From IMG/VR virus record IMGVR_UViG_3300034018_003010: a stretch of DNA of 64,000 bases; one strand, 5' to 3'. Position numbers and translations under genes: made by a program. The notes under the pieces were generated by a model. That model was not told the origin of the DNA, did no database searches, and saw only the letters and a list, made by a program, of their open reading frames with translations. This DNA comes from a virus. Of the stretch, positions 1 to 64,000 are shown in pieces; positions within the stretch are counted from its first letter, which is position 1, and the number at the start of each line of letters is the position of its first letter.

Positions 1-3000
1 CTTTTTGCATAAATAATACATTTTTACCAACTACAACAACTAGCACAACAACTCCAAATCCTTTATTTACAACAACCACCACAACAACTACTACAACTAC
101 TAGCACAACAACCACTACTACTACAACCACAACTACTACTACTGCATCTCCAGCAACAACCACTAGCACAACCACTGCATCTCCAGTAACCACCACCACT
201 ACTACAACTATTGTTCCAGTAACTACAACTACAACTACTACAATAGTTCCAGTAACAACTACTACAACTACTACAACTATTGTTCCAGTAACTACAACAA
301 CAACCACCACAATAGTTCCAGTAACTACAACAACTAGCACAACTAGTGCTCCAACAACCAGTACAACTAGTGCTCCAACAACTACTACAACTATTGCCCC
401 AACAACTACTACAACTAGTGCCCCAACAACCAGCACTACAACTAGCGCTCCAACAACCAGCACTACAACTAGCGCTCCAACAACAACCAGTAGCACAACT
501 AGCACAACAACAACGCCAATTCCTTCATGCTTATCAAGTACTCAATCAGTAATAGTAATAAACTGGTCTGGACAAAACACATATGTATTTGGTGGCACAA
601 TTGGATTCTTTGGCGTAAATACTGGTGTTTATCAATTTACAAGCGTACCTTCTACACATCCAATAGCATTCTTAAACAACTCCATAGGAAATGTTTCTTA
701 CACAGGAACTGTTCTTGCAGGATCTGGAATAGCCCCAGATGGAAACACTTATAACTTCTACTCTGGAACTGTAACTTTAACTGTAACAGGTTCTTTTGGC
801 AGATTAAGCTATGCTTGCTTGAATCACGGCTACATGGGTGGCCAAGACAATATAACATTCACAACATATTGTGTGTCTCCAACCACAACTACTACAACCA
901 CACCAGTTCCAACTACAACCACTACTACAACTACGCCCTCACCTACTACCACAACAACCACCACAACAACCACAACAACCACCACAACAACACCCGCACC
1001 TACTACAACAACCACTACAACCACAACTACTTCAACCACAACTACTTCAACCACCACCACGCCAGCACCTACCACAACAACCACTTCAACCACAACAACC
1101 ACAACTACTACAACAACACCAGCTCCTACAACTACTAGTACAACCACTTCTACCACTACAACATCAGCACCTACTACCACAACCACAACTACAACCACTT
1201 CAACCACAACTACAACAACCACTACAACAACACCAGCACCTACTACCACAACAACAACTACAACCACAACTACTACAACAACACCAGCACCTACTACCAC
1301 AACAACTACTACAACAACCACTACAACAACACCAGCACCTACTACCACAACTACTACTACAACTACCACGTCAACATCTACTACAACAACTACAACCGAT
1401 GTACCTTCTGGATCTTTATATTTAATGGGATTGAATGGAAGCGGTCAGATAGGAGATGGAACTGCTATAAGCAGAAGCATTCCGACTCAAGTGTTGGGTT
1501 CAGGAGCATGGAAAATATTAGGAGATAATGGATATTCAACATCAGTATTTAATGCAGGCATTAAAAATGATAACACTTTGTGGTTATGGGGAAATGGCAA
1601 TTACATAGCACAGAATTCAAATGTAGGCAATAAATCTTCTCCAGTTCAAATATATGGCGGAGGCACATGGACTGATGTCGCCCAAACATACCGTACCGGA
1701 GCGGCTGTAAAATCAGATGGCACTTTATGGACATGGGGAGATAACTATTGGGGAGCTATAGGTCGCTATGGGCTAGCTTACAACAGCTTTATTTATTCGC
1801 CTGTACAAACAACTCTAGGCGGAAGCACATGGAGCAAAGTTGCTGGTGGATATGGTCAAGTATTTGCAATAAAAACTGATGGAACACTATGGGCTTGGGG
1901 CGCAAATGGAGGCGGAACTCTTGGACTTGGATTTGTTGGCGGACAAGGATATGGAGGCATGTTTTCCCCAGTTCAAGTAGGAACAGATACAACATGGAAA
2001 ATGGTTGGATCACTTTATGCTGGTGGAATTGCAATCAAACAAGACAATACATTATGGATATGGGGAAATAATAACAATGGTCAGTTAGGACAAGGAAATA
2101 TCATAAACAGAAGCTCGCCTGTTCAAGTTGGAACAGGAACAGATTGGGCTTTTGTCCCAAAAACAGCATCGGGAATAACTAGCTCTGCTTTTGCAATTAA
2201 AAATGATGGTTCTCTTTGGGGTTGGGGCGGAAACAACAGTGGGCAATTAGCTCAAAATAACACAGCAGATATAAGCTCTCCTGTTCAAATTACTGGTACA
2301 TGGAGCAAAGTAACCTACAACCGTTCTGTTATAGGACTAAAAACAGATGGAAGCTTATGGGCTTGGGGACATAACTCATATGGCACCATAGGAGATAACA
2401 CAAAGATACATAGAAGCTCTCCAGTGCAAACAACTCTTGCAGATACAAACTGGATAAATGTTGTTGGATTTGGTGGAATTAGAGCTACAACCACATCTAC
2501 TACAACTACATCTACTACAAGTACATCTACAACATCCACTACATCAACAACACAGGCTCCTGGTGCGCTATATACATGGGGCTATAGACATCTTGGATCT
2601 TCAGGGGATAATAATAACACTGTAATATATCAGTCTCCAACACAAATAATTGATGCAAGTCAATACCAAGATTTGCCACCTAACACGAGTGGATACGGAT
2701 CATGTTTTGCCATAAAACCAGATGGAACATTATGGGCTTGGGGATTGAACTCTTATTATGGAGCACTTGGAGATGGAACATTAGAAAATAGATCTTCACC
2801 TATTCAAATCACCTCAAATACATGGAATATGGTATCTTCAAGTTCGCTTGCAACTCTTGCTATAAAATCTGATAATACATTGTGGGGATGGGGAGGCGGA
2901 GCATTCCTGCCCAACAATTCTAATACTAGCTATAGCTCTCCCATACAAATTGGAACAGATACATGGAGATATGTTAATACTGGAGGACAAACCGGGGCAG

Positions 3001-4763
3001 GAATAAAAACAGATGGTACTTTGTGGCTTTGGGGAGGCAATCAGAATGGACAACTTGGCAATAATCAGGTATCATATAATACGCAAAGTTCTCCAACACA
3101 AACAGTTGCTGGAGGAAATAATTGGATTTTTGTTAATGTTAGTGGCGATGGGGTTGTTCATGCCATAAAATCTGATACAAATTTATGGGCTTGGGGGAAT
3201 AATTCTTGGGGGCAAATTGGAAACAATACTAGTTATGTAAGTTATTCAAGTCCTATACAAATAGGAGCATCTGGTTGGGCTTATGTAAGCTCAACCAAAT
3301 ATCATGTACTTGCTGTAAAAACCAATGGCACATTATGGGCATGGGGTTATAATGCCTATGGAATTTTAGGTTTAAATACAGATACTCCTTATTCAGGGGT
3401 TAGCTCTCCTATCCAAGTAGGAACAGACACAAATTGGAAAAAGTCTACTGCTCTAGACTATTCATCCGCAGCAACAAAAACGGATGGCACATTATGGGCA
3501 TGGGGTTCAAATTATTATAACCAAACTGGAAACCCATATGCAGGATACGCACTTTCATCTCCAATACAAACATTAGCAAATGATAATTTATGGATTGATA
3601 TATCTGGTAATAGTTATGGAGTTTATGCAACTAGAAGTGCTGGATATGTAGCTACTACACCTTCGCCTACGACTAGCACTACTACAACGACTCCACAACC
3701 AGGAAGTTTATTAGGAATGGGAGTTAATTCTTATGGTCAAATTGGGAATAACACAACAAATTCACAATCTTTCCCAACACAAGAAATTACAAATTCATCA
3801 TGGTCAAAATTACCAAGTGGCAGCTATCTTTATTCCGCTTATGTAGGCATGGGCGGAATAAAAACAGATGGCACTCTTTGGACATGGGGATATATTTGGG
3901 ATTCTGGTTCTATTGTTCACAGGTCTTCTCCTGTACAAATAAGTACAGGTGGAACATGGACAGATTTTTCAATATCTGGTTATTCAGTTAATGCTGTTAA
4001 GTCTAATGGAACATTGTGGGCGTGGGGACAATTACCAGGAAACAGTAATAACTCTAGCCCAACACAAATTGGAACAGACACAGACTGGAAATATGTGTTT
4101 AGAAATTCATATGTTTCTGCTGCAATTAAAAATGATGATACTGCATATTTATGGGGATCCGATATATCTTATGGATTATTTGGTGACAATACAGCAACTA
4201 ATTCATCTAAATTAATACCGACACAAACAATAACTGGTTCTTGGAAGATGATTGTTGGTGGCAATGCTATGTTTGGAATAAAAACAGATGGAACATTATG
4301 GTCTTGGGGATACAATGCCTATGGACGACTTGGATTAAATGATACAATAAACAGAAGTTCTCCAACACAAATAAGCGGGTCTTATACATATGTTTCATCA
4401 GATGGATATAGTGTATATATGGCTGTAAAATCTGATGGAACATTATGGGGATGGGGCAACGGACAATCTATAATAAATGCTATAGCTTTCAATGGTGGTT
4501 TCTATCAATATCAAGGTTATAGTTCTCCAATTCAACTATTTTCATCAACAGGATGGACCAAAGTACTTGGTTTTAATGATAGTTCAATTGCTTTGAAATC
4601 AGATGGAACAGCATGGACATGGGGATATAATAGGTATGGACTGGCTGGAAATGGCAAGATAGTTCCATTCTACGCATCTACATATAGTCCTGTGCAGGTA
4701 AACTATACCGGCTGGTCAGATATTTACTCCAATAGAGATACAAACTTTGGATTGTTTAATTGA
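1..4763 (+). CDS. Large virion appendage/receptor-binding protein (5'-truncated): Thr-rich mucin-like tracts, cupredoxin-like domain, three RCC1/BLIP-II beta-propeller blocks
   Basis: Frame 3 is open from nt 3 to the stop at 4761-4763, so the TTG start at 819 is internal. Repeated 'AIKTDGTLWAWG.N..GQLG....RSSPVQ' RCC1 units form three blocks separated by poly-Thr linkers; HPIA...CLNHGYMG at ~657-840. Confidence 0.9.
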   Translation, partial: FCINNTFLPTTTTSTTTPNPLFTTTTTTTTTTTSTTTTTTTTTTTTTASPATTTSTTTASPVTTTTTTTIVPVTTTTTTTIVPVTTTTTTTTIVPVTTTTTTTIVPVTTTTSTTSAPTTSTTSAPTTTTTIAPTTTTTSAPTTSTTTSAPTTSTTTSAPTTTSSTTSTTTTPIPSCLSSTQSVIVINWSGQNTYVFGGTIGFFGVNTGVYQFTSVPSTHPIAFLNNSIGNVSYTGTVLAGSGIAPDGNTYNFYSGTVTLTVTGSFGRLSYACLNHGYMGGQDNITFTTYCVSPTTTTTTTPVPTTTTTTTTPSPTTTTTTTTTTTTTTTTPAPTTTTTTTTTTSTTTTSTTTTPAPTTTTTSTTTTTTTTTTPAPTTTSTTTSTTTTSAPTTTTTTTTTSTTTTTTTTTTPAPTTTTTTTTTTTTTTPAPTTTTTTTTTTTTTPAPTTTTTTTTTTSTSTTTTTTDVPSGSLYLMGLNGSGQIGDGTAISRSIPTQVLGSGAWKILGDNGYSTSVFNAGIKNDNTLWLWGNGNYIAQNSNVGNKSSPVQIYGGGTWTDVAQTYRTGAAVKSDGTLWTWGDNYWGAIGRYGLAYNSFIYSPVQTTLGGSTWSKVAGGYGQVFAIKTDGTLWAWGANGGGTLGLGFVGGQGYGGMFSPVQVGTDTTWKMVGSLYAGGIAIKQDNTLWIWGNNNNGQLGQGNIINRSSPVQVGTGTDWAFVPKTASGITSSAFAIKNDGSLWGWGGNNSGQLAQNNTADISSPVQITGTWSKVTYNRSVIGLKTDGSLWAWGHNSYGTIGDNTKIHRSSPVQTTLADTNWINVVGFGGIRATTTSTTTTSTTSTSTTSTTSTTQAPGALYTWGYRHLGSSGDNNNTVIYQSPTQIIDASQYQDLPPNTSGYGSCFAIKPDGTLWAWGLNSYYGALGDGTLENRSSPIQITSNTWNMVSSSSLATLAIKSDNTLWGWGGGAFLPNNSNTSYSSPIQIGTDTWRYVNTGGQTGAGIKTDGTLWLWGGNQNGQLGNNQVSYNTQSSPTQTVAGGNNWIFVNVSGDGVVHAIKSDTNLWAWGNNSWGQIGNNTSYVSYSSPIQIGASGWAYVSSTKYHVLAVKTNGTLWAWGYNAYGILGLNTDTPYSGVSSPIQVGTDTNWKKSTALDYSSAATKTDGTLWAWGSNYYNQTGNPYAGYALSSPIQTLANDNLWIDISGNSYGVYATRSAGYVATTPSPTTSTTTTTPQPGSLLGMGVNSYGQIGNNTTNSQSFPTQEITNSSWSKLPSGSYLYSAYVGMGGIKTDGTLWTWGYIWDSGSIVHRSSPVQISTGGTWTDFSISGYSVNAVKSNGTLWAWGQLPGNSNNSSPTQIGTDTDWKYVFRNSYVSAAIKNDDTAYLWGSDISYGLFGDNTATNSSKLIPTQTITGSWKMIVGGNAMFGIKTDGTLWSWGYNAYGRLGLNDTINRSSPTQISGSYTYVSSDGYSVYMAVKSDGTLWGWGNGQSIINAIAFNGGFYQYQGYSSPIQLFSSTGWTKVLGFNDSSIALKSDGTAWTWGYNRYGLAGNGKIVPFYASTYSPVQVNYTGWSDIYSNRDTNFGLFN
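27..1398 (+). repeat. ACN-codon low-complexity tracts encoding Thr/Pro/Ser mucin-like linkers (27-520 and 880-1398)
   Basis: Imperfect (ACA/ACT/ACC)n tracts punctuated by CCA-GCA/GTT-CCA. Confidence 0.95.
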
Positions 4764-4805
4764 TATTAAACTAAAACTGAAGTCCGTTGTTTTCTTGGCT
4801 CAAGG
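4760..4805 (-). mobile_element. Degenerate 46-bp IS200/IS605-derived scar (LE start + hairpin + TCAA end)
   Basis: Minus strand reads TTGAT|CCTTGAGCCAAGAAAACAACGGACTTCAGTTTTAGTTTAATATCAA|. Same GAT junction, GAGCCAAG start, GACTTCAG hairpin apex and TCAA end as the copies at 31315 and 34774. Confidence 0.65.
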
Positions 4806-4815
4806 ATCAAAATCT

Positions 4816-4850
4816 AAAAACCTCTAGAGATAGTTCTCTGGGGGTTTTTT
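4816..4850 (+). terminator. Rho-independent terminator
   Basis: CCTCTAGAGA-tagt-TCTCTGGGGG stem followed by T6. Confidence 0.75.
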
Positions 4851-4870
4851 GCTTAAAGCATATATATTTT

Positions 4871-5143
4871 ATGTCAAATTCATATCCACAAATTACATTT
4901 TTAGTAGACCCAGATATTTCTGAAATTGATTCTTATTCAATGCCAGATGTGAATAGAGAAAATCTTGTTTATCAATTAAATTCAAAGATATATTGGATTG
5001 AAAATTTTTCTTATAGTGTAAAAAAAGGAGATTCTTTTACATTGTATGGAGAAGAAGCACTAAGAGTTTATAAAAATTATATACAAAACAATACAAATGG
5101 AAATATTTTAAAAGTAACATATTATGGTGTTCCAGAAATTTAA
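4871..5143 (+). CDS. Small protein paralogous to the N-terminal domain of the downstream Ig-repeat protein
   Basis: ATG at 4871 after TATATA. YPQITF...YWI...DSFTLYGEEALRVYKNYI...YYG aligns with YPQITF...FWI...DCFTLYGKEALEVQKIYI...YYG of the next ORF. Confidence 0.8.
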   Translation: MSNSYPQITFLVDPDISEIDSYSMPDVNRENLVYQLNSKIYWIENFSYSVKKGDSFTLYGEEALRVYKNYIQNNTNGNILKVTYYGVPEI

Positions 5144-5210
5144 AGTTCTAATCAGCTATTAATTAACTCAATCTTGTTAAAAATTTTACTTCTTGTCGAT
5201 AAATAAAATT

Positions 5211-8200
5211 ATGGCACAAGATTATCCACAAATAACATTCGTTGTAAACAATGTAAATATGCAGGAAATTTTAAAATATCCTCCTGTAGATCAAAATTAT
5301 GACAATGTCATAAATCTATTAAAACAAACTACATTTTGGATTTTATATGTTCCATATGAATTAAGACATGAAGATTGCTTTACACTTTATGGAAAAGAAG
5401 CTTTAGAAGTTCAAAAAATTTATATAACAGACGTACAAGAAAACCTAAGAAAACTTGAAATAGGTTACTATGGCATACCAACAACTGATTGCACATGCAA
5501 ATGCTTAATACAAACAGATCCAGCAAGCATAAATATTCAGCAGGTTGGCACCTCTTTATCGGTAGCAATGTCAGCTACTGGTGGCAAATCTCCTTATACA
5601 TATTCTCTTGATTCTGGAGTTTTTCCTCCTGGTGTAACCATTTCTTCAACTGGAGTTATAAGTGGAACACCGACTGCTTCAGGGTCTTACGAATTTTCTA
5701 TTTTAGTAAGTGATGGAATTAACAGCGCAATAAAAACTTATAGAATAAAAGTAAAACCTCTAATCGCATTTGCACCCGCATCATTGCCAGCAACAACTCA
5801 ATCTATTGCTTATAATCAAACAGTTACAGCATCTGGCGGACTTGCTCCATATGCATACAGTATTATTTCAGGATCATTGCCAACTGGATTGAGTCTAAAT
5901 TCAGCAACTGGAGCCATTACTGGAACTCCTACAACTCCAGGAACTTATAATTTCACTATAGAAGCAACCGATGGAAACAGTGATATAGGTAGCAAAGCAT
6001 ATACAGTAACAATAAATAATCCTGTATTAATATCTACAGCAACACTGCCAGACACAACGGAAGGGGAAGTATATAGCCAAACTGTTTCTTCAACAGGAGG
6101 AACAGGAGCTGTAACATTCTCCGTTTCTTCTGGTTCTTTGCCAACAGGACTAAGCCTAAATGCTGCAACAGGAGTAATAAGCGGAACTGTTACTGTAGCC
6201 GGAACTTATAATTTCACAATAACAGGAACTGATACAGTAGGAGCAACAGGAAACAAAGCCTACTCTGTTGTTATAAATCCACCAGTAGCGGTTACTCCCT
6301 CAACTTTACCAGACACAACAATAACAATACCATATTCACAAACAGTAACTGCGACTGGCGGCACAGGCACAAAGACATATGCAGTAACATTTGGATCTTT
6401 ACCAACAGGACTAAGCTTAAATACCGCTACCGGACTAGTAAGCGGAACTCCAATTACTGCAGGTCTTTACAATTTTGCCATAACAGCAACCGACACAGTA
6501 GGAGCAACGGGAAATACTATTTATAATGTAAATATTAATCCTGCCATAACATTAGCTCCAGCAACTCTACCAGCAACAACAGAAAATGTAGCTTATAGCC
6601 AAACTGTCACAGCATCTAACGGAACTGGAACAAAGACATATACATTATCTTCTGGTTCTTTGCCAACAGGACTAAGCTTAAACGCCGCAACAGGTGTTAT
6701 AAGTGGCACACCTACTGCTGCTGGAAGCTATACTTTTGATATAACAGCAACAGATACTGTGGGGGCAACAGGAACAATAACTTACACAACAACAATAAAT
6801 GCAGCCATGACTATGGCTCCAGCTTCTTTGCCAACAACAACACAAGGAGTTGCTTATAACCAAACTGTTACAGCATCTAATGGCACAGGAGCAAAGACAT
6901 ATACTGTAACCTCTGGAAGCTTACCAACAGGACTAAGCCTAAATGCTTCAAGCGGTGCAATAACAGGAACTGCAACTGCTGCTGCTACTTACAACTTTAC
7001 AATTACAGCCACAGATACTGTAGGCGCAACTGTAAGTCAGCCATACACAGTATTAGTAAATGTTCCACTTTCAATATCTCCTGCAACTCTACCAGATACA
7101 ACAATAAATGTTGCTTACAGCCAAACAATAACAGGAACAGGTGGAACTGCTCCTCTTGCTTATTCAGTATCTGCTGGTTCTTTGCCAGCAGGATTAAGTA
7201 TAAATGCCACAACGGGGGCAATAACTGGAACTCCAACTGCAACAGGCGCTTCGAGTTTCACAATTACTGTAACAGACGCAAATGGTGCGACAGCAAGCCA
7301 AGCATATACAGTAACAATTAATGCTGCAGTTACAGTATCTCCAGCAACTCTACCAGATACAACAATAAATGTTGCATACAGTCAAACAGTATCCGCTTCT
7401 AATGGAACAGGAGCTAAGACATTCTCAGTAACTTCTGGTTCTCTACCAACAGGATTAAGCTTAAACGGTGCATCTGGTGTTATAAGTGGAACACCAACGG
7501 CTACAGGAACATCTAATTTCACAATTACAGCTACAGATACAGTAGGAGCAACAGGAAGTCAAGCTTATACCGTTGTTATAAACCCAGCAGTTTCAATTAC
7601 AACTGCAACTCTACCAGATACAACAATAAATGTTGCTTACAACCAAACCGTTGCTGCAACAGGTGGTACAGGAGCAAAGACATTCTCAGTAACTTCTGGA
7701 AGCTTACCAACAGGATTAACCTTAACAGGCGCCTCTGGTGTTATAAGCGGAACTTCTACTGCTGCAGCAACATACAACTTCACAGTCACAGCTACCGATA
7801 CAGTAGGAGCAACAGGAAGCCAAGCCTATAGCGTTGTTGTAAGCGGAGCTCTTTCAATATCTCCTGCAACATTACCAGACACAACAATAAATACTGCTTA
7901 CAGTCAGACAATAACAGCATCAGGTGGAACAGCTCCTATTACTTATTCTGTTTCTGCTGGTTCATTGCCAACTGGCTTAAGCCTAGATGCCAATACTGGT
8001 GTAATAAGCGGAACTCCAACAAGTGCTGCGACATCAAACTTTACAATTACAGCTACAGATGCTTCTTTGGCAACAGCAAGCCAAGCTTACTCAGTCACAA
8101 TAAACCCAGCTATTTCTGTATCGCCAGCAACACTACCAGACACAACAATAAATGTTGCCTACTCACAGACAGTAACAGCCTCCAATGGTACTGGAGCCAA

Positions 8201-9785
8201 GACATACTCTGTAACATCTGGTTCTCTACCAACAGGATTAAGCCTAACAGGAGCTTCTGGTGTTATAAGCGGAACTCCAACTGCTACAGGAACATCAAAC
8301 TTCACAATCACAGCTACCGATACCGTTGGAGCAACAGGAAGCCAAGCTTACTCAGTCACTATTAATAGTGCTGTTTCAATTACAACAGCTACTTTGCCAG
8401 ACACAACAATAAACACGGCTTATTCTCAAACTGTTTCTGCAACAGGAGGAACTGGAGCCAAGACATTCTCCGTAACTTCTGGTTCTCTACCAACAGGATT
8501 AAGCCTAACAGGAGCTTCTGGCGTTATAAGTGGCACACCAACAAGTGCTGCAACATACAACTTCACAATAACAGCTACCGATACCGTTGGAGCAACAGCA
8601 AACCAAGCTTACACAGTTGTTATAAATTCAGCAGTTTCAATTACAACAGCAACACTTCCAAATCCCGTTGTTGGAACTGCCTATAACGAAACTGTTGCTG
8701 CAACAGGAGGAACTGGGGCTAAGACATTCTCTGTTACTGTTGGATCTTTGCCAGCAGGATTAAGCCTAGCAGGAGCATCTGGTGTTATAAGTGGAACTCC
8801 TACAACTACAGGAGCCGTTTCTTTCACAATTACAGCTACCGATACCGTTGGAGCTACAGGCAGCCAAGCTTACACAGTAACAGTACAAGCAGCAGCAACA
8901 ACAACTACCACACCCGCACCTACTACCACAACTACTACCACAACTACTACTACAACCACGCCTACACCCACAACAACTACTACCACAACCACACCTGTTC
9001 CAACCACAACAACTACCACACCCGCACCTACAACCACAACAACTACCACACCCGCACCTACAACCACAACAACTACCACACCCGCACCTACAACCACAAC
9101 AACTACCACACCCGCACCTACAACAACTACAACCACACCAGTTCCAACTACCACAACAACAACTCCCGCACCTACAACAACTACAACCACACCAGTTCCA
9201 ACTACCACAACAACTACAACAACCACGACAACTACACCTGCTCCTAGCTGCATAGTTGTAGACACAGGTAACACAAGCGATATGACTCACGCACAGCTTG
9301 CAAGCCCTGCAGATGGTATCTCTTACAGCAATAACTCTGTTGCAGGAACAACCACTACAACAACACCCGTTCCAACAACTACAACAACAACTACACCGGC
9401 TGGTGGGGCAACACCAATAAGTGGTGGAGCAGGTTGCTTGACAGCGACAGATATGAATTCAATTGGTATAGCAAATAAATATTTAATATCTATAGATGAT
9501 ACAAATCAATACTGGTATAATATTAATGTATCCAAAGCTGTTTGGTCTGTTAAAAAAATATACATAAATACAACAGATACAATAAATCTAGGATGGATCG
9601 GCAACGACAGTTGTACAGATCAAAATGACTATTATGGTACAAATACTTGGTCTAGCGGAGTAGAAATTGCAACTATGCCTTGGACAATTGATGATCCATT
9701 GTCTAACAATGGAACATTTAAAATTTGGATAATGTTACCATCAGGTGCTAGCGCAGCTTCTTATGAACTTTGGATAGACGATTAA
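5211..9785 (+). CDS. Virion decoration/fibre protein with 13 tandem He_PIG Ig-like domains, Thr/Pro tract and C-terminal tip domain
   Basis: 13 ~87-aa units of the type 'PATLPDTTINVAYSQTV.A..GTGAKTFSV.SGSLPTGLSL...SGVISGTPT..GT.NFTITATDTVGATGSQAYTV'. ATG 5211 preceded by TAAATA. Confidence 0.9.
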   Translation: MAQDYPQITFVVNNVNMQEILKYPPVDQNYDNVINLLKQTTFWILYVPYELRHEDCFTLYGKEALEVQKIYITDVQENLRKLEIGYYGIPTTDCTCKCLIQTDPASINIQQVGTSLSVAMSATGGKSPYTYSLDSGVFPPGVTISSTGVISGTPTASGSYEFSILVSDGINSAIKTYRIKVKPLIAFAPASLPATTQSIAYNQTVTASGGLAPYAYSIISGSLPTGLSLNSATGAITGTPTTPGTYNFTIEATDGNSDIGSKAYTVTINNPVLISTATLPDTTEGEVYSQTVSSTGGTGAVTFSVSSGSLPTGLSLNAATGVISGTVTVAGTYNFTITGTDTVGATGNKAYSVVINPPVAVTPSTLPDTTITIPYSQTVTATGGTGTKTYAVTFGSLPTGLSLNTATGLVSGTPITAGLYNFAITATDTVGATGNTIYNVNINPAITLAPATLPATTENVAYSQTVTASNGTGTKTYTLSSGSLPTGLSLNAATGVISGTPTAAGSYTFDITATDTVGATGTITYTTTINAAMTMAPASLPTTTQGVAYNQTVTASNGTGAKTYTVTSGSLPTGLSLNASSGAITGTATAAATYNFTITATDTVGATVSQPYTVLVNVPLSISPATLPDTTINVAYSQTITGTGGTAPLAYSVSAGSLPAGLSINATTGAITGTPTATGASSFTITVTDANGATASQAYTVTINAAVTVSPATLPDTTINVAYSQTVSASNGTGAKTFSVTSGSLPTGLSLNGASGVISGTPTATGTSNFTITATDTVGATGSQAYTVVINPAVSITTATLPDTTINVAYNQTVAATGGTGAKTFSVTSGSLPTGLTLTGASGVISGTSTAAATYNFTVTATDTVGATGSQAYSVVVSGALSISPATLPDTTINTAYSQTITASGGTAPITYSVSAGSLPTGLSLDANTGVISGTPTSAATSNFTITATDASLATASQAYSVTINPAISVSPATLPDTTINVAYSQTVTASNGTGAKTYSVTSGSLPTGLSLTGASGVISGTPTATGTSNFTITATDTVGATGSQAYSVTINSAVSITTATLPDTTINTAYSQTVSATGGTGAKTFSVTSGSLPTGLSLTGASGVISGTPTSAATYNFTITATDTVGATANQAYTVVINSAVSITTATLPNPVVGTAYNETVAATGGTGAKTFSVTVGSLPAGLSLAGASGVISGTPTTTGAVSFTITATDTVGATGSQAYTVTVQAAATTTTTPAPTTTTTTTTTTTTTPTPTTTTTTTTPVPTTTTTTPAPTTTTTTTPAPTTTTTTTPAPTTTTTTTPAPTTTTTTPVPTTTTTTPAPTTTTTTPVPTTTTTTTTTTTTPAPSCIVVDTGNTSDMTHAQLASPADGISYSNNSVAGTTTTTTPVPTTTTTTTPAGGATPISGGAGCLTATDMNSIGIANKYLISIDDTNQYWYNINVSKAVWSVKKIYINTTDTINLGWIGNDSCTDQNDYYGTNTWSSGVEIATMPWTIDDPLSNNGTFKIWIMLPSGASAASYELWIDD
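9001..9120 (+). repeat. Four perfect 30-bp tandem repeats (PAPTTTTTTT units)
   Basis: CAACCACAACAACTACCACACCCGCACCTA x4. Confidence 0.97.
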
Positions 9786-9796
9786 AGGAAAAAATT

Positions 9797-10480
9797 ATGG
9801 CACAACCAACAATTTATGCTAATATAGACTGTGATGGACAAGTAGAAGTCAAAGTAAATAATGACACCGGCTATCCTTGCACCATTATAACAAATACAGG
9901 CGTAAATGAATCTATTCCAAGCACCGGAACTGATGTTTATAGAAATTATAATTTAACAAGCTCAGATTGGGTAAAAGTTGTTGCTGCTCAAGACGCAACT
10001 ATTGCTGCTAATAAATTAACTGGAACAATTAAATATATTACTTCTGTAACTACCACTCCTGCTCCGACTACAACCACAACAACTACAACACCGCCTGCAG
10101 GAAATGCATTGCCAGCAGGCGGAGCAGATTGCGACAATAATACAAATTGGCCATCCTCAGATAATACAAAATACCAAGTAACATTCCCAGATACGACTAC
10201 CGAGTGGACTTATTACTATGCTGGTGTAGATACTAAAAAACTATATATGTCGGTTGTAGGAGATCCAACTACTCCAATTTCCACTGGCACAGACAGTGTA
10301 AAAGTATGTAGATGTTCCGATGGAACCTTCCCATGCTTTTTTGATGCTTGCAGTTCGCCAAATGGACCTAGTCTTTTGAGCGGATTCGATATGAGTGCAG
10401 CAACTTCAGGAAAATTCTCAATTCAAGCTAATAATGCCGCACTTACTGGAATAGCATTTGATATTTGGATTGACAATTAA
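9797..10480 (+). CDS. Probable virion accessory protein; short Thr linker and C-terminal domain paralogous to that of 5211..9785
   Basis: AAGGAA SD before ATG 9797. GGADC..KYQV..W..KKLY..GKFSI..FDIWIDN vs GGAGC..KYLI..W..KKIY..GTFKI..YELWIDD. Confidence 0.75.
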   Translation: MAQPTIYANIDCDGQVEVKVNNDTGYPCTIITNTGVNESIPSTGTDVYRNYNLTSSDWVKVVAAQDATIAANKLTGTIKYITSVTTTPAPTTTTTTTTPPAGNALPAGGADCDNNTNWPSSDNTKYQVTFPDTTTEWTYYYAGVDTKKLYMSVVGDPTTPISTGTDSVKVCRCSDGTFPCFFDACSSPNGPSLLSGFDMSAATSGKFSIQANNAALTGIAFDIWIDN

Positions 10481-10482
10481 AC

Positions 10483-10516
10483 AAAAAAAGCCCCGTTTAA
10501 TAACGGGGCTTTTTTT
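10483..10516. terminator. Bidirectional terminator between convergent genes
   Basis: A7-GCCCCGTT-taat-AACGGGGC-T7. Confidence 0.9.
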
Positions 10517-10533
10517 GTTTAAACTTTTAAACT

Positions 10534-11412
10534 CTATTTGGCTTCATCTGGAACATCGGTCAAATCCTTATACTTTTCAAAAGCATCTGGATGGACTTCC
10601 AACACTCTTACCTTAGCTCTTTCAACAAAATCCTTTGGTTGGTTCTTCAAGAACCAATTAGCTACAGTCTCTGGATTCTTTCCAGTCTCAAAGTAAGCAA
10701 TCATATAATTGTAAATCTTATCAATGATATCCAAACGATATGTGATAGGCTTGCTTCTCAAGAATCTGTGAATCCAACCCAAAGCCGTATGAAGCTTTAC
10801 CTTGCCACCATTCTTGCGAACAAGTTCGTGGACATAACCTTCTTCTCCAGCAAAGCCAGAGAAGTTAGGACTAAATCCTGGCCAATGCTCCTTCTTCATC
10901 AAAAACATTGCAGTTCCATGCATTGGAATCTCAGAAACAGGAGGCAATGGATTCTTTGTGTTCCAAATTCCAAAGAAATCACCACGCCACTTTGGGTCCA
11001 TATGGGTGGCAATAACATCCTTGTTTTCATTCAACAAAGGACCACACCACATGTCCTTGCCAATAAAATCACCATTGATTCCATTCATAATGTAATCAAT
11101 TGCACCAGCCTGCAAAATAACATGGCTGTCTAGCAATAATACATATTCGCCATCAGCATGTTCAAAAACGCTGTTCTTGGCATGTGCTGGTCCCTTTTCC
11201 TTTGGAGCATGGACATACTTGGCTCCACTCAAAGCACAAAGATTTTCCAAAGACTCTGTCTTCTTTGGAAGATCATCAATCATCAAAAGCTGAATATCTG
11301 GACAAGTTCTCGAATTACCAGTATGATACATTCTCAAGCAAGATGCTGTCCAAAAAGCACCCTCAATATCATCATGGCAAGCCCAACCAATAGTTAATTT
11401 ATATTGCGACAT
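10534..11412 (-). CDS. Glycosyltransferase family 2 (GT-A fold)
   Basis: LLMIDD, GPAHAKN..FEHADGEYVLLLDSH, GFAGEE motifs; AAGGAG SD before ATG 11412. Confidence 0.85.
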   Translation of the reverse strand: MSQYKLTIGWACHDDIEGAFWTASCLRMYHTGNSRTCPDIQLLMIDDLPKKTESLENLCALSGAKYVHAPKEKGPAHAKNSVFEHADGEYVLLLDSHVILQAGAIDYIMNGINGDFIGKDMWCGPLLNENKDVIATHMDPKWRGDFFGIWNTKNPLPPVSEIPMHGTAMFLMKKEHWPGFSPNFSGFAGEEGYVHELVRKNGGKVKLHTALGWIHRFLRSKPITYRLDIIDKIYNYMIAYFETGKNPETVANWFLKNQPKDFVERAKVRVLEVHPDAFEKYKDLTDVPDEAK

Positions 11413-11470
11413 TTTTTGCTCCTTTACTATAATCATTATAGCAACAAAAATATATTTTAAGGAAATAATT

Positions 11471-12202
11471 ATGTCAAAGCCTGGTATTTCTTGTTATTGC
11501 AGCACTTTTGGAAGACCAGTAGGTTTAGTAGAAAACTCAATTCAATGCTTTTTAGATCAAGATTATGACGGACCAAAAGAATTAGTTATATTAAATGACC
11601 TAAATGTTCAAGAACTTGTTTTTGATCATCCAGAAGTAAGAATAATAAATCATCCAGAAAGAATAAAACCACTAGGCAAAAAATTTAATGATAATATATT
11701 ACTTTGCAAGTATGATATATTAGCTTGCTGGGAAGATGATGATGTTTTTCTCAAAAATAGGCTTTCTTACAGCTTCGAACATATGAAAAATGGCATTTTT
11801 CATACCCCACAAGCTTTTTTTGAACGTGGCATAAAAGACATCATATTATCTCAAAACATTTTTCATTCCACCCACATGTTCACAAGAGAGTTGTTTGATA
11901 AAGTTGGTCGATATACAGAAGCCGATCAATGTAGCATCGATGTTTCTATTATGGAAAAATTCAGAAAAGAACTTGGACACTATCAACAAGACATGGATGT
12001 AAAAGATAGATGGTATATTTATGTTTGGGGAGGAGCTGGATCATACCACGGCTCAGGATGGGGACCTTCAAATGAAAACATTTCAGATTCAGCAGCACAA
12101 ATAGTAGAAATGCAAATTGAACAAGGCCATGTAAAAACTGGAAAAATTGTACTTGAGCCAAAATTAAGATACAATTTTTATGAGTATCTTCCAAAAGAAT
12201 AA
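11471..12202 (+). CDS. Glycosyltransferase family 2
   Basis: ISCYCSTFGR..IQCFLDQDY..ELVILND; LGKKFN; WEDDD (DxD). Confidence 0.88.
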   Translation: MSKPGISCYCSTFGRPVGLVENSIQCFLDQDYDGPKELVILNDLNVQELVFDHPEVRIINHPERIKPLGKKFNDNILLCKYDILACWEDDDVFLKNRLSYSFEHMKNGIFHTPQAFFERGIKDIILSQNIFHSTHMFTRELFDKVGRYTEADQCSIDVSIMEKFRKELGHYQQDMDVKDRWYIYVWGGAGSYHGSGWGPSNENISDSAAQIVEMQIEQGHVKTGKIVLEPKLRYNFYEYLPKE

Positions 12203-12235
12203 CTATATTATTTTCATCCAAAGAAAGGTAAAAAA

Positions 12236-13087
12236 ATGTTACTATCAGAAAAATATTTGGCAGAATCAGTTAACGCTAAAGGAGATCTATCAGAACACCT
12301 TTATACAATTAAGAAGTATGCGGAAAAATGCGAACACATTACAGAACTAGGTGTTCGCTGGGTCATAAGTACTTGGGCACTGCTTGCCGGAAAGCCAAAA
12401 ACACTAAATTCTTTTGACGTAATTCATTATATTTATCACGGAGTTCCACCCAATAAAATTATTGATGCCGCAAAAGAACAAGGAACTGATTTTAATTTCT
12501 TTGAAGAAAATGTACTTTGTACTGATAAGATTGTTCCAACAGATTTGTTATTTATAGACACTTTACATAGCTACAAGCAATTAAAACTAGAACTTTACCT
12601 ACATGGAAATAAAGCAAGAAAATATATAATTATTACAAATACTGTTACTTATGGAAATAGAAATGAAGGACCAGTTTTGTCAGAAAAGTTAGATGGAGAA
12701 GCCCTGCATGTATTTAATAATCTACAAGACAAGCAAGGTGTAATGACTGCCATTAAAGAATTCGTTGAAGAAAACTCAGAATGGCGAGTCAAGGAATTCT
12801 TCAAGAACTGCAATGGTTTGTGCGTCCTAGAAAGAATCCCCGTCTCTCCAAGCGGATTGGCAGTAACAGGAACATCAATGAGCACCACTTTTACAGGAGT
12901 TGCTAACAATGCCCCCGTTGTTAATAATACCCATGTTGAACAACCCGCTCCTGTACCAGTATTTGTTACGCAACAACCAAACAATCAAAATTCTACAAAC
13001 AAGCTAATAATAGCAGGACTTGTGGGGTTTTGCTTCACCGTAACAGCAGCAGCGGTAGTAACAGCAGTTTACTTCGCAACTCGTTAA
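12236..13087 (+). CDS. Class I SAM-dependent methyltransferase-like protein with C-terminal transmembrane helix
   Basis: ITELGVRWVIST, DLLFIDTLHSY (Methyltransf_24-like); hydrophobic C-terminus LIIAGLVGFCFTVTAAAVVTAVYF. Confidence 0.7.
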   Translation: MLLSEKYLAESVNAKGDLSEHLYTIKKYAEKCEHITELGVRWVISTWALLAGKPKTLNSFDVIHYIYHGVPPNKIIDAAKEQGTDFNFFEENVLCTDKIVPTDLLFIDTLHSYKQLKLELYLHGNKARKYIIITNTVTYGNRNEGPVLSEKLDGEALHVFNNLQDKQGVMTAIKEFVEENSEWRVKEFFKNCNGLCVLERIPVSPSGLAVTGTSMSTTFTGVANNAPVVNNTHVEQPAPVPVFVTQQPNNQNSTNKLIIAGLVGFCFTVTAAAVVTAVYFATR

Positions 13088-13107
13088 TTTTAAATTAAAT
13101 GCTATTT

Positions 13108-13139
13108 TAGGGGCGAGAAAATCTCGTCCCTATTTTTTT
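13108..13139 (+). terminator. Terminator hairpin between convergent genes
   Basis: TAGGGGCGAGA-aaa-TCTCGTCCCTA followed by a T run. Confidence 0.8.
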
Positions 13140-13815
13140 AAAATATTTTTAAAGCAGGATTTTGCTGCCTCATAACCCAAAAATTAGATTGAGTAGAATT
13201 GTAAGTCTTATTATATCTACGACAAAAATCATTCACAGCGTCTCTAACACCCGTCCAATCAATATCATGCCCAAAGAATACTCCATTCTCATTTAAAAGA
13301 GGATAATAAGATTCTAAATCAGACATTACACTTTTGTAAGTGTGATCTCCATCAATATAAATCATATCAAATTTAACATTATGAAAAGAAAGAACGTCCG
13401 CCGCTAATGTAGAAGGCAAAGGAATAGGCGTTATATAATTTTCTAATTTTGAATGACAAACATTTGCCAAAAAATTATAATAAAATGAAGGATACCCGTT
13501 TACCGTGTTAAACTGCCTGTCCGGACTGGGATAAGTATAAAACTCAACCGAACCAAGCCATGTGTCTATACAAAAAATATGACCGTCTATATTGTATTTT
13601 TTTAAAGCATTAGCCATATTAATTGCAGATTGTCCCTTATATGTTCCAACTTCCGCAATTAAACTTGGCCTATTTGTTTTTATTAAATTTTCAAATACAA
13701 TATCGTTTCCACCCCACCCAAAAACTTCATATGGATAAGATGAAAAATTAAAGCCGCTGTATGTGTCTTCACGCAGCAGCTTTTTTCTTATACTTTGAAT
13801 AAATTCACTTGCCAA
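13138..13815 (-). CDS. Class I SAM-dependent methyltransferase (Methyltransf_24 type)
   Basis: AEVGTYKGQSA, CIDTW, FDMIYIDGDHTY..V..D, GVFFGHD. Confidence 0.9.
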   Translation of the reverse strand: MASEFIQSIRKKLLREDTYSGFNFSSYPYEVFGWGGNDIVFENLIKTNRPSLIAEVGTYKGQSAINMANALKKYNIDGHIFCIDTWLGSVEFYTYPSPDRQFNTVNGYPSFYYNFLANVCHSKLENYITPIPLPSTLAADVLSFHNVKFDMIYIDGDHTYKSVMSDLESYYPLLNENGVFFGHDIDWTGVRDAVNDFCRRYNKTYNSTQSNFWVMRQQNPALKIF

Positions 13816-13854
13816 GAATTAGTCTTCTTTCTTTTTATGTGGCTACTCAGGTAT

Positions 13855-15612
13855 TTACAAATTAAATATCCATTTCTTTTTGCCACAATCCCATATTCTT
13901 GCAAATCCTTTTTCCAAACAGATTTCTCTTTCTGTATTGGCATCAGGTTCTTGTTTTTTTTGCGATTGCTTACTTAGTCTAATATTTTTTTTATTTAAAT
14001 CTACATAGGAATAATCTGGTCCGCTTTCTCTTAATAATCTAAACCCGAGTTTTTCATACACGCCACCGCTGCTCCATCTATTATCACTCCATGAGCTTAC
14101 TTGAGCAAAGCCTTGAGATTTTGCCCATATACAACATCGTTTGAAAAGTCTAGATGATCCTCCTATTATTGAAATATTATCTTTAAAACATAAACGATCT
14201 AAAATTAACTCATCTACATTTCTGTGATGATTTCCAAAAGACATTCCTCCTATAAGTTTATTATCATAAAATAAACCATAAGAAATTATGGACAAATTAT
14301 TAGATCCTTGTATGTGATATTCATCACAAAAATATTTAAAATCAACTTTAGTAATTTCTTTAATTTCGCAATTTCTAGCAAATATCTTTAAGTCATTTTT
14401 ATTCAAAATTGACTTAATAAAATTTCTGCATTGTGTGTTTCTGTTTATCCACTCATCTTCAAAAATTGTAATAAGTCTAATCCCTTTATTTTTGCAAATT
14501 TTATATTTATCATGATGATATCTTCTTAATCTTGGTTCTGGGGATATTTCATTATGCCAATATAAACCGCAGTATTCAAAAGCAATTTTTTTATTTTCAT
14601 CATATAAATCAAGTTCTTTTCCATTGAGAATTTCATGATCAACATGAAAATTAAATCCAAATGAATTAACCCAATTTTCTATTTCGGCTTGAGTTTTGCC
14701 ATAATTTTTATTTTCTTCAAGCATGCAAGCTGCTGGAACGCCATACTTTTGAATATTAGTTTTAATCATTTTGCTAATTGTTTGTTGGTTTTGGCTTGCT
14801 CTAGGATATCCATATCTTTCAATATTTGTTTTTTCTATTTTTTCAATAACATTTTGATTTGCAAATGGACACTCGTACCCATATCTTTCTAAATTTGTTT
14901 GTTTTCTTTTATTATTAATTTCTTCATTTTGCAACGGATTAGTAACGCCATATTTTTCAATATTTGTTTGTACAATTTTTTGTTTCACATCTTCTCTCAT
15001 ACCAGAATATGGAACACCATGATTTTCTAAATTTGATTCAATTATTTTTTGCTTAACTTCTTCTGATTGAGAAGCATGTTCACAACCAAATCTTTCCAGA
15101 TTTGTTTGTTTCCTTTTTTCTTGTACTAATTCTGATTGCATGGCAAATTCAACGCCATGTTTCTCTAAATTGGTTTTTTTAGTTTTTTCTTTGACTTCTT
15201 CATTTTGCAATGAGCATTCTGTTCCATATTTTTCAATACATGTTTCTTTCATTTTTTGTTGAACAGAATCTGCTTGAGATGCAAATTCGCTTCCATATCT
15301 TTCCAGATTTGTTTTTTTCATTTTTTCCAAAGTTTGTGGCATCTTTTCTTTTATTTTTACTATTTTTTTAGCAATGACATCTGGTATTTGTGAAACATGG
15401 CTAACACCATATTTTGACATGCAACCATCTTCTTTTTTCTTTGCTTTACATTCTTTAGAACCACAACTATGTGTTGGGCTGTTTTTGCAGGCACGATTAA
15501 TTACTTTTATTTCTCTTTCAAATTCTTTTCCACAATAATCACATTTCCACCAGACTTTGTGGGAAATGGGAATTTTCTCAAAAGGAATTGAAAGTCTTTC
15601 ACTAATTAACAT
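13855..15612 (-). CDS. Hef-like homing endonuclease: Zn ribbon, 'TNLEKYG' repeats, PD-(D/E)xK nuclease, GNAT-like C-terminal domain
   Basis: VWWKCDYCG; ~9 K/T-N-[LI]-E-[KR]-[YFH]-G repeats; ELDLYDENKKIAFEYCGLYWH; HIQG..GLFY..LDRLC..GGSSRLF..SDNRWSSGGVYEKLGF. Confidence 0.8.
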   Translation of the reverse strand: MLISERLSIPFEKIPISHKVWWKCDYCGKEFEREIKVINRACKNSPTHSCGSKECKAKKKEDGCMSKYGVSHVSQIPDVIAKKIVKIKEKMPQTLEKMKKTNLERYGSEFASQADSVQQKMKETCIEKYGTECSLQNEEVKEKTKKTNLEKHGVEFAMQSELVQEKRKQTNLERFGCEHASQSEEVKQKIIESNLENHGVPYSGMREDVKQKIVQTNIEKYGVTNPLQNEEINNKRKQTNLERYGYECPFANQNVIEKIEKTNIERYGYPRASQNQQTISKMIKTNIQKYGVPAACMLEENKNYGKTQAEIENWVNSFGFNFHVDHEILNGKELDLYDENKKIAFEYCGLYWHNEISPEPRLRRYHHDKYKICKNKGIRLITIFEDEWINRNTQCRNFIKSILNKNDLKIFARNCEIKEITKVDFKYFCDEYHIQGSNNLSIISYGLFYDNKLIGGMSFGNHHRNVDELILDRLCFKDNISIIGGSSRLFKRCCIWAKSQGFAQVSSWSDNRWSSGGVYEKLGFRLLRESGPDYSYVDLNKKNIRLSKQSQKKQEPDANTEREICLEKGFARIWDCGKKKWIFNL

Positions 15613-15696
15613 TTGTTATGGCCTCACAAAATAAATAAAAATTATTTTAACATTTTGTTTATTTTTTTCAAGGATAAATGGAAAAATTAAAAATTT

Positions 15697-16581
15697 TTAA
15701 TCGAGACTTGGACCGAAAACATCACCAAATCTGTTAACTAAATCTTCTAGCCATTTGGCTCTATCTTCTCTTCCTTCTTGTAAAAGAGTATCTCCGTCAA
15801 GCTGAACCCCTCCATTAGGACCCGGAGGATTTTTAATTTTACTTCTAATTCTACCAAGCATTATTTTGGCATGCGCCAATGCTCCATCTTGCATAACTTG
15901 TTGAACTCTTCCCCAATCATAATTCTTTTGCAAATAGTGTACAACTACTCTATGTGCTCTATAAGGTATAGGATAAATTTTTACATTTTGGTATCCTCCA
16001 TAAAACTCCCACCCGCCTATATTACTAGCCATGCGTGAATAAGTTTGTTCATATCCTTTATATAATTGCCACTCACCAGCTCTTCCCCATATTGGTTGCA
16101 CAGGATCAATTAAACCGCCTTGAATAGATGCATATGCCCCGCCGGGATAAAAGTATTCTGTTGGTATTGCACCACCTAAATCACTAGATTGAAATGAGAA
16201 TGTTCCTGTTTCTTTATAATAAACATTTCTAATATATCCAATATCAGGAGGCATTGTATAAATTGATTGTCCTGGTATTGTATTAAACACATAGTATTGA
16301 AAATATTCTCTTGGAGCCCATTCTTCTATAATCTGAAGTGATATATCTACTGCTGCATCTAATTGTTGTTCGTCAAGTTCTATATTAATAACAGGGGCAC
16401 CAAGCATCAAAAGGATGTAGTCCTTGAGTTGCCCTCTAATCTTCCCTCTATTTGGTCTGGCTCCCAGCTTGGAAATATCCAAGGGATCTGAGACTCCAAG
16501 GTTACTGCCTCCCGCCAAATTGCAACATTGGTTTGCAGAAGGTTTTTGAAGATAAATAAAATTTGAAGAATTGGTACTCAT
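15697..16581 (-). CDS. Neck/head-tail adaptor protein (T4 gp13-like)
   Basis: LKDYILLMLGAPVINIELDEQQLD; ALAHAKIMLGRIRSK..PGPNGGVQLDGDTLLQEG. Confidence 0.85.
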   Translation of the reverse strand: MSTNSSNFIYLQKPSANQCCNLAGGSNLGVSDPLDISKLGARPNRGKIRGQLKDYILLMLGAPVINIELDEQQLDAAVDISLQIIEEWAPREYFQYYVFNTIPGQSIYTMPPDIGYIRNVYYKETGTFSFQSSDLGGAIPTEYFYPGGAYASIQGGLIDPVQPIWGRAGEWQLYKGYEQTYSRMASNIGGWEFYGGYQNVKIYPIPYRAHRVVVHYLQKNYDWGRVQQVMQDGALAHAKIMLGRIRSKIKNPPGPNGGVQLDGDTLLQEGREDRAKWLEDLVNRFGDVFGPSLD

Positions 16582-16625
16582 AATACATATATGTATAGAA
16601 CTTTTTATTTATAATTGGTGAAAAA

Positions 16626-19520
16626 ATGTCAGCGGACAATAAACTTCTTAGTATTTACAACAAGTTCAACAGAACAAAAGACAGACCTTTGAATGAAGTC
16701 CTGTTAGAAAGCTTAGATTTATTAACAGAAGCCCAGATTAACAACATTTACAAGGGCTTAATATATTTGGATAGAAATGATGCAAATTTTCTTAATCAGT
16801 TTCCTCCAAGATATTGGGCTCAGGCTTTATATCAAAGGTATCACAATTATTTGTGGGACTATTTAAGCAAACTTCAAGACGAGCGTGACAAGGTATATTT
16901 GCCAAAATATAAGGAAGAGCTTGAAGATGAGATGAAAAGTGTTGAAACTGATTCTGTGTATGCTTCTTTGGACAAAAAAACAAAGAAGAGAATTGCTATG
17001 GATAATGCAAGGCATATAGCAAAGCAATATTCTGACAGGATTGAAATGCCTTTTAATGATAATCCAAGTTCTCCTTTTGATTTTGTTGGAACTGGAAGAG
17101 ATAATTTTATAAGGGTTTATGCCAATCCGCACGTTGAAGATTTGTATAAAAAATTAGAAGGAGCAAAAGGCAAGCACGATGGATTTGATTTGCATAATCC
17201 TGTTGAAATAGAAAAGAAGGCATCGTCAGCAGAGGGAGAGCCGGAAACAAGAAGGCAGACTGACGGGTTTCTTTTGCCGGAAGAAAAGAACATTCAGACA
17301 ATGATTCGTGACTACATTAAATTGCTTGGTCACAAAATACTTCCTTACAACGACGAAGATTTAATTTATCAAGATAATAATCCTGATGAATCAAAGAGAA
17401 TGATAAGGAATGCAGAATACAAGTCGAGCAATTTATTTAAAGATACAATGACTTATGAGCTTTTGGAAGACGATTTGTTTAAAAGAGCAAAAGCCGAATT
17501 AAAAAGCAATCATGAAAAATCGGATCAAAAGAGAGTTGAAGATTTAAAAGCACAAATCAAAGCAAAAGGTGGATTGCTTAAAGACTACAAAGACATGTTA
17601 GATTCAGAGGGTTATCCTGGCGGCAGATCACAATTAGATGCAGATGCCAAGAAGCTTGCAAAGCAAAGATTGGAAAGTTTAATAAAGCTTGGCAAAATCA
17701 AATCTCCAGAAAGCTTTGAAGATCCGAGCAGAGAAAGGGCGGCAATAAAGGGCGAGTTTGATACTGCTGGCAATCTAAAAAAAGTAATACATCCTGATTT
17801 AGTTTTACCGCACAAAAAAATATTTGTAAAAATGCAGAAACTAAAAAAGAATGCAGATGGAAATCTTGTTCCTGTTGGAGAGCCAGAAATAGAAGAACAT
17901 GATGCTCCAATAATTGTTCCCGGCACAACATTTCGTAGATTAAAACAAAAAGAACTTGATTTAATTAAAAAGGTTGAGTCTGGAGAAGGTTTGAGTGAAA
18001 ACGAAGAAGCAGAATATAAAGCCATGTTCGGAGAGCTTGGCAACCACATAAACTATCTTAGAGGCAGTCACTATGACTATGATAGCGATACAAATCGTCC
18101 AATATTCATAGATTCTTGGCATGAGCCATCATCGCAAAAACAGGGAGCGGAGCATTACAAGGCTGGTGGATTATTCCCGGCAGCGGAAAGTCCTGAAAGA
18201 GTTGCTCTTGGAAAATACAATGTAGACATTGATTCAAAAGGAGTTGTTAACAAATATCAAAATGAAGCATATGCTAAAAAAGTTGCAAAAATGTTTGGCA
18301 AGGAGTTTGTTAATGGAATGAGTTTAAAACAGTTTATCAGGAATATAATCTACAAGAGGCTCGCAAGTAAAAAATTTAAGGAACAAAAGCAAGACACTAT
18401 GAGCTTGGCATTAGAAAGATCTGTTTTGTTATTTTTCCTTGATCAGCTTGTTGAAATGGGAATGCAAAGAGTAATTGAAAATTTTGGACTTGATGGAATA
18501 GAAGAAAGTCCAAGCATAATTACTGATTTAGTTAGCAAAATGATGCAAAGTATTGAGCAGCAAGATTTGGTAAGGGGAAGCAGAAGAAGAAGAAAGAATT
18601 TAGGACAAATGGGATCGGTTGGTTCTCCCAGCTTGCAAGCTTACGCAAATAGTTATAGCTGCAATATTGATCCAGAAATGAGAAGACTTGGAGCGGCCAA
18701 ATGTGGATTCAAATATAGAATAGGCAATTTGATAAAGAGTGTTGATTCCAACACGGCATCTATTCTTTCTTTGGACAGGGAATTAGATGACACAGAAAAC
18801 AGCAATACACAAGAGCTTTTAATTAAAGATTTAAGAAGAGAATTTTCTTCTTTGTTGATGACTTTAGCTATTGTATTTTATAGATCTGAATTTGAGTCCT
18901 CTGCAAACAAGGACTCTTATGACGATCATTCTTTTAGAATAAACAAAATTCTTGATGCGGAATATAAAGTAAGAGAATTTGTTGAGAGTTTGGTTATGCG
19001 ATCAGAGTCTTCTGGCGGAACTATTGATGCAAACATGTTTGCAAATGAAGTTAAAAACAAAATAAAACAAATTGAATCCACAATAGAAGATGAATATGTA
19101 GATAATGACCGCCAGATTATGGCTCCTGAAGATGAAATAATAGATAAATATCGACCTGCTAAATATCCGTTAAAAACATCTGCTGAGTATATTGAAGATT
19201 TTAAAACCGAATTAAAAGCAAATCCACACAACTATATTGCCATAAAGAAAAAATATGATGAAATGGTAAAAAATGGTTTTATTGATAATTCGGGTGGAAT
19301 TCTTGAACAAATAATTAACAAGCTGCTAGCTCTAATTGCTTCTCATACAAGCGCAGCCAAAAATATGAACAGCATAAATAATGTTAATCCAAAGCTATTA
19401 GCAAAAACAGATTTAATTGCAGCAATAGGAAGGATAAAGGGAGCTATTGCTGGGGCTTCTGAAGAAGAAGCCAAAAAACTAAATGATACTCTCAATAGAT
19501 TTGAATTACAAAACAAATAG
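16626..19520 (+). CDS. Large hypothetical protein (964 aa), possible head-internal/ejection protein
   Basis: Long charged ORF within the structural cluster; N-terminal LNE/LLE/LTE possible prohead-protease sites; no family recognised. Confidence 0.6.
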   Translation: MSADNKLLSIYNKFNRTKDRPLNEVLLESLDLLTEAQINNIYKGLIYLDRNDANFLNQFPPRYWAQALYQRYHNYLWDYLSKLQDERDKVYLPKYKEELEDEMKSVETDSVYASLDKKTKKRIAMDNARHIAKQYSDRIEMPFNDNPSSPFDFVGTGRDNFIRVYANPHVEDLYKKLEGAKGKHDGFDLHNPVEIEKKASSAEGEPETRRQTDGFLLPEEKNIQTMIRDYIKLLGHKILPYNDEDLIYQDNNPDESKRMIRNAEYKSSNLFKDTMTYELLEDDLFKRAKAELKSNHEKSDQKRVEDLKAQIKAKGGLLKDYKDMLDSEGYPGGRSQLDADAKKLAKQRLESLIKLGKIKSPESFEDPSRERAAIKGEFDTAGNLKKVIHPDLVLPHKKIFVKMQKLKKNADGNLVPVGEPEIEEHDAPIIVPGTTFRRLKQKELDLIKKVESGEGLSENEEAEYKAMFGELGNHINYLRGSHYDYDSDTNRPIFIDSWHEPSSQKQGAEHYKAGGLFPAAESPERVALGKYNVDIDSKGVVNKYQNEAYAKKVAKMFGKEFVNGMSLKQFIRNIIYKRLASKKFKEQKQDTMSLALERSVLLFFLDQLVEMGMQRVIENFGLDGIEESPSIITDLVSKMMQSIEQQDLVRGSRRRRKNLGQMGSVGSPSLQAYANSYSCNIDPEMRRLGAAKCGFKYRIGNLIKSVDSNTASILSLDRELDDTENSNTQELLIKDLRREFSSLLMTLAIVFYRSEFESSANKDSYDDHSFRINKILDAEYKVREFVESLVMRSESSGGTIDANMFANEVKNKIKQIESTIEDEYVDNDRQIMAPEDEIIDKYRPAKYPLKTSAEYIEDFKTELKANPHNYIAIKKKYDEMVKNGFIDNSGGILEQIINKLLALIASHTSAAKNMNSINNVNPKLLAKTDLIAAIGRIKGAIAGASEEEAKKLNDTLNRFELQNK

Positions 19521-19528
19521 GTGCTATA

Positions 19529-19780
19529 ATGGAATATAATTATATAAATTTTGTTAACTCACAGCAAGTTCTTAGTTATCTCGAAAAAATATTAGGAGAC
19601 GATTTAAAAGTCTATTATCCTATACTTTACAAGGTTGTCGGGAACATGAGTAATGAAAATGAAATACAAGGATTTGTAAGTTTGGTGGCAAAAATTTATG
19701 AAGTTGGATTTAATAAATCTGTTGAAGCCCATAAAGAATCGCTTGAAAGGCTTGGATTAATTGCAAAAGTTAAAAATTAG
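19529..19780 (+). CDS. Hypothetical protein
   Basis: AGGTG SD; 83-aa ORF. Confidence 0.65.
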   Translation: MEYNYINFVNSQQVLSYLEKILGDDLKVYYPILYKVVGNMSNENEIQGFVSLVAKIYEVGFNKSVEAHKESLERLGLIAKVKN

Positions 19781-20444
19781 GATGTTGCATACTTGGTATG
19801 CATTTTACTACAAAGCCTTCTGGTGCTGATTTTATTGCATCTGCTTGCCACCATCTTTTTTCTTGGTTTTTTGGATAAAATATTGCAAATCTTTTTATTT
19901 TTTCTAAATGTGTCCAAAACAACAGATGCATATCGGTTTCTTCTATTAAAATTGCTTCAAAGGTAAATTTCTTTCCATATGTTATTTTTGTAGTAACTTC
20001 TCCATATAATAAATCTTTTTTTTCTTGAACATCAGTTGGAAGGCAGCAAAGTACAGTTTTCGGGTAATTTAAAAGCTTGCTATTTACAGATTTTGGTTTT
20101 TCTACTATTTCTTCTTCATCTATTTTTGGCTGTGGCGGCTTGATTTCTTGAGTTATTTGAGCTTCTTGAAAAGAAAACTCTTGTTTTTTTTGTGGTGGTT
20201 TTTCTTCGACAAAAGCAGGTGTTTTTACGCTAACTTCAGACCTAATTTCATCTTGTTTTGCAACAACTGTTTGGCCTAGGTTAATCTTATTTCTTGTAGG
20301 TTTTTTGGCAATATTTTGATTGACAACATCGTCAGGAAATTCCATATTGTGCAATTCAAAATCATTCCAAAGGTCTTGTTCTAACATAATAGGATTTGGA
20401 CCTTTAACTTTGTATACAGTTCCATCTTTATTTTTTATCACCAT
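19770..20444 (-). CDS. Hypothetical structural protein, possible head-closure (gp14-like) paralog
   Basis: N-terminal IKNKDGTVYKVKG resembles IYRNDGKPYCPTG of 23184..23717; both end with a W..(I)..C pattern. Confidence 0.5.
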   Translation of the reverse strand: MVIKNKDGTVYKVKGPNPIMLEQDLWNDFELHNMEFPDDVVNQNIAKKPTRNKINLGQTVVAKQDEIRSEVSVKTPAFVEEKPPQKKQEFSFQEAQITQEIKPPQPKIDEEEIVEKPKSVNSKLLNYPKTVLCCLPTDVQEKKDLLYGEVTTKITYGKKFTFEAILIEETDMHLLFWTHLEKIKRFAIFYPKNQEKRWWQADAIKSAPEGFVVKCIPSMQHPNF

Positions 20445-20485
20445 TTTGATTATATATTAATAGATAAATTATATTTGGAGGCTTT

Positions 20486-20887
20486 ATGGCTTTTATAGTG
20501 CCTGATGTTGGCGAAGTACAACTTTTAAAGAGACTTCTTGGAATTGGCGGAACAGCAAATGGCAGTCTAACTCTTCGTCTTTACGAAAATGATCCTACTA
20601 TTGATGAAAACACAACTGTTGGAATGCTAACTGAATGTACTGCTGCTGGTTATGCATCGATAACTCTTGCTGGAGCAAGCTGGGCGGTACCAATTACCGT
20701 ATCTGGGCAAACTTCTACATCATATGCACAACAAACTTTTAGTTTTACTGGTGCCGCAACTGTTTATGGCTATTATATAACAGATGGTTCAAATCTTGTG
20801 TTGGTTGAAAGATTTGCTTCCGCTCCATTCGTTGTTCCTGCAGCAGGTGGCCAAATAGCTATAACACCAACTATGAATCTAGAGTAA
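20486..20887 (+). CDS. Small virion structural (tail/fibre-associated) protein
   Basis: GGAGG SD; LRLYEND..ECTAAGYA..L..W..YAQQTFSF..TVYGYYI pattern typical of phage minor tail proteins. Confidence 0.65.
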   Translation: MAFIVPDVGEVQLLKRLLGIGGTANGSLTLRLYENDPTIDENTTVGMLTECTAAGYASITLAGASWAVPITVSGQTSTSYAQQTFSFTGAATVYGYYITDGSNLVLVERFASAPFVVPAAGGQIAITPTMNLE

Positions 20888-20895
20888 GAGGAACC

Positions 20896-23187
20896 ATGAA
20901 TTCTAATTTTATTAAGTGGCTTTTAGTAAGTGAAGCAAGTCAATTGGGTTCTGACAGTTATGAAAAGTACAGAACTATAGTTGATACATCTATTAAAAAG
21001 TTTGCAAAAATGTTATTGGAAAAATCCAATAGCATTGATGGATTTATTACTGATGAACAAAAAGCAGCTTTGAATAGTATCGAGGCTTCTGGATTAGATG
21101 ACAATTTTATTATTAAATTTCTCATACCTTACATGAATCTAGAAAAAGTTAGTTTTGAAGCTTTTACCGATGCAACAAGTTCTTGCATTTATGGAATAAA
21201 AGGTGGTCTAGACAAAGGCGAAGAATACAAGCCTGAGATTGCACAAAAGGCAAAAAGGGCCAATGTAAAAATGAGTGCTGCTCGTTTGGCCAAATCTAGA
21301 GAAGAGCGAAGTTTTAGTGCCTCAAAGTTATCCCATACTGCATTACACGAATTTATAACAAGAATAAAATCTGGAACTTATGAAGAATTTATTGACAAAT
21401 TGATTAATTATGGAGGCACGGGATTTAAATCTTACTTGTCTCTTGGTCATAGAAACATTGCTTTGCGTGACAAGCAATCAAGAGAAAAATATGCTATGAA
21501 ATTTGGCGAGCTGAATAAAGAAGCAGAAAATCTTGCCAACAAGATGAAAAATGACGAAATAAGTCAATCTGATTATGAAGCAGGACTTCAAAGAATAAAA
21601 GACGATCAAAAAAATGCTTTGGGAATAGCTAGTTCATTTGAACCTCAAGATGCTGGATCACAAGAAAACAGAGTTGAATATATTGCTTCAGAATTTGTTA
21701 GGCATTATGCTGGCAAATCAGATTTAATTTATACTTTGTTTAATTTTTTAGTAAATTGCATCAGGCAGTCTACACTTGGCAACATGAGAAATAAGAATTA
21801 TTATGTTGGTGCAAAATCGACACCAAATACTGCAACTGGTGACGAAGGAGAAGACCTTGATGTGAGCGGTGACGGAGAATCCGTTGTCAAAGGGGGAGAA
21901 AAGATTGGCGGGCCGCACAGAATTCATGCCAGCGAACCAGATAGGCCCGATGCTCCAGAATCAGGTATGTCGATAAGTGGTCAAATTGAAGCGGCCATAA
22001 CCAACAAATCTAATTCTCTAATATTGACATTAAAGCGTTGTATTCTTGTCTATCTTGAAAACGCTAAAAACATTTTAAGTTCAAAAGTTTCTTTAAGTGC
22101 GAAGCTTGCAATTTTGAAAGCAGCATTTTGTTTTAGATATTTGTTGGAAAGAATTGAAAAAGATACAAATAATTTTGTAAGTGATTTAACAAACTTTGTT
22201 GAAAAAGAAATGCCTGATATTATAGCAGGAAAAAGACCTAGTGTTAAATCAATATTAAATGTAAATGATTTGTATGATTCATTTGTAAAAAATCCAGAAA
22301 TAGAATTATTAAGAGTTTCAGCATCTATTTGTTATAACGCATATGATAAAGTAAACTCAGCAGATGCTTTATCAATGCTTCCATCTAATATTACAAAAGA
22401 CATGCTTGTTGAATCTTTTGGATTTGATGATTTTATATTATTAAAAGAAGCATGTGATTCTGGTAGTAAGTTTTGTATTAATGGTGATACAGATCATGAA
22501 AAGATTATAAATTTATCAGACAAAATTTGGATTACAAGTATGTGGCCAGATTCTACATCTATCGCTTTTTACATGGACAATTTAAAGAATGTAATTTTTC
22601 ATGCATTCCATGTATGGGATGCTAAAAGACAAGGTAAAGAAGCGCCTCCAATTGAACAATGCGGAAAGTTAGCTATTAAGAGAAAAGATACTGGATTTAC
22701 ACATCAACATGATCCAGAGCATCATAAAGCTGTAGCTTTTAAGCTCTCTGGGGGACTATCTGCTGACGATCAAGAGTCTTTAAACAAGATAATTGACAGA
22801 CTAGAAAAACTTATTGTTGACAGGTACTACAAAAGAGTTTTAAAAGAAAAAGATCCAATCAAACAAAAGCAAGAAGTACAAAAGTTTATTAACCCAAGTA
22901 CTTTAAGCATTTTCCTTAGAGAGCTTCTGATAGATCAAAATATTTCAACTAAAGTATCATCAGAATATGGAATTAATGCAAAACCTGCTATTCAATATAT
23001 TATTAAAGAATTAATGTCATTTATTATAGACCATGATAAAAATAATAATCCTGAATATCAACAGATAGACCAAGATGAGGATGAAAATCCATATCAAGTC
23101 GATGCAGAAGTTAAAGATATAATGGGAGGACGCATAATTGATCGAACTGGAGAGGATGAGGACGAATATCCAAGGAGAAAAATTTGA
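20896..23187 (+). CDS. Large hypothetical protein (763 aa) with capsid-targeting-like N-terminus
   Basis: GAGG SD; starts MNSNFIKWLLVSE. Confidence 0.65.
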   Translation: MNSNFIKWLLVSEASQLGSDSYEKYRTIVDTSIKKFAKMLLEKSNSIDGFITDEQKAALNSIEASGLDDNFIIKFLIPYMNLEKVSFEAFTDATSSCIYGIKGGLDKGEEYKPEIAQKAKRANVKMSAARLAKSREERSFSASKLSHTALHEFITRIKSGTYEEFIDKLINYGGTGFKSYLSLGHRNIALRDKQSREKYAMKFGELNKEAENLANKMKNDEISQSDYEAGLQRIKDDQKNALGIASSFEPQDAGSQENRVEYIASEFVRHYAGKSDLIYTLFNFLVNCIRQSTLGNMRNKNYYVGAKSTPNTATGDEGEDLDVSGDGESVVKGGEKIGGPHRIHASEPDRPDAPESGMSISGQIEAAITNKSNSLILTLKRCILVYLENAKNILSSKVSLSAKLAILKAAFCFRYLLERIEKDTNNFVSDLTNFVEKEMPDIIAGKRPSVKSILNVNDLYDSFVKNPEIELLRVSASICYNAYDKVNSADALSMLPSNITKDMLVESFGFDDFILLKEACDSGSKFCINGDTDHEKIINLSDKIWITSMWPDSTSIAFYMDNLKNVIFHAFHVWDAKRQGKEAPPIEQCGKLAIKRKDTGFTHQHDPEHHKAVAFKLSGGLSADDQESLNKIIDRLEKLIVDRYYKRVLKEKDPIKQKQEVQKFINPSTLSIFLRELLIDQNISTKVSSEYGINAKPAIQYIIKELMSFIIDHDKNNNPEYQQIDQDEDENPYQVDAEVKDIMGGRIIDRTGEDEDEYPRRKI

Positions 23188-23717
23188 TTTACAGAAATGA
23201 TGGCAAGCCATATTGCCCAACTGGATCAATGCAACAATTCGATGATGGGTTGCCAGAGCATAGTTTATTTAATGACTGGGACCAAGAGTCTATCAAACAA
23301 GGTGGCTCTCCAATTTTTTATTATGAATTATTTATAGACACAAATAATGTAGATCCGATATACTTGGAAACTAGAACTAAAATGTTTAGTCCTGTTCCTG
23401 TGCAGTTGTGGGCTGTTTACGAGCCTGTTCCTTCCCAGAACATGCAAACTGCATTTGGTATTGATTCTCCAGACGAAATGATATTTGAATTGAATTATAA
23501 AAGTGTTTTGAATACTGTTGGCCATGCTCCAAAAATTGGCTCAAGGATATTTACTCCATTTTTAAAAGAGAATTGGGTTATAATAGAGAGAAAGACAGGA
23601 GAATTCAAGATGTATGGAGTTGTTAGATTGCAACTCATATGTCAGAGGTTCCAAGAAGATGATGTTAGTGGAACCTCGGTTGGTAAAAACCAAAATGTTG
23701 ATTTTAAAATTGTTTAA
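23184..23717 (+). CDS. Head-closure/neck protein (T4 gp14-like)
   Basis: ESIKQGG.PIFYY..VDPIYLE..K.F..FGIDSPDEMIF..PKIGSRIF.P; adjacent to the gp15/gp18-like genes. Confidence 0.75.
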   Translation: MIYRNDGKPYCPTGSMQQFDDGLPEHSLFNDWDQESIKQGGSPIFYYELFIDTNNVDPIYLETRTKMFSPVPVQLWAVYEPVPSQNMQTAFGIDSPDEMIFELNYKSVLNTVGHAPKIGSRIFTPFLKENWVIIERKTGEFKMYGVVRLQLICQRFQEDDVSGTSVGKNQNVDFKIV

Positions 23718-23728
23718 AAGGTGAAAAA

Positions 23729-24424
23729 ATGAAAAATTTTTATGAATTTTATAGAAGGATACAGGCTAACAAACTATTTGAACAAGGTGGCATGCCTGTA
23801 AATCCAAGCATGTCTATGCCTCCTATGGCTGGACAAACAGGAGGCGGAATGCCTTCTGCTCCTTCCTTGGGTGGAATGGGAAGCATGCCTGCTGGTGGTG
23901 GAATGCCTACTGGTGGTGGAATGTCACCACAAGGATTTATGGATGAAGGTCCAAAAACAGCAGACCAAGAAGAAGGGGGCATGGGTCCTCCAGAAGCTGA
24001 AGGCGAAGAAAATGTTGATGCCAGCGTTGGCGAAGATGCCGAAGGGCCAGAAGCTGTAATGCAAAAAGCTGTTAGCGATATCGAAGCACAATTAGATTTC
24101 TTGAGAAGTAAGGGAGAAGATGCTTCTGCAAGAGCTGACACTATCAATGATCTTCTTAAAATGATTAAGAAGAATATTGAAAAAGCGGAAGGCGAAGTTG
24201 GAGAAGAAGGTGTGGAAGGAGAAGAGGGAGCTGCCCCATCTTTAGGTGCTATGGGAGAAGAAGGACCTCCTATGGGTGACCAAGCTGTGCCATCGTTTGG
24301 AGGAGGTGGCGCTGGCGGTAATGATATGGGTGCAGCAGGAGGTATGCCACAAATGCCTATGCCAGGTGGAATGGCAACAGAATCATATTTTCTCAAAGCT
24401 CGAAAAAACCGCAAAAAAAAATAA
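23729..24424 (+). CDS. Gly/Met/Pro/Glu-rich low-complexity protein, probable internal head protein
   Basis: AAGGTG SD; MKNFYEFY..LFE N-terminus. Confidence 0.7.
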   Translation: MKNFYEFYRRIQANKLFEQGGMPVNPSMSMPPMAGQTGGGMPSAPSLGGMGSMPAGGGMPTGGGMSPQGFMDEGPKTADQEEGGMGPPEAEGEENVDASVGEDAEGPEAVMQKAVSDIEAQLDFLRSKGEDASARADTINDLLKMIKKNIEKAEGEVGEEGVEGEEGAAPSLGAMGEEGPPMGDQAVPSFGGGGAGGNDMGAAGGMPQMPMPGGMATESYFLKARKNRKKK

Positions 24425-24443
24425 TTTAATTTTTATTTAAAAT

Positions 24444-24479
24444 AAACATGCAGAGACAATTAATCTCTGCATGTTTTTT
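24444..24479 (+). terminator. Rho-independent terminator
   Basis: AAACATGCAGAGA-caattaa-TCTCTGCATGTTT, with further Ts. Confidence 0.85.
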
Positions 24480-24491
24480 CATATATATTTT

Positions 24492-24614
24492 ATGGAACAA
24501 AAGCTTAGTATATTAACGTATATTACTTTCAAAGAATTTTTAATAAGAAGAAGTTTTCCTGAATTGATTACAATTAATAAGAAGTCAGTTAAAAAAATCG
24601 AAGGCAAAAAATGA
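24492..24614 (+). CDS. 40-aa small ORF (not in ORF track)
   Basis: MEQKLSILTYITFKEFLIRRSFPELITINKKSVKKIEGKK*; TATATA 10 nt upstream; stop overlaps the next ATG (ATGA). Confidence 0.55.
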   Translation: MEQKLSILTYITFKEFLIRRSFPELITINKKSVKKIEGKK

Positions 24615-25609
24615 AGCCTATTGGCCCAAATGTTAATAGTTATGGTGGTTCTTTAAACGACATAAAAGACTTGGATTTCCAAAGTCGTTCTGAAAATATT
24701 GATCCGCCACCAGGGTTTTGTGATCAGCCACCCGATAATCAAAACAACGTTGGTTTAAACAATCCAGATGACTGGATGCAAGATTTATTTATAAATAAAA
24801 CTGGAAATGGGCAAGAAAATAATGCGGACCCATTTCAACGGGGACAAATTGTAAATGATTTAAATGTTCCAAATAGAAATACAATTTATCGTTATGCAAA
24901 ATCTATTCGTGGAACAGATGAAGCTGTAATGGATTTATTTAGAAACATAGTTGTAATTGATGACGATGGAAAGGCACACCCAGTTCCTGTTATTTGGGCC
25001 ACACAAGAAAGAGCCGTTGCCGCTGTGGTTCAAGAAAATGTAAGAAAAGACGATACACTAGTTGTAGATAGAATAAAATTACCAATGCTTGCAATAAGCA
25101 GCACAGACTTTACTTTTAATCAAGAAAGATATACTTATCACAAAGCTCTAAACTGGGCACCAGATACTCAAGGAAAACCAACTTTTACAGTATCAGAAAA
25201 ATATAATAAAGATACTGTTTTTGGAGTTGCTAGAGGTATACCAATTGATATTAGTTATAATTTAATTGCATGGACAATGCAATTAGAAGATATGAATCAA
25301 ATTATTGAACAAATAGTAACTAAATTTAGTCCTATGGCGTATATAAAAGTAAGGGGAGTAACTTGGGAAACTGGCGTAAAGATGAATTCTATAGCTAATA
25401 ACTTAGAAACAGAGCCTGGAGATCAAGCTTTGCGAGTTATCAAATTTCAATTTGGTTTAACTGCTGAAACTTACGTTGCACAACCCATTAGACGTGAGAA
25501 GGCAATATTGGAAACTAGAGTTGAGATTGGCAATTCAGCAATAGATAATGAAATAAGCGAAATAATAAGTAGAATAGAAGAAAGCACAAGGGAATTTAAA
25601 AATGATTGA
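24611..25609 (+). CDS. Tail terminator / sheath stabiliser (T4 gp15-like)
   Basis: DLFRNIVV..PVPVIWATQER..KLPMLAI..PIDISYNL..WT..EDMNQIIEQIVTKFSP. Confidence 0.85.
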   Translation: MKPIGPNVNSYGGSLNDIKDLDFQSRSENIDPPPGFCDQPPDNQNNVGLNNPDDWMQDLFINKTGNGQENNADPFQRGQIVNDLNVPNRNTIYRYAKSIRGTDEAVMDLFRNIVVIDDDGKAHPVPVIWATQERAVAAVVQENVRKDDTLVVDRIKLPMLAISSTDFTFNQERYTYHKALNWAPDTQGKPTFTVSEKYNKDTVFGVARGIPIDISYNLIAWTMQLEDMNQIIEQIVTKFSPMAYIKVRGVTWETGVKMNSIANNLETEPGDQALRVIKFQFGLTAETYVAQPIRREKAILETRVEIGNSAIDNEISEIISRIEESTREFKND

Positions 25610-25841
25610 AATTACAAACTTGCAACAGACACCAATTTCTTTGTTTATCAGATCAAAAAGAGCCCCCGGACACGGAACATCACTAACAATACCTGGAATT
25701 GGTGCAGAAAAAAATATTTTTTATTTAGAAGAAGAGAGAGCAACTGAATATATAAATAGAGCAGAGCAATCTGGTTATATTAAAACTAGATTTGTAGATA
25801 GTAATATATTGAGAACAGGAGAAAAACATGGCAACACTTAA
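25602..25841 (+). CDS. Small protein upstream of tail sheath
   Basis: 79-aa ORF overlapping both neighbours. Confidence 0.65.
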   Translation: MIEITNLQQTPISLFIRSKRAPGHGTSLTIPGIGAEKNIFYLEEERATEYINRAEQSGYIKTRFVDSNILRTGEKHGNT

Positions 25842-28305
25842 GGGGTTCCCACCTTCTAATACAATAAGCCCTTCAGTAAAGTATACTGAAAGGGACTTAA
25901 CTTTTCTTACAGCAGAACCATCTCCGAACGATATTGGATTGGTAGGCTTTGCTTCTAAAGGTCCAGTTAATACACCAACAAAAGTTACAGACTTGGGAGG
26001 ATTGGCAAGAACATTCGGCAATCCTCGTTTAAATCAGTCTTATAACCCTTACATGATTTACGCTGCACAGACAGCTCTGCAAACTGCTAACTCTGTGTAT
26101 ATAGTTCGTGTTGCCGATACAGATCCACTTAGCACAACTTGCTCTGCAACTGCAAGCTATGATGTCTATGCTGCTGGCAATGTTATTACACTTTTGGGCA
26201 GCGAAGACTTGAGCGCCAATGTAAAAAATACTAATGATTTGTATTTTACATGGAGTTTAAACGGAGTAAAGTCAACAAGGCTTTTAACACTTCTAAAATA
26301 TACTGACATGTCATCTCCTACAAGTACTGCGGGATGGACTATTGCAGAGATAGTAGCAGAACTTAATTCTCAGCTTGATTCTAGTTTAGATGGCATACAG
26401 TTTTATAGCTCTACAAACTATATTGGAATAAAAACAACTTGGGCATATGGACCATCAGCAAAGCTTGAAATACTAAGCACCGAAAATCCTTTAATTGGTG
26501 GACCAGTTTTATTTACTGGTGGCTCTGCTATGGTATGTTCCAACGTTTTAGGACTTGGCACTGGAATGTTGCCTGCATCACAAGAAGGAAGCGCTGTTAA
26601 GTATGGAGCTGGGCTTGCAGGAACATGGGACTTCACAGGCTTAACAAACTTATCTCTTTCTCTTGTTGCTAGCGGATATAACAACACATTAATCGATGAT
26701 GTTGTACAAACTGTTCCTCTAACAACAACTATGGCTGGTACCACTTATGCCACAACAGCACTTTTAGTAGCAGCATTACAAACAGACTTTACTGCTGCTG
26801 GCGTAAAAGGTTTAGCCGTTTCTGTTGGGTCTACTAGCGCAAATGCTATCAAAATCACAGGAACAGTTGCCGGAGCTTCTTGCAAGTTTTCTATTAGAAC
26901 TGCAAGTACAGTAATTTCTATATTTGGATTTAATAATACTGCAACACTAGGCACAGTAAAAACTGACAACTGGGATCCAAACACACTTATAAATAGTGGA
27001 ACCAGCACTTCGGGAGCTTCAGATGATGTTGGACCTCCTGCACCATCTACATATGGAATAATTACCGGCCCTTCAACTGGTACTACTACAAAAACATTTA
27101 CAATTAATGCAGATAGCGCTGGAATCGAAGGAAACTACACTCAAGTTGTCATAACAAGTGGAGATGCCGGGGCTTTCAACATGTCTGTTTATTCTAACGG
27201 AGAGCAAGTAGAGGCTTTCGGAAATTTAACAAAAGACGCTACATCTTATTTTTATGTTTCAACATATGTAAATTCTTTAAGTAATTACATTAGAATAACA
27301 GATGTTACAGGTGTATCGACACCTCCTGCGAATGGCACATATACACTAACTGGTGGAAAAGATGGCGTTCCAACAGACCCTGATGATCAAGATACTTTGA
27401 TTGTAGGAAGCTATACAGCAGGATCTGGTCTTTTTGCTTATTCTGATCCAGAGCAAGTTGATATTGATTTATTAGCAGTTCCTGGCAACTCTTCAACAAA
27501 TGTTATTGTTGGCATGTTTAATTTAGCGCAAAACTACAGACAAGACTGTTTGGCAATTGTTGATCCTCCATCTGGATTAACTCCAACAGAAGTTGTGGCT
27601 TGGTCAAATGGCCAAATGTCATATCAAACAGAAAGACTAAACAGTGATTATGGTGCTCTTTATTGGCCTTGGGTTGTAATCAGAGACTATTACAACAAAG
27701 TTGACGTAACTGTTCCTCCAAGCGGTGCAGTATTGGCAACAATAGCCTATTCTGATAGCATTAGCTTCCCTTGGTATGCTCCTGCTGGTCTAACAAGAGG
27801 TATTGTTCCTGGCATAAAGGATGTCGTTGCAATACCAACAGGTCCAGAAAGAGACGCTATGTATGGAAATAGAAATGCAATCAACCCGATTGTAATCTAT
27901 CCAGATCCTAATGTTACTGGCTTCGTTATTTGGGGACAAAAAACATTGCAAAGAGCACAATCTGCTCTTGATCGCATCAATGTTCGCAGAATGTTATTCT
28001 ATGTTGAAAAAGAAATTAGACTTCTTGCTAAGAACATTCTTTTCGAACCAAACACAGAAGCAGTTAGAACAAACTTCGTATCTCTCTGTGCTGGTGTACT
28101 AAATAACGTAAAAATTAACAACGGCATTTATGACTACTTCATTAAGTGTGACACTGAATTAAACCCTCCAGATGTCATTGATAGAAACGAATTGAGAGCA
28201 AGAATCGGTGTTCAGCCTACCCGTGCAATTGAATTTATATTTATTGAATTCTCCCTACACAGAACTGGCAGCTTCACCGAAAGCACCACATTGAGCACCA
28301 CATGA
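25828..28305 (+). CDS. Tail sheath protein (T4 gp18-like)
   Basis: SPSVKYTERDLT..GLVGFASKGPVN; YGALYWPW; PWYAPAGLTRG; WGQKTLQ..SALDRINVRR; FEPN; RAIEFIFIEF. Confidence 0.97.
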   Translation: MATLKGFPPSNTISPSVKYTERDLTFLTAEPSPNDIGLVGFASKGPVNTPTKVTDLGGLARTFGNPRLNQSYNPYMIYAAQTALQTANSVYIVRVADTDPLSTTCSATASYDVYAAGNVITLLGSEDLSANVKNTNDLYFTWSLNGVKSTRLLTLLKYTDMSSPTSTAGWTIAEIVAELNSQLDSSLDGIQFYSSTNYIGIKTTWAYGPSAKLEILSTENPLIGGPVLFTGGSAMVCSNVLGLGTGMLPASQEGSAVKYGAGLAGTWDFTGLTNLSLSLVASGYNNTLIDDVVQTVPLTTTMAGTTYATTALLVAALQTDFTAAGVKGLAVSVGSTSANAIKITGTVAGASCKFSIRTASTVISIFGFNNTATLGTVKTDNWDPNTLINSGTSTSGASDDVGPPAPSTYGIITGPSTGTTTKTFTINADSAGIEGNYTQVVITSGDAGAFNMSVYSNGEQVEAFGNLTKDATSYFYVSTYVNSLSNYIRITDVTGVSTPPANGTYTLTGGKDGVPTDPDDQDTLIVGSYTAGSGLFAYSDPEQVDIDLLAVPGNSSTNVIVGMFNLAQNYRQDCLAIVDPPSGLTPTEVVAWSNGQMSYQTERLNSDYGALYWPWVVIRDYYNKVDVTVPPSGAVLATIAYSDSISFPWYAPAGLTRGIVPGIKDVVAIPTGPERDAMYGNRNAINPIVIYPDPNVTGFVIWGQKTLQRAQSALDRINVRRMLFYVEKEIRLLAKNILFEPNTEAVRTNFVSLCAGVLNNVKINNGIYDYFIKCDTELNPPDVIDRNELRARIGVQPTRAIEFIFIEFSLHRTGSFTESTTLSTT

Positions 28306-28324
28306 TTTTAGATAGGAGATAAAC

Positions 28325-28990
28325 ATGTCTTATAATATGGGTATCGGAGCCTTGGGTAACTCCACAGGCATCATGTTTAAGAGAAAATTTAGATGGCTTT
28401 TCAGCGTAGAAGATATTTGTTCTGCTGGAGGAATTAGTAGAGTTCCAGAATCATTCGTGAAATCTGCTGCTCGTCCTAATATTTCTTTCGAAGAAACAGA
28501 AATCAACTTCCTACATGGCAAAATGTATATTCCTGGCAAGGCAACATTTGAATCCATTACAGTAACATACTATGATGTTACAAATGATCAAACATCTCCC
28601 TTGGTGCCATTATATAGCTGGATTGCAAACGTCTATGACTTTTTAAGTCCAACTGGCGGCATTACCAATCCTCGTATGAACGCAAGAGCATATGATGTTG
28701 GTGCTAGAGCCCATTACGGCGGCAGAGGCGTTCTAACCATGCTTGATGGTGGTGGACTTGCCCTAGAAGCTTGGACATTGTACGACTGCTGGCCACAATC
28801 AGTTAACTTTGGTGACCTAGATTATGCAACACAAGATGAAGCAACAATTGAGTTGACTGTTCGTTATCAGTTCGCCAAATGGCAGAACTTCTGCGGAGCG
28901 CAGCCAGCCCCTTGCTTTGGTTCTACTTGCGGCGCAGATCTTCCTGCTGGTCTCAATGCTCCAGCCGGTCTAAATGGCGGAAGAATCTAA
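28325..28990 (+). CDS. Tail tube protein (T4 gp19-like)
   Basis: KRKFRW..KSAARPNISFEE..YIPGKATFESITVTYYD..WTLYDCWPQSVNFGDLDY..IELTVRY. Confidence 0.92.
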   Translation: MSYNMGIGALGNSTGIMFKRKFRWLFSVEDICSAGGISRVPESFVKSAARPNISFEETEINFLHGKMYIPGKATFESITVTYYDVTNDQTSPLVPLYSWIANVYDFLSPTGGITNPRMNARAYDVGARAHYGGRGVLTMLDGGGLALEAWTLYDCWPQSVNFGDLDYATQDEATIELTVRYQFAKWQNFCGAQPAPCFGSTCGADLPAGLNAPAGLNGGRI

Positions 28991-29013
28991 TAATTAATTT
29001 ATTTTTAAAATTT

Positions 29014-29050
29014 GTACTCCTGCACATTAAATAATGTGCAGGAGTACTTT
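29014..29050 (+). terminator. Near-perfect 16-bp inverted repeat after the tube gene (terminator or processing hairpin)
   Basis: GTACTCCTGCACATTA-aa-TAATGTGCAGGAGTAC-TTT. Confidence 0.75.
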
Positions 29051-29068
29051 CATTATAAAGGTATTCAA

Positions 29069-29695
29069 ATGTCTTTAATAACTGGTTTTAATATGGGCAT
29101 AGGCTGGGCGGCCTCTGCGGTTTTCAAGAGAAAATTTAGATTTTTTGTATCAATACAAAACTTTGCTTCGCCAACAAGTTTGCTGCCAATAATTCCAGAA
29201 AGAGCAGCCAGACCTTCTATTTCAATTAACGAAATGAAAGCCGAACATACAACAGAAACAATTTATTATCCCGGCAGACCTGAGTGGAAACCAATACAGT
29301 TTACATTTTTTGATTATGTTCCATATCCTACTGGAGGTAATGCCAATACTCCGCATCCTATGTGGATATGGTTAAATTATTATTATAATACTTTTAGTGG
29401 TAACTTAAAAACATCTTATAATGACCCAGTTTACAATAGTCCTGCACCTTATTTACAGTCGGTAAACGGTCAATCCATTAGCAGAATAAAAAGAAACATT
29501 CTAATACACGTTTTTGATGGGTCTGGAAATGAAATAGAAAGATGGGCGTATGCTAATTGCTACCCAACAGAAATAGACTTTGGAGACTTGGACATGGGCG
29601 ACCAAGATATTTGTCGTGTAACATGCACAATGAGATATGATAGAGCTTACACAGTAAGTTGTAATATGCCTTTGCCAGACTTAAAACTAGTCTAA
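29069..29695 (+). CDS. Second tail tube-like protein (gp19/gp54-like paralog)
   Basis: NMGIG..FKRKFRF..AARPSISI..YYPGRPEW..ERWAYANCYPTEIDFGDLD..RYDRA; AAGG SD before ATG 29069. Confidence 0.85.
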   Translation: MSLITGFNMGIGWAASAVFKRKFRFFVSIQNFASPTSLLPIIPERAARPSISINEMKAEHTTETIYYPGRPEWKPIQFTFFDYVPYPTGGNANTPHPMWIWLNYYYNTFSGNLKTSYNDPVYNSPAPYLQSVNGQSISRIKRNILIHVFDGSGNEIERWAYANCYPTEIDFGDLDMGDQDICRVTCTMRYDRAYTVSCNMPLPDLKLV

Positions 29696-29923
29696 GAATT
29701 GCTCAGCTTTTATAATATCTCTGCACTTTTTTAAGAAATCTTCCAATTCTTTTGGCTTGCATTCTAGTATTCTGCAGGCTCCACTTTTATTTAATCGACC
29801 CTTTTTGGTGTAAGCTTTTGTCTCGTTAAGCAACAAAGCTTCTATTTCTTTTCCAAGTCCATTTCTCTCAAGAATATCAAGCAATTCTTGTTTTTCTAAA
29901 ATTTCTAAAAAGCTTTTTCTCAT
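29687..29923 (-). CDS. Small HTH-like protein downstream of the late sigma factor
   Basis: NKSGACRILECKPKELEDFL resembles a helix-turn-helix. Confidence 0.6.
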   Translation of the reverse strand: MRKSFLEILEKQELLDILERNGLGKEIEALLLNETKAYTKKGRLNKSGACRILECKPKELEDFLKKCRDIIKAEQFLD

Positions 29924-29954
29924 AATATATTATATACAAATAAATTAATTATTA

Positions 29955-30500
29955 CTATCTTTTTTGATAAAAACTGTCAAAGTTATTATCATATTCTGAA
30001 TTAGGGGATTCTTTATTTCTAGTTATAACATCAAAGCCAAGTTTTATTTTAATAATATCACCATAACGACGTTTTAAATCATTGTAATTTCTAGCAGATC
30101 TCCACAATTGTCTAAAATGATTTAATATACAGGTTGTCAAATAATTAAATGCTTTGCCTTTTTGAGGATCAAATTTTTCAGCTCTTTCGAAACAAATTAA
30201 CACACCTTCTTGTATTGCGTCATCATCATCTATGTGGCTAAATTTTGCATATCTAACAATATTATTACTAAGAGTATAAAATGCTGTTGCCAATATCATC
30301 TGTGCATCTTTATATTCTTGTTCTGCTTCGTTTGAAATAGAATCGCATATACTCAAAGGATTTTTAAGTTTTTTACTATTATTTTTTTGCCATTCTATTT
30401 CGTTCTTAAGTATTTGTATTTTTTTCTTTTTTCTTTGGGCATTTTGATATTTCATAATAATTTTTTCAAATGCTTTATTATTAAGATATTCGCTAGACAT
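29955..30500 (-). CDS. Late-transcription sigma factor (T4 gp55-like)
   Basis: YLNNK N-terminus; DDAIQEGVLICFERAEKFDPQKGKAFNYLTTCILNHFRQ (sigma region 2); no region 4. Confidence 0.85.
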   Translation of the reverse strand: MSSEYLNNKAFEKIIMKYQNAQRKKKKIQILKNEIEWQKNNSKKLKNPLSICDSISNEAEQEYKDAQMILATAFYTLSNNIVRYAKFSHIDDDDAIQEGVLICFERAEKFDPQKGKAFNYLTTCILNHFRQLWRSARNYNDLKRRYGDIIKIKLGFDVITRNKESPNSEYDNNFDSFYQKR

Positions 30501-30562
30501 TTATCTCCTAAAATAAAATAAAATATACTTTAAATTAGTTAGATAATTATTATTTTAATTTT

Positions 30563-31339
30563 ATGATAGGAATAATTTTTGAAAACGAACAAGATATTAC
30601 CTCAGACATTTTAAATAATAAAAGTGTTAGAGTGCTAACCGAATCTGAAGTGCGATCAAATAGTTATAAGCAATTAATGAGTGAAATCAATTTAAATGCA
30701 ATAATTAAAATAAAATATGGAGAAGTAATTAGACCGCCTTTTAGTTTTAATCCTTTAAAAAATTCTTACATTATGATAAGCTCTGGGTCTTGGATAGATA
30801 AACAAAATAGATTATTAGGTCACGAATCTTCAAGCGAAGAATGTCAATCAATTCAAATAACATCTAAAAATAACAACCATCCTTTTTTATCAGAAGATCA
30901 ATTTGATCTTAAATTATCTTTTATAGAAAAAAATTATAATTATTTTTTAAATGAAAGTAAAAAAATTATTTTAAAACATGGAGTTACAAAACAAACAATA
31001 ATGCTTCTTTTTTATAGTGCAACAATTCTTGGAATAATAGAAAACAAAAGTAATGAAGCACTCAAATTTATAAGACAGGCTTTAGAAATAAAACCCGACT
31101 TTAGCGAATTTTATTCTATTGCTGGTGATATTTATTTAAAAAATGAAAACTATTCATTAGCAATAAATGCTTATGAGCAAAGTATTTTAAAATATGAAAT
31201 AAGAAACAAAAGAGACATTTTGCCTTTTTCATCAATTAGAAGTACAAATTATTGCAAAAATCAAATTGATGCAATAAAATCAAAATATGGAAAATCAAAA
31301 AAAATTGTTACGATCTTTGAGCCAAGAAAGCCCCCCTGA
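30563..31339 (+). CDS. TPR-containing hypothetical protein
   Basis: EALKFIRQALEIKPDFSEFYSIAGDIYLKNENYSLAINAYEQSI; the last residues and stop come from the IS scar. Confidence 0.7.
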   Translation: MIGIIFENEQDITSDILNNKSVRVLTESEVRSNSYKQLMSEINLNAIIKIKYGEVIRPPFSFNPLKNSYIMISSGSWIDKQNRLLGHESSSEECQSIQITSKNNNHPFLSEDQFDLKLSFIEKNYNYFLNESKKIILKHGVTKQTIMLLFYSATILGIIENKSNEALKFIRQALEIKPDFSEFYSIAGDIYLKNENYSLAINAYEQSILKYEIRNKRDILPFSSIRSTNYCKNQIDAIKSKYGKSKKIVTIFEPRKPP

Positions 31340-31362
31340 CTTCAGCCGGGGGAGGATGTCAA
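31315..31362 (+). mobile_element. 48-bp IS200/IS605-derived LE/RE chimeric scar (PATE-like)
   Basis: GAT|CTTTGAGCCAAGAAAGCCCCCCTGACTTCAGCCGGGGGAGGATGTCAA|; matches the tnpB left end at 63366 but ends in the RE-type TCAA. Confidence 0.85.
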
Positions 31363-31790
31363 ATTAAGTCAAGACTATTTATAACTACAGTTACTTGATC
31401 TTCATATCTTGATAATGTTACTTGTTTTCTTCCTTCTCTAAATTCTTGCAATCTTGCCTCTAGCTCCATTATATTGCAGCTAATCACACGCCAATTATTA
31501 ACAATTCTTGGTGGCTCAGATTGTTGCTGAACCACATTTTCTGGTTGCGGTTGTGGCGGCACTTGCTGCTCAATCTTTACAATATTTTTGTCGGGAAAAT
31601 ATTGTTGCAAAACATCTGAAGCTTCTGCAATTAATCTTTCAAAGAACTTCATATTGCAGCCGCAATTAATATTCGATCTTACTCTTGCAACGTCTACAGA
31701 TAGGCTTTCTGGAAGCTTAGAAACGAAGGCATCATCCTTCATTGCGTTTTTAATATCTAAAAGACTAAGAGGATTGCTTGCTTTCATCAT
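31359..31790 (-). CDS. Hypothetical protein
   Basis: 143 aa; AAGGAG SD; NINCGCN motif. Confidence 0.7.
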   Translation of the reverse strand: MMKASNPLSLLDIKNAMKDDAFVSKLPESLSVDVARVRSNINCGCNMKFFERLIAEASDVLQQYFPDKNIVKIEQQVPPQPQPENVVQQQSEPPRIVNNWRVISCNIMELEARLQEFREGRKQVTLSRYEDQVTVVINSLDLI

Positions 31791-32004
31791 TTTTTATCTC
31801 CTTCATTAACATGCCACAAACTTTGCATTTATAGATTAGCTTTTCTGGTAGAAAAGACGCTTTTTTGGTTTTTTTATTTTCATTGTCAAAATATGGAAGG
31901 TTTCTAATTATTTTTGTTCTTTTTATATATGCAACATCTTCTAAACTTTCCACTATGTGCTTTTTATTGCACTTCTCACACCAAAAAAATATATTAGAAC
32001 TCAT
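31765..32004 (-). CDS. Small Zn-ribbon protein
   Basis: From MSSNIFFWCEKC...YKCKVCG (two CxxC). Confidence 0.65.
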   Translation of the reverse strand: MSSNIFFWCEKCNKKHIVESLEDVAYIKRTKIIRNLPYFDNENKKTKKASFLPEKLIYKCKVCGMLMKEIKNDESKQSS

Positions 32005-32336
32005 TATTTTAATACAGTATTTGCTTCCAAAAATGTTAAAAAGTATGCCCAAAAATATGAAAGGCATGATCCGGCACAACCACACACAAAAACAAATCTC
32101 AAAGATGTCCAATCATTCAAAAAAATATTGTAATCAATACAACATAGCCCACAAATTATTCCAGACCAAAAACCACAACATTGATAACAATCAATAAGCT
32201 TCATAAAAAAATTAGGCATAAACTTGCCTAAAAATCCTTTTACAGGTTTCATTATTTCGCTATCTACAACTATTTGTGTAAAACCAATGCTTCCAAAAAT
32301 AAACACAACAACTTGAAGCAAATTATTTAATTCCAT
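32004..32336 (-). CDS. Membrane protein, DUF1360-like
   Basis: Hydrophobic helices and LIDCYQCCGFWSG (CxxCxxxW). Confidence 0.65.
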   Translation of the reverse strand: MELNNLLQVVVFIFGSIGFTQIVVDSEIMKPVKGFLGKFMPNFFMKLIDCYQCCGFWSGIICGLCCIDYNIFLNDWTSLRFVFVCGCAGSCLSYFWAYFLTFLEANTVLK

Positions 32337-32695
32337 ATTGTAACCTCAATTTTTTCATTATGTCTGTATATTGACATATCAATAAAATTATATGCTTGTG
32401 GCAAATCATTCTCCAAATTTTTCACACAAGATGAAAGATGTGTAAACATTTTTTTAAATTCCATAGAAAATTTAACTTTTTTTCCGATAACTTTTTCAAT
32501 AATTTGCAAATCTTTTTCATTTAAAACCATACATAATCTTGAAATTGCACTTTTCATTAGAGGCTTAAAGTTTGGATTCACAATTCCAAGTTTATAATCT
32601 ATAAATATTTCTTTATAATGATCTAGCTCTTTATACAACTGTTTATTTTGAAAGATTATTTCCTCTATATTATCAAAACTTAAAGTTATTTCCAT
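32327..32695 (-). CDS. Hypothetical protein
   Basis: 122-aa ORF in a coupled operon. Confidence 0.6.
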   Translation of the reverse strand: MEITLSFDNIEEIIFQNKQLYKELDHYKEIFIDYKLGIVNPNFKPLMKSAISRLCMVLNEKDLQIIEKVIGKKVKFSMEFKKMFTHLSSCVKNLENDLPQAYNFIDMSIYRHNEKIEVTIWN

Positions 32696-32734
32696 AGCAC
32701 TATATTAGTAGTATATTCAAAGGAGATTTAATCA

Positions 32735-33853
32735 ATGAACGATGATACTTTTAGACCGCAAGGTCATGGGCAGAATGTTCCAAATAACATACCTGTTAAT
32801 TCGCCAGCAAATAACACTGCGGCAGAGGGTGTGCGAATTTCTGGAAAGATACCAGCGGCCTTGCAAGCCGTTTTAAATTCTCAGCAAAATAGCGCAGAAG
32901 GACAGCCCTATTCTGTTCCTCCTGTCCAACCTCCTGTTCCTCCAATGCAGCAGCCTCCAGTGCAACCGCAGCCCAACAATTTTCAACAGCCGCAATATCA
33001 AGCTGCTCCTCAAACTTCTAATGCTACACCACAAAATGTTGCATATAGCAATTCCAATTTGAACGCTCTTCTTGAAAAATTAAAGGGCCAAAATTATGTC
33101 TATGAAGAAATTGTTTTGCCTTCTTTAGGTAAATTTTACGATGGCACCGATTGTCCAACCAATGGTGTTCTACACATTAGGCCAATGACTGGGGAAGATG
33201 AACAAATTTTGGCAACGCCTCGATTTGTCAAAAAAGGCCAAGCAATTAACATGATTTTTTCAAGATGTATTCAAGAACAAATTAAAGTTGCAGATTTACT
33301 TTCAGTAGATAGAACATTTTTGTTAATTTACTTACGAGGTATTTCTTATGGAACAGAATATGAAGTGGAAATTAAAGACCCAGATTCCGACCGTAAGTTC
33401 ACAACAGTAATAGATCTTGACACCTTGCCAGTTGAAAAATGCCCTGAAGATTTTGGATCAGATTTATCAGGGGTATTGCCAAAAAGCGGATTTAGATTTT
33501 CTTACAGATTTTCAAAAGGAAAAGACGAAACAGATTTGCAAGATCACAGAGACAGAAGACTCAAAATATCTGGTGACTCTGGATCAGATGATAGCCTTCT
33601 TTATAGAACAGCACAATTAGTTGAACAAATTGAAGGAATTACCAACAAAACAGAAATTGTTACCTTGCTTAGAAATCTTCCTATTCAAGACTTGACTTAT
33701 TTAAGAAACTTGGTTACAGAGCCTCCATTTGGAGTTGATACCAAAGTAACTATCATTTCTCCAGTTACATCAGACGAATTTACTATAGAATTGCCACTTG
33801 AAGCAAATTTTTTCTTCCCCCGCAATCGGAAAAAGGAGAAGACCCAAGCTTAG
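32735..33853 (+). CDS. Baseplate hub / tail assembly chaperone (T4 gp26-like) with Q/P-rich N-terminus
   Basis: LPSLG..IRPMTGEDEQIL..DLLSVDRTFLLIYLRGISYG..C-terminal LEANFFFP. Confidence 0.8.
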   Translation: MNDDTFRPQGHGQNVPNNIPVNSPANNTAAEGVRISGKIPAALQAVLNSQQNSAEGQPYSVPPVQPPVPPMQQPPVQPQPNNFQQPQYQAAPQTSNATPQNVAYSNSNLNALLEKLKGQNYVYEEIVLPSLGKFYDGTDCPTNGVLHIRPMTGEDEQILATPRFVKKGQAINMIFSRCIQEQIKVADLLSVDRTFLLIYLRGISYGTEYEVEIKDPDSDRKFTTVIDLDTLPVEKCPEDFGSDLSGVLPKSGFRFSYRFSKGKDETDLQDHRDRRLKISGDSGSDDSLLYRTAQLVEQIEGITNKTEIVTLLRNLPIQDLTYLRNLVTEPPFGVDTKVTIISPVTSDEFTIELPLEANFFFPRNRKKEKTQA

Positions 33854-33870
33854 TATTATGGAGAAATCTC

Positions 33871-34029
33871 ATGGATGAGATTTTCTTTTTTCAGTATCAT
33901 TTAAGGATTGACAAGTTCACATGGCAAAAATACGCTATAGTAGAAAGAAAATACCTAATAGATAAGTATATTCAACAAAAAGATATGGAACAGAAGCATT
34001 TAGAAAAGGAATCTAAGAGAAAAAGGTGA
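33871..34029 (+). CDS. Baseplate hub assembly protein (T4 gp51-like), 52 aa, not in ORF track; probably also reached by -1 frameshift
   Basis: MDEIFFFQYHLRIDKFTWQKYAIVERKYLIDKYIQQKDMEQKHLEKESKRKR*; frame open from 33802. Confidence 0.75.
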   Translation: MDEIFFFQYHLRIDKFTWQKYAIVERKYLIDKYIQQKDMEQKHLEKESKRKR

Positions 34030-34033
34030 TTAG

Positions 34034-34777
34034 ATGGGTGCCATAAAAGAACGATATCAAAATCCTGTGCAAGGTGATACTGTAATCCTTCGTTTGTTTT
34101 TTTACAACAGCAATAATTTTTCAAATGTTAGTAGCATTGATCAAGTAGAGTTGTTTTTAGTAGCGAAGGGAAGTTCTGCTAGTGATACATCAGCAAGAAC
34201 TTTAAAGAAAACGATTACGGGGGCAAGTGTAATTCAAGATGGCACAGGGCAATATTATATTGAAGTTGCTTTAGATTCTATTGATTTCGAAATAGGAAAT
34301 TACGTTGACGTTTGGACAGTTAATTTTACTGGTGACTTTAATGATACCGAACAAATAACAAATGTATTTACAATTTATCCAAATTTGTGGTACACCGCTC
34401 CAATTCCAGTTGTTTATGATTTTAACTTTCAATTTAGGCCAGCAAAAATAAGAAAGGGTTCTAAGAGATATATTATCATTCAAGTTACTCCGAATGTTCC
34501 TAAAGGCACAGACTTACAAAGATATTATGAAAACTTGGCAGTAGTTGGGAACCTTTTTGTTAGTATTGAGCAAAGAACAGGTGCTTGCTTGCCAGAAGAA
34601 ACAGATCTTAGAATGATAGCAGAAAAAGTTCCAGTAACTTTTAGAGAAATGATGTATGGATATTATCAAATTGATACAACAGATATGGAAATAGGAATTT
34701 ATGATATATGGTTTGAATTAGACCTTGGAGATAATGTTTACATATCTGACAGAAATCAAATCCAAATTTTTAATTGA
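34034..34777 (+). CDS. Probable beta-rich baseplate/virion protein
   Basis: GDTVILRLFF..QDGTGQYY..GNYVDVW; duplicated 'Y.IDT..GIYDIW' module. Confidence 0.55.
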   Translation: MGAIKERYQNPVQGDTVILRLFFYNSNNFSNVSSIDQVELFLVAKGSSASDTSARTLKKTITGASVIQDGTGQYYIEVALDSIDFEIGNYVDVWTVNFTGDFNDTEQITNVFTIYPNLWYTAPIPVVYDFNFQFRPAKIRKGSKRYIIIQVTPNVPKGTDLQRYYENLAVVGNLFVSIEQRTGACLPEETDLRMIAEKVPVTFREMMYGYYQIDTTDMEIGIYDIWFELDLGDNVYISDRNQIQIFN

Positions 34778-34821
34778 CATACTCCCCCGACTAAAGTCAG
34801 GGGGGATTTCTTGGCTCGAAG
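34774..34821 (-). mobile_element. 48-bp IS200/IS605-derived LE/RE chimeric scar (PATE-like)
   Basis: Minus strand GAT|CTTCGAGCCAAGAAATCCCCCCTGACTTTAGTCGGGGGAGTATGTCAA|; first 40 nt are 38/40 identical to 63366-63405. Confidence 0.88.
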
Positions 34822-34824
34822 ATC

Positions 34825-35370
34825 TTAAGGATTTTCGAAAAAATAATTATCTTCCAGCTTTAGTAATTCAGCAAGCTTAATCGCAGTCCACTCTCTGTAA
34901 ATTATTTTATACTTATATTCGCCTTGCATGTTGTTTGTTTTTACAAAAGCAATCCAAGGCTTTCTATCTTTTTTCCAAAGTAGCATTGGCATCTTTCCGG
35001 TTCTTTTACTTTCATCTTGCACTTGTTCTAAAAAAGAATCTAAATCTGAAATGCCATCTTCAAATACAGAATTTAAATCAATTTTGTTATAACCACCTTT
35101 TGATTCTAAAACAAACTTAAATCCTTTTGGGCAGCATATGTCGCCACTAAATGTTTCCTTTGCATGGGTTGGCAAGTTTTTAACCTGTCCCCATCTATTT
35201 CCAGAGCCAACGCTACGACTAAAAGATTCTGCGTATCCTTTGAATCTATCATTTAAAACGGCAACAAGCTCTCTTTCAACACGCTTGCCCTTACGGTTGC
35301 CATTTACACCTTTCTTTTTGTTTTTAAATTTTTCAACATGATAAGCATCATCTAAATCATCAAAATTCAT
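34825..35370 (-). CDS. Holliday junction resolvase (Hjc-like PD-(D/E)xK)
   Basis: KGKRVEREL..SRSVGSG..GDI..FVLESK..PMLLWKKDRKPW. Confidence 0.8.
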   Translation of the reverse strand: MNFDDLDDAYHVEKFKNKKKGVNGNRKGKRVERELVAVLNDRFKGYAESFSRSVGSGNRWGQVKNLPTHAKETFSGDICCPKGFKFVLESKGGYNKIDLNSVFEDGISDLDSFLEQVQDESKRTGKMPMLLWKKDRKPWIAFVKTNNMQGEYKYKIIYREWTAIKLAELLKLEDNYFFENP

Positions 35371-35389
35371 AATTATCCTAGATTCTAGA

Positions 35390-36388
35390 TTATTGTGATA
35401 AAAACTCAAGCTTAATAGAGTCTGATATTATATTTATTTGATCTAGATAAGTAATAATATCATCAACTTCTTTATCTGAAATCGAATTGTTTTCAATGCA
35501 TATTTTAATTCCAGACTCTATTTCTAGAAGCTTCTCTTTTGCTGCACACAGGTGATCTAAAACACTTTGGTGTTGTAAATTTTTAACTTGTTTTTTAGAA
35601 GAATCTGGGCTTATTATTTCTGTCTCCTTTGCAAAATAACTTTTAATGTTTATAACACTATTATTTAGTTCAAAACAAAATATTTCATATGGTTTTATAT
35701 TATAAAAGTTTTTATAAAAATCAAATTCAAAACCTTTAGATTTCAATGTATTAATAGATGATAAAAATATTTCAAAAGTACTAAAAAATATAATTTGACC
35801 ACATTCTTTTCTAACATCTAAAAAGAATAATGGTCTATGTTTGTTTCTTGTTAATATTAATTTTTTAATTTTATAATTAGATTCAGCATAAGCTATAGAA
35901 AAATAACTATTTTTTGTATTATCAAACAAATACTTAATATTATTAAATATATTATTATCTTTTTCTAATACTCTTAATATTATTTCAGAATCGCATTCTG
36001 TTTTTACAGAATTTAATATTTTAAGATTTTGATATTCTTTAAAATTAATTAAACCATTATGTATAATTGCTTTTTTATAATCATCACTAACAAAAGGATG
36101 GTTGTTTTCATTTTCTGATGGTAATCCAACTCCTGTAGATGCTGCTCGACAATGAAATATTCCTAAATCTAAATTTTCTTCCCAAATATCTTGATAATGT
36201 TTTGTTTTTATAATATCTTTGCTTGGACCTGGTTGCTTGTAATAATAAACATTTCCATTTGTTGAACAGCAATAAAAACCAGCAGCATCTATGCCACGAA
36301 CTTGCATGGTTTCGTAAAGTTCTGTAATCAGAATACGACTTTTGTTTTGGTCTGTGCTTTCGCCTATAAATCCTAATATTCCACACAT
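35390..36388 (-). CDS. Class II glutamine amidotransferase domain protein
   Basis: MCGILG N-terminal nucleophile Cys; RGIDAAG; HCRAAS; NNHPF; HNG; CDSE. Confidence 0.92.
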   Translation of the reverse strand: MCGILGFIGESTDQNKSRILITELYETMQVRGIDAAGFYCCSTNGNVYYYKQPGPSKDIIKTKHYQDIWEENLDLGIFHCRAASTGVGLPSENENNHPFVSDDYKKAIIHNGLINFKEYQNLKILNSVKTECDSEIILRVLEKDNNIFNNIKYLFDNTKNSYFSIAYAESNYKIKKLILTRNKHRPLFFLDVRKECGQIIFFSTFEIFLSSINTLKSKGFEFDFYKNFYNIKPYEIFCFELNNSVINIKSYFAKETEIISPDSSKKQVKNLQHQSVLDHLCAAKEKLLEIESGIKICIENNSISDKEVDDIITYLDQINIISDSIKLEFLSQ

Positions 36389-36393
36389 TAATA

Positions 36394-36915
36394 TTAAATA
36401 GCGTTGGGATTTTGAATTTCAGATGGCTCTCCAAGAGGAGGAGCACCAGATGTATCAAATCCAGATATAGGTTGAGCCTGTGGATTTATATCAACAGGTT
36501 GTTTTTCGGTATTTCCAGAATCAGGAGTTTGACTTGTTTGAGATTCTTTTCCAGAAGTTCCCAAATCATTCAAAGGAACATTCAATTTCATCGCTATACT
36601 TTTGATTTCTTCAACAGAATCGGAAAGAACTTTTTCAAAATCATCTTTTTCTTCTAGCAGCTTAGATAATGCAATTCCTACTTTTTGAAGATTTTTAAAA
36701 TATTTTTTATTACTAGAGTCCCAATGACCTCTAAGTATAGATTGTATATTGGAAATAATTGTTTCAATTGTATTGCAAGTTGTTGTCATTCCAATATCTT
36801 TATAATTTTCTTGCAATTCTTGTAAATCTTTTAACAAATTACCAATTTTATCTCCTAATAGTTGGAGATTTTCTAATATTATAAATTTTTTGAAATTTAA
36901 CATTTCATTGTACAT
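36394..36915 (-). CDS. Hypothetical protein with capsid-targeting-like N-terminus
   Basis: MLNFKKFIILEN. Confidence 0.65.
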   Translation of the reverse strand: MYNEMLNFKKFIILENLQLLGDKIGNLLKDLQELQENYKDIGMTTTCNTIETIISNIQSILRGHWDSSNKKYFKNLQKVGIALSKLLEEKDDFEKVLSDSVEEIKSIAMKLNVPLNDLGTSGKESQTSQTPDSGNTEKQPVDINPQAQPISGFDTSGAPPLGEPSEIQNPNAI

Positions 36916-36925
36916 AAAAAACTCT

Positions 36926-38572
36926 TTAATATGATATATTGGTATTTAGTGCTTCACCTTTCTTCTTTGCAGCATTTTCTACCAATCCAACAAATAAAGG
37001 ACTAGCTGCGGTCAATCTAGATTTGAATTCTGGGTGAGCTTGAGTAGCAACAAAATATGGATGAACAGATTTGTCCATCTCCATAATTTCAATAAGATTC
37101 GATTCTGGATTCCTTCCTGATACCACAAAACCTTTTGAAGCAAATTCCAACCTACTAACCAATTCGCTATTAACCTCATAACGATGACGATGTCTTTCGG
37201 ATATGTTCTTCTTCTTGTAATATTCACTTGCCAAGGAATCTTTTGCAACCTCACAAGAATAAGATCCAAGTCGCATTGTACCAGACTTTTTCTTAATAGA
37301 TTCTTGACCGGGAATAAAATGCACAACAGGATGCGTTGTGCTCTTGTCAAATTCTTCAGAGTTTGCGTCTTCCCAGCCTATGCTTCTGGCAAATTCAATT
37401 ACAGCACATTGCAATCCAAGACAGATTCCCAAGAATGGTATCTTCTTTTCTCGAACATATTTGATTGCTCTTATTTTACCTTCTACACCACGACTATCAA
37501 ATCCTCCAGGAACGATAAGGCCATCAATGTCGTTAAAAAATTCCTTAAGACACTTGGAATCCTTGCAATCTTCTACCTGCGCAGCGTTAATCCATGATAT
37601 ATCAACTTTTACATTTTTATTTACAGCAGCATGAAATACAGCCTCTTTAAGACTCAAATAAGCTTCATCAAAGTTGTCATACTTGTTTAATATTCCAATC
37701 CTAATTGTCTTCAAATCTTTATTTCCAATATATTTTTCTACCAAGTCACGATACTTGTGAATCCTGACACCATTTCTAGTCAAATGAAACTTATCAATAA
37801 TCAAATCGTCAACATGCCTGTTGTAAAATTCAATTGGAACTTGATAAACGGTAGGAACATCTGGTGCTTCAAATACCGCAGAACGAGGAACATTAGTTAT
37901 ATTTGAAATCTTTTCCATAATCTGATTTGGTATCTGCCTATCTGTTCGACAGAATAATATCTCAGGTTGCAAACCGCTGCTTTGCATACTTTGAACGGCT
38001 TGTTGTAAAGGCTTGGTTTTGAATTCCTTTATTGTTGGAATCCAAAGAACAGGAGCCACCAAAGAAACAATTACATCATTGGCATTCTTTTGTTTAAACT
38101 GCCGTATTGCTTCTAAAAATGGATAAGCCTCTGAATCCCCTACTGTACCTCCAATTTCAACTAAAACTATATCTGCGTCTTTTCCTAAGTCTTTAAGCCT
38201 GTCAATTATCTTGTTAGTAACATGAGGAACAACTTGAACAGTCTGTCCCAAATACTTGCCTTCTTCTTGCTCTTGTATTATCTCTTTATATACAGTGCCA
38301 GAAGTTAATATATTCTTAGAGCTAACTTGACAACCAATGATTCTTTCATAGGTTCCCAAATCAAGATCTGTTTCACTGCCATCGTCGCACAAAAACACCT
38401 CTCCATGCTCTCTAGGAGCAAGGATGCCAGCATTTGTATTCAAGTAAGGATCAAACTTAATAGGGACTATTTTTAAGCCTCTAAGACTCAAAAGAAGACC
38501 CAAGCTGGCTATAGACACGCCTTTACCTGTGCCGCTTATTACCCCACCACAGACTACAATGTATTTAGCCAT
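36926..38572 (-). CDS. pyrG: CTP synthase
   Basis: KYIVVCGGVISGTGKG, KFDPYLN, HGEVF, EIGGTVGD, KTKP, PGGF..RG, GICLG, ERHRHRYEVN, QAHPEF. Confidence 0.98.
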   Translation of the reverse strand: MAKYIVVCGGVISGTGKGVSIASLGLLLSLRGLKIVPIKFDPYLNTNAGILAPREHGEVFLCDDGSETDLDLGTYERIIGCQVSSKNILTSGTVYKEIIQEQEEGKYLGQTVQVVPHVTNKIIDRLKDLGKDADIVLVEIGGTVGDSEAYPFLEAIRQFKQKNANDVIVSLVAPVLWIPTIKEFKTKPLQQAVQSMQSSGLQPEILFCRTDRQIPNQIMEKISNITNVPRSAVFEAPDVPTVYQVPIEFYNRHVDDLIIDKFHLTRNGVRIHKYRDLVEKYIGNKDLKTIRIGILNKYDNFDEAYLSLKEAVFHAAVNKNVKVDISWINAAQVEDCKDSKCLKEFFNDIDGLIVPGGFDSRGVEGKIRAIKYVREKKIPFLGICLGLQCAVIEFARSIGWEDANSEEFDKSTTHPVVHFIPGQESIKKKSGTMRLGSYSCEVAKDSLASEYYKKKNISERHRHRYEVNSELVSRLEFASKGFVVSGRNPESNLIEIMEMDKSVHPYFVATQAHPEFKSRLTAASPLFVGLVENAAKKKGEALNTNISY

Positions 38573-38603
38573 TTATTAATCCTTGAGTGATACCATAAAA
38601 TAC

Positions 38604-38637
38604 AAAAAAAGCGGAAGCCATTCAATAGCTTCCGCTT
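38604..38637 (-). terminator. Rho-independent terminator (minus strand)
   Basis: GCGGAAGC..GCTTCCGC with an A7 run on the + strand. Confidence 0.8.
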
Positions 38638-38670
38638 AATTTAAATTAGTTTGTTTTATTTTAAAAAAAA

Positions 38671-38925
38671 TCAAACGCTAAAATCGTCTGTTTCTTCAAA
38701 AAACTTACAACCTTGATCCTCGAATGTCAAAAGACCTCTTCTTGGACTATGTCTGTTTTTGCAAACGCCCCAATCTTTACCCAAATCACCTTGCAATTTC
38801 AAAAAGTGTTTGCAATTACAAGAGCAATCAGGACCATAGTCTTCTTCTCTAGACCTTTTGCCCCAAGGCTGAAAATCTGAATCCAACTTTATTAAAACCA
38901 TATCTAATTGTTTCCGCTTTTCCAT
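38671..38925 (-). CDS. Cys-rich protein, DUF3027-like
   Basis: CSCNCKHFLKLQGDLGKDWGVCKNRHSPRRGLLTFEDQGC. Confidence 0.7.
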   Translation of the reverse strand: MEKRKQLDMVLIKLDSDFQPWGKRSREEDYGPDCSCNCKHFLKLQGDLGKDWGVCKNRHSPRRGLLTFEDQGCKFFEETDDFSV

Positions 38926-38926
38926 A

Positions 38927-41518
38927 TTAGCTCTCGCAACTTGTACAAGTCAGAATTGATCTTGAAAAAGCCTGGGCGGCATTAACGGATATCTGGTAAT
39001 AAAGACCCTTGATGCCCATTTTCCAGCCTTCAATAATCAAAGCATTAACATCTTTAGTAGGAACAGAAGGATGAATCATAAGGTTAAGACTTTGACCTTG
39101 ATCAATATACTTCTGTCTTTGTGCTGCCTGAATCATAATCTCTTTAGGACTAATTTCGGCAAAAGTTTTGAATACATTCTTCTCTTCTTCGGTAAGACAT
39201 TCCAAATGCTGGACGCTTCCGCCATTCATAAGAATGCTCTTCCATACTTCTTCAGTATCATGTCCCTTCGCTTTCAAAAGCTTCTCAAGCTCTGCATTCT
39301 TGATTGTAAATTTACCCTTTTGCAGATCCTTAATGTAATAGTTGGTTCTATGAGGTTCAATACCTTCGGAAACCTGTCCTAAAATAAACGCCGAAGATTT
39401 TGTAGGGGCTATAGCAAGAAGAGTAGTGTTTCTTCTGCCATATCCTTTGCATACTTCTGGCTCACCATATTCTTCTGCTAGCTTTGCACTGGCTTTATAT
39501 GCAGCTTCCTTGATGTTTTTTGCAATTTGAGTATTATGGAACTTGGCTTCCATACTCTCCCAAGGAATCATCTTGCTTTGTAAGTAGCTATGCCAGCCAA
39601 GCCAGCCAACACCAAGAGCACGATGCCTTTCGGCAAATTTAACAGCCCTTTCCATAAACTTAATCTTCTTGGCTTTTTCAATGAATTCTGTCATCACAGC
39701 ATCAAGAAGATAGACAAGAAGCTCTACGGCATCTGTGTCTTTCCATTCATCATAATAAAGAATATTCATACTACTTAAATCACAGACAAATGATTCGTAT
39801 TCATTGTCTGGCAAAAAAATTTCCTGACATAGATTGCTATGTGTAATTTTTAATTCTTTATCTTTATAGCAATCTGCTGTATTATTATTTGCATTGTCAA
39901 TAAATGAAATATATGGATAGCCAAAGTTGGCTCTCATTTCGAGAACTTTAGCCCACACCTTTCTTTTGTCTGCATCTCCATTAATCATTTCTTCCATCCA
40001 ATAGTCTGGAACACAGACTCCGAATGAAAGATCTTGAATTGGGAATCCTTCAGTTCTTATCTGAAGGAATTCCATAATGTCGGCATGGTCAATAGGAAGA
40101 TAAGCAGCGAAGTTACCACGACGAGTGTTTCCACACACCATCACTCTGTCTTGATATCTAACTAAAAGCCTACCCTCTGGTACTATAGCACAATAAACTT
40201 TTCCTTTGTAATATTCTTCAGTTTTATTAATTGACTCGCCCCCTCTGTAGGAGTTTTCGCTTATATTTATACAATGCAAATCACGCCTGTTGCCGTAGGC
40301 AGGGCGAATTCTAACTCTGGTTTTTAAATCAGCCAATGCAGCAATTGCTTGAACAATATCTATATTTGTTTTATCTATGCTTGAATATGTAATGCATCCT
40401 CCATGAGATACACTTCCATCCCAACAAGATAGTTCCTCAATAAATTCTTGAGCCCAAATTCCATTTATTTCTTCAATTCTTACCCATTCAGAAAATGTTT
40501 TCTTTTTGACAGATTCTTCATATTCAAAATTAATACTAATTGTTTTATCTGGATTGGTTTTCTTTTCGTATTTAATTCCAATATCGTTTAGGATTTTTTC
40601 TAAGCGTTGAACCTTTCTTTCTTTAGCAAAATGAAAACGAATTTTTCTATTTGCGTCATCTTTTCTTCCATCCGCTTGATATGCAATCCTAAGTCTATCA
40701 AAATTGCTTAGACCATCTCCTTTGCCAGCCCAACCAGCTAATGGAATTCTATTGTCTCTATGGAGATTTAAATCCTGTGCTTCTACAATTTCAGTATTGG
40801 ATGGCCAATAACGCTCCCTGTCTTGCATTTTTCTGCGGCAAATAACCATGCGATGGTTAGGAGTCACCTTGATGGAAACAGAATTTTCAGTCTTTTTGCC
40901 AGAAAGACAAATTAAATTTCCTTCAAAATCATTTACAACCATTTCATATTTTTCAGTAAATGAAACATTATTAAATTCGTCAAGCTGCGCCAATTTATCA
41001 GTTGGCAAAACTTCTCTAAAATCTTTAAATCCATTATTTGTTAATACTTCAGTTCCTTCTATATAACAACTGCCTTGGCTAACAATTTGAATTAGGTTTT
41101 CAAACGCTTGCATAAAGTGAACAGCACCAGAGCTTTCTCCGTTGTTTCTGATAGATGCTCCTCTAGGTCTTAAGTTTCCAAATGTAGCAGAGGTTCCTCC
41201 ACCATATTTGGTCATCATTGCTACTTCTGCCCAAGTATATGCAATAGATTCCATAGAATCACCTATAGTGCTGCCAAAGCAACTAATGGGCAATCCTCTT
41301 TCATTGCCAAAGTTTGTCCAAATAGGAGTTGATAGGCTGTACCAACCCTTTTGAAAGTTTTCTTTAAACTTGGCAGCAAATCCCGGTTTGTTAAGCAGCT
41401 TTTCGGCAGTATTACAAATCTCATCAACTCTTTGATCGACAGTTTGACCATCGACCAAATAGTCTCTCTCAAGGAACACTTGAGACATTTCAGTAAGCCA
41501 TCTGTAGTTGCTGTTCAT
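38927..41518 (-). CDS. nrdA: Ribonucleotide reductase class I alpha subunit, intein-containing, no ATP-cone
   Basis: LPISC, GGGTS, SNLCQEI (active-site NxCxE), AIAPT.SS, QKYIDQGQSLN, LYY, C-terminal CTSC. Confidence 0.96.
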   Translation of the reverse strand: MNSNYRWLTEMSQVFLERDYLVDGQTVDQRVDEICNTAEKLLNKPGFAAKFKENFQKGWYSLSTPIWTNFGNERGLPISCFGSTIGDSMESIAYTWAEVAMMTKYGGGTSATFGNLRPRGASIRNNGESSGAVHFMQAFENLIQIVSQGSCYIEGTEVLTNNGFKDFREVLPTDKLAQLDEFNNVSFTEKYEMVVNDFEGNLICLSGKKTENSVSIKVTPNHRMVICRRKMQDRERYWPSNTEIVEAQDLNLHRDNRIPLAGWAGKGDGLSNFDRLRIAYQADGRKDDANRKIRFHFAKERKVQRLEKILNDIGIKYEKKTNPDKTISINFEYEESVKKKTFSEWVRIEEINGIWAQEFIEELSCWDGSVSHGGCITYSSIDKTNIDIVQAIAALADLKTRVRIRPAYGNRRDLHCINISENSYRGGESINKTEEYYKGKVYCAIVPEGRLLVRYQDRVMVCGNTRRGNFAAYLPIDHADIMEFLQIRTEGFPIQDLSFGVCVPDYWMEEMINGDADKRKVWAKVLEMRANFGYPYISFIDNANNNTADCYKDKELKITHSNLCQEIFLPDNEYESFVCDLSSMNILYYDEWKDTDAVELLVYLLDAVMTEFIEKAKKIKFMERAVKFAERHRALGVGWLGWHSYLQSKMIPWESMEAKFHNTQIAKNIKEAAYKASAKLAEEYGEPEVCKGYGRRNTTLLAIAPTKSSAFILGQVSEGIEPHRTNYYIKDLQKGKFTIKNAELEKLLKAKGHDTEEVWKSILMNGGSVQHLECLTEEEKNVFKTFAEISPKEIMIQAAQRQKYIDQGQSLNLMIHPSVPTKDVNALIIEGWKMGIKGLYYQISVNAAQAFSRSILTCTSCES
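40127..41068 (-). mobile_element. 314-aa intein with LAGLIDADG-type endonuclease in nrdA
   Basis: SQGS|CYIEGTEVLT..VTPNHRM..YQADG..LSCWDG..VYCAIVPEG.LLVR..VMVCGN|TRRG. Confidence 0.92.
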
Positions 41519-42504
41519 TAGAATAAGTCCTCTGCTGTTGTTGGCTTTACATTTTTGGAATATGTCACAGGCTTCTTATGGAAGAAGTCTGTGTTCACTT
41601 CGGCATGTATTTCATCTTCAAACCATTTTAACTCAGATACCTTATCTGGATCAACATCAAAAACCTTTTTGCCTCCTACCATTTCAAGGCTTTCATTAAA
41701 CCTTTGCTTGATATATTCTTTTACATTTTCTTTTGACAAGAAAGAAAGTTCTCCAGCTTCGAAAATCCAATCAATAATTTTCGCTTCGGCTTCATATGCC
41801 TTTTTGCAAGCTCTATACAGTTTGTTATAAAAGTCTTCATTGAACCAATCGGGAAATTCTTTTTGAATAGTCTTTATTAAATAAACACCAAGAAGAGCAT
41901 GTATCTGCTCTTCTTTTTGAGTCGCTTGAACAACATTATCAATATCTTTTAAACAATTCATATACTTGTTAAAAGATTTTATAACTAAAAACTGAGAGAA
42001 TAGACTAACATTTTCTATGAATATGCTAAACAAAGTTAAAGTTAAAGTATAATTTTCATCGCTATTATCAGAAGCGCCTTTCAAATATTTTGTCAAGTAA
42101 TCAACTCTACCTTGAATAACAGGATTTTGTAATAGTTGATCAAATTCATTATTCATTCCTAGAACTTCTAGGAGATGAGAATATGCATCTGAATGCCTTA
42201 CTTCTGATTCACCAAATGTTACACCAACTTGATCGAATTCAGCTTTTGGAAACCTTTCGCCAAGTTTAGTCCAGAATTTCTTAACGCTTATTTCAATTTG
42301 GGAAATTGCAAGCATTGCATTCTTGAGAATGCTTTTTTCTACATCGTTTAATTTTACATTGAAATCTTGAATATCACCTATAAAGTTCCATTCGCTAACA
42401 AGCCAATAGCTATGAGATATTGCGTTTTTGTATTCTGTAACTTCTGGGTATTCAAAAGGTTTGAAAGCTACTCTTTTTTCAAATATATTTCTTTTAGAAG
42501 ACAT
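41518..42504 (-). CDS. nrdB: Ribonucleotide reductase class I beta subunit
   Basis: FKPFEYP, ESEVRHSDAYS, IENVSLFSQF, EEQIH, DFF; GGAGG SD before ATG 42504. Confidence 0.95.
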   Translation of the reverse strand: MSSKRNIFEKRVAFKPFEYPEVTEYKNAISHSYWLVSEWNFIGDIQDFNVKLNDVEKSILKNAMLAISQIEISVKKFWTKLGERFPKAEFDQVGVTFGESEVRHSDAYSHLLEVLGMNNEFDQLLQNPVIQGRVDYLTKYLKGASDNSDENYTLTLTLFSIFIENVSLFSQFLVIKSFNKYMNCLKDIDNVVQATQKEEQIHALLGVYLIKTIQKEFPDWFNEDFYNKLYRACKKAYEAEAKIIDWIFEAGELSFLSKENVKEYIKQRFNESLEMVGGKKVFDVDPDKVSELKWFEDEIHAEVNTDFFHKKPVTYSKNVKPTTAEDLF

Positions 42505-42594
42505 TATTCCTCCGAATGGCAAAATTTTCTGGGATAGATATCTAGTCTTGGGACTAAAATTATACTCCAAAAAATTTTTCCATTCAAACGAAAT

Positions 42595-44607
42595 TTAGTT
42601 TTCCATTTTTGTTGTTCCATCTTTTAAAACTAAATTAACTGTATCACATCCTGCCAAAGCATCAAGAAGGTCATCGTGGTGAGTAACAAGCCATACTTGT
42701 TTGTCTTTTGCAAGTTCTTGAATCATATTAATGATTCCATTTACACCTTGAACATCTATGTTTGATGTAACTTCATCTAAAAATACTAAGCTAGGGATTC
42801 TTCCAGAATTGAGAGACATAATGTGGGCAAAAGCTTGAGAAAGCGCCAAGTTGATTCTGCCTTTTTGGCCGCTACTCAACGCATAATATTTTATATCTTT
42901 CTCAAATTTTGGAGACTTTGTTATTGTCTCTTCAAACTCATTGTTAAAATGTATTTTCATATTTCCTTCAATAAGGAAATGCATCCAGTAATTTATATTT
43001 TCATTCAAAGCAGGAACTATTTCATCAATAACATATTTTCTTATTCCAGAATCTCCAAAAGCTTCAATCCAAAAATCAAAATAACCATTCATACTTACAA
43101 GATTGCTGTAATCTTTTTTCTTTTGTCCAAGATCTTCACAGGTATTTTTATACTTTTCAATAGATGACTGAAGCAAATCCTCGTAAGGATTGCTCCCTGC
43201 CATTTCTAATTCTTTTTCCTTAATTTGCTCGACTATAGTTTCCTTGCGACTATTAAGTGCGGCCAGCTTTGTTTCAGACTCTGGCCTTTTCATTTTACGA
43301 ATGGCATCAATCTGATTGGAATTCACTGCTTTTTCTTGCTGTGTTTTTGCCAAACCTGCTTTCAATTTTTTATGATTATCTGACAAGACCGTCATTGCAT
43401 CGTTTTTTACTTTAATTTCAACAACTTTATCTTTTACAAAAATATCAACTTCTTCAATTGATGCCAAAATCTCTTGTTGCTCTTTTTTGTGTGAATCTAT
43501 AGTTTGCTGATAATTGCTAGTATCAATTGTCGAGTGACAATGACCGCACTTAACTCCGGGTTCTAAAGAGTTGAGCTTTTTTATAGAAAGAGCTATCTCT
43601 GATTGTTTGTTTTTCAAATATGTTTGCTTTTGATTAAAAGTCAGCAATTCAGAATCCAAACTTGATTTTATTTTTTTTTCATCTTCAAACTTGGAATATA
43701 TTTCTTCCATTTTCTTTTCTATTTTTTCTAAAAGAACTATTTGTTCCTGAATCTTGTTTTCCAAGTCAGGAATTTTTGCTTGTTCTGACTCATATTGAGC
43801 CAGACCATTGTCTGATTCAATAAGTTTCTTTATTTCTGTTTCTAGCACACAAACAGAATCATTTAATTTTTTGATATCATCTTCTTTTTGTTTCACCCAA
43901 TTCTTTTTAGAAATCTCCAAACTTTGAACATTTTTATTTTCTTCTTCTACTTTTCTTTCTGAGAAAGAACATTCTTTTTCTTGGAACTTTATTTTTTCTT
44001 TATGTTCTTTGTACATCTTTTTTGCATTTTCATTGTAGTTTCTGTACTTCTCAAGAGATAGCAAATTCTCAACAATCTGCCTCTTGTTGGCAGCATCACA
44101 TTCGAGAAATGAAGATGTGGAATCATCTGTAAAAACAACGATATTTATAAATGTTTCATAATTAAGACCAAGTATATTTTCTATTTCTTTCTGCGTTGCT
44201 GGCATTCCTCCGAGTGTTATTTCTGTGGTATCATCCCACACTCCGTTTGAACTTTTCCAAAGACGCAAAGAATCTGGTTTTCTTGTTCTTAAAACTCTGT
44301 AATCATCCCATGCAACTTCTACTTCCAAGTTTTTGCCAACTTGATTGTTAATTACATCAGATTGTTTAATCTTAGATGGATTTTTTACGGTTTTTCCAAA
44401 CAATCCATAAACAATAGCATCTATAATACTTGATTTTCCAACACCGTTACTGCTGTGTTTTTCATCATTTTCATCTGGAGATACATCTAGATTTTTTCCT
44501 TTGATTACAACTACATTTCCATAGTTGGAAAAATTTACACAAATGCCATCCTTGCCATAGCAAAAAAAATTCTTTGCAGTAAGCTTCTTAAAATTAATCT
44601 TTTTCAT
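42595..44607 (-). CDS. Rad50/SbcC-like recombination ATPase (T4 gp46-like)
   Basis: Walker A NGVGKSS, coiled coil with CGHC hook, LSSGQ signature, Walker B VFLDE, VTH. Confidence 0.95.
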   Translation of the reverse strand: MKKINFKKLTAKNFFCYGKDGICVNFSNYGNVVVIKGKNLDVSPDENDEKHSSNGVGKSSIIDAIVYGLFGKTVKNPSKIKQSDVINNQVGKNLEVEVAWDDYRVLRTRKPDSLRLWKSSNGVWDDTTEITLGGMPATQKEIENILGLNYETFINIVVFTDDSTSSFLECDAANKRQIVENLLSLEKYRNYNENAKKMYKEHKEKIKFQEKECSFSERKVEEENKNVQSLEISKKNWVKQKEDDIKKLNDSVCVLETEIKKLIESDNGLAQYESEQAKIPDLENKIQEQIVLLEKIEKKMEEIYSKFEDEKKIKSSLDSELLTFNQKQTYLKNKQSEIALSIKKLNSLEPGVKCGHCHSTIDTSNYQQTIDSHKKEQQEILASIEEVDIFVKDKVVEIKVKNDAMTVLSDNHKKLKAGLAKTQQEKAVNSNQIDAIRKMKRPESETKLAALNSRKETIVEQIKEKELEMAGSNPYEDLLQSSIEKYKNTCEDLGQKKKDYSNLVSMNGYFDFWIEAFGDSGIRKYVIDEIVPALNENINYWMHFLIEGNMKIHFNNEFEETITKSPKFEKDIKYYALSSGQKGRINLALSQAFAHIMSLNSGRIPSLVFLDEVTSNIDVQGVNGIINMIQELAKDKQVWLVTHHDDLLDALAGCDTVNLVLKDGTTKMEN

Positions 44608-45682
44608 TGTTCGATCCTTCGTATTGAGTTATTGATTGGCCTAGACTAACAAGAATATTCCTATCAAGGCCTTCTGGATTGACTTGTTGAACATACCTTT
44701 CTATAAGTTTATCTTCATCAGATAATATTGCTTTTGCATCATCAAGAACATGTTCGTTTATTTCTCTTGGTTTTTGTCGTACTTTAACAGTATCAATTCC
44801 AAGTTCTTCAATCTTGCTTTCTATTTCTTTTTTGTCCAAACTGCCAACATCTACGTCTGCTATTAAAGTAACAAAAGACCTTTCAAGCTCTTGCTTGGTA
44901 AACTTGTGTAATTCACTTTGATTGATATAATGATGCTTTGGGCTAAAGTCATTTTTTATATAAACTTTAGTATTGTTGGAAGTATCCAAGATTATTACAT
45001 GTTTTTCTTCTCCAGCTTCTCCAAAAGAAAGCTGAAGAGGGCTGCCAATATATTCCATATTGGAAGATAATTTTTGTGCACCATGATAGTGTCCAAAGAA
45101 GGCGTGTTTATATTCTTTAAATGCCTTCCTATCCATTTTTATCATGTCGCCATCATGTTCTACACTTACGTCTGCGATAGAACCTGCGCTATTTAATTTG
45201 GCCCCATCAATTGATAGGTGCCCAAGCAAATATATATTTGCAACATTGTTTCTTGGAAGTTTTTCAAGCTCTTCCAAAGGATTGTGTGTATATGGAATGA
45301 AGTGCCACACAGAATCACATATTTTTAATTCTTTTGTTTCTGTAACTGTTTCAAAATTATTAAGTGCTCCAAATGGATAGATGCTGTTAACATTCCAATT
45401 GTTGGAAAACCACATATCATGATTACCAAGCAAAAGCCAAGTTTTAAACTTGTGATTGCTATGGGATTCAAGAATCTTGAATACTTCTGTGTAGGTAAGA
45501 GAATCAATCTTTTGCCGTTCATGCAAAAGATCTCCACCGAAGAGTACGGCATCGACTTGCTCCTTGACTGCAACTGAAAACACCCAATCAAGTGCTTTCA
45601 AACAATCATGCAAGCGTTCAGCCTTCCTCTTGTGAGGATGGACATGGATATCAGAAAATAATAGTATTCGTGCCATGCCCAT
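44594..45682 (-). CDS. Mre11/SbcD-like nuclease (T4 gp47-like)
   Basis: FSDIH, GGDL, GNHD, GHYH, YIGSPLQLSFGE. Confidence 0.95.
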   Translation of the reverse strand: MGMARILLFSDIHVHPHKRKAERLHDCLKALDWVFSVAVKEQVDAVLFGGDLLHERQKIDSLTYTEVFKILESHSNHKFKTWLLLGNHDMWFSNNWNVNSIYPFGALNNFETVTETKELKICDSVWHFIPYTHNPLEELEKLPRNNVANIYLLGHLSIDGAKLNSAGSIADVSVEHDGDMIKMDRKAFKEYKHAFFGHYHGAQKLSSNMEYIGSPLQLSFGEAGEEKHVIILDTSNNTKVYIKNDFSPKHHYINQSELHKFTKQELERSFVTLIADVDVGSLDKKEIESKIEELGIDTVKVRQKPREINEHVLDDAKAILSDEDKLIERYVQQVNPEGLDRNILVSLGQSITQYEGSNNEKD

Positions 45683-45747
45683 GATTATAGGGTTTCGGCA
45701 AAAAGAAACAACTAGATATTCAGGATGGCTTAGACTTCTTTTTCAGG

Positions 45748-46071
45748 TTATTTTTTTCCTTCAGCTTCGTCTTTTTCATCTTTTAACATTTGCCACACAT
45801 TAAAAACTTTTATTTTGGGTGCTGGAACAGATGCTGTAGCTCCTCCCAATCCGCCTCCAAGGCCTCCGCCTAAATCGGCACCGCCGCCTGCGCCTCCAAT
45901 ATCGCCTCCTGCCGGGGCAGCACCAGCACCACCTAAACCACCTAAGTCACCACCAACTGGTGCTGCGCCACCGGCAGAAGGAGAAGACCCTGCGGCTCCG
46001 CCCGCTGGTGCAGCACCAGCGGCATCCGCTTCTAATATCGCATGTTGAATAAATTCTCTAAATGTAATCAC
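45748..46071 (-). CDS. Gly/Ala-rich small protein, probable internal head protein
   Basis: MITFREFIQHAILE; TAAATA just upstream. Confidence 0.7.
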   Translation of the reverse strand: MITFREFIQHAILEADAAGAAPAGGAAGSSPSAGGAAPVGGDLGGLGGAGAAPAGGDIGGAGGGADLGGGLGGGLGGATASVPAPKIKVFNVWQMLKDEKDEAEGKK

Positions 46072-46075
46072 ATTT

Positions 46076-46097
46076 TATTTATGTTTAACAATAAATA
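46076..46097. promoter_or_regulatory. Back-to-back late-promoter-like TAAATA boxes
   Basis: TAAATA on - (46076-46081) and + (46092-46097), each 4-6 nt before divergent start codons. Confidence 0.6.
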
Positions 46098-46103
46098 ATT
46101 TAT

Positions 46104-46547
46104 ATGATAAACTACAATGAATGGCTAAAAATATCAGAAGAAGTTTTGCCAACACAACAAACTGTTCCACAAAATGTTGAACCTGTAAGTCCAGAAGCAG
46201 ATACTAAAAAAGCCTTGCCTTTAATGCCAAAAATAAAACCTTGGAAGGCTGGAAAGGATGAAATTGTAAGATTTTGGAAAAGTATTGCTGGTAATTTGCC
46301 ACTCTCATTAAAACCAATACCTTCCGATCACAAAGGAACAACAATTCAGGAAGATGGCATAAGAATTACTGGTAGTAAAGAATTTATAACGAGCGTTTTA
46401 TCAAGACTAAAAGACTTTTTAACTTTTGAAAACCCAAATGAAAAGTTAGTTGTTTCATATAGACAGTCACCAAAGAGTTTTGCCAAAGGAAATAGAAACA
46501 GCTATAGTTTTTATCTTCAAGTAAAAGACCGTGGAAAAACAGATTAA
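46104..46547 (+). CDS. Hypothetical protein with capsid-targeting-like N-terminus
   Basis: MINYNEWLKISEE. Confidence 0.7.
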   Translation: MINYNEWLKISEEVLPTQQTVPQNVEPVSPEADTKKALPLMPKIKPWKAGKDEIVRFWKSIAGNLPLSLKPIPSDHKGTTIQEDGIRITGSKEFITSVLSRLKDFLTFENPNEKLVVSYRQSPKSFAKGNRNSYSFYLQVKDRGKTD

Positions 46548-46795
46548 CAAATAATTAAATTTTCATTTTCTTCATTTTCTTTATAACTTATTATTTCTAT
46601 AGTTTTTTCAATTGTTTTATTAATTTTTTCATGTAATAAATTTTGGCTGTCCTCAATGCGCTGGAATTTTTTTTCTAGTATCCCTAGAATCTTAACCGCT
46701 TCGGCAATTTTTTCGTTCGACATAAAATCCTCTTCGGTAAAGCGACAAAGGTATTTATGGCAAACGGAAATGGAATTTCGTACTTTTGGTAGCAA
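46544..46795 (-). CDS. Small hypothetical protein (true start probably the internal MSNEK)
   Basis: GAGG SD before the internal ATG; coiled-coil-like. Confidence 0.5.
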   Translation of the reverse strand: MLPKVRNSISVCHKYLCRFTEEDFMSNEKIAEAVKILGILEKKFQRIEDSQNLLHEKINKTIEKTIEIISYKENEENENLIIC

Positions 46796-46807
46796 AAGGA
46801 ACCCTAC

Positions 46808-47863
46808 ATGTCTTCTATAGAATTAACGGAAGAACAAAAAAACGCTATACTTTTCATCCGTGAAAATTATAAGAAATCAAAATTTATCAGCATGGGAGGA
46901 TATGCTGGCACTGGAAAAAGTACATGTTTAAAAGAAATAGCTAAATTTTTCCCTAGCTTTGCAATATGTGCATACACAGGCAAGGCTTGCAATGTGTTGA
47001 AAAGAAAAGGAGTTTACACAGCAGAAACAATACATTCTACTATTTACGATGTAAAAACTGATGAAAATAATGATCCAGTTTTTACATTAAAAAGAAAAAA
47101 TAACATCGGTTGTGGCGGTTTCATAGTTGATGAATCAAGTATGGTTTCTGAAGAAATATTCGATAACTTATTATGGTATAGTCTTCCAATTATATTTATT
47201 GGAGATCATGGACAGCTAGAGCCAATAGGAACTGATTTTAATTTGATGAAAAATCCAGATATAAAACTGGAGACAATTCATCGAAATGCCAACAATATTG
47301 CAAAGTTTGCAGATTACCTTAGAAAAGGTGGAGAAGCCGTTAAATACGAATCTCCAGACAATACTGTTATTATTAAGAAAAAAGGAAGTATTGCAGTTGA
47401 TGAAATGAAGAATTCTGATCAAATAATTTGTGCTTACAATAAGACCAGACTTTCTATTAACAATTTTATGAGAAAACAATATAAATTTGAAGACAAAATA
47501 AATCCAGGTGAGAAAATTATCTGCTTGAAAAACAACAGGAATCTTGGTATATTCAACGGTATGCAAGTAGTTGTTGAATCCATTCGTGGCAGAAGACTCA
47601 TATTTAGAAATGATCTTGGCAAGAAGTTTGATATTTTAGTGGACTCCAACCAATTTGGAGTCGAAAAACTTCTTGAATCGGCTAATAGAGATAGCGAACA
47701 AGGATATTTTGATTATGCTTTTTGTATAACTTGCCACAAAAGCCAAGGCGATGAATGGAATAAAATTCTTGTTTTAGAAGAAAAAAGCAGCATATGGGAC
47801 CACAAAAGATGGGCTTATACTGCTGCATCTAGAGCAAGAGAGGGTATAATATGGGCTGTATGA
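46808..47863 (+). CDS. SF1B helicase, RecD/Dda-like
   Basis: GYAGTGKS, TIHS, VDESSM, IGDHGQL, AFCITCHKSQG, YTAASRA. Confidence 0.93.
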   Translation: MSSIELTEEQKNAILFIRENYKKSKFISMGGYAGTGKSTCLKEIAKFFPSFAICAYTGKACNVLKRKGVYTAETIHSTIYDVKTDENNDPVFTLKRKNNIGCGGFIVDESSMVSEEIFDNLLWYSLPIIFIGDHGQLEPIGTDFNLMKNPDIKLETIHRNANNIAKFADYLRKGGEAVKYESPDNTVIIKKKGSIAVDEMKNSDQIICAYNKTRLSINNFMRKQYKFEDKINPGEKIICLKNNRNLGIFNGMQVVVESIRGRRLIFRNDLGKKFDILVDSNQFGVEKLLESANRDSEQGYFDYAFCITCHKSQGDEWNKILVLEEKSSIWDHKRWAYTAASRAREGIIWAV

Positions 47864-47872
47864 GGAGAAAAA

Positions 47873-49285
47873 ATGGCGCACATTACTGTAAACAATGATA
47901 TAAGTATTTTGCAAACAGAAAATCAAGATTTATTGAAGTTCTTGTTTGAGCAACTTCGTTTCCGTGACATATCTTATTTTCATAACCCAAGATACAAAGC
48001 AAAACTTTGGGATGGCTTTACAAACTTTTTTAATAAAAACAATGGCAAGTTTTTAAGCGGTTTACTTCCAGAAGTAATTGGCGCTTGCAAGCATTTTGGA
48101 GAGCACCCAACTTACAAAGACAATAGAACAAAAATTGATTTCGCTATAAAGGAAATAGACAAAGACTTTTTAAAACCTTTTACTCCTAAAGAAGAAAAAG
48201 TTATAACACTTGAAAATTATCAAGTCGAATTAGTTAATCAATCAATTAAAAACAAAAGAGGTATTATATTTGCTCCCACAAGTTCTGGGAAGTCACTAAC
48301 AATGCTTTCGATACTAAAATCTTTACCGCCAAATACAAAAACTCTTATATTGCAAAATAGAAAAACACTTGCTGCACAAAATTACGATGAATATGTAAAA
48401 TGGGGGTTGAAAAATGTAGGAAGAATATGGCAAGGCTATAATGAACCAAATATATTTACCGTATCAACTGTTCAATCAATTGAAAAAGCAGAACATATTT
48501 TAGCAGATACCGAAGTTCTTCTAGTTGATGAAATTCATGATATGATGAGCGCTGGACCTAAAAACATCTACAGAAAACTAAAAAATTGCTCTGTTAGAAT
48601 TGCAGTTAGCGCAACTCCGTTTAAACACGGAGAAAAAGATAAGATACAAAAATTTTATGTTAAGGGGTTTTTTGGACCCGTATTCAAAATACAATCTGCT
48701 GAAGGAGGGGTTCTAAAGACAAAAGAACTACAGAGTAGAGGAAGACTATCTAAAAGCAAGTGCTATTTTCACACAATAAAAGAGCCAGCTCTTGACTATG
48801 AAATTTATATCGATGCTGTTACAAAAGGCTTGGTAGAAAACGATATTTTTCACCAAAAAGTAGTCGAATTAGTAATGAACATGAAAGGTCGCAGTCTTAT
48901 CCTTGTAGAGAGAATTGCTCATGGTGATGTATTGAAAAATTTAATGCCTCATGCTCATTGGGTAAAAGGCGAGGACAACAATGAAACCAGGAAAGAAGTT
49001 ATTGATAAACTTCAAAAATCAGAAAATTGTGTAGCTATAGCTACTCATGGTATATTTAATACAGGAATTAACGTATTTGTTCACAACCTCGTCAATGCTG
49101 CCGGGGGGCAAGCAGAACATCTTATTATTCAAAGAATGGGCAGAGGATTAAGAACAGCAGATGATAAAAATATATTAAACTACCATGATTTTGTATTTGA
49201 TATTAATCCTTATTTGTATAAGCATAGCAAAAAAAGAATTAAAATTCTAAAAGATGAGGGTCATGATGTTGAAGTTTTAGATTAA
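47873..49285 (+). CDS. uvsW: SF2 helicase, UvsW-like
   Basis: WDG, YQ..PTSSGKS, VDEIH, SAT, TGIN, QRMGRGLR. Confidence 0.9.
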   Translation: MAHITVNNDISILQTENQDLLKFLFEQLRFRDISYFHNPRYKAKLWDGFTNFFNKNNGKFLSGLLPEVIGACKHFGEHPTYKDNRTKIDFAIKEIDKDFLKPFTPKEEKVITLENYQVELVNQSIKNKRGIIFAPTSSGKSLTMLSILKSLPPNTKTLILQNRKTLAAQNYDEYVKWGLKNVGRIWQGYNEPNIFTVSTVQSIEKAEHILADTEVLLVDEIHDMMSAGPKNIYRKLKNCSVRIAVSATPFKHGEKDKIQKFYVKGFFGPVFKIQSAEGGVLKTKELQSRGRLSKSKCYFHTIKEPALDYEIYIDAVTKGLVENDIFHQKVVELVMNMKGRSLILVERIAHGDVLKNLMPHAHWVKGEDNNETRKEVIDKLQKSENCVAIATHGIFNTGINVFVHNLVNAAGGQAEHLIIQRMGRGLRTADDKNILNYHDFVFDINPYLYKHSKKRIKILKDEGHDVEVLD

Positions 49286-49560
49286 TTTTCCAAACTTCTT
49301 GCTAAATTAGACAAAGTACAATTTTTAGATGTTATGCAAATATCTATTTCATCTTTTTTAGAATCATCTAATTTGTCATACATAAAATTGCTTTTTATGA
49401 TTTCTTCAATCATTTTTATAGTCTTTTCATCAAAATCTTTTAATTGCTTTGAATTAAAATCTTTATTTGATATATTCATTTTAGGTTGGATTAAATCCAA
49501 CAAAGATTTCTTTGCTTGCTTGTAATCTTTTTCTTCTAACCAAATTTTAAAGCTAGTCAT
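49282..49560 (-). CDS. Small protein with capsid-targeting-like N-terminus
   Basis: MTSFKIWLEE. Confidence 0.65.
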   Translation of the reverse strand: MTSFKIWLEEKDYKQAKKSLLDLIQPKMNISNKDFNSKQLKDFDEKTIKMIEEIIKSNFMYDKLDDSKKDEIDICITSKNCTLSNLARSLEN

Positions 49561-49561
49561 G

Positions 49562-49575
49562 ATAAATATATTTAT
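49562..49575. promoter_or_regulatory. Palindromic pair of TAAATA boxes between divergent genes
   Basis: ATAAATATATTTAT between ATG 49560 (-) and ATG 49574 (+). Confidence 0.6.
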
Positions 49576-50404
49576 GTTTAAACAGCTTTATTTTAAGGAA
49601 TGGCTAGGAACGAGCCCAGCAGCTTTATTTGGTTTTCCATCAAATGCCAAAACACATAAAGCAACTACCAGTTTATATGAAGAAGAACCTCTGGAACCAC
49701 TAAAAATTTCAGGAATTTTAACCGAACTTGTTAATTTGGGAAAAATAGGAAATAAGAAACCTTCTAGAAAATTTGAAAGCAAAGTTGTTTATGGCGAAAC
49801 TATAAATCCAGTAGGAAATTATACTGTAGAAGTTTCTCCTTTTGGATCTTTGAAAATAATAATAAGAAGAGAAATAACTGATTTAACTGGTGAAAGTGTT
49901 GCCATTTGCAAGAATATACTTCCTTTAATTAATGATTACAATCATATAGGAGATATGGATATCGAAGAAGAACTTAGAATTGCTGTTAATGTAAATAGCT
50001 ATCTTGAATCTGTAGACAAAACACCATTAGAATCTCCAAATGCAAAATATACTGGATTAAGAAAATTAACTTTAGACATAGCTTCTGAAGTAAGAGCTAG
50101 ACATCCGGCTGTTATGATTTATAATGGAACAATTGAAAATAATGAAAATAATTACACAATATATTTTTCATTTACTGGAAACGGTGTTGAATCTCCAAGT
50201 GCTAATAGAGCAGAACAATTTAATATCAATTTGGCATATTACCCAGAAAAAGGATTAATAAGATGTTGGGGAAATGATATATTATCTCCTACTAAACAAA
50301 GATTGTGGAAACTTCAACCAAGCGAGTGGGATGAATATTATTCTCCATCTCAACCCAATAAAGAAATTGTAGAAACAATAAGAAATGCATTCTCAACTTA
50401 CTAA
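49574..50404 (+). CDS. Hypothetical protein with capsid-targeting-like N-terminus
   Basis: MFKQLYFKEWL. Confidence 0.7.
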   Translation: MFKQLYFKEWLGTSPAALFGFPSNAKTHKATTSLYEEEPLEPLKISGILTELVNLGKIGNKKPSRKFESKVVYGETINPVGNYTVEVSPFGSLKIIIRREITDLTGESVAICKNILPLINDYNHIGDMDIEEELRIAVNVNSYLESVDKTPLESPNAKYTGLRKLTLDIASEVRARHPAVMIYNGTIENNENNYTIYFSFTGNGVESPSANRAEQFNINLAYYPEKGLIRCWGNDILSPTKQRLWKLQPSEWDEYYSPSQPNKEIVETIRNAFSTY

Positions 50405-51090
50405 GCAGACTCAAAATCAAACATTTTATTATAAACAGTTTGTACTTTTTCTAAGTTATAGTCATCATATTTTTTAGTATTTGATAGATCTTTTATATCT
50501 TGAAGAAGTTCTGGTTTTATTATTTTTATCCACTTTGAAACCAAAATATACAAAGGACTTATTTTTTTCAATATAACAAATTTTAAAATATCAAGACTTG
50601 AGTTTATATATTTTTCTTTTGTTACATCACTTCCTAGTATTGATAAAATTGTTTTTTTTGTTTTATCTAATTCCATTTCAATATTGCTTTCAACAACATG
50701 ATATTCAATTTTTGTTGTGGCGTTTTCAACAGCTACTTTTTTCTTCCATAGCATCCATCTTTTTTCAGATTGTTCTCCATGAAGACAATTAGCTTCAACT
50801 ACCACTTGGTGGCCATCATTTTGTATTTTTTTAAGAATCTCAAGCTGTGCTCTCATGTATAAAACAAATTGAAATCCTTTAAAGGTTTTATTTTTATCTC
50901 TTACAAACTTTAAAATATTCTTAAACAAATATGTTTTTCTAATATCTCCTTTTCTACCACTAATCTTTTGGTGTCTGTAGTTTGGAAATATCTTGTGTCT
51001 TAATTCAACCCAATGACAAGTGAGTTGATAAGCCAGAGTTTCTTCTGGAGTGAAGTTGCCTTCTACAGCGATCTGGGGGTCGTATTGCAT
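50401..51090 (-). CDS. Hypothetical protein, possibly gp59-like helicase loader
   Basis: AYQL..F.NY..K..G..RKTYLFK pattern weakly resembles the gp59 N-terminus; divergent from the polA/helicase operon. Confidence 0.45.
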   Translation of the reverse strand: MQYDPQIAVEGNFTPEETLAYQLTCHWVELRHKIFPNYRHQKISGRKGDIRKTYLFKNILKFVRDKNKTFKGFQFVLYMRAQLEILKKIQNDGHQVVVEANCLHGEQSEKRWMLWKKKVAVENATTKIEYHVVESNIEMELDKTKKTILSILGSDVTKEKYINSSLDILKFVILKKISPLYILVSKWIKIIKPELLQDIKDLSNTKKYDDYNLEKVQTVYNKMFDFESA

Positions 51091-51105
51091 TTTTCTAGTC
51101 TACGC

Positions 51106-51135
51106 TTGAATTCTTCTTTTGCAAGAGGTTATACT
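51106..51135 (+). promoter_or_regulatory. Sigma70-like promoter for the structured RNA
   Basis: TTGAAT (51106-11), 18-nt spacer, TATACT (51130-35); predicted TSS ~51142. Confidence 0.6.
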
Positions 51136-51144
51136 TCAATTAAG

Positions 51145-51600
51145 TCAAGGAGTAAGGCCAAGTGTCTGCCTGAACTAGCTTGACGGTTTTAAGTGGTTAA
51201 ATTTATTTAAACACTTGAGACTAAAACCATGTTGAGACGGTACCCCCTGTCAAGGCCCGTTAGGAAATCTGGGATCCTAACGATTCAACAACGCAGATGA
51301 GGTGAGCCTTTACCTGCCTAATTTCGGCAGGCAGTTATGTGAAGAGTAAAGTATCTTAGAACTGAAAAGTTTTTAGAACTAAATCTCTTCTAAGAACAAA
51401 AACTTAAGAATCTTGATTCTTGTTAGTTTGTTTTATGCATAACAGGGTAAAGGTTAAGATTCTGTTCAAAAAGACACATTAGTTTTATCTAAGTTGTTTT
51501 TACAGCTTAGGCGAAACCAAGTGGATTAGACTTTAAAAAGGTTTAAGTAATCTTTACTTAATCCTTTTATTTTTGTCTTACCCCCCTTGGCCTGCCCCCC
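51145..51600 (+). ncRNA. Large structured non-coding RNA of unknown class (~450 nt)
   Basis: Longest ORF-free gap in the window. Nested helices incl. 51155-62/51586-93, 51162-67/51472-77, 51185-95/51212-22, 51258-65/51275-82, 51305-15/51445-55, 51334-40/51437-43, 51488-96/51503-11; G-U pairs work only on the + strand. Confidence 0.75.
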
Positions 51601-51678
51601 AGTGCGGACTGATAATTACATTTAATGTAATCATATAATCTGTTTGTTTGATTCCTCTAGAAGTGTTAAAGTTCAAGT

Positions 51679-52998
51679 ATGAAAAACCTTTGCGATTTGA
51701 CTTCCAATCTTTATGAGGCTTGTGGAGTTGAGAAGTTTTTGTTTTGTGTTTGGACACCAGCAGATCCAGATTCCACAACTTTGGTTGATTGCAATATTAA
51801 ATTACAAATATTTGGGGTTAAAGGTTATAATCAAATATTTAATATAAATCCAGATAATGCTTTGTTGGTAGCTACTATGTTGACGACAGTTATAAATGAA
51901 AAAAATATTATGGTTGTTGGTTATAACTTTAAAAATCTTTACACATTATTTGGCAGGCTATGTGGTAAAAATATTTTCTTTAAGTATTTTTATGATTTGT
52001 ATTGGTATGAATCTTACAATTCTCTGCCTAGTTCAGTAGGCAACATCGGCATGGCGACTAAAAACTTTATTACCTTTACTAAAGATGCCAGCGCTATAAA
52101 ATTATATAAACTAATTTATATGCAATTAATTCAACAGGTTGTTCCTGCTTTGGAATCTTTCATTTTAAGGCACGATTTTAAGTGTGTGCTGGTTTATCCG
52201 AATTATGTGGTCGAAGGCCAAGAGAACGGAAGATTGCTGTGTAACAACGAAAAAAAGTACTCTTACAACCCACACTCGTTGGGGGGTGATAAATCGGCTC
52301 TTACATTGCCTCAAAAATACACATACTTTATGCAGATGGATTACAAAAATATGGAAGTAGCTGTTTTGGCAGAAATAGCTAATGACGAGAATCTTCTTAA
52401 GATAGTAAATAATAGCGAAGATGTATATGCGGATATATTTTACAAAGTTACTGGTGATATTAATTTTGAAAATGCAAGGGAATTCGGCAAAAAAATGTTT
52501 TTGCCGGTTATATATGGACAGACAGCAAACAGTCTGTCAAAAGTTCTCGATATTTCATTAGATCAATCAGAAAAATTTATAAACAATTTAAGGGAGCAGT
52601 TCCCAGCATCTTTTCATTTTGTTGAAAAGAGTTCAAATGAAGCAAGATCTCAAGGTTTTTGTTTAGATTATTTTGGTAGGAAAAGAATTTTCGATGATTC
52701 TACTTATTACAAAGCAAGAAATTTTGTTGTACAATCTCCAGCATCATTGATTTGTTTATATTATTTGGTAAAATTATACAAGGGTGCTAAAAATTTGTTT
52801 TCTTTAGTTTTTCATGTGCATGATGGTTACTTTATGGCTATTTCCAAAGAAAATTTGAAAGATGGTTATAAAGTTGCAAAAAATATACTTGAGAGTGAAA
52901 ACGAATTGATTCCATCCCTTAAATTAAAAGTAAGTTCCAAGATAGGTCTAAGATTAGACAATATGCAAAGTACTGAAAAACACAAAGGGAAAAAATGA
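51679..52998 (+). CDS. Minimal family-A DNA polymerase (thumb-less, degenerate 3'-5' exonuclease)
   Basis: NGRLL, motif A MDYKNMEVAVLA, motif B REFGKKMFLPVIYG, DYFGRKR, NFVVQS, motif C VHDG; only 439 aa. Confidence 0.88.
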   Translation: MKNLCDLTSNLYEACGVEKFLFCVWTPADPDSTTLVDCNIKLQIFGVKGYNQIFNINPDNALLVATMLTTVINEKNIMVVGYNFKNLYTLFGRLCGKNIFFKYFYDLYWYESYNSLPSSVGNIGMATKNFITFTKDASAIKLYKLIYMQLIQQVVPALESFILRHDFKCVLVYPNYVVEGQENGRLLCNNEKKYSYNPHSLGGDKSALTLPQKYTYFMQMDYKNMEVAVLAEIANDENLLKIVNNSEDVYADIFYKVTGDINFENAREFGKKMFLPVIYGQTANSLSKVLDISLDQSEKFINNLREQFPASFHFVEKSSNEARSQGFCLDYFGRKRIFDDSTYYKARNFVVQSPASLICLYYLVKLYKGAKNLFSLVFHVHDGYFMAISKENLKDGYKVAKNILESENELIPSLKLKVSSKIGLRLDNMQSTEKHKGKK

Positions 52999-53555
52999 GT
53001 TCGATATATAAAAACTTTCCAATTACTTCGGAAGAGTATACAAAGTTAGATAAAAAGTTTGGTAAACTTTGTTATTATGCGGCTTGGCAATTAACTAGGA
53101 AGAATTGTAATAATAATCATCAATATGATTTAGATGATTTTCAACAAGAATTGATGTTAGCTGTGTTGAGAGCTGGAAGCTATTATAAGAGGCAGATTTT
53201 TTTGAATTCTTGTTTTGACACTTTATTACTTAATAAAAAATTAGACAAAGTTTCAAAGTTAGTTTTGGAAGAGTTAATAAATTTGTGGAAGAACAGAACT
53301 AGGCACGGTGCGAATAGGCAGACTTTTGGCGACTATCAAGAATTAGTTCTTGAAAAAATATGTAATAGTTTTTTAAAAATCAATGAGCGACCTGATAAAG
53401 AAAGGTCTTTGCAATTTGATTTGAAATTTTCGACATACTGCAAACAAATCGTATGGAATTGCCAAAGAAATTTAGGTAAAAAGATTACAAGAGAAAAGCC
53501 ACTGAGAGGTGGCCAGGTCAGTATTTCTGATCATGATTATTTAGTAGATGGGTGA
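52995..53555 (+). CDS. Sigma-factor region-2-like protein
   Basis: KFGKLCYYAAW..DLDDFQQELMLAVLRA..KFSTYCKQIVWN. Confidence 0.55.
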   Translation: MSSIYKNFPITSEEYTKLDKKFGKLCYYAAWQLTRKNCNNNHQYDLDDFQQELMLAVLRAGSYYKRQIFLNSCFDTLLLNKKLDKVSKLVLEELINLWKNRTRHGANRQTFGDYQELVLEKICNSFLKINERPDKERSLQFDLKFSTYCKQIVWNCQRNLGKKITREKPLRGGQVSISDHDYLVDG

Positions 53556-53558
53556 AAA

Positions 53559-55064
53559 GTGAGTGATCTCAGCGAACAGGAAAAAGAGACACTCAAAGCC
53601 CTTATAACTACAGACTCTCAAAAGATTAAGTTCAAGTGGGATGATAATTTTCAAAGAAGAATTTTAGCTTTAATATTGACCGACAGCTTTTTTTTGATTC
53701 AGGCTAGAGCTTTGATAGTGCCAGAGTATTTTTCAAACGATTCTCATGTTGATGTGGCTACTGTTTTGTATGCTTATTTTGATACTTATAAAACAATGCC
53801 TGACAAAGAGTTCATGAAACACCTTGTGTCAGAAAAAATAAAAGGCAGATCGGATGCAATAAAGCTTTATTATAAAAATGAATTGGAAAACATCTACGAA
53901 TCTTTTATTCCTCCTTCAGAAATAAAACCAGCTTTGCTTGACAAACTACTTGCATTTGCCAAGATGCAGGCCTTGCGTATTGCTATGGATTTATCACAAA
54001 AAGATTTAAAAACAAATAATCCTGAAGATGAATCTACATGGACTACGATATGTGAAAGATTTCAAAACGCTTTAAATGTCAATAAGAATTTTGAAATAGG
54101 TTTTGAATATTTTAATAACTTGCAAGAAATTTTTGCTGATCTTGAAAATGACATCAAGCCAGAAGATAAGTTTACTTCTGGATTTTCCAAGATTGATGAT
54201 AGTCTTTCTTTTGGAGGATGCCGAAGAGGCGAGATTTATTCTTTTATAGGTTTGCCTGGAAAAGGTAAATCTTTGTGTTTGGTGAAAAGCGCTGTAGAAA
54301 ATATCAAGGTGGGCAAAAAGGTTGTGTATCTTTCTTTGGAAATGGATTGCATGTCCATAGCCAGAAGATTCACTAGTCAATTTGCTATGGTTCCTCATGC
54401 TCACATTTCAAAGCACAAGAGAGAAATTGAAGATCTTATTAATATAAATACACGAGAATTCATTGATAAAAATCGTTTTATAATTAAACAATTTCCTTCT
54501 GGCACTCTTGATATATCTGGAATTAGATCATATTTAGAGCAAATTATAATTAGTGGTTTTAGACCAGACTTGTTAATTATAGATTATCCGGGGGAAATGA
54601 AAGACGTTCCTGGAATTTCTACATGGGAATCAAAGTATCGTATTATGCGAGACTTGCGTGGCCTTGCCATAATTCATCAAATGTGTGTTTATGTTGCAAT
54701 TCAACCAAATAAGCTTGCAGCAAGCCACACATTAGAAGAGTACATTGATGAAAACAGCATTGGCGGGTCGTTTGATCAAGTCAAGCCTTTAGATGGTTTG
54801 TGGAGCATAAATCAAACCAACGATGAGACAACTGCTGGATATGGTAGAATTTTTGTTGTAAAGCACAGAAATGGCAAGGCTAAGTTTGCGTTTCCTATAA
54901 AATATGATAAAGAAACTTTAGACATCAACGAATGTTCTGAAGGAGAATATAGAATAGCTTTGCACAATATACACAATCAAAAAGCAGATGTTGCCAATGT
55001 AGACGGAAGAAAGAATTCAAAGAAAAAAGAACCTAAAGAGGAGGACGTGGATTATGCAGAGTGA
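53559..55064 (+). CDS. Replicative DnaB-like helicase (T4 gp41-like)
   Basis: TSGFSKIDD..GG.RRGE, GLPGKGKS, YLSLEM, IKQFP, LIIDY, VKHRNG. Confidence 0.93.
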   Translation: MSDLSEQEKETLKALITTDSQKIKFKWDDNFQRRILALILTDSFFLIQARALIVPEYFSNDSHVDVATVLYAYFDTYKTMPDKEFMKHLVSEKIKGRSDAIKLYYKNELENIYESFIPPSEIKPALLDKLLAFAKMQALRIAMDLSQKDLKTNNPEDESTWTTICERFQNALNVNKNFEIGFEYFNNLQEIFADLENDIKPEDKFTSGFSKIDDSLSFGGCRRGEIYSFIGLPGKGKSLCLVKSAVENIKVGKKVVYLSLEMDCMSIARRFTSQFAMVPHAHISKHKREIEDLININTREFIDKNRFIIKQFPSGTLDISGIRSYLEQIIISGFRPDLLIIDYPGEMKDVPGISTWESKYRIMRDLRGLAIIHQMCVYVAIQPNKLAASHTLEEYIDENSIGGSFDQVKPLDGLWSINQTNDETTAGYGRIFVVKHRNGKAKFAFPIKYDKETLDINECSEGEYRIALHNIHNQKADVANVDGRKNSKKKEPKEEDVDYAE

Positions 55065-55488
55065 AGAGTTTTCAATCGGAGATCAAAAGTTTGTTTTAGA
55101 TCCACAAAATCTAAAATTTACTGATGCCACTTTGAACAAATTTTTTGAGAATGTTTCGGGTATTATTGATTATATTGGAGTGGCACATGCCGAAGCCAAT
55201 CGTCAATACACCTTGTTAGAGCACTCCTACAAACAAAAGTACATAGAGAAGTTTAAAGAATTTAAAGAGGCGGGCAAAAGTGATAAAACATCAGAGTTGT
55301 ATGCCGAGGGAGATATAGAGGTTTCAGTATTAAAGGAAAAAATTATAAATGCCAAATATAACAAAGATAGAATTTACGCACATTTAAACGCATTGAATAG
55401 TGCTAGAGAAGATGCTCATAATCGTGGTCATATGTTACGAAAAGAAATGGACAAATTGAATATTGACATTGTGTCAAATGGATTTTGA
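55054..55488 (+). CDS. Recombination mediator UvsY-like
   Basis: Helical ~140-aa protein after the helicase (KSDKTSELYAEGD..LNALNSARE). Confidence 0.6.
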   Translation: MQSEEFSIGDQKFVLDPQNLKFTDATLNKFFENVSGIIDYIGVAHAEANRQYTLLEHSYKQKYIEKFKEFKEAGKSDKTSELYAEGDIEVSVLKEKIINAKYNKDRIYAHLNALNSAREDAHNRGHMLRKEMDKLNIDIVSNGF

Positions 55489-55499
55489 GGAAGACAACT

Positions 55500-56000
55500 A
55501 TGAAGCGTGGAACTGTTAGGGAAGATGGCATGATATATATTCGAAAGAATAGGGATAAGGAAATTTGGGGAACCAAACAAGAATTTGAGAGAACGGAGAA
55601 ATGGCGAAAAGAATACATGGAAAAAAGAAGGAACATGGATCGAAGTTTGCCAGAAAATAAAAAATATAAAATTGGACAATATAATCCAGAAAATGGATTG
55701 TATTTTATTAGAAAATCAGGAAACCTTACTGCAATTTGGGGCACTGAAGAACAACTTTTAGAATATAGAAAAAAAAGAAAAGCTATGAAAGTTGTTTACA
55801 TTCAGAAAATGAAAGTATTAAAAAAAGAAAAAATGAGCAATTTAGAGCGCCGTTGGAGAAGAGGTGATTTGGATCCTGTTTTGGGGTTAGTTTTTTTTAA
55901 ATATAATTCCGATAATGGAAATGAAATTTGGTATGCAAAAGAAAAATTTAAAAAAATTATCGGTAAAGAAAAGCAACTTCGGTCTCTTAGAGGATCATAA
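55500..56000 (+). CDS. Basic protein with three 'G..(D/N)G..F...E.W' repeats (probable DNA-binding, endonuclease-associated)
   Basis: KRGTVREDGMIY..EIWGT / KIGQYNPENGLYF..AIWGT / RRGDLDPVLGLVF..EIWYA. Confidence 0.6.
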   Translation: MKRGTVREDGMIYIRKNRDKEIWGTKQEFERTEKWRKEYMEKRRNMDRSLPENKKYKIGQYNPENGLYFIRKSGNLTAIWGTEEQLLEYRKKRKAMKVVYIQKMKVLKKEKMSNLERRWRRGDLDPVLGLVFFKYNSDNGNEIWYAKEKFKKIIGKEKQLRSLRGS

Positions 56001-56001
56001 A

Positions 56002-56877
56002 ATGAAATCTATAGATGATAATAATTCAGCATATAATTTGGATATGCTGAGGCAGTCTAATGACATAGCCTACAAATGGGCTAAACATTTTAAGTTTTCT
56101 TCAAATAAGTATTTGACAAGTGTTATTAAAATGTACAAAAATAAAAGTTTTTTTTGTGCAAAACTTAGTAAGAATAATCGTAAACTTTTTTTAGAAGATT
56201 ATACAAAAATGTTTTATGCTATTGAAGTAGAAAACGAAATTATTAAACAGTATTATCATGTAATTATACATATAATTAAAAAATTAAAAATAGAGCAATC
56301 TTTAGTAGAATATTACATCGAAATTGGAATGTATACCTTGAGACAATCTGTTTGGAATTATAGAACTCATGAAGCTAATGTTAAATTTATTACTTTTTGC
56401 TATAATGGCATTAATATGAGATTGCGTGGGGAAAGATCTAAGTTGACAATGTATAACAATAGAAAAAAGAGAGTTCTAGAGAGGCTTGAGTCTGATATTA
56501 TAAAAAAAGAAGATTATAACGGTTTTTCTAATATATGTGTTTTCAACCATGATGTAAATGAAAAGATTGAAGAGGAAGAAGTTCAATCTTTGTTTTCAAA
56601 AGCAATAGACATCTCAAACTTGCAAGAAGATGAGCTTTTCTTGCTTACAGAGTATATGAATAGAGATTATTTAAACCAGAATTGGAATGCAATTTATAGG
56701 AATAAGTTTAAAAACACTGGTAAGAATGGAAATACAATATCTAGACAAGGAGTTCATAACAAGTTGATGGCTATTCAAAGAAAGATATACTTGTCACTTG
56801 TAAGATTGGGCTATAATGTTGACATAAAGAAAGTTTCTTTTACAAGAAGATATAATGAATTTGAGGTTGTTTTATGA
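56002..56877 (+). CDS. Sigma70-family-like factor
   Basis: IIKQYYHVIIHII..EIGMYTLRQSVWNY..KFITFCY (region 2); ISRQGVHNK (region-4-like); GAGG SD before ATG 56002. Confidence 0.6.
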   Translation: MKSIDDNNSAYNLDMLRQSNDIAYKWAKHFKFSSNKYLTSVIKMYKNKSFFCAKLSKNNRKLFLEDYTKMFYAIEVENEIIKQYYHVIIHIIKKLKIEQSLVEYYIEIGMYTLRQSVWNYRTHEANVKFITFCYNGINMRLRGERSKLTMYNNRKKRVLERLESDIIKKEDYNGFSNICVFNHDVNEKIEEEEVQSLFSKAIDISNLQEDELFLLTEYMNRDYLNQNWNAIYRNKFKNTGKNGNTISRQGVHNKLMAIQRKIYLSLVRLGYNVDIKKVSFTRRYNEFEVVL

Positions 56878-57452
56878 TAGGTGAAAAATTTGTAGCAAAG
56901 TACATGCGTCTTGCCAAACAATTTGGCGAGGATTACAATCCTTGTTATTCTAGGAAAATAGGCGCTATAGCTGTTGATACAAATATCAATAAGATTGTTG
57001 CAACGGGGTATAATGGCCCTCCAAGAAAAACTCCGCATTGTGATTCTAAAGATCATTTGATTAATATTGTTTGGCCTCAATTAACAGAAAATGAAAAGTC
57101 TTTGTTGCCTGAAAATATTGACACACAAGATAAATTTGTCGAAAAATATGAAAATTGCCAAACATGCCCAAGAAAACTTATAAAGGCTGAATCTGGAAAA
57201 AGGTTAGAATTGTGTAGTTGTGCCCACGCAGAAGTAAATTGTATCGTAAATGCAAGTCAAAACCTATATGGATGCACAATGTTTTGCTGGTGTCCTCTTC
57301 CATGTATCGAATGTACAAAAATAATTATTAATGCTGGCATAAAAGAAGTTCATTGTTTTAAAGAGCCTCAAGATTATTCTGTTGGAAGTAGATATCTTTT
57401 TGCAAAAGCTGGAGTAAACATTCTAGAATATAATAAGGAAGATTTTAATTAA
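56874..57452 (+). CDS. dCMP deaminase
   Basis: SRKIGA, TGYNG, HAEVN, PCIEC..IINAGI. Confidence 0.93.
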   Translation: MIGEKFVAKYMRLAKQFGEDYNPCYSRKIGAIAVDTNINKIVATGYNGPPRKTPHCDSKDHLINIVWPQLTENEKSLLPENIDTQDKFVEKYENCQTCPRKLIKAESGKRLELCSCAHAEVNCIVNASQNLYGCTMFCWCPLPCIECTKIIINAGIKEVHCFKEPQDYSVGSRYLFAKAGVNILEYNKEDFN

Positions 57453-57469
57453 ACATTGGCGGTACCGAA

Positions 57470-58234
57470 ATGAGTTTTGAAGTTGTATACAAATATTATG
57501 AAAAACTAAAGGATTCTTTTGATTATGATAGGGAAAATCCATCTACTTTCAAGAAAGTGTATGGGAAATCCAGCGAAGATTACACACTAGAAAAACTTGC
57601 TTTCAACATATATCAGCAGATGGCAAGAAGAGATATTTTTATTTACGATGTGGAAATTTATGAGTTTGCTAAAAAGAAAATAAATTTTAAGCAAAACAAG
57701 ACAGACCTTATTATTAAAAATAAAAAATTCTCGCCAAAAACAGGAACTCTTGAAGATTTAGATGTTGAAGAAGAAGTTGGTCCGCCTTCTTCAAATTGTA
57801 CGAATCTTGCTATACAGCAACCTGCTATGACGAATCCTGTAGTTTGTACACAGGAATCTGTAAATTTGGCTCCGCCTATTCGTTCACAGCAAAATTTAAC
57901 AAATATTGCTTCAAAGCCAAGAAGAGTAATAAAGATGGTGATGTTTGATCCAATTTCGCCCAAAGAAAGAGCTAAATTTCCTTATAAGTTTACACCAGGA
58001 AAAAAGTATCCTGTTTATAAAGAACGCATATCTCCCAGTGGAATAGGCATGTTAATTGAAACCGTTGATGATTTGAACAACTCGGTTTCTGTTTTAGATG
58101 AGCTTTTTGTAGTTGAAGATATGAATCTTGTTGGAGATAATGAAGCTGGATTTAGCGAATCGAGAAGTGGTTTGTCAGACAAAACATTGAATTGGAGCGG
58201 TGTAATAAAAGGCGATGTTCCAAATTTGAGATGA
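57470..58234 (+). CDS. Hypothetical protein
   Basis: 254-aa ORF within the operon. Confidence 0.7.
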   Translation: MSFEVVYKYYEKLKDSFDYDRENPSTFKKVYGKSSEDYTLEKLAFNIYQQMARRDIFIYDVEIYEFAKKKINFKQNKTDLIIKNKKFSPKTGTLEDLDVEEEVGPPSSNCTNLAIQQPAMTNPVVCTQESVNLAPPIRSQQNLTNIASKPRRVIKMVMFDPISPKERAKFPYKFTPGKKYPVYKERISPSGIGMLIETVDDLNNSVSVLDELFVVEDMNLVGDNEAGFSESRSGLSDKTLNWSGVIKGDVPNLR

Positions 58235-58276
58235 GTAGGAATCAGGTGTTAGAAGCGGTCGTTTCAGGAGTTTTTT

Positions 58277-58672
58277 ATGAGTAAGAAGAATACAAAGAAG
58301 CATTTTGAAAAAAGAAAAGCTAGAGAAAAGGCTGTAAAGAAAAAGATAGCAGAATCTAGAGTTTTTATTAGAAAAGAAAGAAGATTTGAAAGAGAGAGAG
58401 AGGAAGCTTTGGAACGAGAATTTGCACAAAAACAAAATTATGGTCTCTCGGAAGAAGAAGTCAAACAAAAGATAGCAGATAGCTGGAAAATGCTAGAGGC
58501 TATTAATGAGCATCATGATGCCGAAGATTATAAAAAAGCTGCTGCTTTGCAAGAGCTAAAGGAACAGTTAGAAAAAGCACAAAAATTAGTCGATGCAAAA
58601 GCAGCTCGAACTGAAGAAAAAAAGCCGGAAAACCAAGAAGAGCCAAAAAATCTCGATGCTCCGGTGGAATAA
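58277..58672 (+). CDS. Charged hypothetical protein
   Basis: AGGAG SD; 131 aa. Confidence 0.7.
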   Translation: MSKKNTKKHFEKRKAREKAVKKKIAESRVFIRKERRFEREREEALEREFAQKQNYGLSEEEVKQKIADSWKMLEAINEHHDAEDYKKAAALQELKEQLEKAQKLVDAKAARTEEKKPENQEEPKNLDAPVE

Positions 58673-58686
58673 TTTTCTTCCATCCG

Positions 58687-58771
58687 TATAATACATACAT
58701 AGTCGAAGACAATGTGTCTTAGACAAACTTTTGTTACTTTATTTACTTTTTTTACCAAGGAGTCACACATC
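58687..58771 (+). promoter_or_regulatory. SSB gene leader: -10 box, hairpin, long unstructured U-rich tract, SD
   Basis: TATAAT 58687-92; GTCgAAGACA-atg-TGTCTTaGAC; U-rich 58728-58753; AAGGAG 58757-62. Confidence 0.55.
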
Positions 58772-59719
58772 ATGTCAAAAGATTACGGTATTGCTGATTT
58801 TAATGAAGAGGAAATGGCTCAGGATTCTTCTTCCAACCAAAAGTCTAATCGGGTAATGGACTCATATGTTAAGATGCCAGAAGGCAAAGGTTTTGTTTTA
58901 CTGCGCCTTTTGCCTGCTCTTAAGGGCAAAGCCAACTTTGTAGCCACCCGCCTCCATCGACTAGGTACTGCTAGCTATCATTGCAGTCGAGTTCGTACCA
59001 AGACCCCCAAGGGTCCCATGTGGATCAACGCTAGTGGCAATCCCAAGGACGATTGTCCTATCTGCCAAGAATATGGCAGGTTGTGGAAAGTTTCCAACAA
59101 TCAGGCTGGCGAGGAGCAAGTTAGGACTCAGAACGAGGCCCGATTGCTCAAGCCCAATGAACGCTATTACTGGAATTGCATTGTTCGTACCTACACACGC
59201 AACAATGTAACCGAAAAGAATGTTGGTCCGTTGATTTACAGTTGTGGCAAAGTGGTGCAAACCATTATTGCTGACAACATTGCTGGTAATGACACTACTG
59301 GCATTCGTCGTCTGGGCAACATTCTACATCCTGCTACTGGCAGGGACTTTAGACTTGTAAAAAACATTTCTAAAGGAAATGGTGGCTTTGAGTATCCTAA
59401 TTACGCCCAGTCAGTATTTGAGGATGTTAGCCCTCTGGGAAGCGAAGACGAAATCACTCTGTGGCTTGCCAATTTGCACGATCTAGAATCTCTTCTGGAT
59501 ATTCGTCCTAGAGAGCAACTGATTGAAGCTTTGCGGGAGTTTAAGACTGGTGGTTCGGATGGCGTTCCTTTGTGGGAGCAATCTTCTGCTCCAGTTCAAG
59601 CGAAGCCTGCTGCTCCAGCAGCTCAAAAGTCCGCTTCCACACCTAAACAGCCCGATATTGAGAGCATGGGTATCGATATGGATGATGATTTGAGCAATGT
59701 TCTTGATAATTTGGGTTAA
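58772..59719 (+). CDS. Single-stranded DNA-binding protein (T4 gp32-like)
   Basis: LRLLP, DCPICQ, RYYWNCIVR, GRDFRLVK..YPNYAQS.F, acidic C-terminal tail. Confidence 0.9.
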   Translation: MSKDYGIADFNEEEMAQDSSSNQKSNRVMDSYVKMPEGKGFVLLRLLPALKGKANFVATRLHRLGTASYHCSRVRTKTPKGPMWINASGNPKDDCPICQEYGRLWKVSNNQAGEEQVRTQNEARLLKPNERYYWNCIVRTYTRNNVTEKNVGPLIYSCGKVVQTIIADNIAGNDTTGIRRLGNILHPATGRDFRLVKNISKGNGGFEYPNYAQSVFEDVSPLGSEDEITLWLANLHDLESLLDIRPREQLIEALREFKTGGSDGVPLWEQSSAPVQAKPAAPAAQKSASTPKQPDIESMGIDMDDDLSNVLDNLG

Positions 59720-59736
59720 TAATTAGAAATCATTTT

Positions 59737-59772
59737 AACAGGGGGGTCAAATTTGACCCCCCTGTTTTTTTT
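59737..59772 (+). terminator. Rho-independent terminator
   Basis: Perfect palindrome AACAGGGGGGTCAAA/TTTGACCCCCCTGTT followed by a T run. Confidence 0.88.
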
Positions 59773-59832
59773 TGAAAATAATATTGAATTGAACTGAATA
59801 ATAACTACAATTCATAGAAAAGGAGATCTGAT

Positions 59833-61050
59833 ATGGCTCGTTCCAAAAAAGAAGCTGATGACGATATTTTTGCCTCTCTGGCCAGTGAAACTGGTGGAGA
59901 AGTAGTTGGTGAAGGCGAAAAGGCTTCTAAATATTTTATTGATACTGGCAATCTAGCAATTAATTATTGTTGTTCTGGCAAGTTTATGACTGGTGGTGTG
60001 CCGGGCGGAAGACTAACAGAGATTTATGGACCAAGCGCAAGCTCTAAGTCTCTTCTTGGCACCAATCTTTTATTTGGATGCCAAAAGCTTGGTGGTGTTC
60101 CGATCCTTATTGATAGTGAAAATGCTATCAATAAAGAATTTATCCAGAAGGCATCACACGCAGATCTTAAGAAGATTGTAAGATATACACCAGAAACACT
60201 TGAGAAGTGCTTTCATGTGATGTATCGTGCAATTGAACATGTTAGATCAAACAAGAAGTACGCAGAAGCTCCAATTGTTATAGTTTATGATTCTATTTCT
60301 GTAAGTCCTTGTGCAAGAGAGTTCAGGGAAACAGAACTTCCAGATGATTTCACAAAAGAACAATTCAAAAAAATTGTTGGTGGCAACGAACAACCGGGCG
60401 AAAGAGCAAAAATTTGTAGTAAAGAGTTGAGAAAACTCAATACTATAATGGAAGAAAACAATGTCTCTGTTGTTATAATGAACCAAATTAGAGATAAAAT
60501 TGGAATAATGTACGGGAACCCAGAAACTACCGCAGGTGGCGGAAATGCCTTGCCATTTTATGCATCTTTGAGGTTCAGAACACAAACTCAGAAGAAGATT
60601 GAACAGAAAGTTCCTGGTTTGGCCAAAAAGAAAACCATTGGAATAAATGTTAAGATTCAAAACAAGAAAAACCGTAGTGTTCGTCCATTCATTGAAGTGG
60701 AAAACATTCCGTTGTATTTTGAATCTGGTATTCATCCTCTTGGTGGCCTGTTAGGCGCTTTGTTGGATGCAGACCGCATTTCTGCTCTTGGTGCTGGCAA
60801 TTTCAAAGTGAAGCCAGAATACGCAGATGGAAAAGATGACTATAAGTTTAAATCATCTATGGAAAGGAATGATGTTCCAATTGAAGTTTTGTTGGATTGT
60901 CCAGCTTTGATCGATGGCTCATCTAGAGATGAAGTGGAAAAATATTTAGAGCCATTCAAAGCGGCTATTGATGCCACCAATTCACCTGATGTTGAGGCCT
61001 TTGATGCAGGTGATTCTGATGATGAAGAAATTGATGGTATTCTTGGTTAA
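59833..61050 (+). CDS. uvsX: RecA/UvsX recombinase
   Basis: IDTG..GGVPGGRLTEIYGPSASSKS, IDSENA, VYDSI, NQIRDKIGIMYGNPETTAGGGNALPFYASLR. Confidence 0.95.
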   Translation: MARSKKEADDDIFASLASETGGEVVGEGEKASKYFIDTGNLAINYCCSGKFMTGGVPGGRLTEIYGPSASSKSLLGTNLLFGCQKLGGVPILIDSENAINKEFIQKASHADLKKIVRYTPETLEKCFHVMYRAIEHVRSNKKYAEAPIVIVYDSISVSPCAREFRETELPDDFTKEQFKKIVGGNEQPGERAKICSKELRKLNTIMEENNVSVVIMNQIRDKIGIMYGNPETTAGGGNALPFYASLRFRTQTQKKIEQKVPGLAKKKTIGINVKIQNKKNRSVRPFIEVENIPLYFESGIHPLGGLLGALLDADRISALGAGNFKVKPEYADGKDDYKFKSSMERNDVPIEVLLDCPALIDGSSRDEVEKYLEPFKAAIDATNSPDVEAFDAGDSDDEEIDGILG

Positions 61051-61061
61051 GGAGGCTGGGC

Positions 61062-61325
61062 ATGGACGCTTCAAGAAAAAGATATGAAGTTGAAAATATT
61101 ATTTTTTCTTCTTTAGAAGATTTGGTTGATGTCGATGTTGAAACCATAGACAGATCAAAATCTTTTTTGGAATATGGAATGGATAGCATTGATTGTTTAG
61201 ATTTTTTATATCAAGTGGAGGACAAATTAGATTTAAGCAGAAAATTAGATCATTCCGATGTTGGCGATGTTTTGTCTGTAGATAGCGTTTTGAATGCTAT
61301 AGACAAAAAGATTAAACTGATTTAA
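61062..61325 (+). CDS. Acyl carrier protein-like
   Basis: Acidic 87 aa; SFLEYGMDSIDCLDFLYQVEDKL contains the GxDS phosphopantetheine site; AAGGAGG SD. Confidence 0.85.
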   Translation: MDASRKRYEVENIIFSSLEDLVDVDVETIDRSKSFLEYGMDSIDCLDFLYQVEDKLDLSRKLDHSDVGDVLSVDSVLNAIDKKIKLI

Positions 61326-61599
61326 TCTTTTTTGTTCTAACAGAAAGTTCTGGTCTTTTTGCTGGAGGTTTAATAGCGGAAAGAACTTCGTACTCTTCTG
61401 TATAATCAATGTAATTTTGATTACAAAAAGCCTTTGCCAGTCCATTCATGGTGAGGGCTTTTATTTTTTTTGATTTGACATAAAACATTTGTAGATTGAA
61501 ATTTTTTGCGAATTGTGAAATCGCTTCTAAATATTTTTCATTACAGAAGTACTTTCTACCAGTACTGTCCTGCAACATTATAAAAATATATTCATTCAT
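61312..61599 (-). CDS. Hypothetical protein
   Basis: 95-aa ORF. Confidence 0.55.
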   Translation of the reverse strand: MNEYIFIMLQDSTGRKYFCNEKYLEAISQFAKNFNLQMFYVKSKKIKALTMNGLAKAFCNQNYIDYTEEYEVLSAIKPPAKRPELSVRTKKIKSV

Positions 61600-61644
61600 G
61601 GAATTAAACCTATAAAGAACTGTATAATTATATGGAGAAAATTC

Positions 61645-62553
61645 ATGTTTTCAAAATGTTATAGAAGATTTGGTGTTGAAATCGAATATAATTCTTTTGA
61701 TAAATTAAGCAGATCTGTCGGATTTAATGGATTGCCTAGCGGGATTTATAATATTGCAGACATTTTGTCCGATGTTTTAAAAGAAGAAATTGAAATTAAT
61801 AGATGGCACAATACAAATAATAACAATTTATGGGTTGTCAAGCCAGATTCTAGTTGTGGAATTGAAGTTTGCAGCCCTCCAAAAATACATCATAATGTTT
61901 TAGATCAAATATACAATAGCATTAATGCGATTTCAAAAAATAATTTTATTGAAGCTGATAATAGGTGTAGTTTTCATATTCATGTTGAAATTGAAGATTT
62001 TGATGATGAAAATTTAAAAAGTATAGTTTACAATTGGTTGATTTTTGAACCTATATTTTTTGCTTGCTGCTCATCTAACAGATGGATTAACAATTATTGC
62101 AAACCACTATCTTTTAGTTTTAATATTAGTAATACTGATTTTATTGATTCGATTTTAGATAGCTTGATGGAAAACAAGTATTTTGCAATAAATTTATGCA
62201 ACTACAAAAAAAAGAAAAAAAGAACTGTAGAAATACGAATAATGGGTGGAGAAGCGTGTTTATCTCCCGATTTAGCTTTAAATTGGTGTAAATTAATATT
62301 ATGCTTTGTAGAACAATGTAAAAAAAATACTTTAAAACCAAATTATTCTGATATAAATTATGGTAGTTTTAAAGACTTTGATATGTTAATGAACTTGGAT
62401 GATTTTTTTGGAAATAACAAAATGAAACTCTGGGTAAAAGAAAGGGTTAAAATTATATATGATATGTTTAAAGATTCGGCTGATTTAAATATTTTGACAT
62501 GGCTAAAGATAATTGAGAATTATGATGAAAGAAGAGGAGATTTTAATGCTTAA
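61645..62553 (+). CDS. Putative amidoligase (COOH-NH2 ligase, phiEco32-like)
   Basis: FGVEIE, WVVKPDSSCGIEVCSPP, CSFHIHV, KYFAIN, TVEIR. Confidence 0.85.
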   Translation: MFSKCYRRFGVEIEYNSFDKLSRSVGFNGLPSGIYNIADILSDVLKEEIEINRWHNTNNNNLWVVKPDSSCGIEVCSPPKIHHNVLDQIYNSINAISKNNFIEADNRCSFHIHVEIEDFDDENLKSIVYNWLIFEPIFFACCSSNRWINNYCKPLSFSFNISNTDFIDSILDSLMENKYFAINLCNYKKKKKRTVEIRIMGGEACLSPDLALNWCKLILCFVEQCKKNTLKPNYSDINYGSFKDFDMLMNLDDFFGNNKMKLWVKERVKIIYDMFKDSADLNILTWLKIIENYDERRGDFNA

Positions 62554-62989
62554 ATGCCCAAATTTGTTTGAGTGGAAAGACAAGATTATACTTTTGGGTG
62601 AAATACTTAGGCCTTTTAGCTACCCTCATATTTCAATAAATTTAGAGTATAAATTAACGCCTTTTAGATCTTGGCGCACTGATATAGATGGATATGATGT
62701 TTGTATTCAGTATACAGAAATAATATTAAATGGAAACATATTAAGAAATATACAGATTTATTCTATAAATTTGTTTTCTTTGCCTTTTCATGTTTCATTT
62801 AAAATATCTCAAATATTATTGGGGAATGATCCTACCACAGTTTATTTTTCATTTGTTAAAGATAATAAAAAGGTTATATCTTGGAGTCGAATGGAAAATT
62901 TAAGTGGAAATGAAATAGAATTAAAAAAACAACAAACAGAGCTTCATGAGTATATGGGAAAGCAATTTTCTGTTATAACATCATTCTAA
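62546..62989 (+). CDS. Hypothetical protein
   Basis: GAGGAG SD before ATG 62546. Confidence 0.6.
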   Translation: MLKCPNLFEWKDKIILLGEILRPFSYPHISINLEYKLTPFRSWRTDIDGYDVCIQYTEIILNGNILRNIQIYSINLFSLPFHVSFKISQILLGNDPTTVYFSFVKDNKKVISWSRMENLSGNEIELKKQQTELHEYMGKQFSVITSF

Positions 62990-63057
62990 AATTATACATA
63001 TTTTTATTAACTCGAAGATCATAAATACTGTTGGACCTTTTTACATAAAGGGACAGT

Positions 63058-63357
63058 ATGAAATCTAATAAAATTCAGTGTCTTCTTATAAACCATCTTC
63101 AAAAATATGGTCACATACAACTTAATCTTCCAGATAACGTTGTTTTAGAAATCGGGATTACCGAAGAAGACAAACAAGGTAATTTTAAAAAATCCGAAGA
63201 ATATTGCTGGGTTATTGCTCAAAGAGAAAACAGAGCAGCTTGCCTAGACAGTTACAATCTTGGGATTAGCTTTGAGGACAAAGAAAAAGCAATAGTTCTT
63301 GAAGATAGTTTCATAGACTCTGCAGGAATGCAAATAAGACAGTTAAACGTAGTTTAA
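63058..63357 (+). CDS. Hypothetical protein
   Basis: 99-aa ORF with AAGGGA SD. Confidence 0.65.
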   Translation: MKSNKIQCLLINHLQKYGHIQLNLPDNVVLEIGITEEDKQGNFKKSEEYCWVIAQRENRAACLDSYNLGISFEDKEKAIVLEDSFIDSAGMQIRQLNVV

Positions 63358-63365
63358 TTCAAGAT

Positions 63366-64000
63366 TTTCGAGCCAAGGAATCCCCCCTGACTTTAGTCGG
63401 GGGAGGAATTGGCTCATAAATAAAATTTTAGTTGAAAAAATCATTCAACCTACTATATAATAATAACATGAAGACTGTGATACAAGCAAAAATTCTGGCA
63501 TCCAAAGAAGAGTCCAAAGCATTATTGGATACGATGCAAGTTTTTAACCAAGCTTGCCAAGAAATTGCCGAAGTTTGCTACAAAGAAAAATTAACATCAC
63601 AATTTAAAATTCAGAAATTGGTTTACCACGAAATTAAATATAAATATAAATTATCAGCACAGTTGGTAATCTTGGCAATCTGTAAAGCTTGTCAGTCTTA
63701 TGCAAAAAATACAAAAGTTTGTCCTAAAATTAAAAAACATTCTGCCATGACTTATGATCCAAGATGTTTGACATTTAAAGGATTAACCCATGTAAGCATT
63801 AGTACAATTCATGGCAGAAAAAAATATGCAATACAAATAAGAGATTACTTCCAAGGCAATGCAAAAAGAATCAAAGGACAAGTAGACTTGTTGTATAAAA
63901 ACAATGAGTTTTATTTGTATGCTACTTGTGAAACACCGGAAGACCTTGAATACAAACCAGTTGATATTCTGGGAATTGATCTTGGTGTAACTAATATTGC
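63366..64000 (+). mobile_element. IS200/IS605-family (tnpB-only, IS1341-like) element, left end and 5' part
   Basis: LE hairpin GAGCCAA-ggaa-TCCCCCCTGAC-ttta-GTCGGGGGA-ggaa-TTGGCTC (63370-63415) after a GAT junction, followed directly by tnpB; no tnpA between them. Confidence 0.88.
63468..64000 (+). CDS. tnpB: RNA-guided endonuclease TnpB (3'-truncated by window, not in ORF track)
   Basis: MKTVIQAKILASKEESKALLDTMQVFNQACQ..LSAQLV..YDPR..STIHGR..LLYKNNEFYL..DILGIDLGVTNIA (RuvC-I GIDLG). Confidence 0.92.
   Translation, partial: MKTVIQAKILASKEESKALLDTMQVFNQACQEIAEVCYKEKLTSQFKIQKLVYHEIKYKYKLSAQLVILAICKACQSYAKNTKVCPKIKKHSAMTYDPRCLTFKGLTHVSISTIHGRKKYAIQIRDYFQGNAKRIKGQVDLLYKNNEFYLYATCETPEDLEYKPVDILGIDLGVTNI

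Follow-up and report, generated by a model that had tools for sequence, protein, structure and literature searches.

What does a large gap free of open reading frames do in front of a DNA polymerase that has lost its thumb? The question is raised by the window analysed here, a 64,000-nt stretch of viral DNA that represents a piece of a large tailed phage, with genes for tail sheath, baseplate, ribonucleotide reductase, SbcCD-like proteins, Dda- and UvsW-like helicases, DnaB, a gp32-like SSB and a RecA-like protein. An earlier note had proposed, from adjacency in this one genome, that the gap encodes a structured RNA forming a ribonucleoprotein with the polymerase, in which the RNA replaces the thumb, provides a primer in the manner of ColE1 RNA II, or provides a template. 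The locus comprises the following features.

50401..51090, minus strand: C2, a divergent gene for a 229-aa all-helical protein, conserved on the upstream side of either the RNA or C20, the gene that replaces it
51106..51135, plus strand: sigma70-like promoter, TTGAAT-18-TATACT, upstream of the RNA
51145..51603, plus strand: large multi-pseudoknot non-coding RNA, ~460 nt, with ends placed from conservation
51615..51631, no strand assigned: AT-rich DNA palindrome just past the RNA tail, a candidate protein-binding or unwinding site
51679..52998, plus strand: PolA, a family A DNA polymerase of 439 aa, thumb deleted and exonuclease degenerate (PF00476, E 2.5e-30)
52995..53555, plus strand: C1, a conserved 186-aa partner gene overlapping the PolA stop, with 94 members across 102 loci
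53559..55064, plus strand: DnaB-like replicative helicase, in the same operon as PolA

A knotted RNA in the gap

The gap spans 51091-51678 (588 nt) and is indeed free of open reading frames; all the motifs previously named in it were found at their coordinates, and PolA starts 76 nt past the RNA tail, close to the ~80 nt first estimated. Compared with shuffles, folding of 51140-51600 gives z = -6.1 on the plus strand and -5.6 on the minus strand. The Rfam search that had been called for was run and returned no known family for the window RNA at the gathering score, with only chance matches at E<=10; the RNAs of ten divergent homologues were likewise unmatched. ARAGORN found no tRNA or tmRNA in the gap, and covariance models of the group I intron, RNase P, tmRNA, GOLLD and ROOL did not match in the window, in agreement with the absence of tRNA, tmRNA, RNase P and intron signatures noted by eye. 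Neither blastn of the RNA against isolated phages nor a single-protein locus search gave a match, and the RNA is undescribed in the literature searched, a scope outside which most subscription papers fell.

To define the fold, 18 homologues were aligned without use of structure (mean column identity 41%). A model of 47 pairs, four of its helices crossing as pseudoknots, leaves 89.7% of cells paired, and compensatory change is seen in 32 of the 47 pairs. None of 500 shuffles scored as high and slid controls reached 31-49%, controls that are somewhat favourable because the model was read from those same 18 sequences. Between the 5' hairpin and the 3' tail lie a three-way junction, two long-range helices and a crossing helix, and the elements are placed on the plus strand as follows:

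51155..51171: 5' hairpin, 51155-58/51168-71, 100% paired, 2/4 pairs compensatory
51162-66 with 51473-77: pseudoknot A, joining the 5' hairpin loop to a partner ~300 nt downstream, 98.9% paired, 3/5 compensatory
51223..51303: RNA core, in which AAAACC (51226-28) pairs with AGGU (51301-03) and crosses helix 51294-97/51461-64
51231-51289: three-way junction within the core
51269-51273 with 51598-51602: pseudoknot C, joining a loop to the 3' tail, 93% paired
51305..51455: long-range helix 51305-15/51445-55, with loop 51326-31 and a variable insertion, 51335-51444, inside it
51591-96 with 51326-31: pseudoknot B, joining the tail to the enclosed loop, 92.6% paired, 4/6 compensatory
51591..51603: 3' tail, the probable 3' end and a candidate primer end

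Thus the knotted RNA is real, but it is folded differently from the model first proposed. The 8-bp helix thought to close the whole RNA (51155-62/51586-93) is only 61% paired across homologues and the TGAAC/GTTCA helix 48%; neither is conserved and both were rejected, their bases pairing instead in the 5' hairpin and the 3'-tail pseudoknots. As a whole, the original helix set was matched by 39 of 500 shuffles. The long-range helix 51305-15/51445-55 was retained, and the suggestion that G-U pairs fix the plus strand was borne out by an invariant G-U pair in 18/18 homologues together with many other G-U changes. A-rich linkers are also invariant in the alignment. The weakest of the four crossing helices is AAAACC/AGGU, for which ACU/AGU variants were seen by eye in two loci (L072 and L163). 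The U-rich/C6 segment at 51565-51585, put forward as a possible template, varies in sequence and is partly the 3' arm of a variable hairpin, and is therefore not a conserved template.

In remote loci the pairing of loop and tail is maintained by three sequence versions, the variants of pseudoknot C being CGGG/CCCG, CGAG/CUCG and CAAG/CUUG. We take this regular-expression test as supportive only, because several candidates were allowed per locus and at least L048, L165 and L030 were mis-picked.

The promoter TTGAAT-18-TATACT is present at 51106-51135, as reported before. Promoter-like sites alone occur at chance level (2 found, 2.0 expected), and comparison across 35 homologues, which are related sequences and not independent, showed that 19 have a promoter scoring 9/12 or better ahead of the RNA, against 4.5 expected from shuffles, and that 11 have a second promoter between the tail and PolA, against 1.8 expected. 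The enrichment at both positions suggests a separate RNA transcript. No terminator was found after the RNA tail in the window. The palindrome just past the tail occurs once in the window, and a similar TTACA..TGTAA lies in L002, L003 and L006.

PolA and the RNA across related phages

An AlphaFold model of PolA (pLDDT 95) superposes on Klentaq with Z 31 over 392 aligned residues, residues 6-431 covering Klentaq 295-832. Over the same span PolA is ~110 residues shorter, and the deletion corresponds to the thumb, between the 'VLPxIE' pre-thumb helix and the 'GRL' hairpin. The catalytic residues D221 and D382 are kept, as are the steric-gate E226, R184 and K271, and Leu275 occupies the F762 position. 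In 69 homologues D221, E226, K271, H381 and D382 are invariant and the acidic exonuclease residues only partly kept. The palm/fingers fold with motifs A, B and C is present; compared with Pol I, both the thumb subdomain and an active 3'-5' exonuclease were missing. More than 200 homologues have a similar length. The description of PolA as thumb-less is thus confirmed.

For comparison, 165 loci were fetched, mostly from large phage contigs of up to 595 kb, and collapsed into 102 groups at 90% identity, the window included. Across these groups the order is stable: divergent C2, a gap of 430-870 nt, PolA, C1 and DnaB. C1 has a sigma-70 region-2-like lead from weak PHROG and Atlas matches, and a complex prediction of PolA with C1 scored 0.01, which speaks neither for nor against such a complex; fold searches with C2 returned helical matches only, all with Z<6. 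PolA is an accessory enzyme, since DnaE, split or whole, is present on the phage contig in 4/5 records and PolB in none of the 5. Weak DnaG-like matches in 2 RNA-type phages point to a lagging-strand primase coded separately.

A covariance model built from 9 sequences gave 33 matches in 870 kb, all of them on the plus strand in the gap before PolA, with none elsewhere in the flanks; 17 matches at E<=0.01 lie outside the training set. The RNA is therefore found upstream of homologous polymerases. Where insertions have placed genes between C2 and PolA, the gap in most cases keeps its place next to PolA (L032, L043, L048, L053, L056, L060, L075, L078 and L148), the exceptions being L061 and L146, where a gene sits between RNA and PolA; genes that separate the two may lie in either orientation. 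RNA sub-types cluster on the PolA tree and track PolA clades, and the sub-families differ greatly while PolA is conserved. Together with the skew switch described below, these insertions and this co-clustering extend the link between RNA and polymerase beyond adjacency in a single genome.

Structured gaps are also present in other PolA clades, where they differ in sequence and are putative relatives of the window RNA. Sorting of these remote sub-families, among them the groups of L027, L056, L017 and L103, relied on nhmmer and inspection by eye, so that their self-matches hold by construction. A different candidate RNA sub-family lies upstream of PolA in L027, L033, L037, L050, L059, L107 and L113, with a small basic ORF between it and PolA. 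L054:1531-1989 and L131:1194-1637 are structured gaps (z about -3) sharing a conserved GACTCCCC/GGGGAGTC pair, with three or four genes between gap and PolA. In L065:2000-3700 the RNA motif AGGTAAGCC occurs 1.75 kb before PolA, followed by an apparent TnpB/IS remnant.

C20 and the skew switch at the locus

In 8 of the 102 groups the gap is absent and its slot is taken by a gene of 340-420 aa, C20, often overlapping the PolA start. A search from the C20 side added four more C2-C20-PolA loci, and no gap or RNA match was found in the 12 C20 loci. Of the large contigs examined, only G007, which has no RNA, carries C20; nine others do not. Mapped on the PolA tree, its distribution needs about 5 separate changes, 4 of them forced by strong branches. 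Thus, in the sequences compared, the RNA and this gene are mutually exclusive at the locus.

C20 has no Pfam match, no profile match to the window PolA and no named match in Pfam, PHROG and PDB searches. Its motifs are YGRVHTN, DIxNSQP and TIHDS, with R184, D211, R280-K284 and D357 invariant; these read as motifs of family A, the IHDS being T7-RNAP-like, with a probable Gln at the steric gate by position. The C20 model reaches an Atlas TM of 0.85 to a 'family A palm' cluster. It also has the minimal core of the TV-Pols, namely a hairpin Arg, two palm aspartates, the RxxxK fingers motif and an N-terminal helical domain. TV-Pols, whose features were taken from the same source, are predicted primases (PMC2579912), and one of them, CcPol with MP, primes de novo (PMC7581432). 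From the motifs and the Atlas label we infer that C20 is TV-Pol-like, with a role as primase.

Distant C20 relatives adjoin integrases or sit in other phage contexts. One C20-type locus (L323:3571-11224) has RNase H beside C2 and a gene with a Cas12/C2c1 RuvC-like domain past C1. C20 relatives without a close PolA match are present in LR756501-LR756504 and LR745206 (634-735 kb), which we take to be the largest known phage genomes.

Replacement in situ by a non-homologous gene is a standard hint of equivalent function. Since C20 replaces the RNA in this way, the function of the RNA points to priming, and its exchange for a primase-like enzyme in several lineages suggests that it primes phage DNA replication.

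Is the locus, then, where replication starts? Of the genomes, only G002 and G010 were fitted by a global skew model with two breakpoints, and a local test was therefore used, based on gene-strand-corrected keto skew at fourfold sites. In G002 (533 kb, complete) the raw cumulative GC-skew minimum falls at 512,997, inside the RNA and 250 nt before PolA, and the corrected origin-polarity switch peaks 2.2 kb before PolA. In G003, whose RNA ends at -968, the corrected switch peaks 1.0 kb before PolA; in G007 the distance is 3.7 kb, and C20 sits at that position. G002, G003 and G007 each have an opposite switch roughly across the genome. For LR756511, detrending of the raw skew puts its minimum 430 nt before PolA, and the corrected test is less sharp. 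Because the switch is thus found between 0.25 and 3.7 kb ahead of the PolA start in these four complete relatives, the RNA-PolA locus is probably a replication origin, at a skew resolution of 1-4 kb and with the two skew measures disagreeing in some genomes. Among partial contigs the locus ranks in the top 0.5-1% in G010, 3-6% in G001 and G004 and 8-24% in G005, the signal being weak or not the best in G001, G004, G005 and the window, which alone is too short for a skew call. Since C20-type phages, which lack the RNA, switch at this locus too, the skew implicates the locus and not the RNA.

A proposed primer RNA and alternative roles

We consider it somewhat probable that the locus is a module that initiates replication in a clade of huge tailed phages, by means of a primer RNA that acts on the same principle as ColE1 RNA II. 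In ColE1, a 550-nt RNA forms a persistent hybrid, RNase H cuts it, Pol I extends it and the origin opens for the helicase (PMC5043065). Counterparts of these steps are found in the phage module: an RNA with a promoter, a PolA suited to short synthesis, a neighbouring DnaB and a DnaE elsewhere; RNase H was found in 1/5 phage records. RNA polymerase would make the knotted RNA, whose fold would either hold the 3' tail on the transcribed DNA as a persistent R-loop or present the 3' end. PolA would extend that end briefly, a low processivity fitting the missing thumb, and this short synthesis would open the origin so that DnaB can load and DnaE take over. In lineages without the RNA, the protein primase-polymerase would provide the primer. 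The conserved 3' tail pairs inside the RNA and would therefore compete with hybridisation to DNA; speculatively, the displaced DNA strand, which matches the tail in sequence, might be bound by the two G-rich loops in place of the RNA's own C-rich tail, and the R-loop would so be locked.

The resemblance to ColE1 RNA II thus lies in a structured non-coding RNA of similar size with its own promoter, probably at an origin as judged by skew in four complete relatives (1-4 kb resolution), and in a family A polymerase for first synthesis, with a helicase loading and Pol III-like hand-over that would follow here too. Unlike RNA II, to which it has no sequence or Rfam similarity, the phage RNA is multi-pseudoknotted with a self-pairing 3' tail; the polymerase is coded by the element itself, thumb-less and exonuclease-degenerate; and no RNA I-like antisense was seen, a consensus scan finding no minus-strand promoter in 50900-51800. 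ColE1 is moreover a small plasmid, whereas this is a huge phage with a two-sided skew switch. If the RNA is a plain primer, the mechanism would be a new variant on ColE1 logic.

Of the three roles first suggested for the RNA, the primer has gained support, because a primase-like gene replaces the RNA in several lineages. A telomerase- or retron-like template has none, because the proposed segment is unconserved and the enzyme is a PolA, not a reverse transcriptase; an assignment to retron, DRT or telomerase-type template ribonucleoproteins was rejected on the same two grounds.

An initiator ribonucleoprotein, in which the RNA binds PolA, its loops capture the displaced strand to hold the origin open and it supplies the primer, is possible though doubtful. 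If true, an RNA interchangeable with a protein primase would define a new class of replication-initiating ribonucleoprotein. We regard as unlikely a stable ribonucleoprotein in which the RNA, in complex with PolA and perhaps C1 or C2, acts as scaffold or nucleic-acid thumb, or self-primes or self-templates short DNA, a reading that would still allow an origin role by a different mechanism. Four crossing helices and invariant A-rich linkers are more ornate than a simple primer needs, the loss of the thumb is precise and RNA types are co-inherited with PolA clades, but the same thumb-less PolA is kept in at least 12 loci without the RNA, which weakens the idea of thumb replacement in particular; the sub-families of the RNA diverge greatly against a conserved protein, and no template segment is conserved.

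It is improbable that the RNA is a cis-regulatory leader, riboswitch-like or protein-sensing, of the PolA-C1-DnaB operon. Its strand, its position 30-200 nt before the start codon in most loci and the lack of a detectable terminator past the tail are what a leader would show; against this, a second promoter lies between tail and PolA more often than expected (the 11 of 35 homologues given above), genes in either orientation may separate RNA and PolA, the tail pairs internally and not with the ribosome-binding site, and replacement by a polymerase gene is left unexplained. Little probability likewise attaches to an independent large phage RNA, a GOLLD/ROOL-like scaffold or ribozyme, that merely sits beside the origin in a conserved early region. 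Such an RNA would have its own promoter and a size and ornateness like those of GOLLD, ROOL and OLE, and the order of the core helices loosely recalls, by eye, the P3/P7/P8 crossing of group I introns; yet the RNA is absent elsewhere in 870 kb of flanks, remains with PolA and not with C2, is repeatedly excluded by C20 and matches no Rfam intron, ribozyme or large RNA. That the structure works as single-stranded DNA at the unwound origin, as a folded priming or loading signal, is highly improbable: the position at the skew switch and the palindrome past the tail would suit it, but invariant and frequent G-U pairs, long-range pseudoknots and a conserved promoter just upstream are signatures of RNA.

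The primer reading brings the module close to several described systems. The TV-Pol/CcPol-MP-Cch2 system of SCCmec also combines a reduced family A polymerase, a helicase and a small partner in origin priming (PMC2579912, PMC7581432, PMC10061031), and C20, whose relatives adjoin integrases, resembles TV-Pol; in CcPol-MP-Cch2, however, the partner is an OB-fold SSB protein, the thumb is merely shortened and there is no RNA (PMC7581432, PMC10061031). divPolA1 of Immutovirus-like phages is, like PolA, an accessory enzyme of ~440 aa with a truncated thumb and dead exonuclease, encoded upstream of replication genes in a phage that has another replicative polymerase (PMC11348598). PolA was not classed with it: the kinship is remote (hhalign 55%, 20% identity), the neighbours differ, Immutovirus was not among the strong tblastn matches of PolA, and MW353176, the one genome checked, has no non-coding gap upstream.

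The phage RNA shares its size, many helices and pseudoknots with GOLLD, ROOL, OLE, raiA and HEARO, but neither the window RNA nor the ten divergent homologues match Rfam. All are bacterial or phage RNAs that also have conserved nucleotides at their junctions, and we know of none tied to a DNA polymerase or an origin. The RNA family and the module match nothing described in our searches. For huge phages, the module points to their origin of replication. Few large ornate RNAs have a candidate function, GOLLD, ROOL and OLE being, to our knowledge, still largely unexplained. Repeated swaps of an RNA and a primase-like protein in one slot would, if true, be a natural functional interchange comparable to that between RNase P RNA and protein-only RNase P.

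Several other genes of the window and its relatives deserve mention. The ribonucleotide reductase large subunit (38927-41518, minus strand, 863 aa) has, in translation, an apparent intein-like insert that starts CYIEG and ends VMVCGN. A DUF7487 and Mom-family domain protein (13855-15612, minus strand) is a possible DNA modification enzyme, and 36926-38572 (minus strand) is a phage-coded CTP synthase. On the plus strand, a 320-aa ORF without a Pfam match (55915-56877) resembles, by eye, a second sigma-like factor, and a small acyl-carrier-like protein with a GMDSID motif, also recognised by eye (61062-61325), adjoins a putative amidoligase (61645-62553). Finally, the phage contigs L164 (CAYVOK010000001.1) and L165 were binned into bacterial MAGs (Acidimicrobiaceae and Neisseriaceae), which we do not read as host evidence because mis-binning is probable.

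Follow-up and report, generated by a model that had tools for sequence, protein, structure and literature searches.

A compact family A DNA polymerase of huge phages with a predicted hairpin in place of the thumb

The open reading frame at 51679–52998 (+ strand) of the 64,000-nt stretch of viral DNA analysed here (the window) encodes a compact family A DNA polymerase of 439 residues (P0001; gene polA), with canonical palm and fingers, a predicted exonuclease-like fold that is devoid of the catalytic acids, and a β-hairpin at the position of the thumb. We propose, with somewhat better than even confidence, that it serves a huge T4-like freshwater phage as a distributive auxiliary (second) polymerase; a DnaE-type polymerase would then carry out bulk synthesis and a gp61-like primase the priming. 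The design is genuine and unusual but has a precedent: a near-identical one, divPolA1, was described in 2024, although only briefly (PMC11348598). What the present analysis adds is a large, discrete thumbless family in phages of ~0.4–0.6 Mb with a deletion junction fixed across the family, a strict linkage of polA to a sigma-like gene, the finding that relatives encode a split DnaE-type polymerase as well as a separate primase, and a structured RNA directly upstream of polA in one sub-clade. Hundreds of the largest known phages keep a thumbless polymerase under selection. As a minimal polymerase core found in nature, the enzyme is of interest to enzyme engineers, and it raises the question of how huge phages split labour between two polymerases.

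Fold, exonuclease-like domain and active site

The Pfam profile DNA_pol_A (PF00476) matches the protein with an E value of 2.5e-30 (106.1 bits; curated cut-off 34.3), covering only profile positions 147–377 of 381, which correspond to residues 210–424. The AlphaFold2 model (pLDDT 94.6, pTM 0.93) aligns end to end with KlenTaq and the Bst large fragment (Z ~29–32), leaving ~150–170 target residues unmatched; on KlenTaq, residues 6–431 superpose on chain positions 297–832 with a Z of 31.7 and an rmsd of 2.7 (391/538 residues). The exonuclease-like fold, palm and fingers of the model all superpose on the Klenow-like fold, from which the prediction departs in a single subdomain, the thumb being replaced by a hairpin.

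Residues 1–136 (51679..52086, +) form, according to model and alignment, a vestigial 3'-5' exonuclease-like domain without catalytic carboxylates. Its predicted secondary-structure order is β-β-β-α-β-α-β-α, and from residue 1–6 onwards the model aligns to the start of the vestigial exonuclease domain in KlenTaq and Bst. Mapping of individual residues in this region rests on a weak hhalign alignment plus fold superposition: V24/T26, at the ExoI positions, are variable among family members, ExoII reads GxNxK with a hydrophobic residue (L87) at the equivalent of D424, and a conserved ExoIII YxxxD was not found in the family alignment. The family keeps GxNxK and a YDLxWxESY motif but not the acids of ExoI and ExoII. 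The signatures of an active DEDD 3'-5' exonuclease (ExoI DxE, ExoII Nx2-3(F/Y)D and ExoIII Yx3D) are accordingly missing. An earlier note on this DNA had called the exonuclease degenerate, pointing to an ExoII motif without its Asp and to the lack of an ExoI DxE, and the retained α/β fold with unconserved acids agrees with this description.

Polymerase residues were mapped with HMMER against Taq and with hhalign against E. coli Klenow. The invariant G184-R185-L186 (52228..52236, +) aligns, in Bst as well as in Klenow, with G667/R668/L669 of the Pol I TGRLSS motif 2. Motif A extends from D221 (=D705) to the steric gate E226 (=E710; 52339..52356, +) and is invariant, both alignments agreeing on its position. 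In motif B, the O-helix (52477..52515, +), hhalign matches R267, K271, L275 and Y279 to R754, K758, F762 and Y766; among 50 aligned homologs K271 is invariant, Y279 nearly so and R267 aligned. In motif C (52819..52827, +), H381/D382/G383 take the places of H881/D882/E883 within an invariant HDGY, so that the motif reads HDG instead of HDE, and the third carboxylate (E883) is lacking, with G383 invariant in the family. Both Leu at the '762' position and the HDG motif had been singled out in the earlier note, and both proved invariant in the 50 aligned homologs. D221, E226, K271, D382, R185, Q352 and H381 are unchanged down to homologs of 30% identity, and N348 is nearly invariant, N348 and Q352 occupying the N845 and Q849 positions. 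The alignments therefore confirm the claim that D221, D382 and R267/K271/Y279 are intact, and extend it to E226, H381, R185, N348 and Q352. With its E226 steric gate and minor-groove sensors, the active site is of the ordinary templated DNA polymerase type.

Replacement of the thumb by a hairpin

In Pol I the thumb is preceded by the 'motif 1' helix, which we find at residues 137–160 (52087..52158, +; P156 and E159 invariant) in the model, the homolog alignment and the hhalign comparison. The helix carries the PolA motif 1 pattern PLxxVLxxIE, ending at E541 in Klenow, and a second hhalign match places it on Klenow 'IEMPLVPVLSRIERNGVKID'. From E159 to G184 the chain spans 25 residues, compared with 126 for E541 to G667 in Klenow (hhalign), and ~100 residues of thumb are therefore missing. 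The helical hairpin is absent from the AlphaFold2 model; instead, two strands joined by a turn follow the helix (residues 163–165 and 170–174 by DSSP), and this β-hairpin marks the deletion junction (52159..52203, +), whose spacing is identical in 50/50 aligned homologs. A thumb-sized insertion was not seen in any of the best 150 library representatives of the family. The search for longer, thumb-bearing close relatives likewise found none, proteins of at least 770 residues matching only as generic Pol I (25–28% identity over under half of the query).

The precise thumb deletion claimed earlier, ~25 residues in place of ~120–130 in Pol I, hence stands, and the superposition that was suggested as its check, carried out on KlenTaq, left the thumb absent from the model. 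A thumb encoded separately would have offered another explanation, but none was recognised in any form. The protein of 186 residues encoded downstream of polA was considered for this part; although helical, it finds its best fold matches in sigma-factor domain 2, which makes it an unlikely thumb.

The thumb is regarded as holding the duplex and as setting processivity and frameshift fidelity in family A polymerases. Deletion of the thumb tip of Klenow, in work of Minnick et al. in J Biol Chem in 1996, is said to lower DNA affinity, processivity and frameshift fidelity.

Conservation of the family

About 260 clusters at 50% identity (E≤1e-30) share the size and the junction of the enzyme, each matching full-length in one stretch, and more than 200 homologs have 420–455 residues. 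Homologs were located on 149 viral contigs, with phage contigs reaching 595 kb, and polymerases of this type occur in hundreds of giant phages from lakes and oceans. Among public sequencing runs, lake-water metagenomes contain the window's DNA, and none of the carriers listed is an RNA run. Since ~260 clusters share size and junction, polA is not a pseudogene: its frame is intact, and relaxed selection, which the earlier note had named as a finding that would overturn its reading, is at odds with a length and catalytic residues that stay constant over hundreds of homologs. The loss of the thumb and of the exonuclease acids and the exchange of E883 for Gly might also be read as marks of a decaying or non-catalytic remnant, be it a pseudogene or a structural protein. 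We consider this extremely improbable, as the length range holds down to 30% identity and every key catalytic residue is invariant or nearly so.

Gene array and neighbours

The polA gene is the first of a tightly packed + strand array in which it is followed by the sigma-like gene, a DnaB-like helicase, a dCMP deaminase, a gp32-like SSB and a UvsX-like recombinase; SNF2 (47873–49285) and Dda helicases lie upstream. Up to 81 loci show the genes in this order. The DnaB-like replicative helicase (53559..55064, +; PF03796, E 5.8e-11; phrog_19, E 2e-55) is present in 77/81 of them, in keeping with the earlier view that polA heads an operon with the replicative helicase. Divergently from polA runs a gene for a conserved protein of 229 residues (50401..51090, −; 74/81 loci). 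Searches of the PDB and Pfam found no counterpart of this protein, scanning 22 of its homologs against Pfam returned nothing consistent, and one weak Atlas lead pointed to T4 gp59 (0.85). Profile searches against PDB sequences matched nothing for the conserved neighbours of 229, 281, 144 and 254 residues.

The closest companion of polA encodes the all-helical protein of 186 residues (P0121; 52995..53555, +), which is probably sigma-factor domain-2-like, as judged from structure matches and synteny. The gene follows polA in 81/81 loci. Both reading frames could be delimited in 80 of these, and in 78 of the 80 no more than 100 bp separate polA from the start of the homolog (median gap 7 bp). The protein is 47–81% identical across loci where polA shows 29–51% identity. 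The top VIA matches of its AlphaFold2 model (pLDDT 85.7) are to sigma domain 2 (Z 7.6–5.7) and the Atlas leads point to Sigma70_r2; Foldseek found nothing in the PDB at E≤0.001. Prediction of a complex with the polymerase lent no support, a result that is not evidence either way. Going by these models, the protein resembles a sigma factor more than it does a subunit of the polymerase.

Nucleotide-modification genes are plentiful in the window (dCMP deaminase, CTP synthase, amidoligase, GATase and a Mom-like protein), and genes for SbcCD, UvsX and a PDDEXK nuclease lie near polA. A surrounding of this kind would suit a repair or damage-tolerance polymerase for gap filling, lesion bypass or modified bases, one that has no role at the fork, and so would the dead exonuclease, the open thumbless cleft and the fixed Leu762 and HDG variants. 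Core replication is a better fit for a gene so strictly linked to the array of helicase and SSB and present throughout the lineage, and we judge a pure repair enzyme to be improbable.

Other polymerases and the primase of relatives

The analysis of relatives covered five near-complete genomes (436–595 kb) and two incomplete contigs, G001 and G004. PF00476 has exactly one match in each of the five, and PolB is found in none of them. Genes for a DnaE-type polymerase occur in 4/5, as well as on both contigs; in G001, a close syntenic relative, a split DnaE lies ~33 kb downstream of polA. The contig from which the window comes appears to stop a few kb past it, and the DnaE-type gene is thus known from the relatives. 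A Toprim primase gene of gp61 size (336–382 codons) is present in 4/5 near-complete relatives, 100–240 kb away from polA. The recommendation to look for PolB or PolC and a primase elsewhere in the genome, followed up in these relatives, was thereby answered positively for a DnaE-type polymerase and for a primase, and negatively for PolB. No primase family match was obtained among ~40 window ORFs scanned, in line with what the earlier note had reported for the window; this absence reflects gene placement only, given that relatives carry the Toprim primase elsewhere. The suggestion that the enzyme makes primers found no support, in view of the separate primase and of the ordinary steric-gate Glu at E226. 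By contrast, the statement that it is unlikely to be a processive replicase on its own is upheld by the lack of a thumb and of proofreading and by the DnaE-type polymerase in most relatives.

Because most of the complete relatives, and among them a close syntenic one, carry a split DnaE and a gp61-like primase, we read the enzyme as a distributive auxiliary polymerase, and neither as a primase nor as a lone replicase. It would be a template-directed polymerase cut down to a dead exonuclease-like fold, palm and fingers, with a β-turn for a thumb; we infer that it is catalytically active and of low processivity. It would hold the primer-template duplex weakly and work distributively and without proofreading, carrying out short-range extension of 3' ends at origin or recombination intermediates and in gaps between Okazaki fragments. 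In such a division of labour, the split DnaE-type polymerase and the gp61-like primase, with genes in other parts of the genome, would provide bulk DNA synthesis and priming, respectively.

Counting against an auxiliary role is the relative G005 (532 kb, rated complete), in which no PolB and, by PF00136, PF07733 and PF17657, no DnaE-type match was detected, leaving the P0001-type enzyme as its only recognisable DNA polymerase. The enzyme might accordingly be the main replicative polymerase, receiving its processivity in trans from the DnaB-like helicase, from the SSB or from a clamp-like factor that escaped recognition, with the DnaE-type polymerase serving in another role. Its place at the head of the most conserved replication gene array agrees with such a function, the conserved neighbours of 229, 281, 144 and 254 residues could be accessory factors, and the gene context of divPolA1 was likewise described as more replication-like than that of the regular polymerases (Yutin et al., PMC11348598). 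Yet for a family A enzyme it would be without precedent to copy 0.4–0.6 Mb with neither thumb nor proofreading; a DnaE-type polymerase is encoded by most relatives, and neither a clamp-binding motif nor a partner was found. We regard a main replicase as rather unlikely.

A structured RNA upstream of polA

Between the divergent genes, a conserved structured RNA of ~445 nt (51136..51580, +; core 51222–51336) ends in a hairpin followed by a T-run. Its minimum free energy has a z of −5.8; in the core, 19/27 pairs show double changes, and 89% of cells are paired compared with 72% in shuffles. A search of Rfam with the interval upstream of polA gave no real match. The covariance model matches upstream of polA only, in the window and 11 related loci, to which a second-round model added one marginal match (12–13/81 loci). 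The RNA was detected in the window's sub-clade, where it lies 100–540 nt upstream of polA; the noncoding gap at this position varies among loci and is absent in several distant ones.

In ColE1, RNA II is extended by Pol I. An analogous function, extension of the upstream RNA, or alternatively activity as a PolA-derived primase like SCCmec CCPol-MP, would turn the phage enzyme into an initiation enzyme. The covarying RNA with its terminator-like hairpin and the divergence of genes at the RNA locus are compatible with this idea, as is CCPol-MP itself, which, as summarised in PMC10201439, shows that family A polymerases can prime in a trimmed form. Against it, relatives encode a conventional Toprim primase, the exonuclease fold lost in CCPol is kept here, the downstream partner is sigma-like and no MP-type β-barrel, and the RNA was detected in only the 12–13 loci, with no noncoding gap upstream of polA in several distant ones. 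An initiation enzyme thus appears quite unlikely. A more specific scheme, which we put forward as very doubtful, treats 51.1–53.0 kb as a self-contained initiation module: the ~445-nt RNA would act as a pre-primer, the thumbless polymerase, whose open cleft might accommodate an RNA-DNA hybrid, would extend it and hand over to the DnaE-type replicase, and the sigma-like protein would tie this step to transcription.

Comparison with known systems

The best structural matches, KlenTaq and the Bst large fragment, share with the phage enzyme an inactive exonuclease fold and canonical palm and fingers over its whole length, but possess a full thumb of ~100 residues, carry Phe at 762 and have HDE as motif C. 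The hallmarks of T7-type enzymes, namely Tyr762, a thumb with a thioredoxin-binding insertion and a neighbouring gp4-type primase-helicase, are not present; the helicase gene adjoining that of P0121 is DnaB-like, with no primase domain match.

Leu762 is a common variant of viral PolA (Keown 2022, PMC9069017; Czernecki 2023, position B3, PMC10201439), and clades carrying it were also reported by Schmidt 2014 and Nasko 2018 (PMC6302109). These enzymes resemble ours in the Leu and in a frequent linkage to an SNF2-type helicase, but are larger (560–760 residues), have a thumb and, in most cases, an exonuclease domain.

SCCmec CCPol-MP, as summarised in PMC10201439, likewise pairs a trimmed family A polymerase with a helicase and a small partner protein. 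There, CCPol has lost most of the exonuclease domain and MP is a β-barrel, whereas the phage enzyme has lost the thumb and its neighbour is all-helical and sigma-like; the combination of a largely deleted exonuclease domain, a β-barrel MP and a Cch2 helicase that characterizes such primases is not seen here. The barbavirus divPolA2 (PMC11348598) is also a second divergent PolA without a homologous thumb that occurs beside a regular polymerase. It differs in having no exonuclease domain, a novel N-terminal globular domain, variable neighbourhoods and a resemblance to RNA polymerases.

The closest parallel is divPolA1 (Yutin et al. 2024, PMC11348598), which has a truncated thumb and an inactivated exonuclease domain, heads a conserved replication array and occurs in genomes with an additional, regular polymerase (family A, B or C); other published representatives are LR796625 and MK892584. 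Our enzyme shares the size (~440 residues), the retained catalytic palm, the truncated thumb, the exonuclease fold without acids and the position at the head of a conserved array (SSB, recombinase, DnaB), and a regular DnaE-type polymerase accompanies it in 4/5 near-complete relatives, G005 being the exception. The sequences themselves are distant. Gene 1 of immuto_3-5A, the type member, is matched by BLASTP at E 0.15 and by hhalign with 43% probability (E 2.5e-4) in palm and fingers only, and the match of our family to E. coli Klenow is far closer (hhalign 99.6%, E 2.8e-23). Motif C reads HDGY here versus YDAF in the immuto enzyme, the junction comprises 4–6 residues versus ~20 there by our reading, and hhalign detected no homology between immuto genes 2 and 3, downstream of its polymerase, and the neighbours of our gene. 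The carriers also differ in size, with phages of ~0.4–0.6 Mb for the present family and of 155–190 kb for divPolA1. Judged by one type-member sequence and the published description, the enzyme belongs to divPolA1 or sits beside it.

Predicted absence of the thumb subdomain

The ORF at 51679-52998 (+) encodes P0001, a compact family A DNA polymerase (polA) of 439 residues. Residues 210-424 match Pfam DNA_pol_A (E 2.5e-30) at profile positions 147-377 only, the C-terminal 60%; matches to PHROG polymerase families are confined to the same part, and a PDB sequence search equates residues 217-418 with the palm and fingers of Taq (606-821). The AlphaFold2 model of P0001 is very confident (pLDDT 94.6, pTM 0.93). 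Its residues 6-431 superpose on KlenTaq chain 297-832 with a Z score of 31.7 and an rmsd of 2.7 Å over 391 of 538 residues, and residues 1-430 on the Bst large fragment 303-876 with 407 of 580 residues aligned, in agreement with Foldseek. A superposition of this kind was proposed in the earlier note, with Klenow or T7 polymerase as reference, to check its claim of a thumb deletion; the model shows no thumb.

In the model, an α/β N-terminal domain extends to about residue 135 and is followed by helix 137-160, strands 163-165 and 170-174, the GRL segment and the palm. The Pol I 'motif 1' pattern lies in helix 137-160, with YKxIYxPLITxVLPxIE as consensus of the family; in a second profile-alignment match this pattern aligns to Klenow IEMPLVPVLSRIERNGVKID, ending at E541 and D548. 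Only 25 residues separate E159 from G184, compared with 126 between E541 and G667 of Klenow; as modelled, about 100 residues, the size of the thumb, are absent and replaced by a turn. All 50 aligned homologs have the same spacing at this junction, and the deletion before the GRL motif is confirmed. Among library representatives, the best 150 each give one uninterrupted match of equal length, so no close relative keeps a thumb; proteins of at least 770 aa match as generic Pol I only.

Polymerase and exonuclease sites

We aligned E. coli polA to the P0001 family profile, and the residue assignments of the earlier note proved correct. D221 corresponds to D705, E226 to the steric gate E710, and G184, R185 and L186 to G667, R668 and L669; R267, K271, L275 and Y279 are equivalent to R754, K758, F762 and Y766, N348 and Q352 to N845 and Q849, and H381, D382 and G383 to H881, D882 and E883. 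Across 50 homologs with 30-82% identity to the query, D106, P156, E159, G180, Q181, N183, G184, R185, P198 and H199 are invariant, as are D221, E226, K271, L275, G280, D330, R336, Q352, H381, D382, G383 and Y384.

The N-terminal domain is predicted to keep the exonuclease fold together with non-catalytic landmarks, namely GxNxK in the ExoII frame and YDLxWxESY, which matches FDTMLESY of Pol I. Mapped by a local profile alignment that is itself weak (E 0.53), with backing from the whole-chain superposition, the ExoI positions are occupied by V24 and T26, which vary across the family, and the equivalent of D424 is L87, in a hydrophobic column. The 50-homolog alignment has no conserved YxxxD. The degenerate exonuclease described earlier is thus upheld, the ExoI and ExoII acids being gone.

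Judged by its sequence conservation, the gene is live. A word-index search returned 203 homologs, the best 120 of which are nearly all 420-455 aa long. In an exhaustive profile search, the family forms 260 clusters at 50% identity (E<=1e-30), distinct from the generic PolA matches, which number about 9,800 at 1e-10, and 149 viral contigs encode a relative. These counts and the near-constant size speak against a pseudogene, the alternative raised in the earlier note.

Genomic context

The structural genes of the window are T4-like (a gp18-like sheath, a gp15-like sheath stabiliser and a T4-type baseplate protein). Its replication and recombination genes encode gp46/47-like SbcCD, Dda-like, SNF2 and DnaB-like helicases, a gp32-like SSB and a UvsX-like recombinase, and ribonucleotide reductase, CTP synthase and dCMP deaminase serve nucleotide metabolism; the window thus comes from a tailed phage that has T4-like components. 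Since relatives' contigs of 100-225 kb reach only 15-52% completeness in CheckV, and records of 436-595 kb also carry the P0001 family, this phage is huge. The public runs that contain the stretch come from lake and freshwater metagenomes, and we found no expression data among them.

Several further features of the window are recorded here. The large subunit of ribonucleotide reductase (863 aa, 38927-41518, -) gives four separate matches to its Pfam barrel domain, and a sub-threshold LAGLIDADG_3 match at residues 276-324 may mark an intein or homing-endonuclease insertion. Candidates for nucleotide or DNA modification at 13855-15612 (-), 35390-38572 (-), 56874-57452 (+) and 61645-62553 (+) comprise a DUF7487 plus Mom-like protein with HNH-type PHROG matches, GATase, CTP synthase, dCMP deaminase and amidoligase, a set that together may point to modified DNA bases. 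The segment 3-9785 (+), with higher G+C and strong negative GC skew, encodes two giant proteins, one of 1586 aa (5' open) built of RCC1-like repeats and one of 1530 aa with 13 He_PIG Ig-like domains.

As the earlier note had placed it, polA heads an operon-like array with the replicative helicase. The genes are tightly packed on the + strand. A 186-aa gene overlaps polA by 4 nt and precedes the DnaB-like helicase; after three genes of unknown function comes dCMP deaminase, and two further unknowns separate it from the gp32-like SSB, which the UvsX-like recombinase follows. The SNF2 helicase lies two genes upstream of polA. Four proteins of unknown function, of 229 aa (50401-51090, -), 281 aa (49559-50404, +), 144 aa (55054-55488, +) and 254 aa (57470-58234, +), gave no Pfam, PHROG or PDB-sequence match; their genes are conserved beside polA and the helicase in 47-74 of 81 loci, and the 229-aa protein has a weak gp59-like lead.

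The 186-aa gene (52995-53555, +) lies downstream of polA on the same strand in 81 of 81 loci. It starts less than 100 bp from polA in 78 of the 80 loci with both ORFs delimited (median gap 7 bp), frequently with the 4-nt overlap. At three loci the distance is far above this family median (0.9 kb in L059, 5.5 kb in L067, 3.7 kb in L069), which suggests inserted, possibly mobile, DNA. The protein, with motifs YYKRQ and LWxNRTRHGANRQKFG, is better conserved than the polymerase (47-81% versus 29-51% identity) and comparable in size to T4 gp55. Its all-helical AlphaFold2 model (pLDDT 85.7) resembles sigma-factor domain 2 carrying an insertion: a Foldseek-independent PDB scan retrieved mainly this domain (SigB with Z 7.6, SigE, sigma70, sigma28 and many ECF sigmas), and Atlas leads are likewise Sigma70_r2. 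For a helical protein, Z values of this size are modest, and we therefore regard it as probably sigma-like rather than a polymerase subunit.

The divergent 229-aa gene is separated from polA by a 588-nt gap that folds far better than shuffled sequences (z -5.8); in relatives with only 42-51% identity in the polA protein, blocks of this gap keep their nucleotide sequence. The gap holds a conserved, covarying structured RNA of about 445 nt (51136-51580), assigned to the + strand from G-U pairs. Its core (51222-51336; 115 nt) has 27 consensus pairs, 19 of them changed on both sides, and 89% of its cells are paired; shuffles reach 72% and slid controls 28-49%. A hairpin with a T-run at about 51537-51580 is conserved and is followed by a conserved C-rich 30-mer (51581-51610). 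Covariance models place the core upstream of polA only, at the window's own locus and 11 related ones, and give one additional, marginal hit; at more distant loci the gap is variable or, in some, absent. No Rfam family matched. Candidate roles are that the RNA may be an operon leader or regulator, or an origin transcript.

Proposed function

The search for PolB, PolC and a primase elsewhere in the genome, suggested in the earlier note, was carried out in five near-complete relatives (436-595 kb). In each, the compact enzyme is the sole PF00476 match. DnaE-type (family C) genes are present in four of the five. A Toprim ORF of 336-382 aa, similar in size to T4 gp61 and roughly 100-240 kb from polA, was also recorded in four of the five; PolB was matched in none. 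DnaE-type and primase genes thus co-occur with polA in relatives.

Some DnaE-type genes are split. In G001, the record of a close syntenic relative, the pieces (81317-81631 and 84851-85867) lie about 33 kb downstream of polA; in G001, G004, G006, G007 and G008 the polymerase occupies two or three ORFs several kilobases apart, for example 446 aa plus 858 aa. Judged by synteny with G001, the DnaE-type position lies beyond the window. The longest contig with P0001 measures 143.7 kb, and the position is probably also past the end of the window's own contig.

We lean towards P0001 being an active, primer-dependent, exo-minus DNA polymerase. Lacking a thumb, it would bind duplex weakly and act distributively; it may be suited to short extensions at origin R-loops, Okazaki gaps or, given UvsX and gp32 in the same array, recombination D-loops, before handing off to the DnaE-type enzyme. 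In favour are the architecture as predicted, the invariance of residues for catalysis and minor-groove sensing, the retained steric-gate Glu, the gene context and the co-occurrence with DnaE-type and primase genes in relatives. The main rival, that P0001 is itself the replicase, helped in trans, appears rather improbable to us; it draws on the position of polA in the array and on one relative, G005 (532,729 bp, rated complete), which has neither a DnaE-type nor a PolB match and in which the compact enzyme is the only DNA polymerase recognised.

Comparison with published PolA types

Many viral PolAs have Leu762, which goes together with SNF2 helicases (PMC9069017; PMC10201439), and the window likewise pairs the two. 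Czernecki et al. (PMC10201439) describe 'broken' thumbs, with no thumbless cluster in the passages searched, and report from CCPol-MP that a trimmed PolA can serve as primase. As described there, CCPol has lost the exonuclease domain but kept the thumb, unlike P0001, and its partner is a β-barrel rather than a sigma-like protein.

The closest parallel in design is divPolA1, which keeps the palm catalytic residues, has a truncated thumb and replaces the three exonuclease aspartates; its gene heads a conserved replication array, and the same genomes have a regular family A, B or C polymerase as well (Yutin et al., PMC11348598). The type gene (immuto) codes for 441 aa, with SSB, recombinase and DnaB genes after it; neither of its two downstream neighbours is homologous to those of P0001. 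The type protein is barely alignable to P0001 (BLASTP E 0.15), and hhalign against the P0001 family yields a probability of 43%, over palm and fingers only, compared with 99.6% for E. coli Klenow. Judged against the type gene and the published description, P0001 and divPolA1 share the same design, yet the type sequence barely aligns, and we therefore place the P0001 family as either a member of divPolA1 or its sister family.
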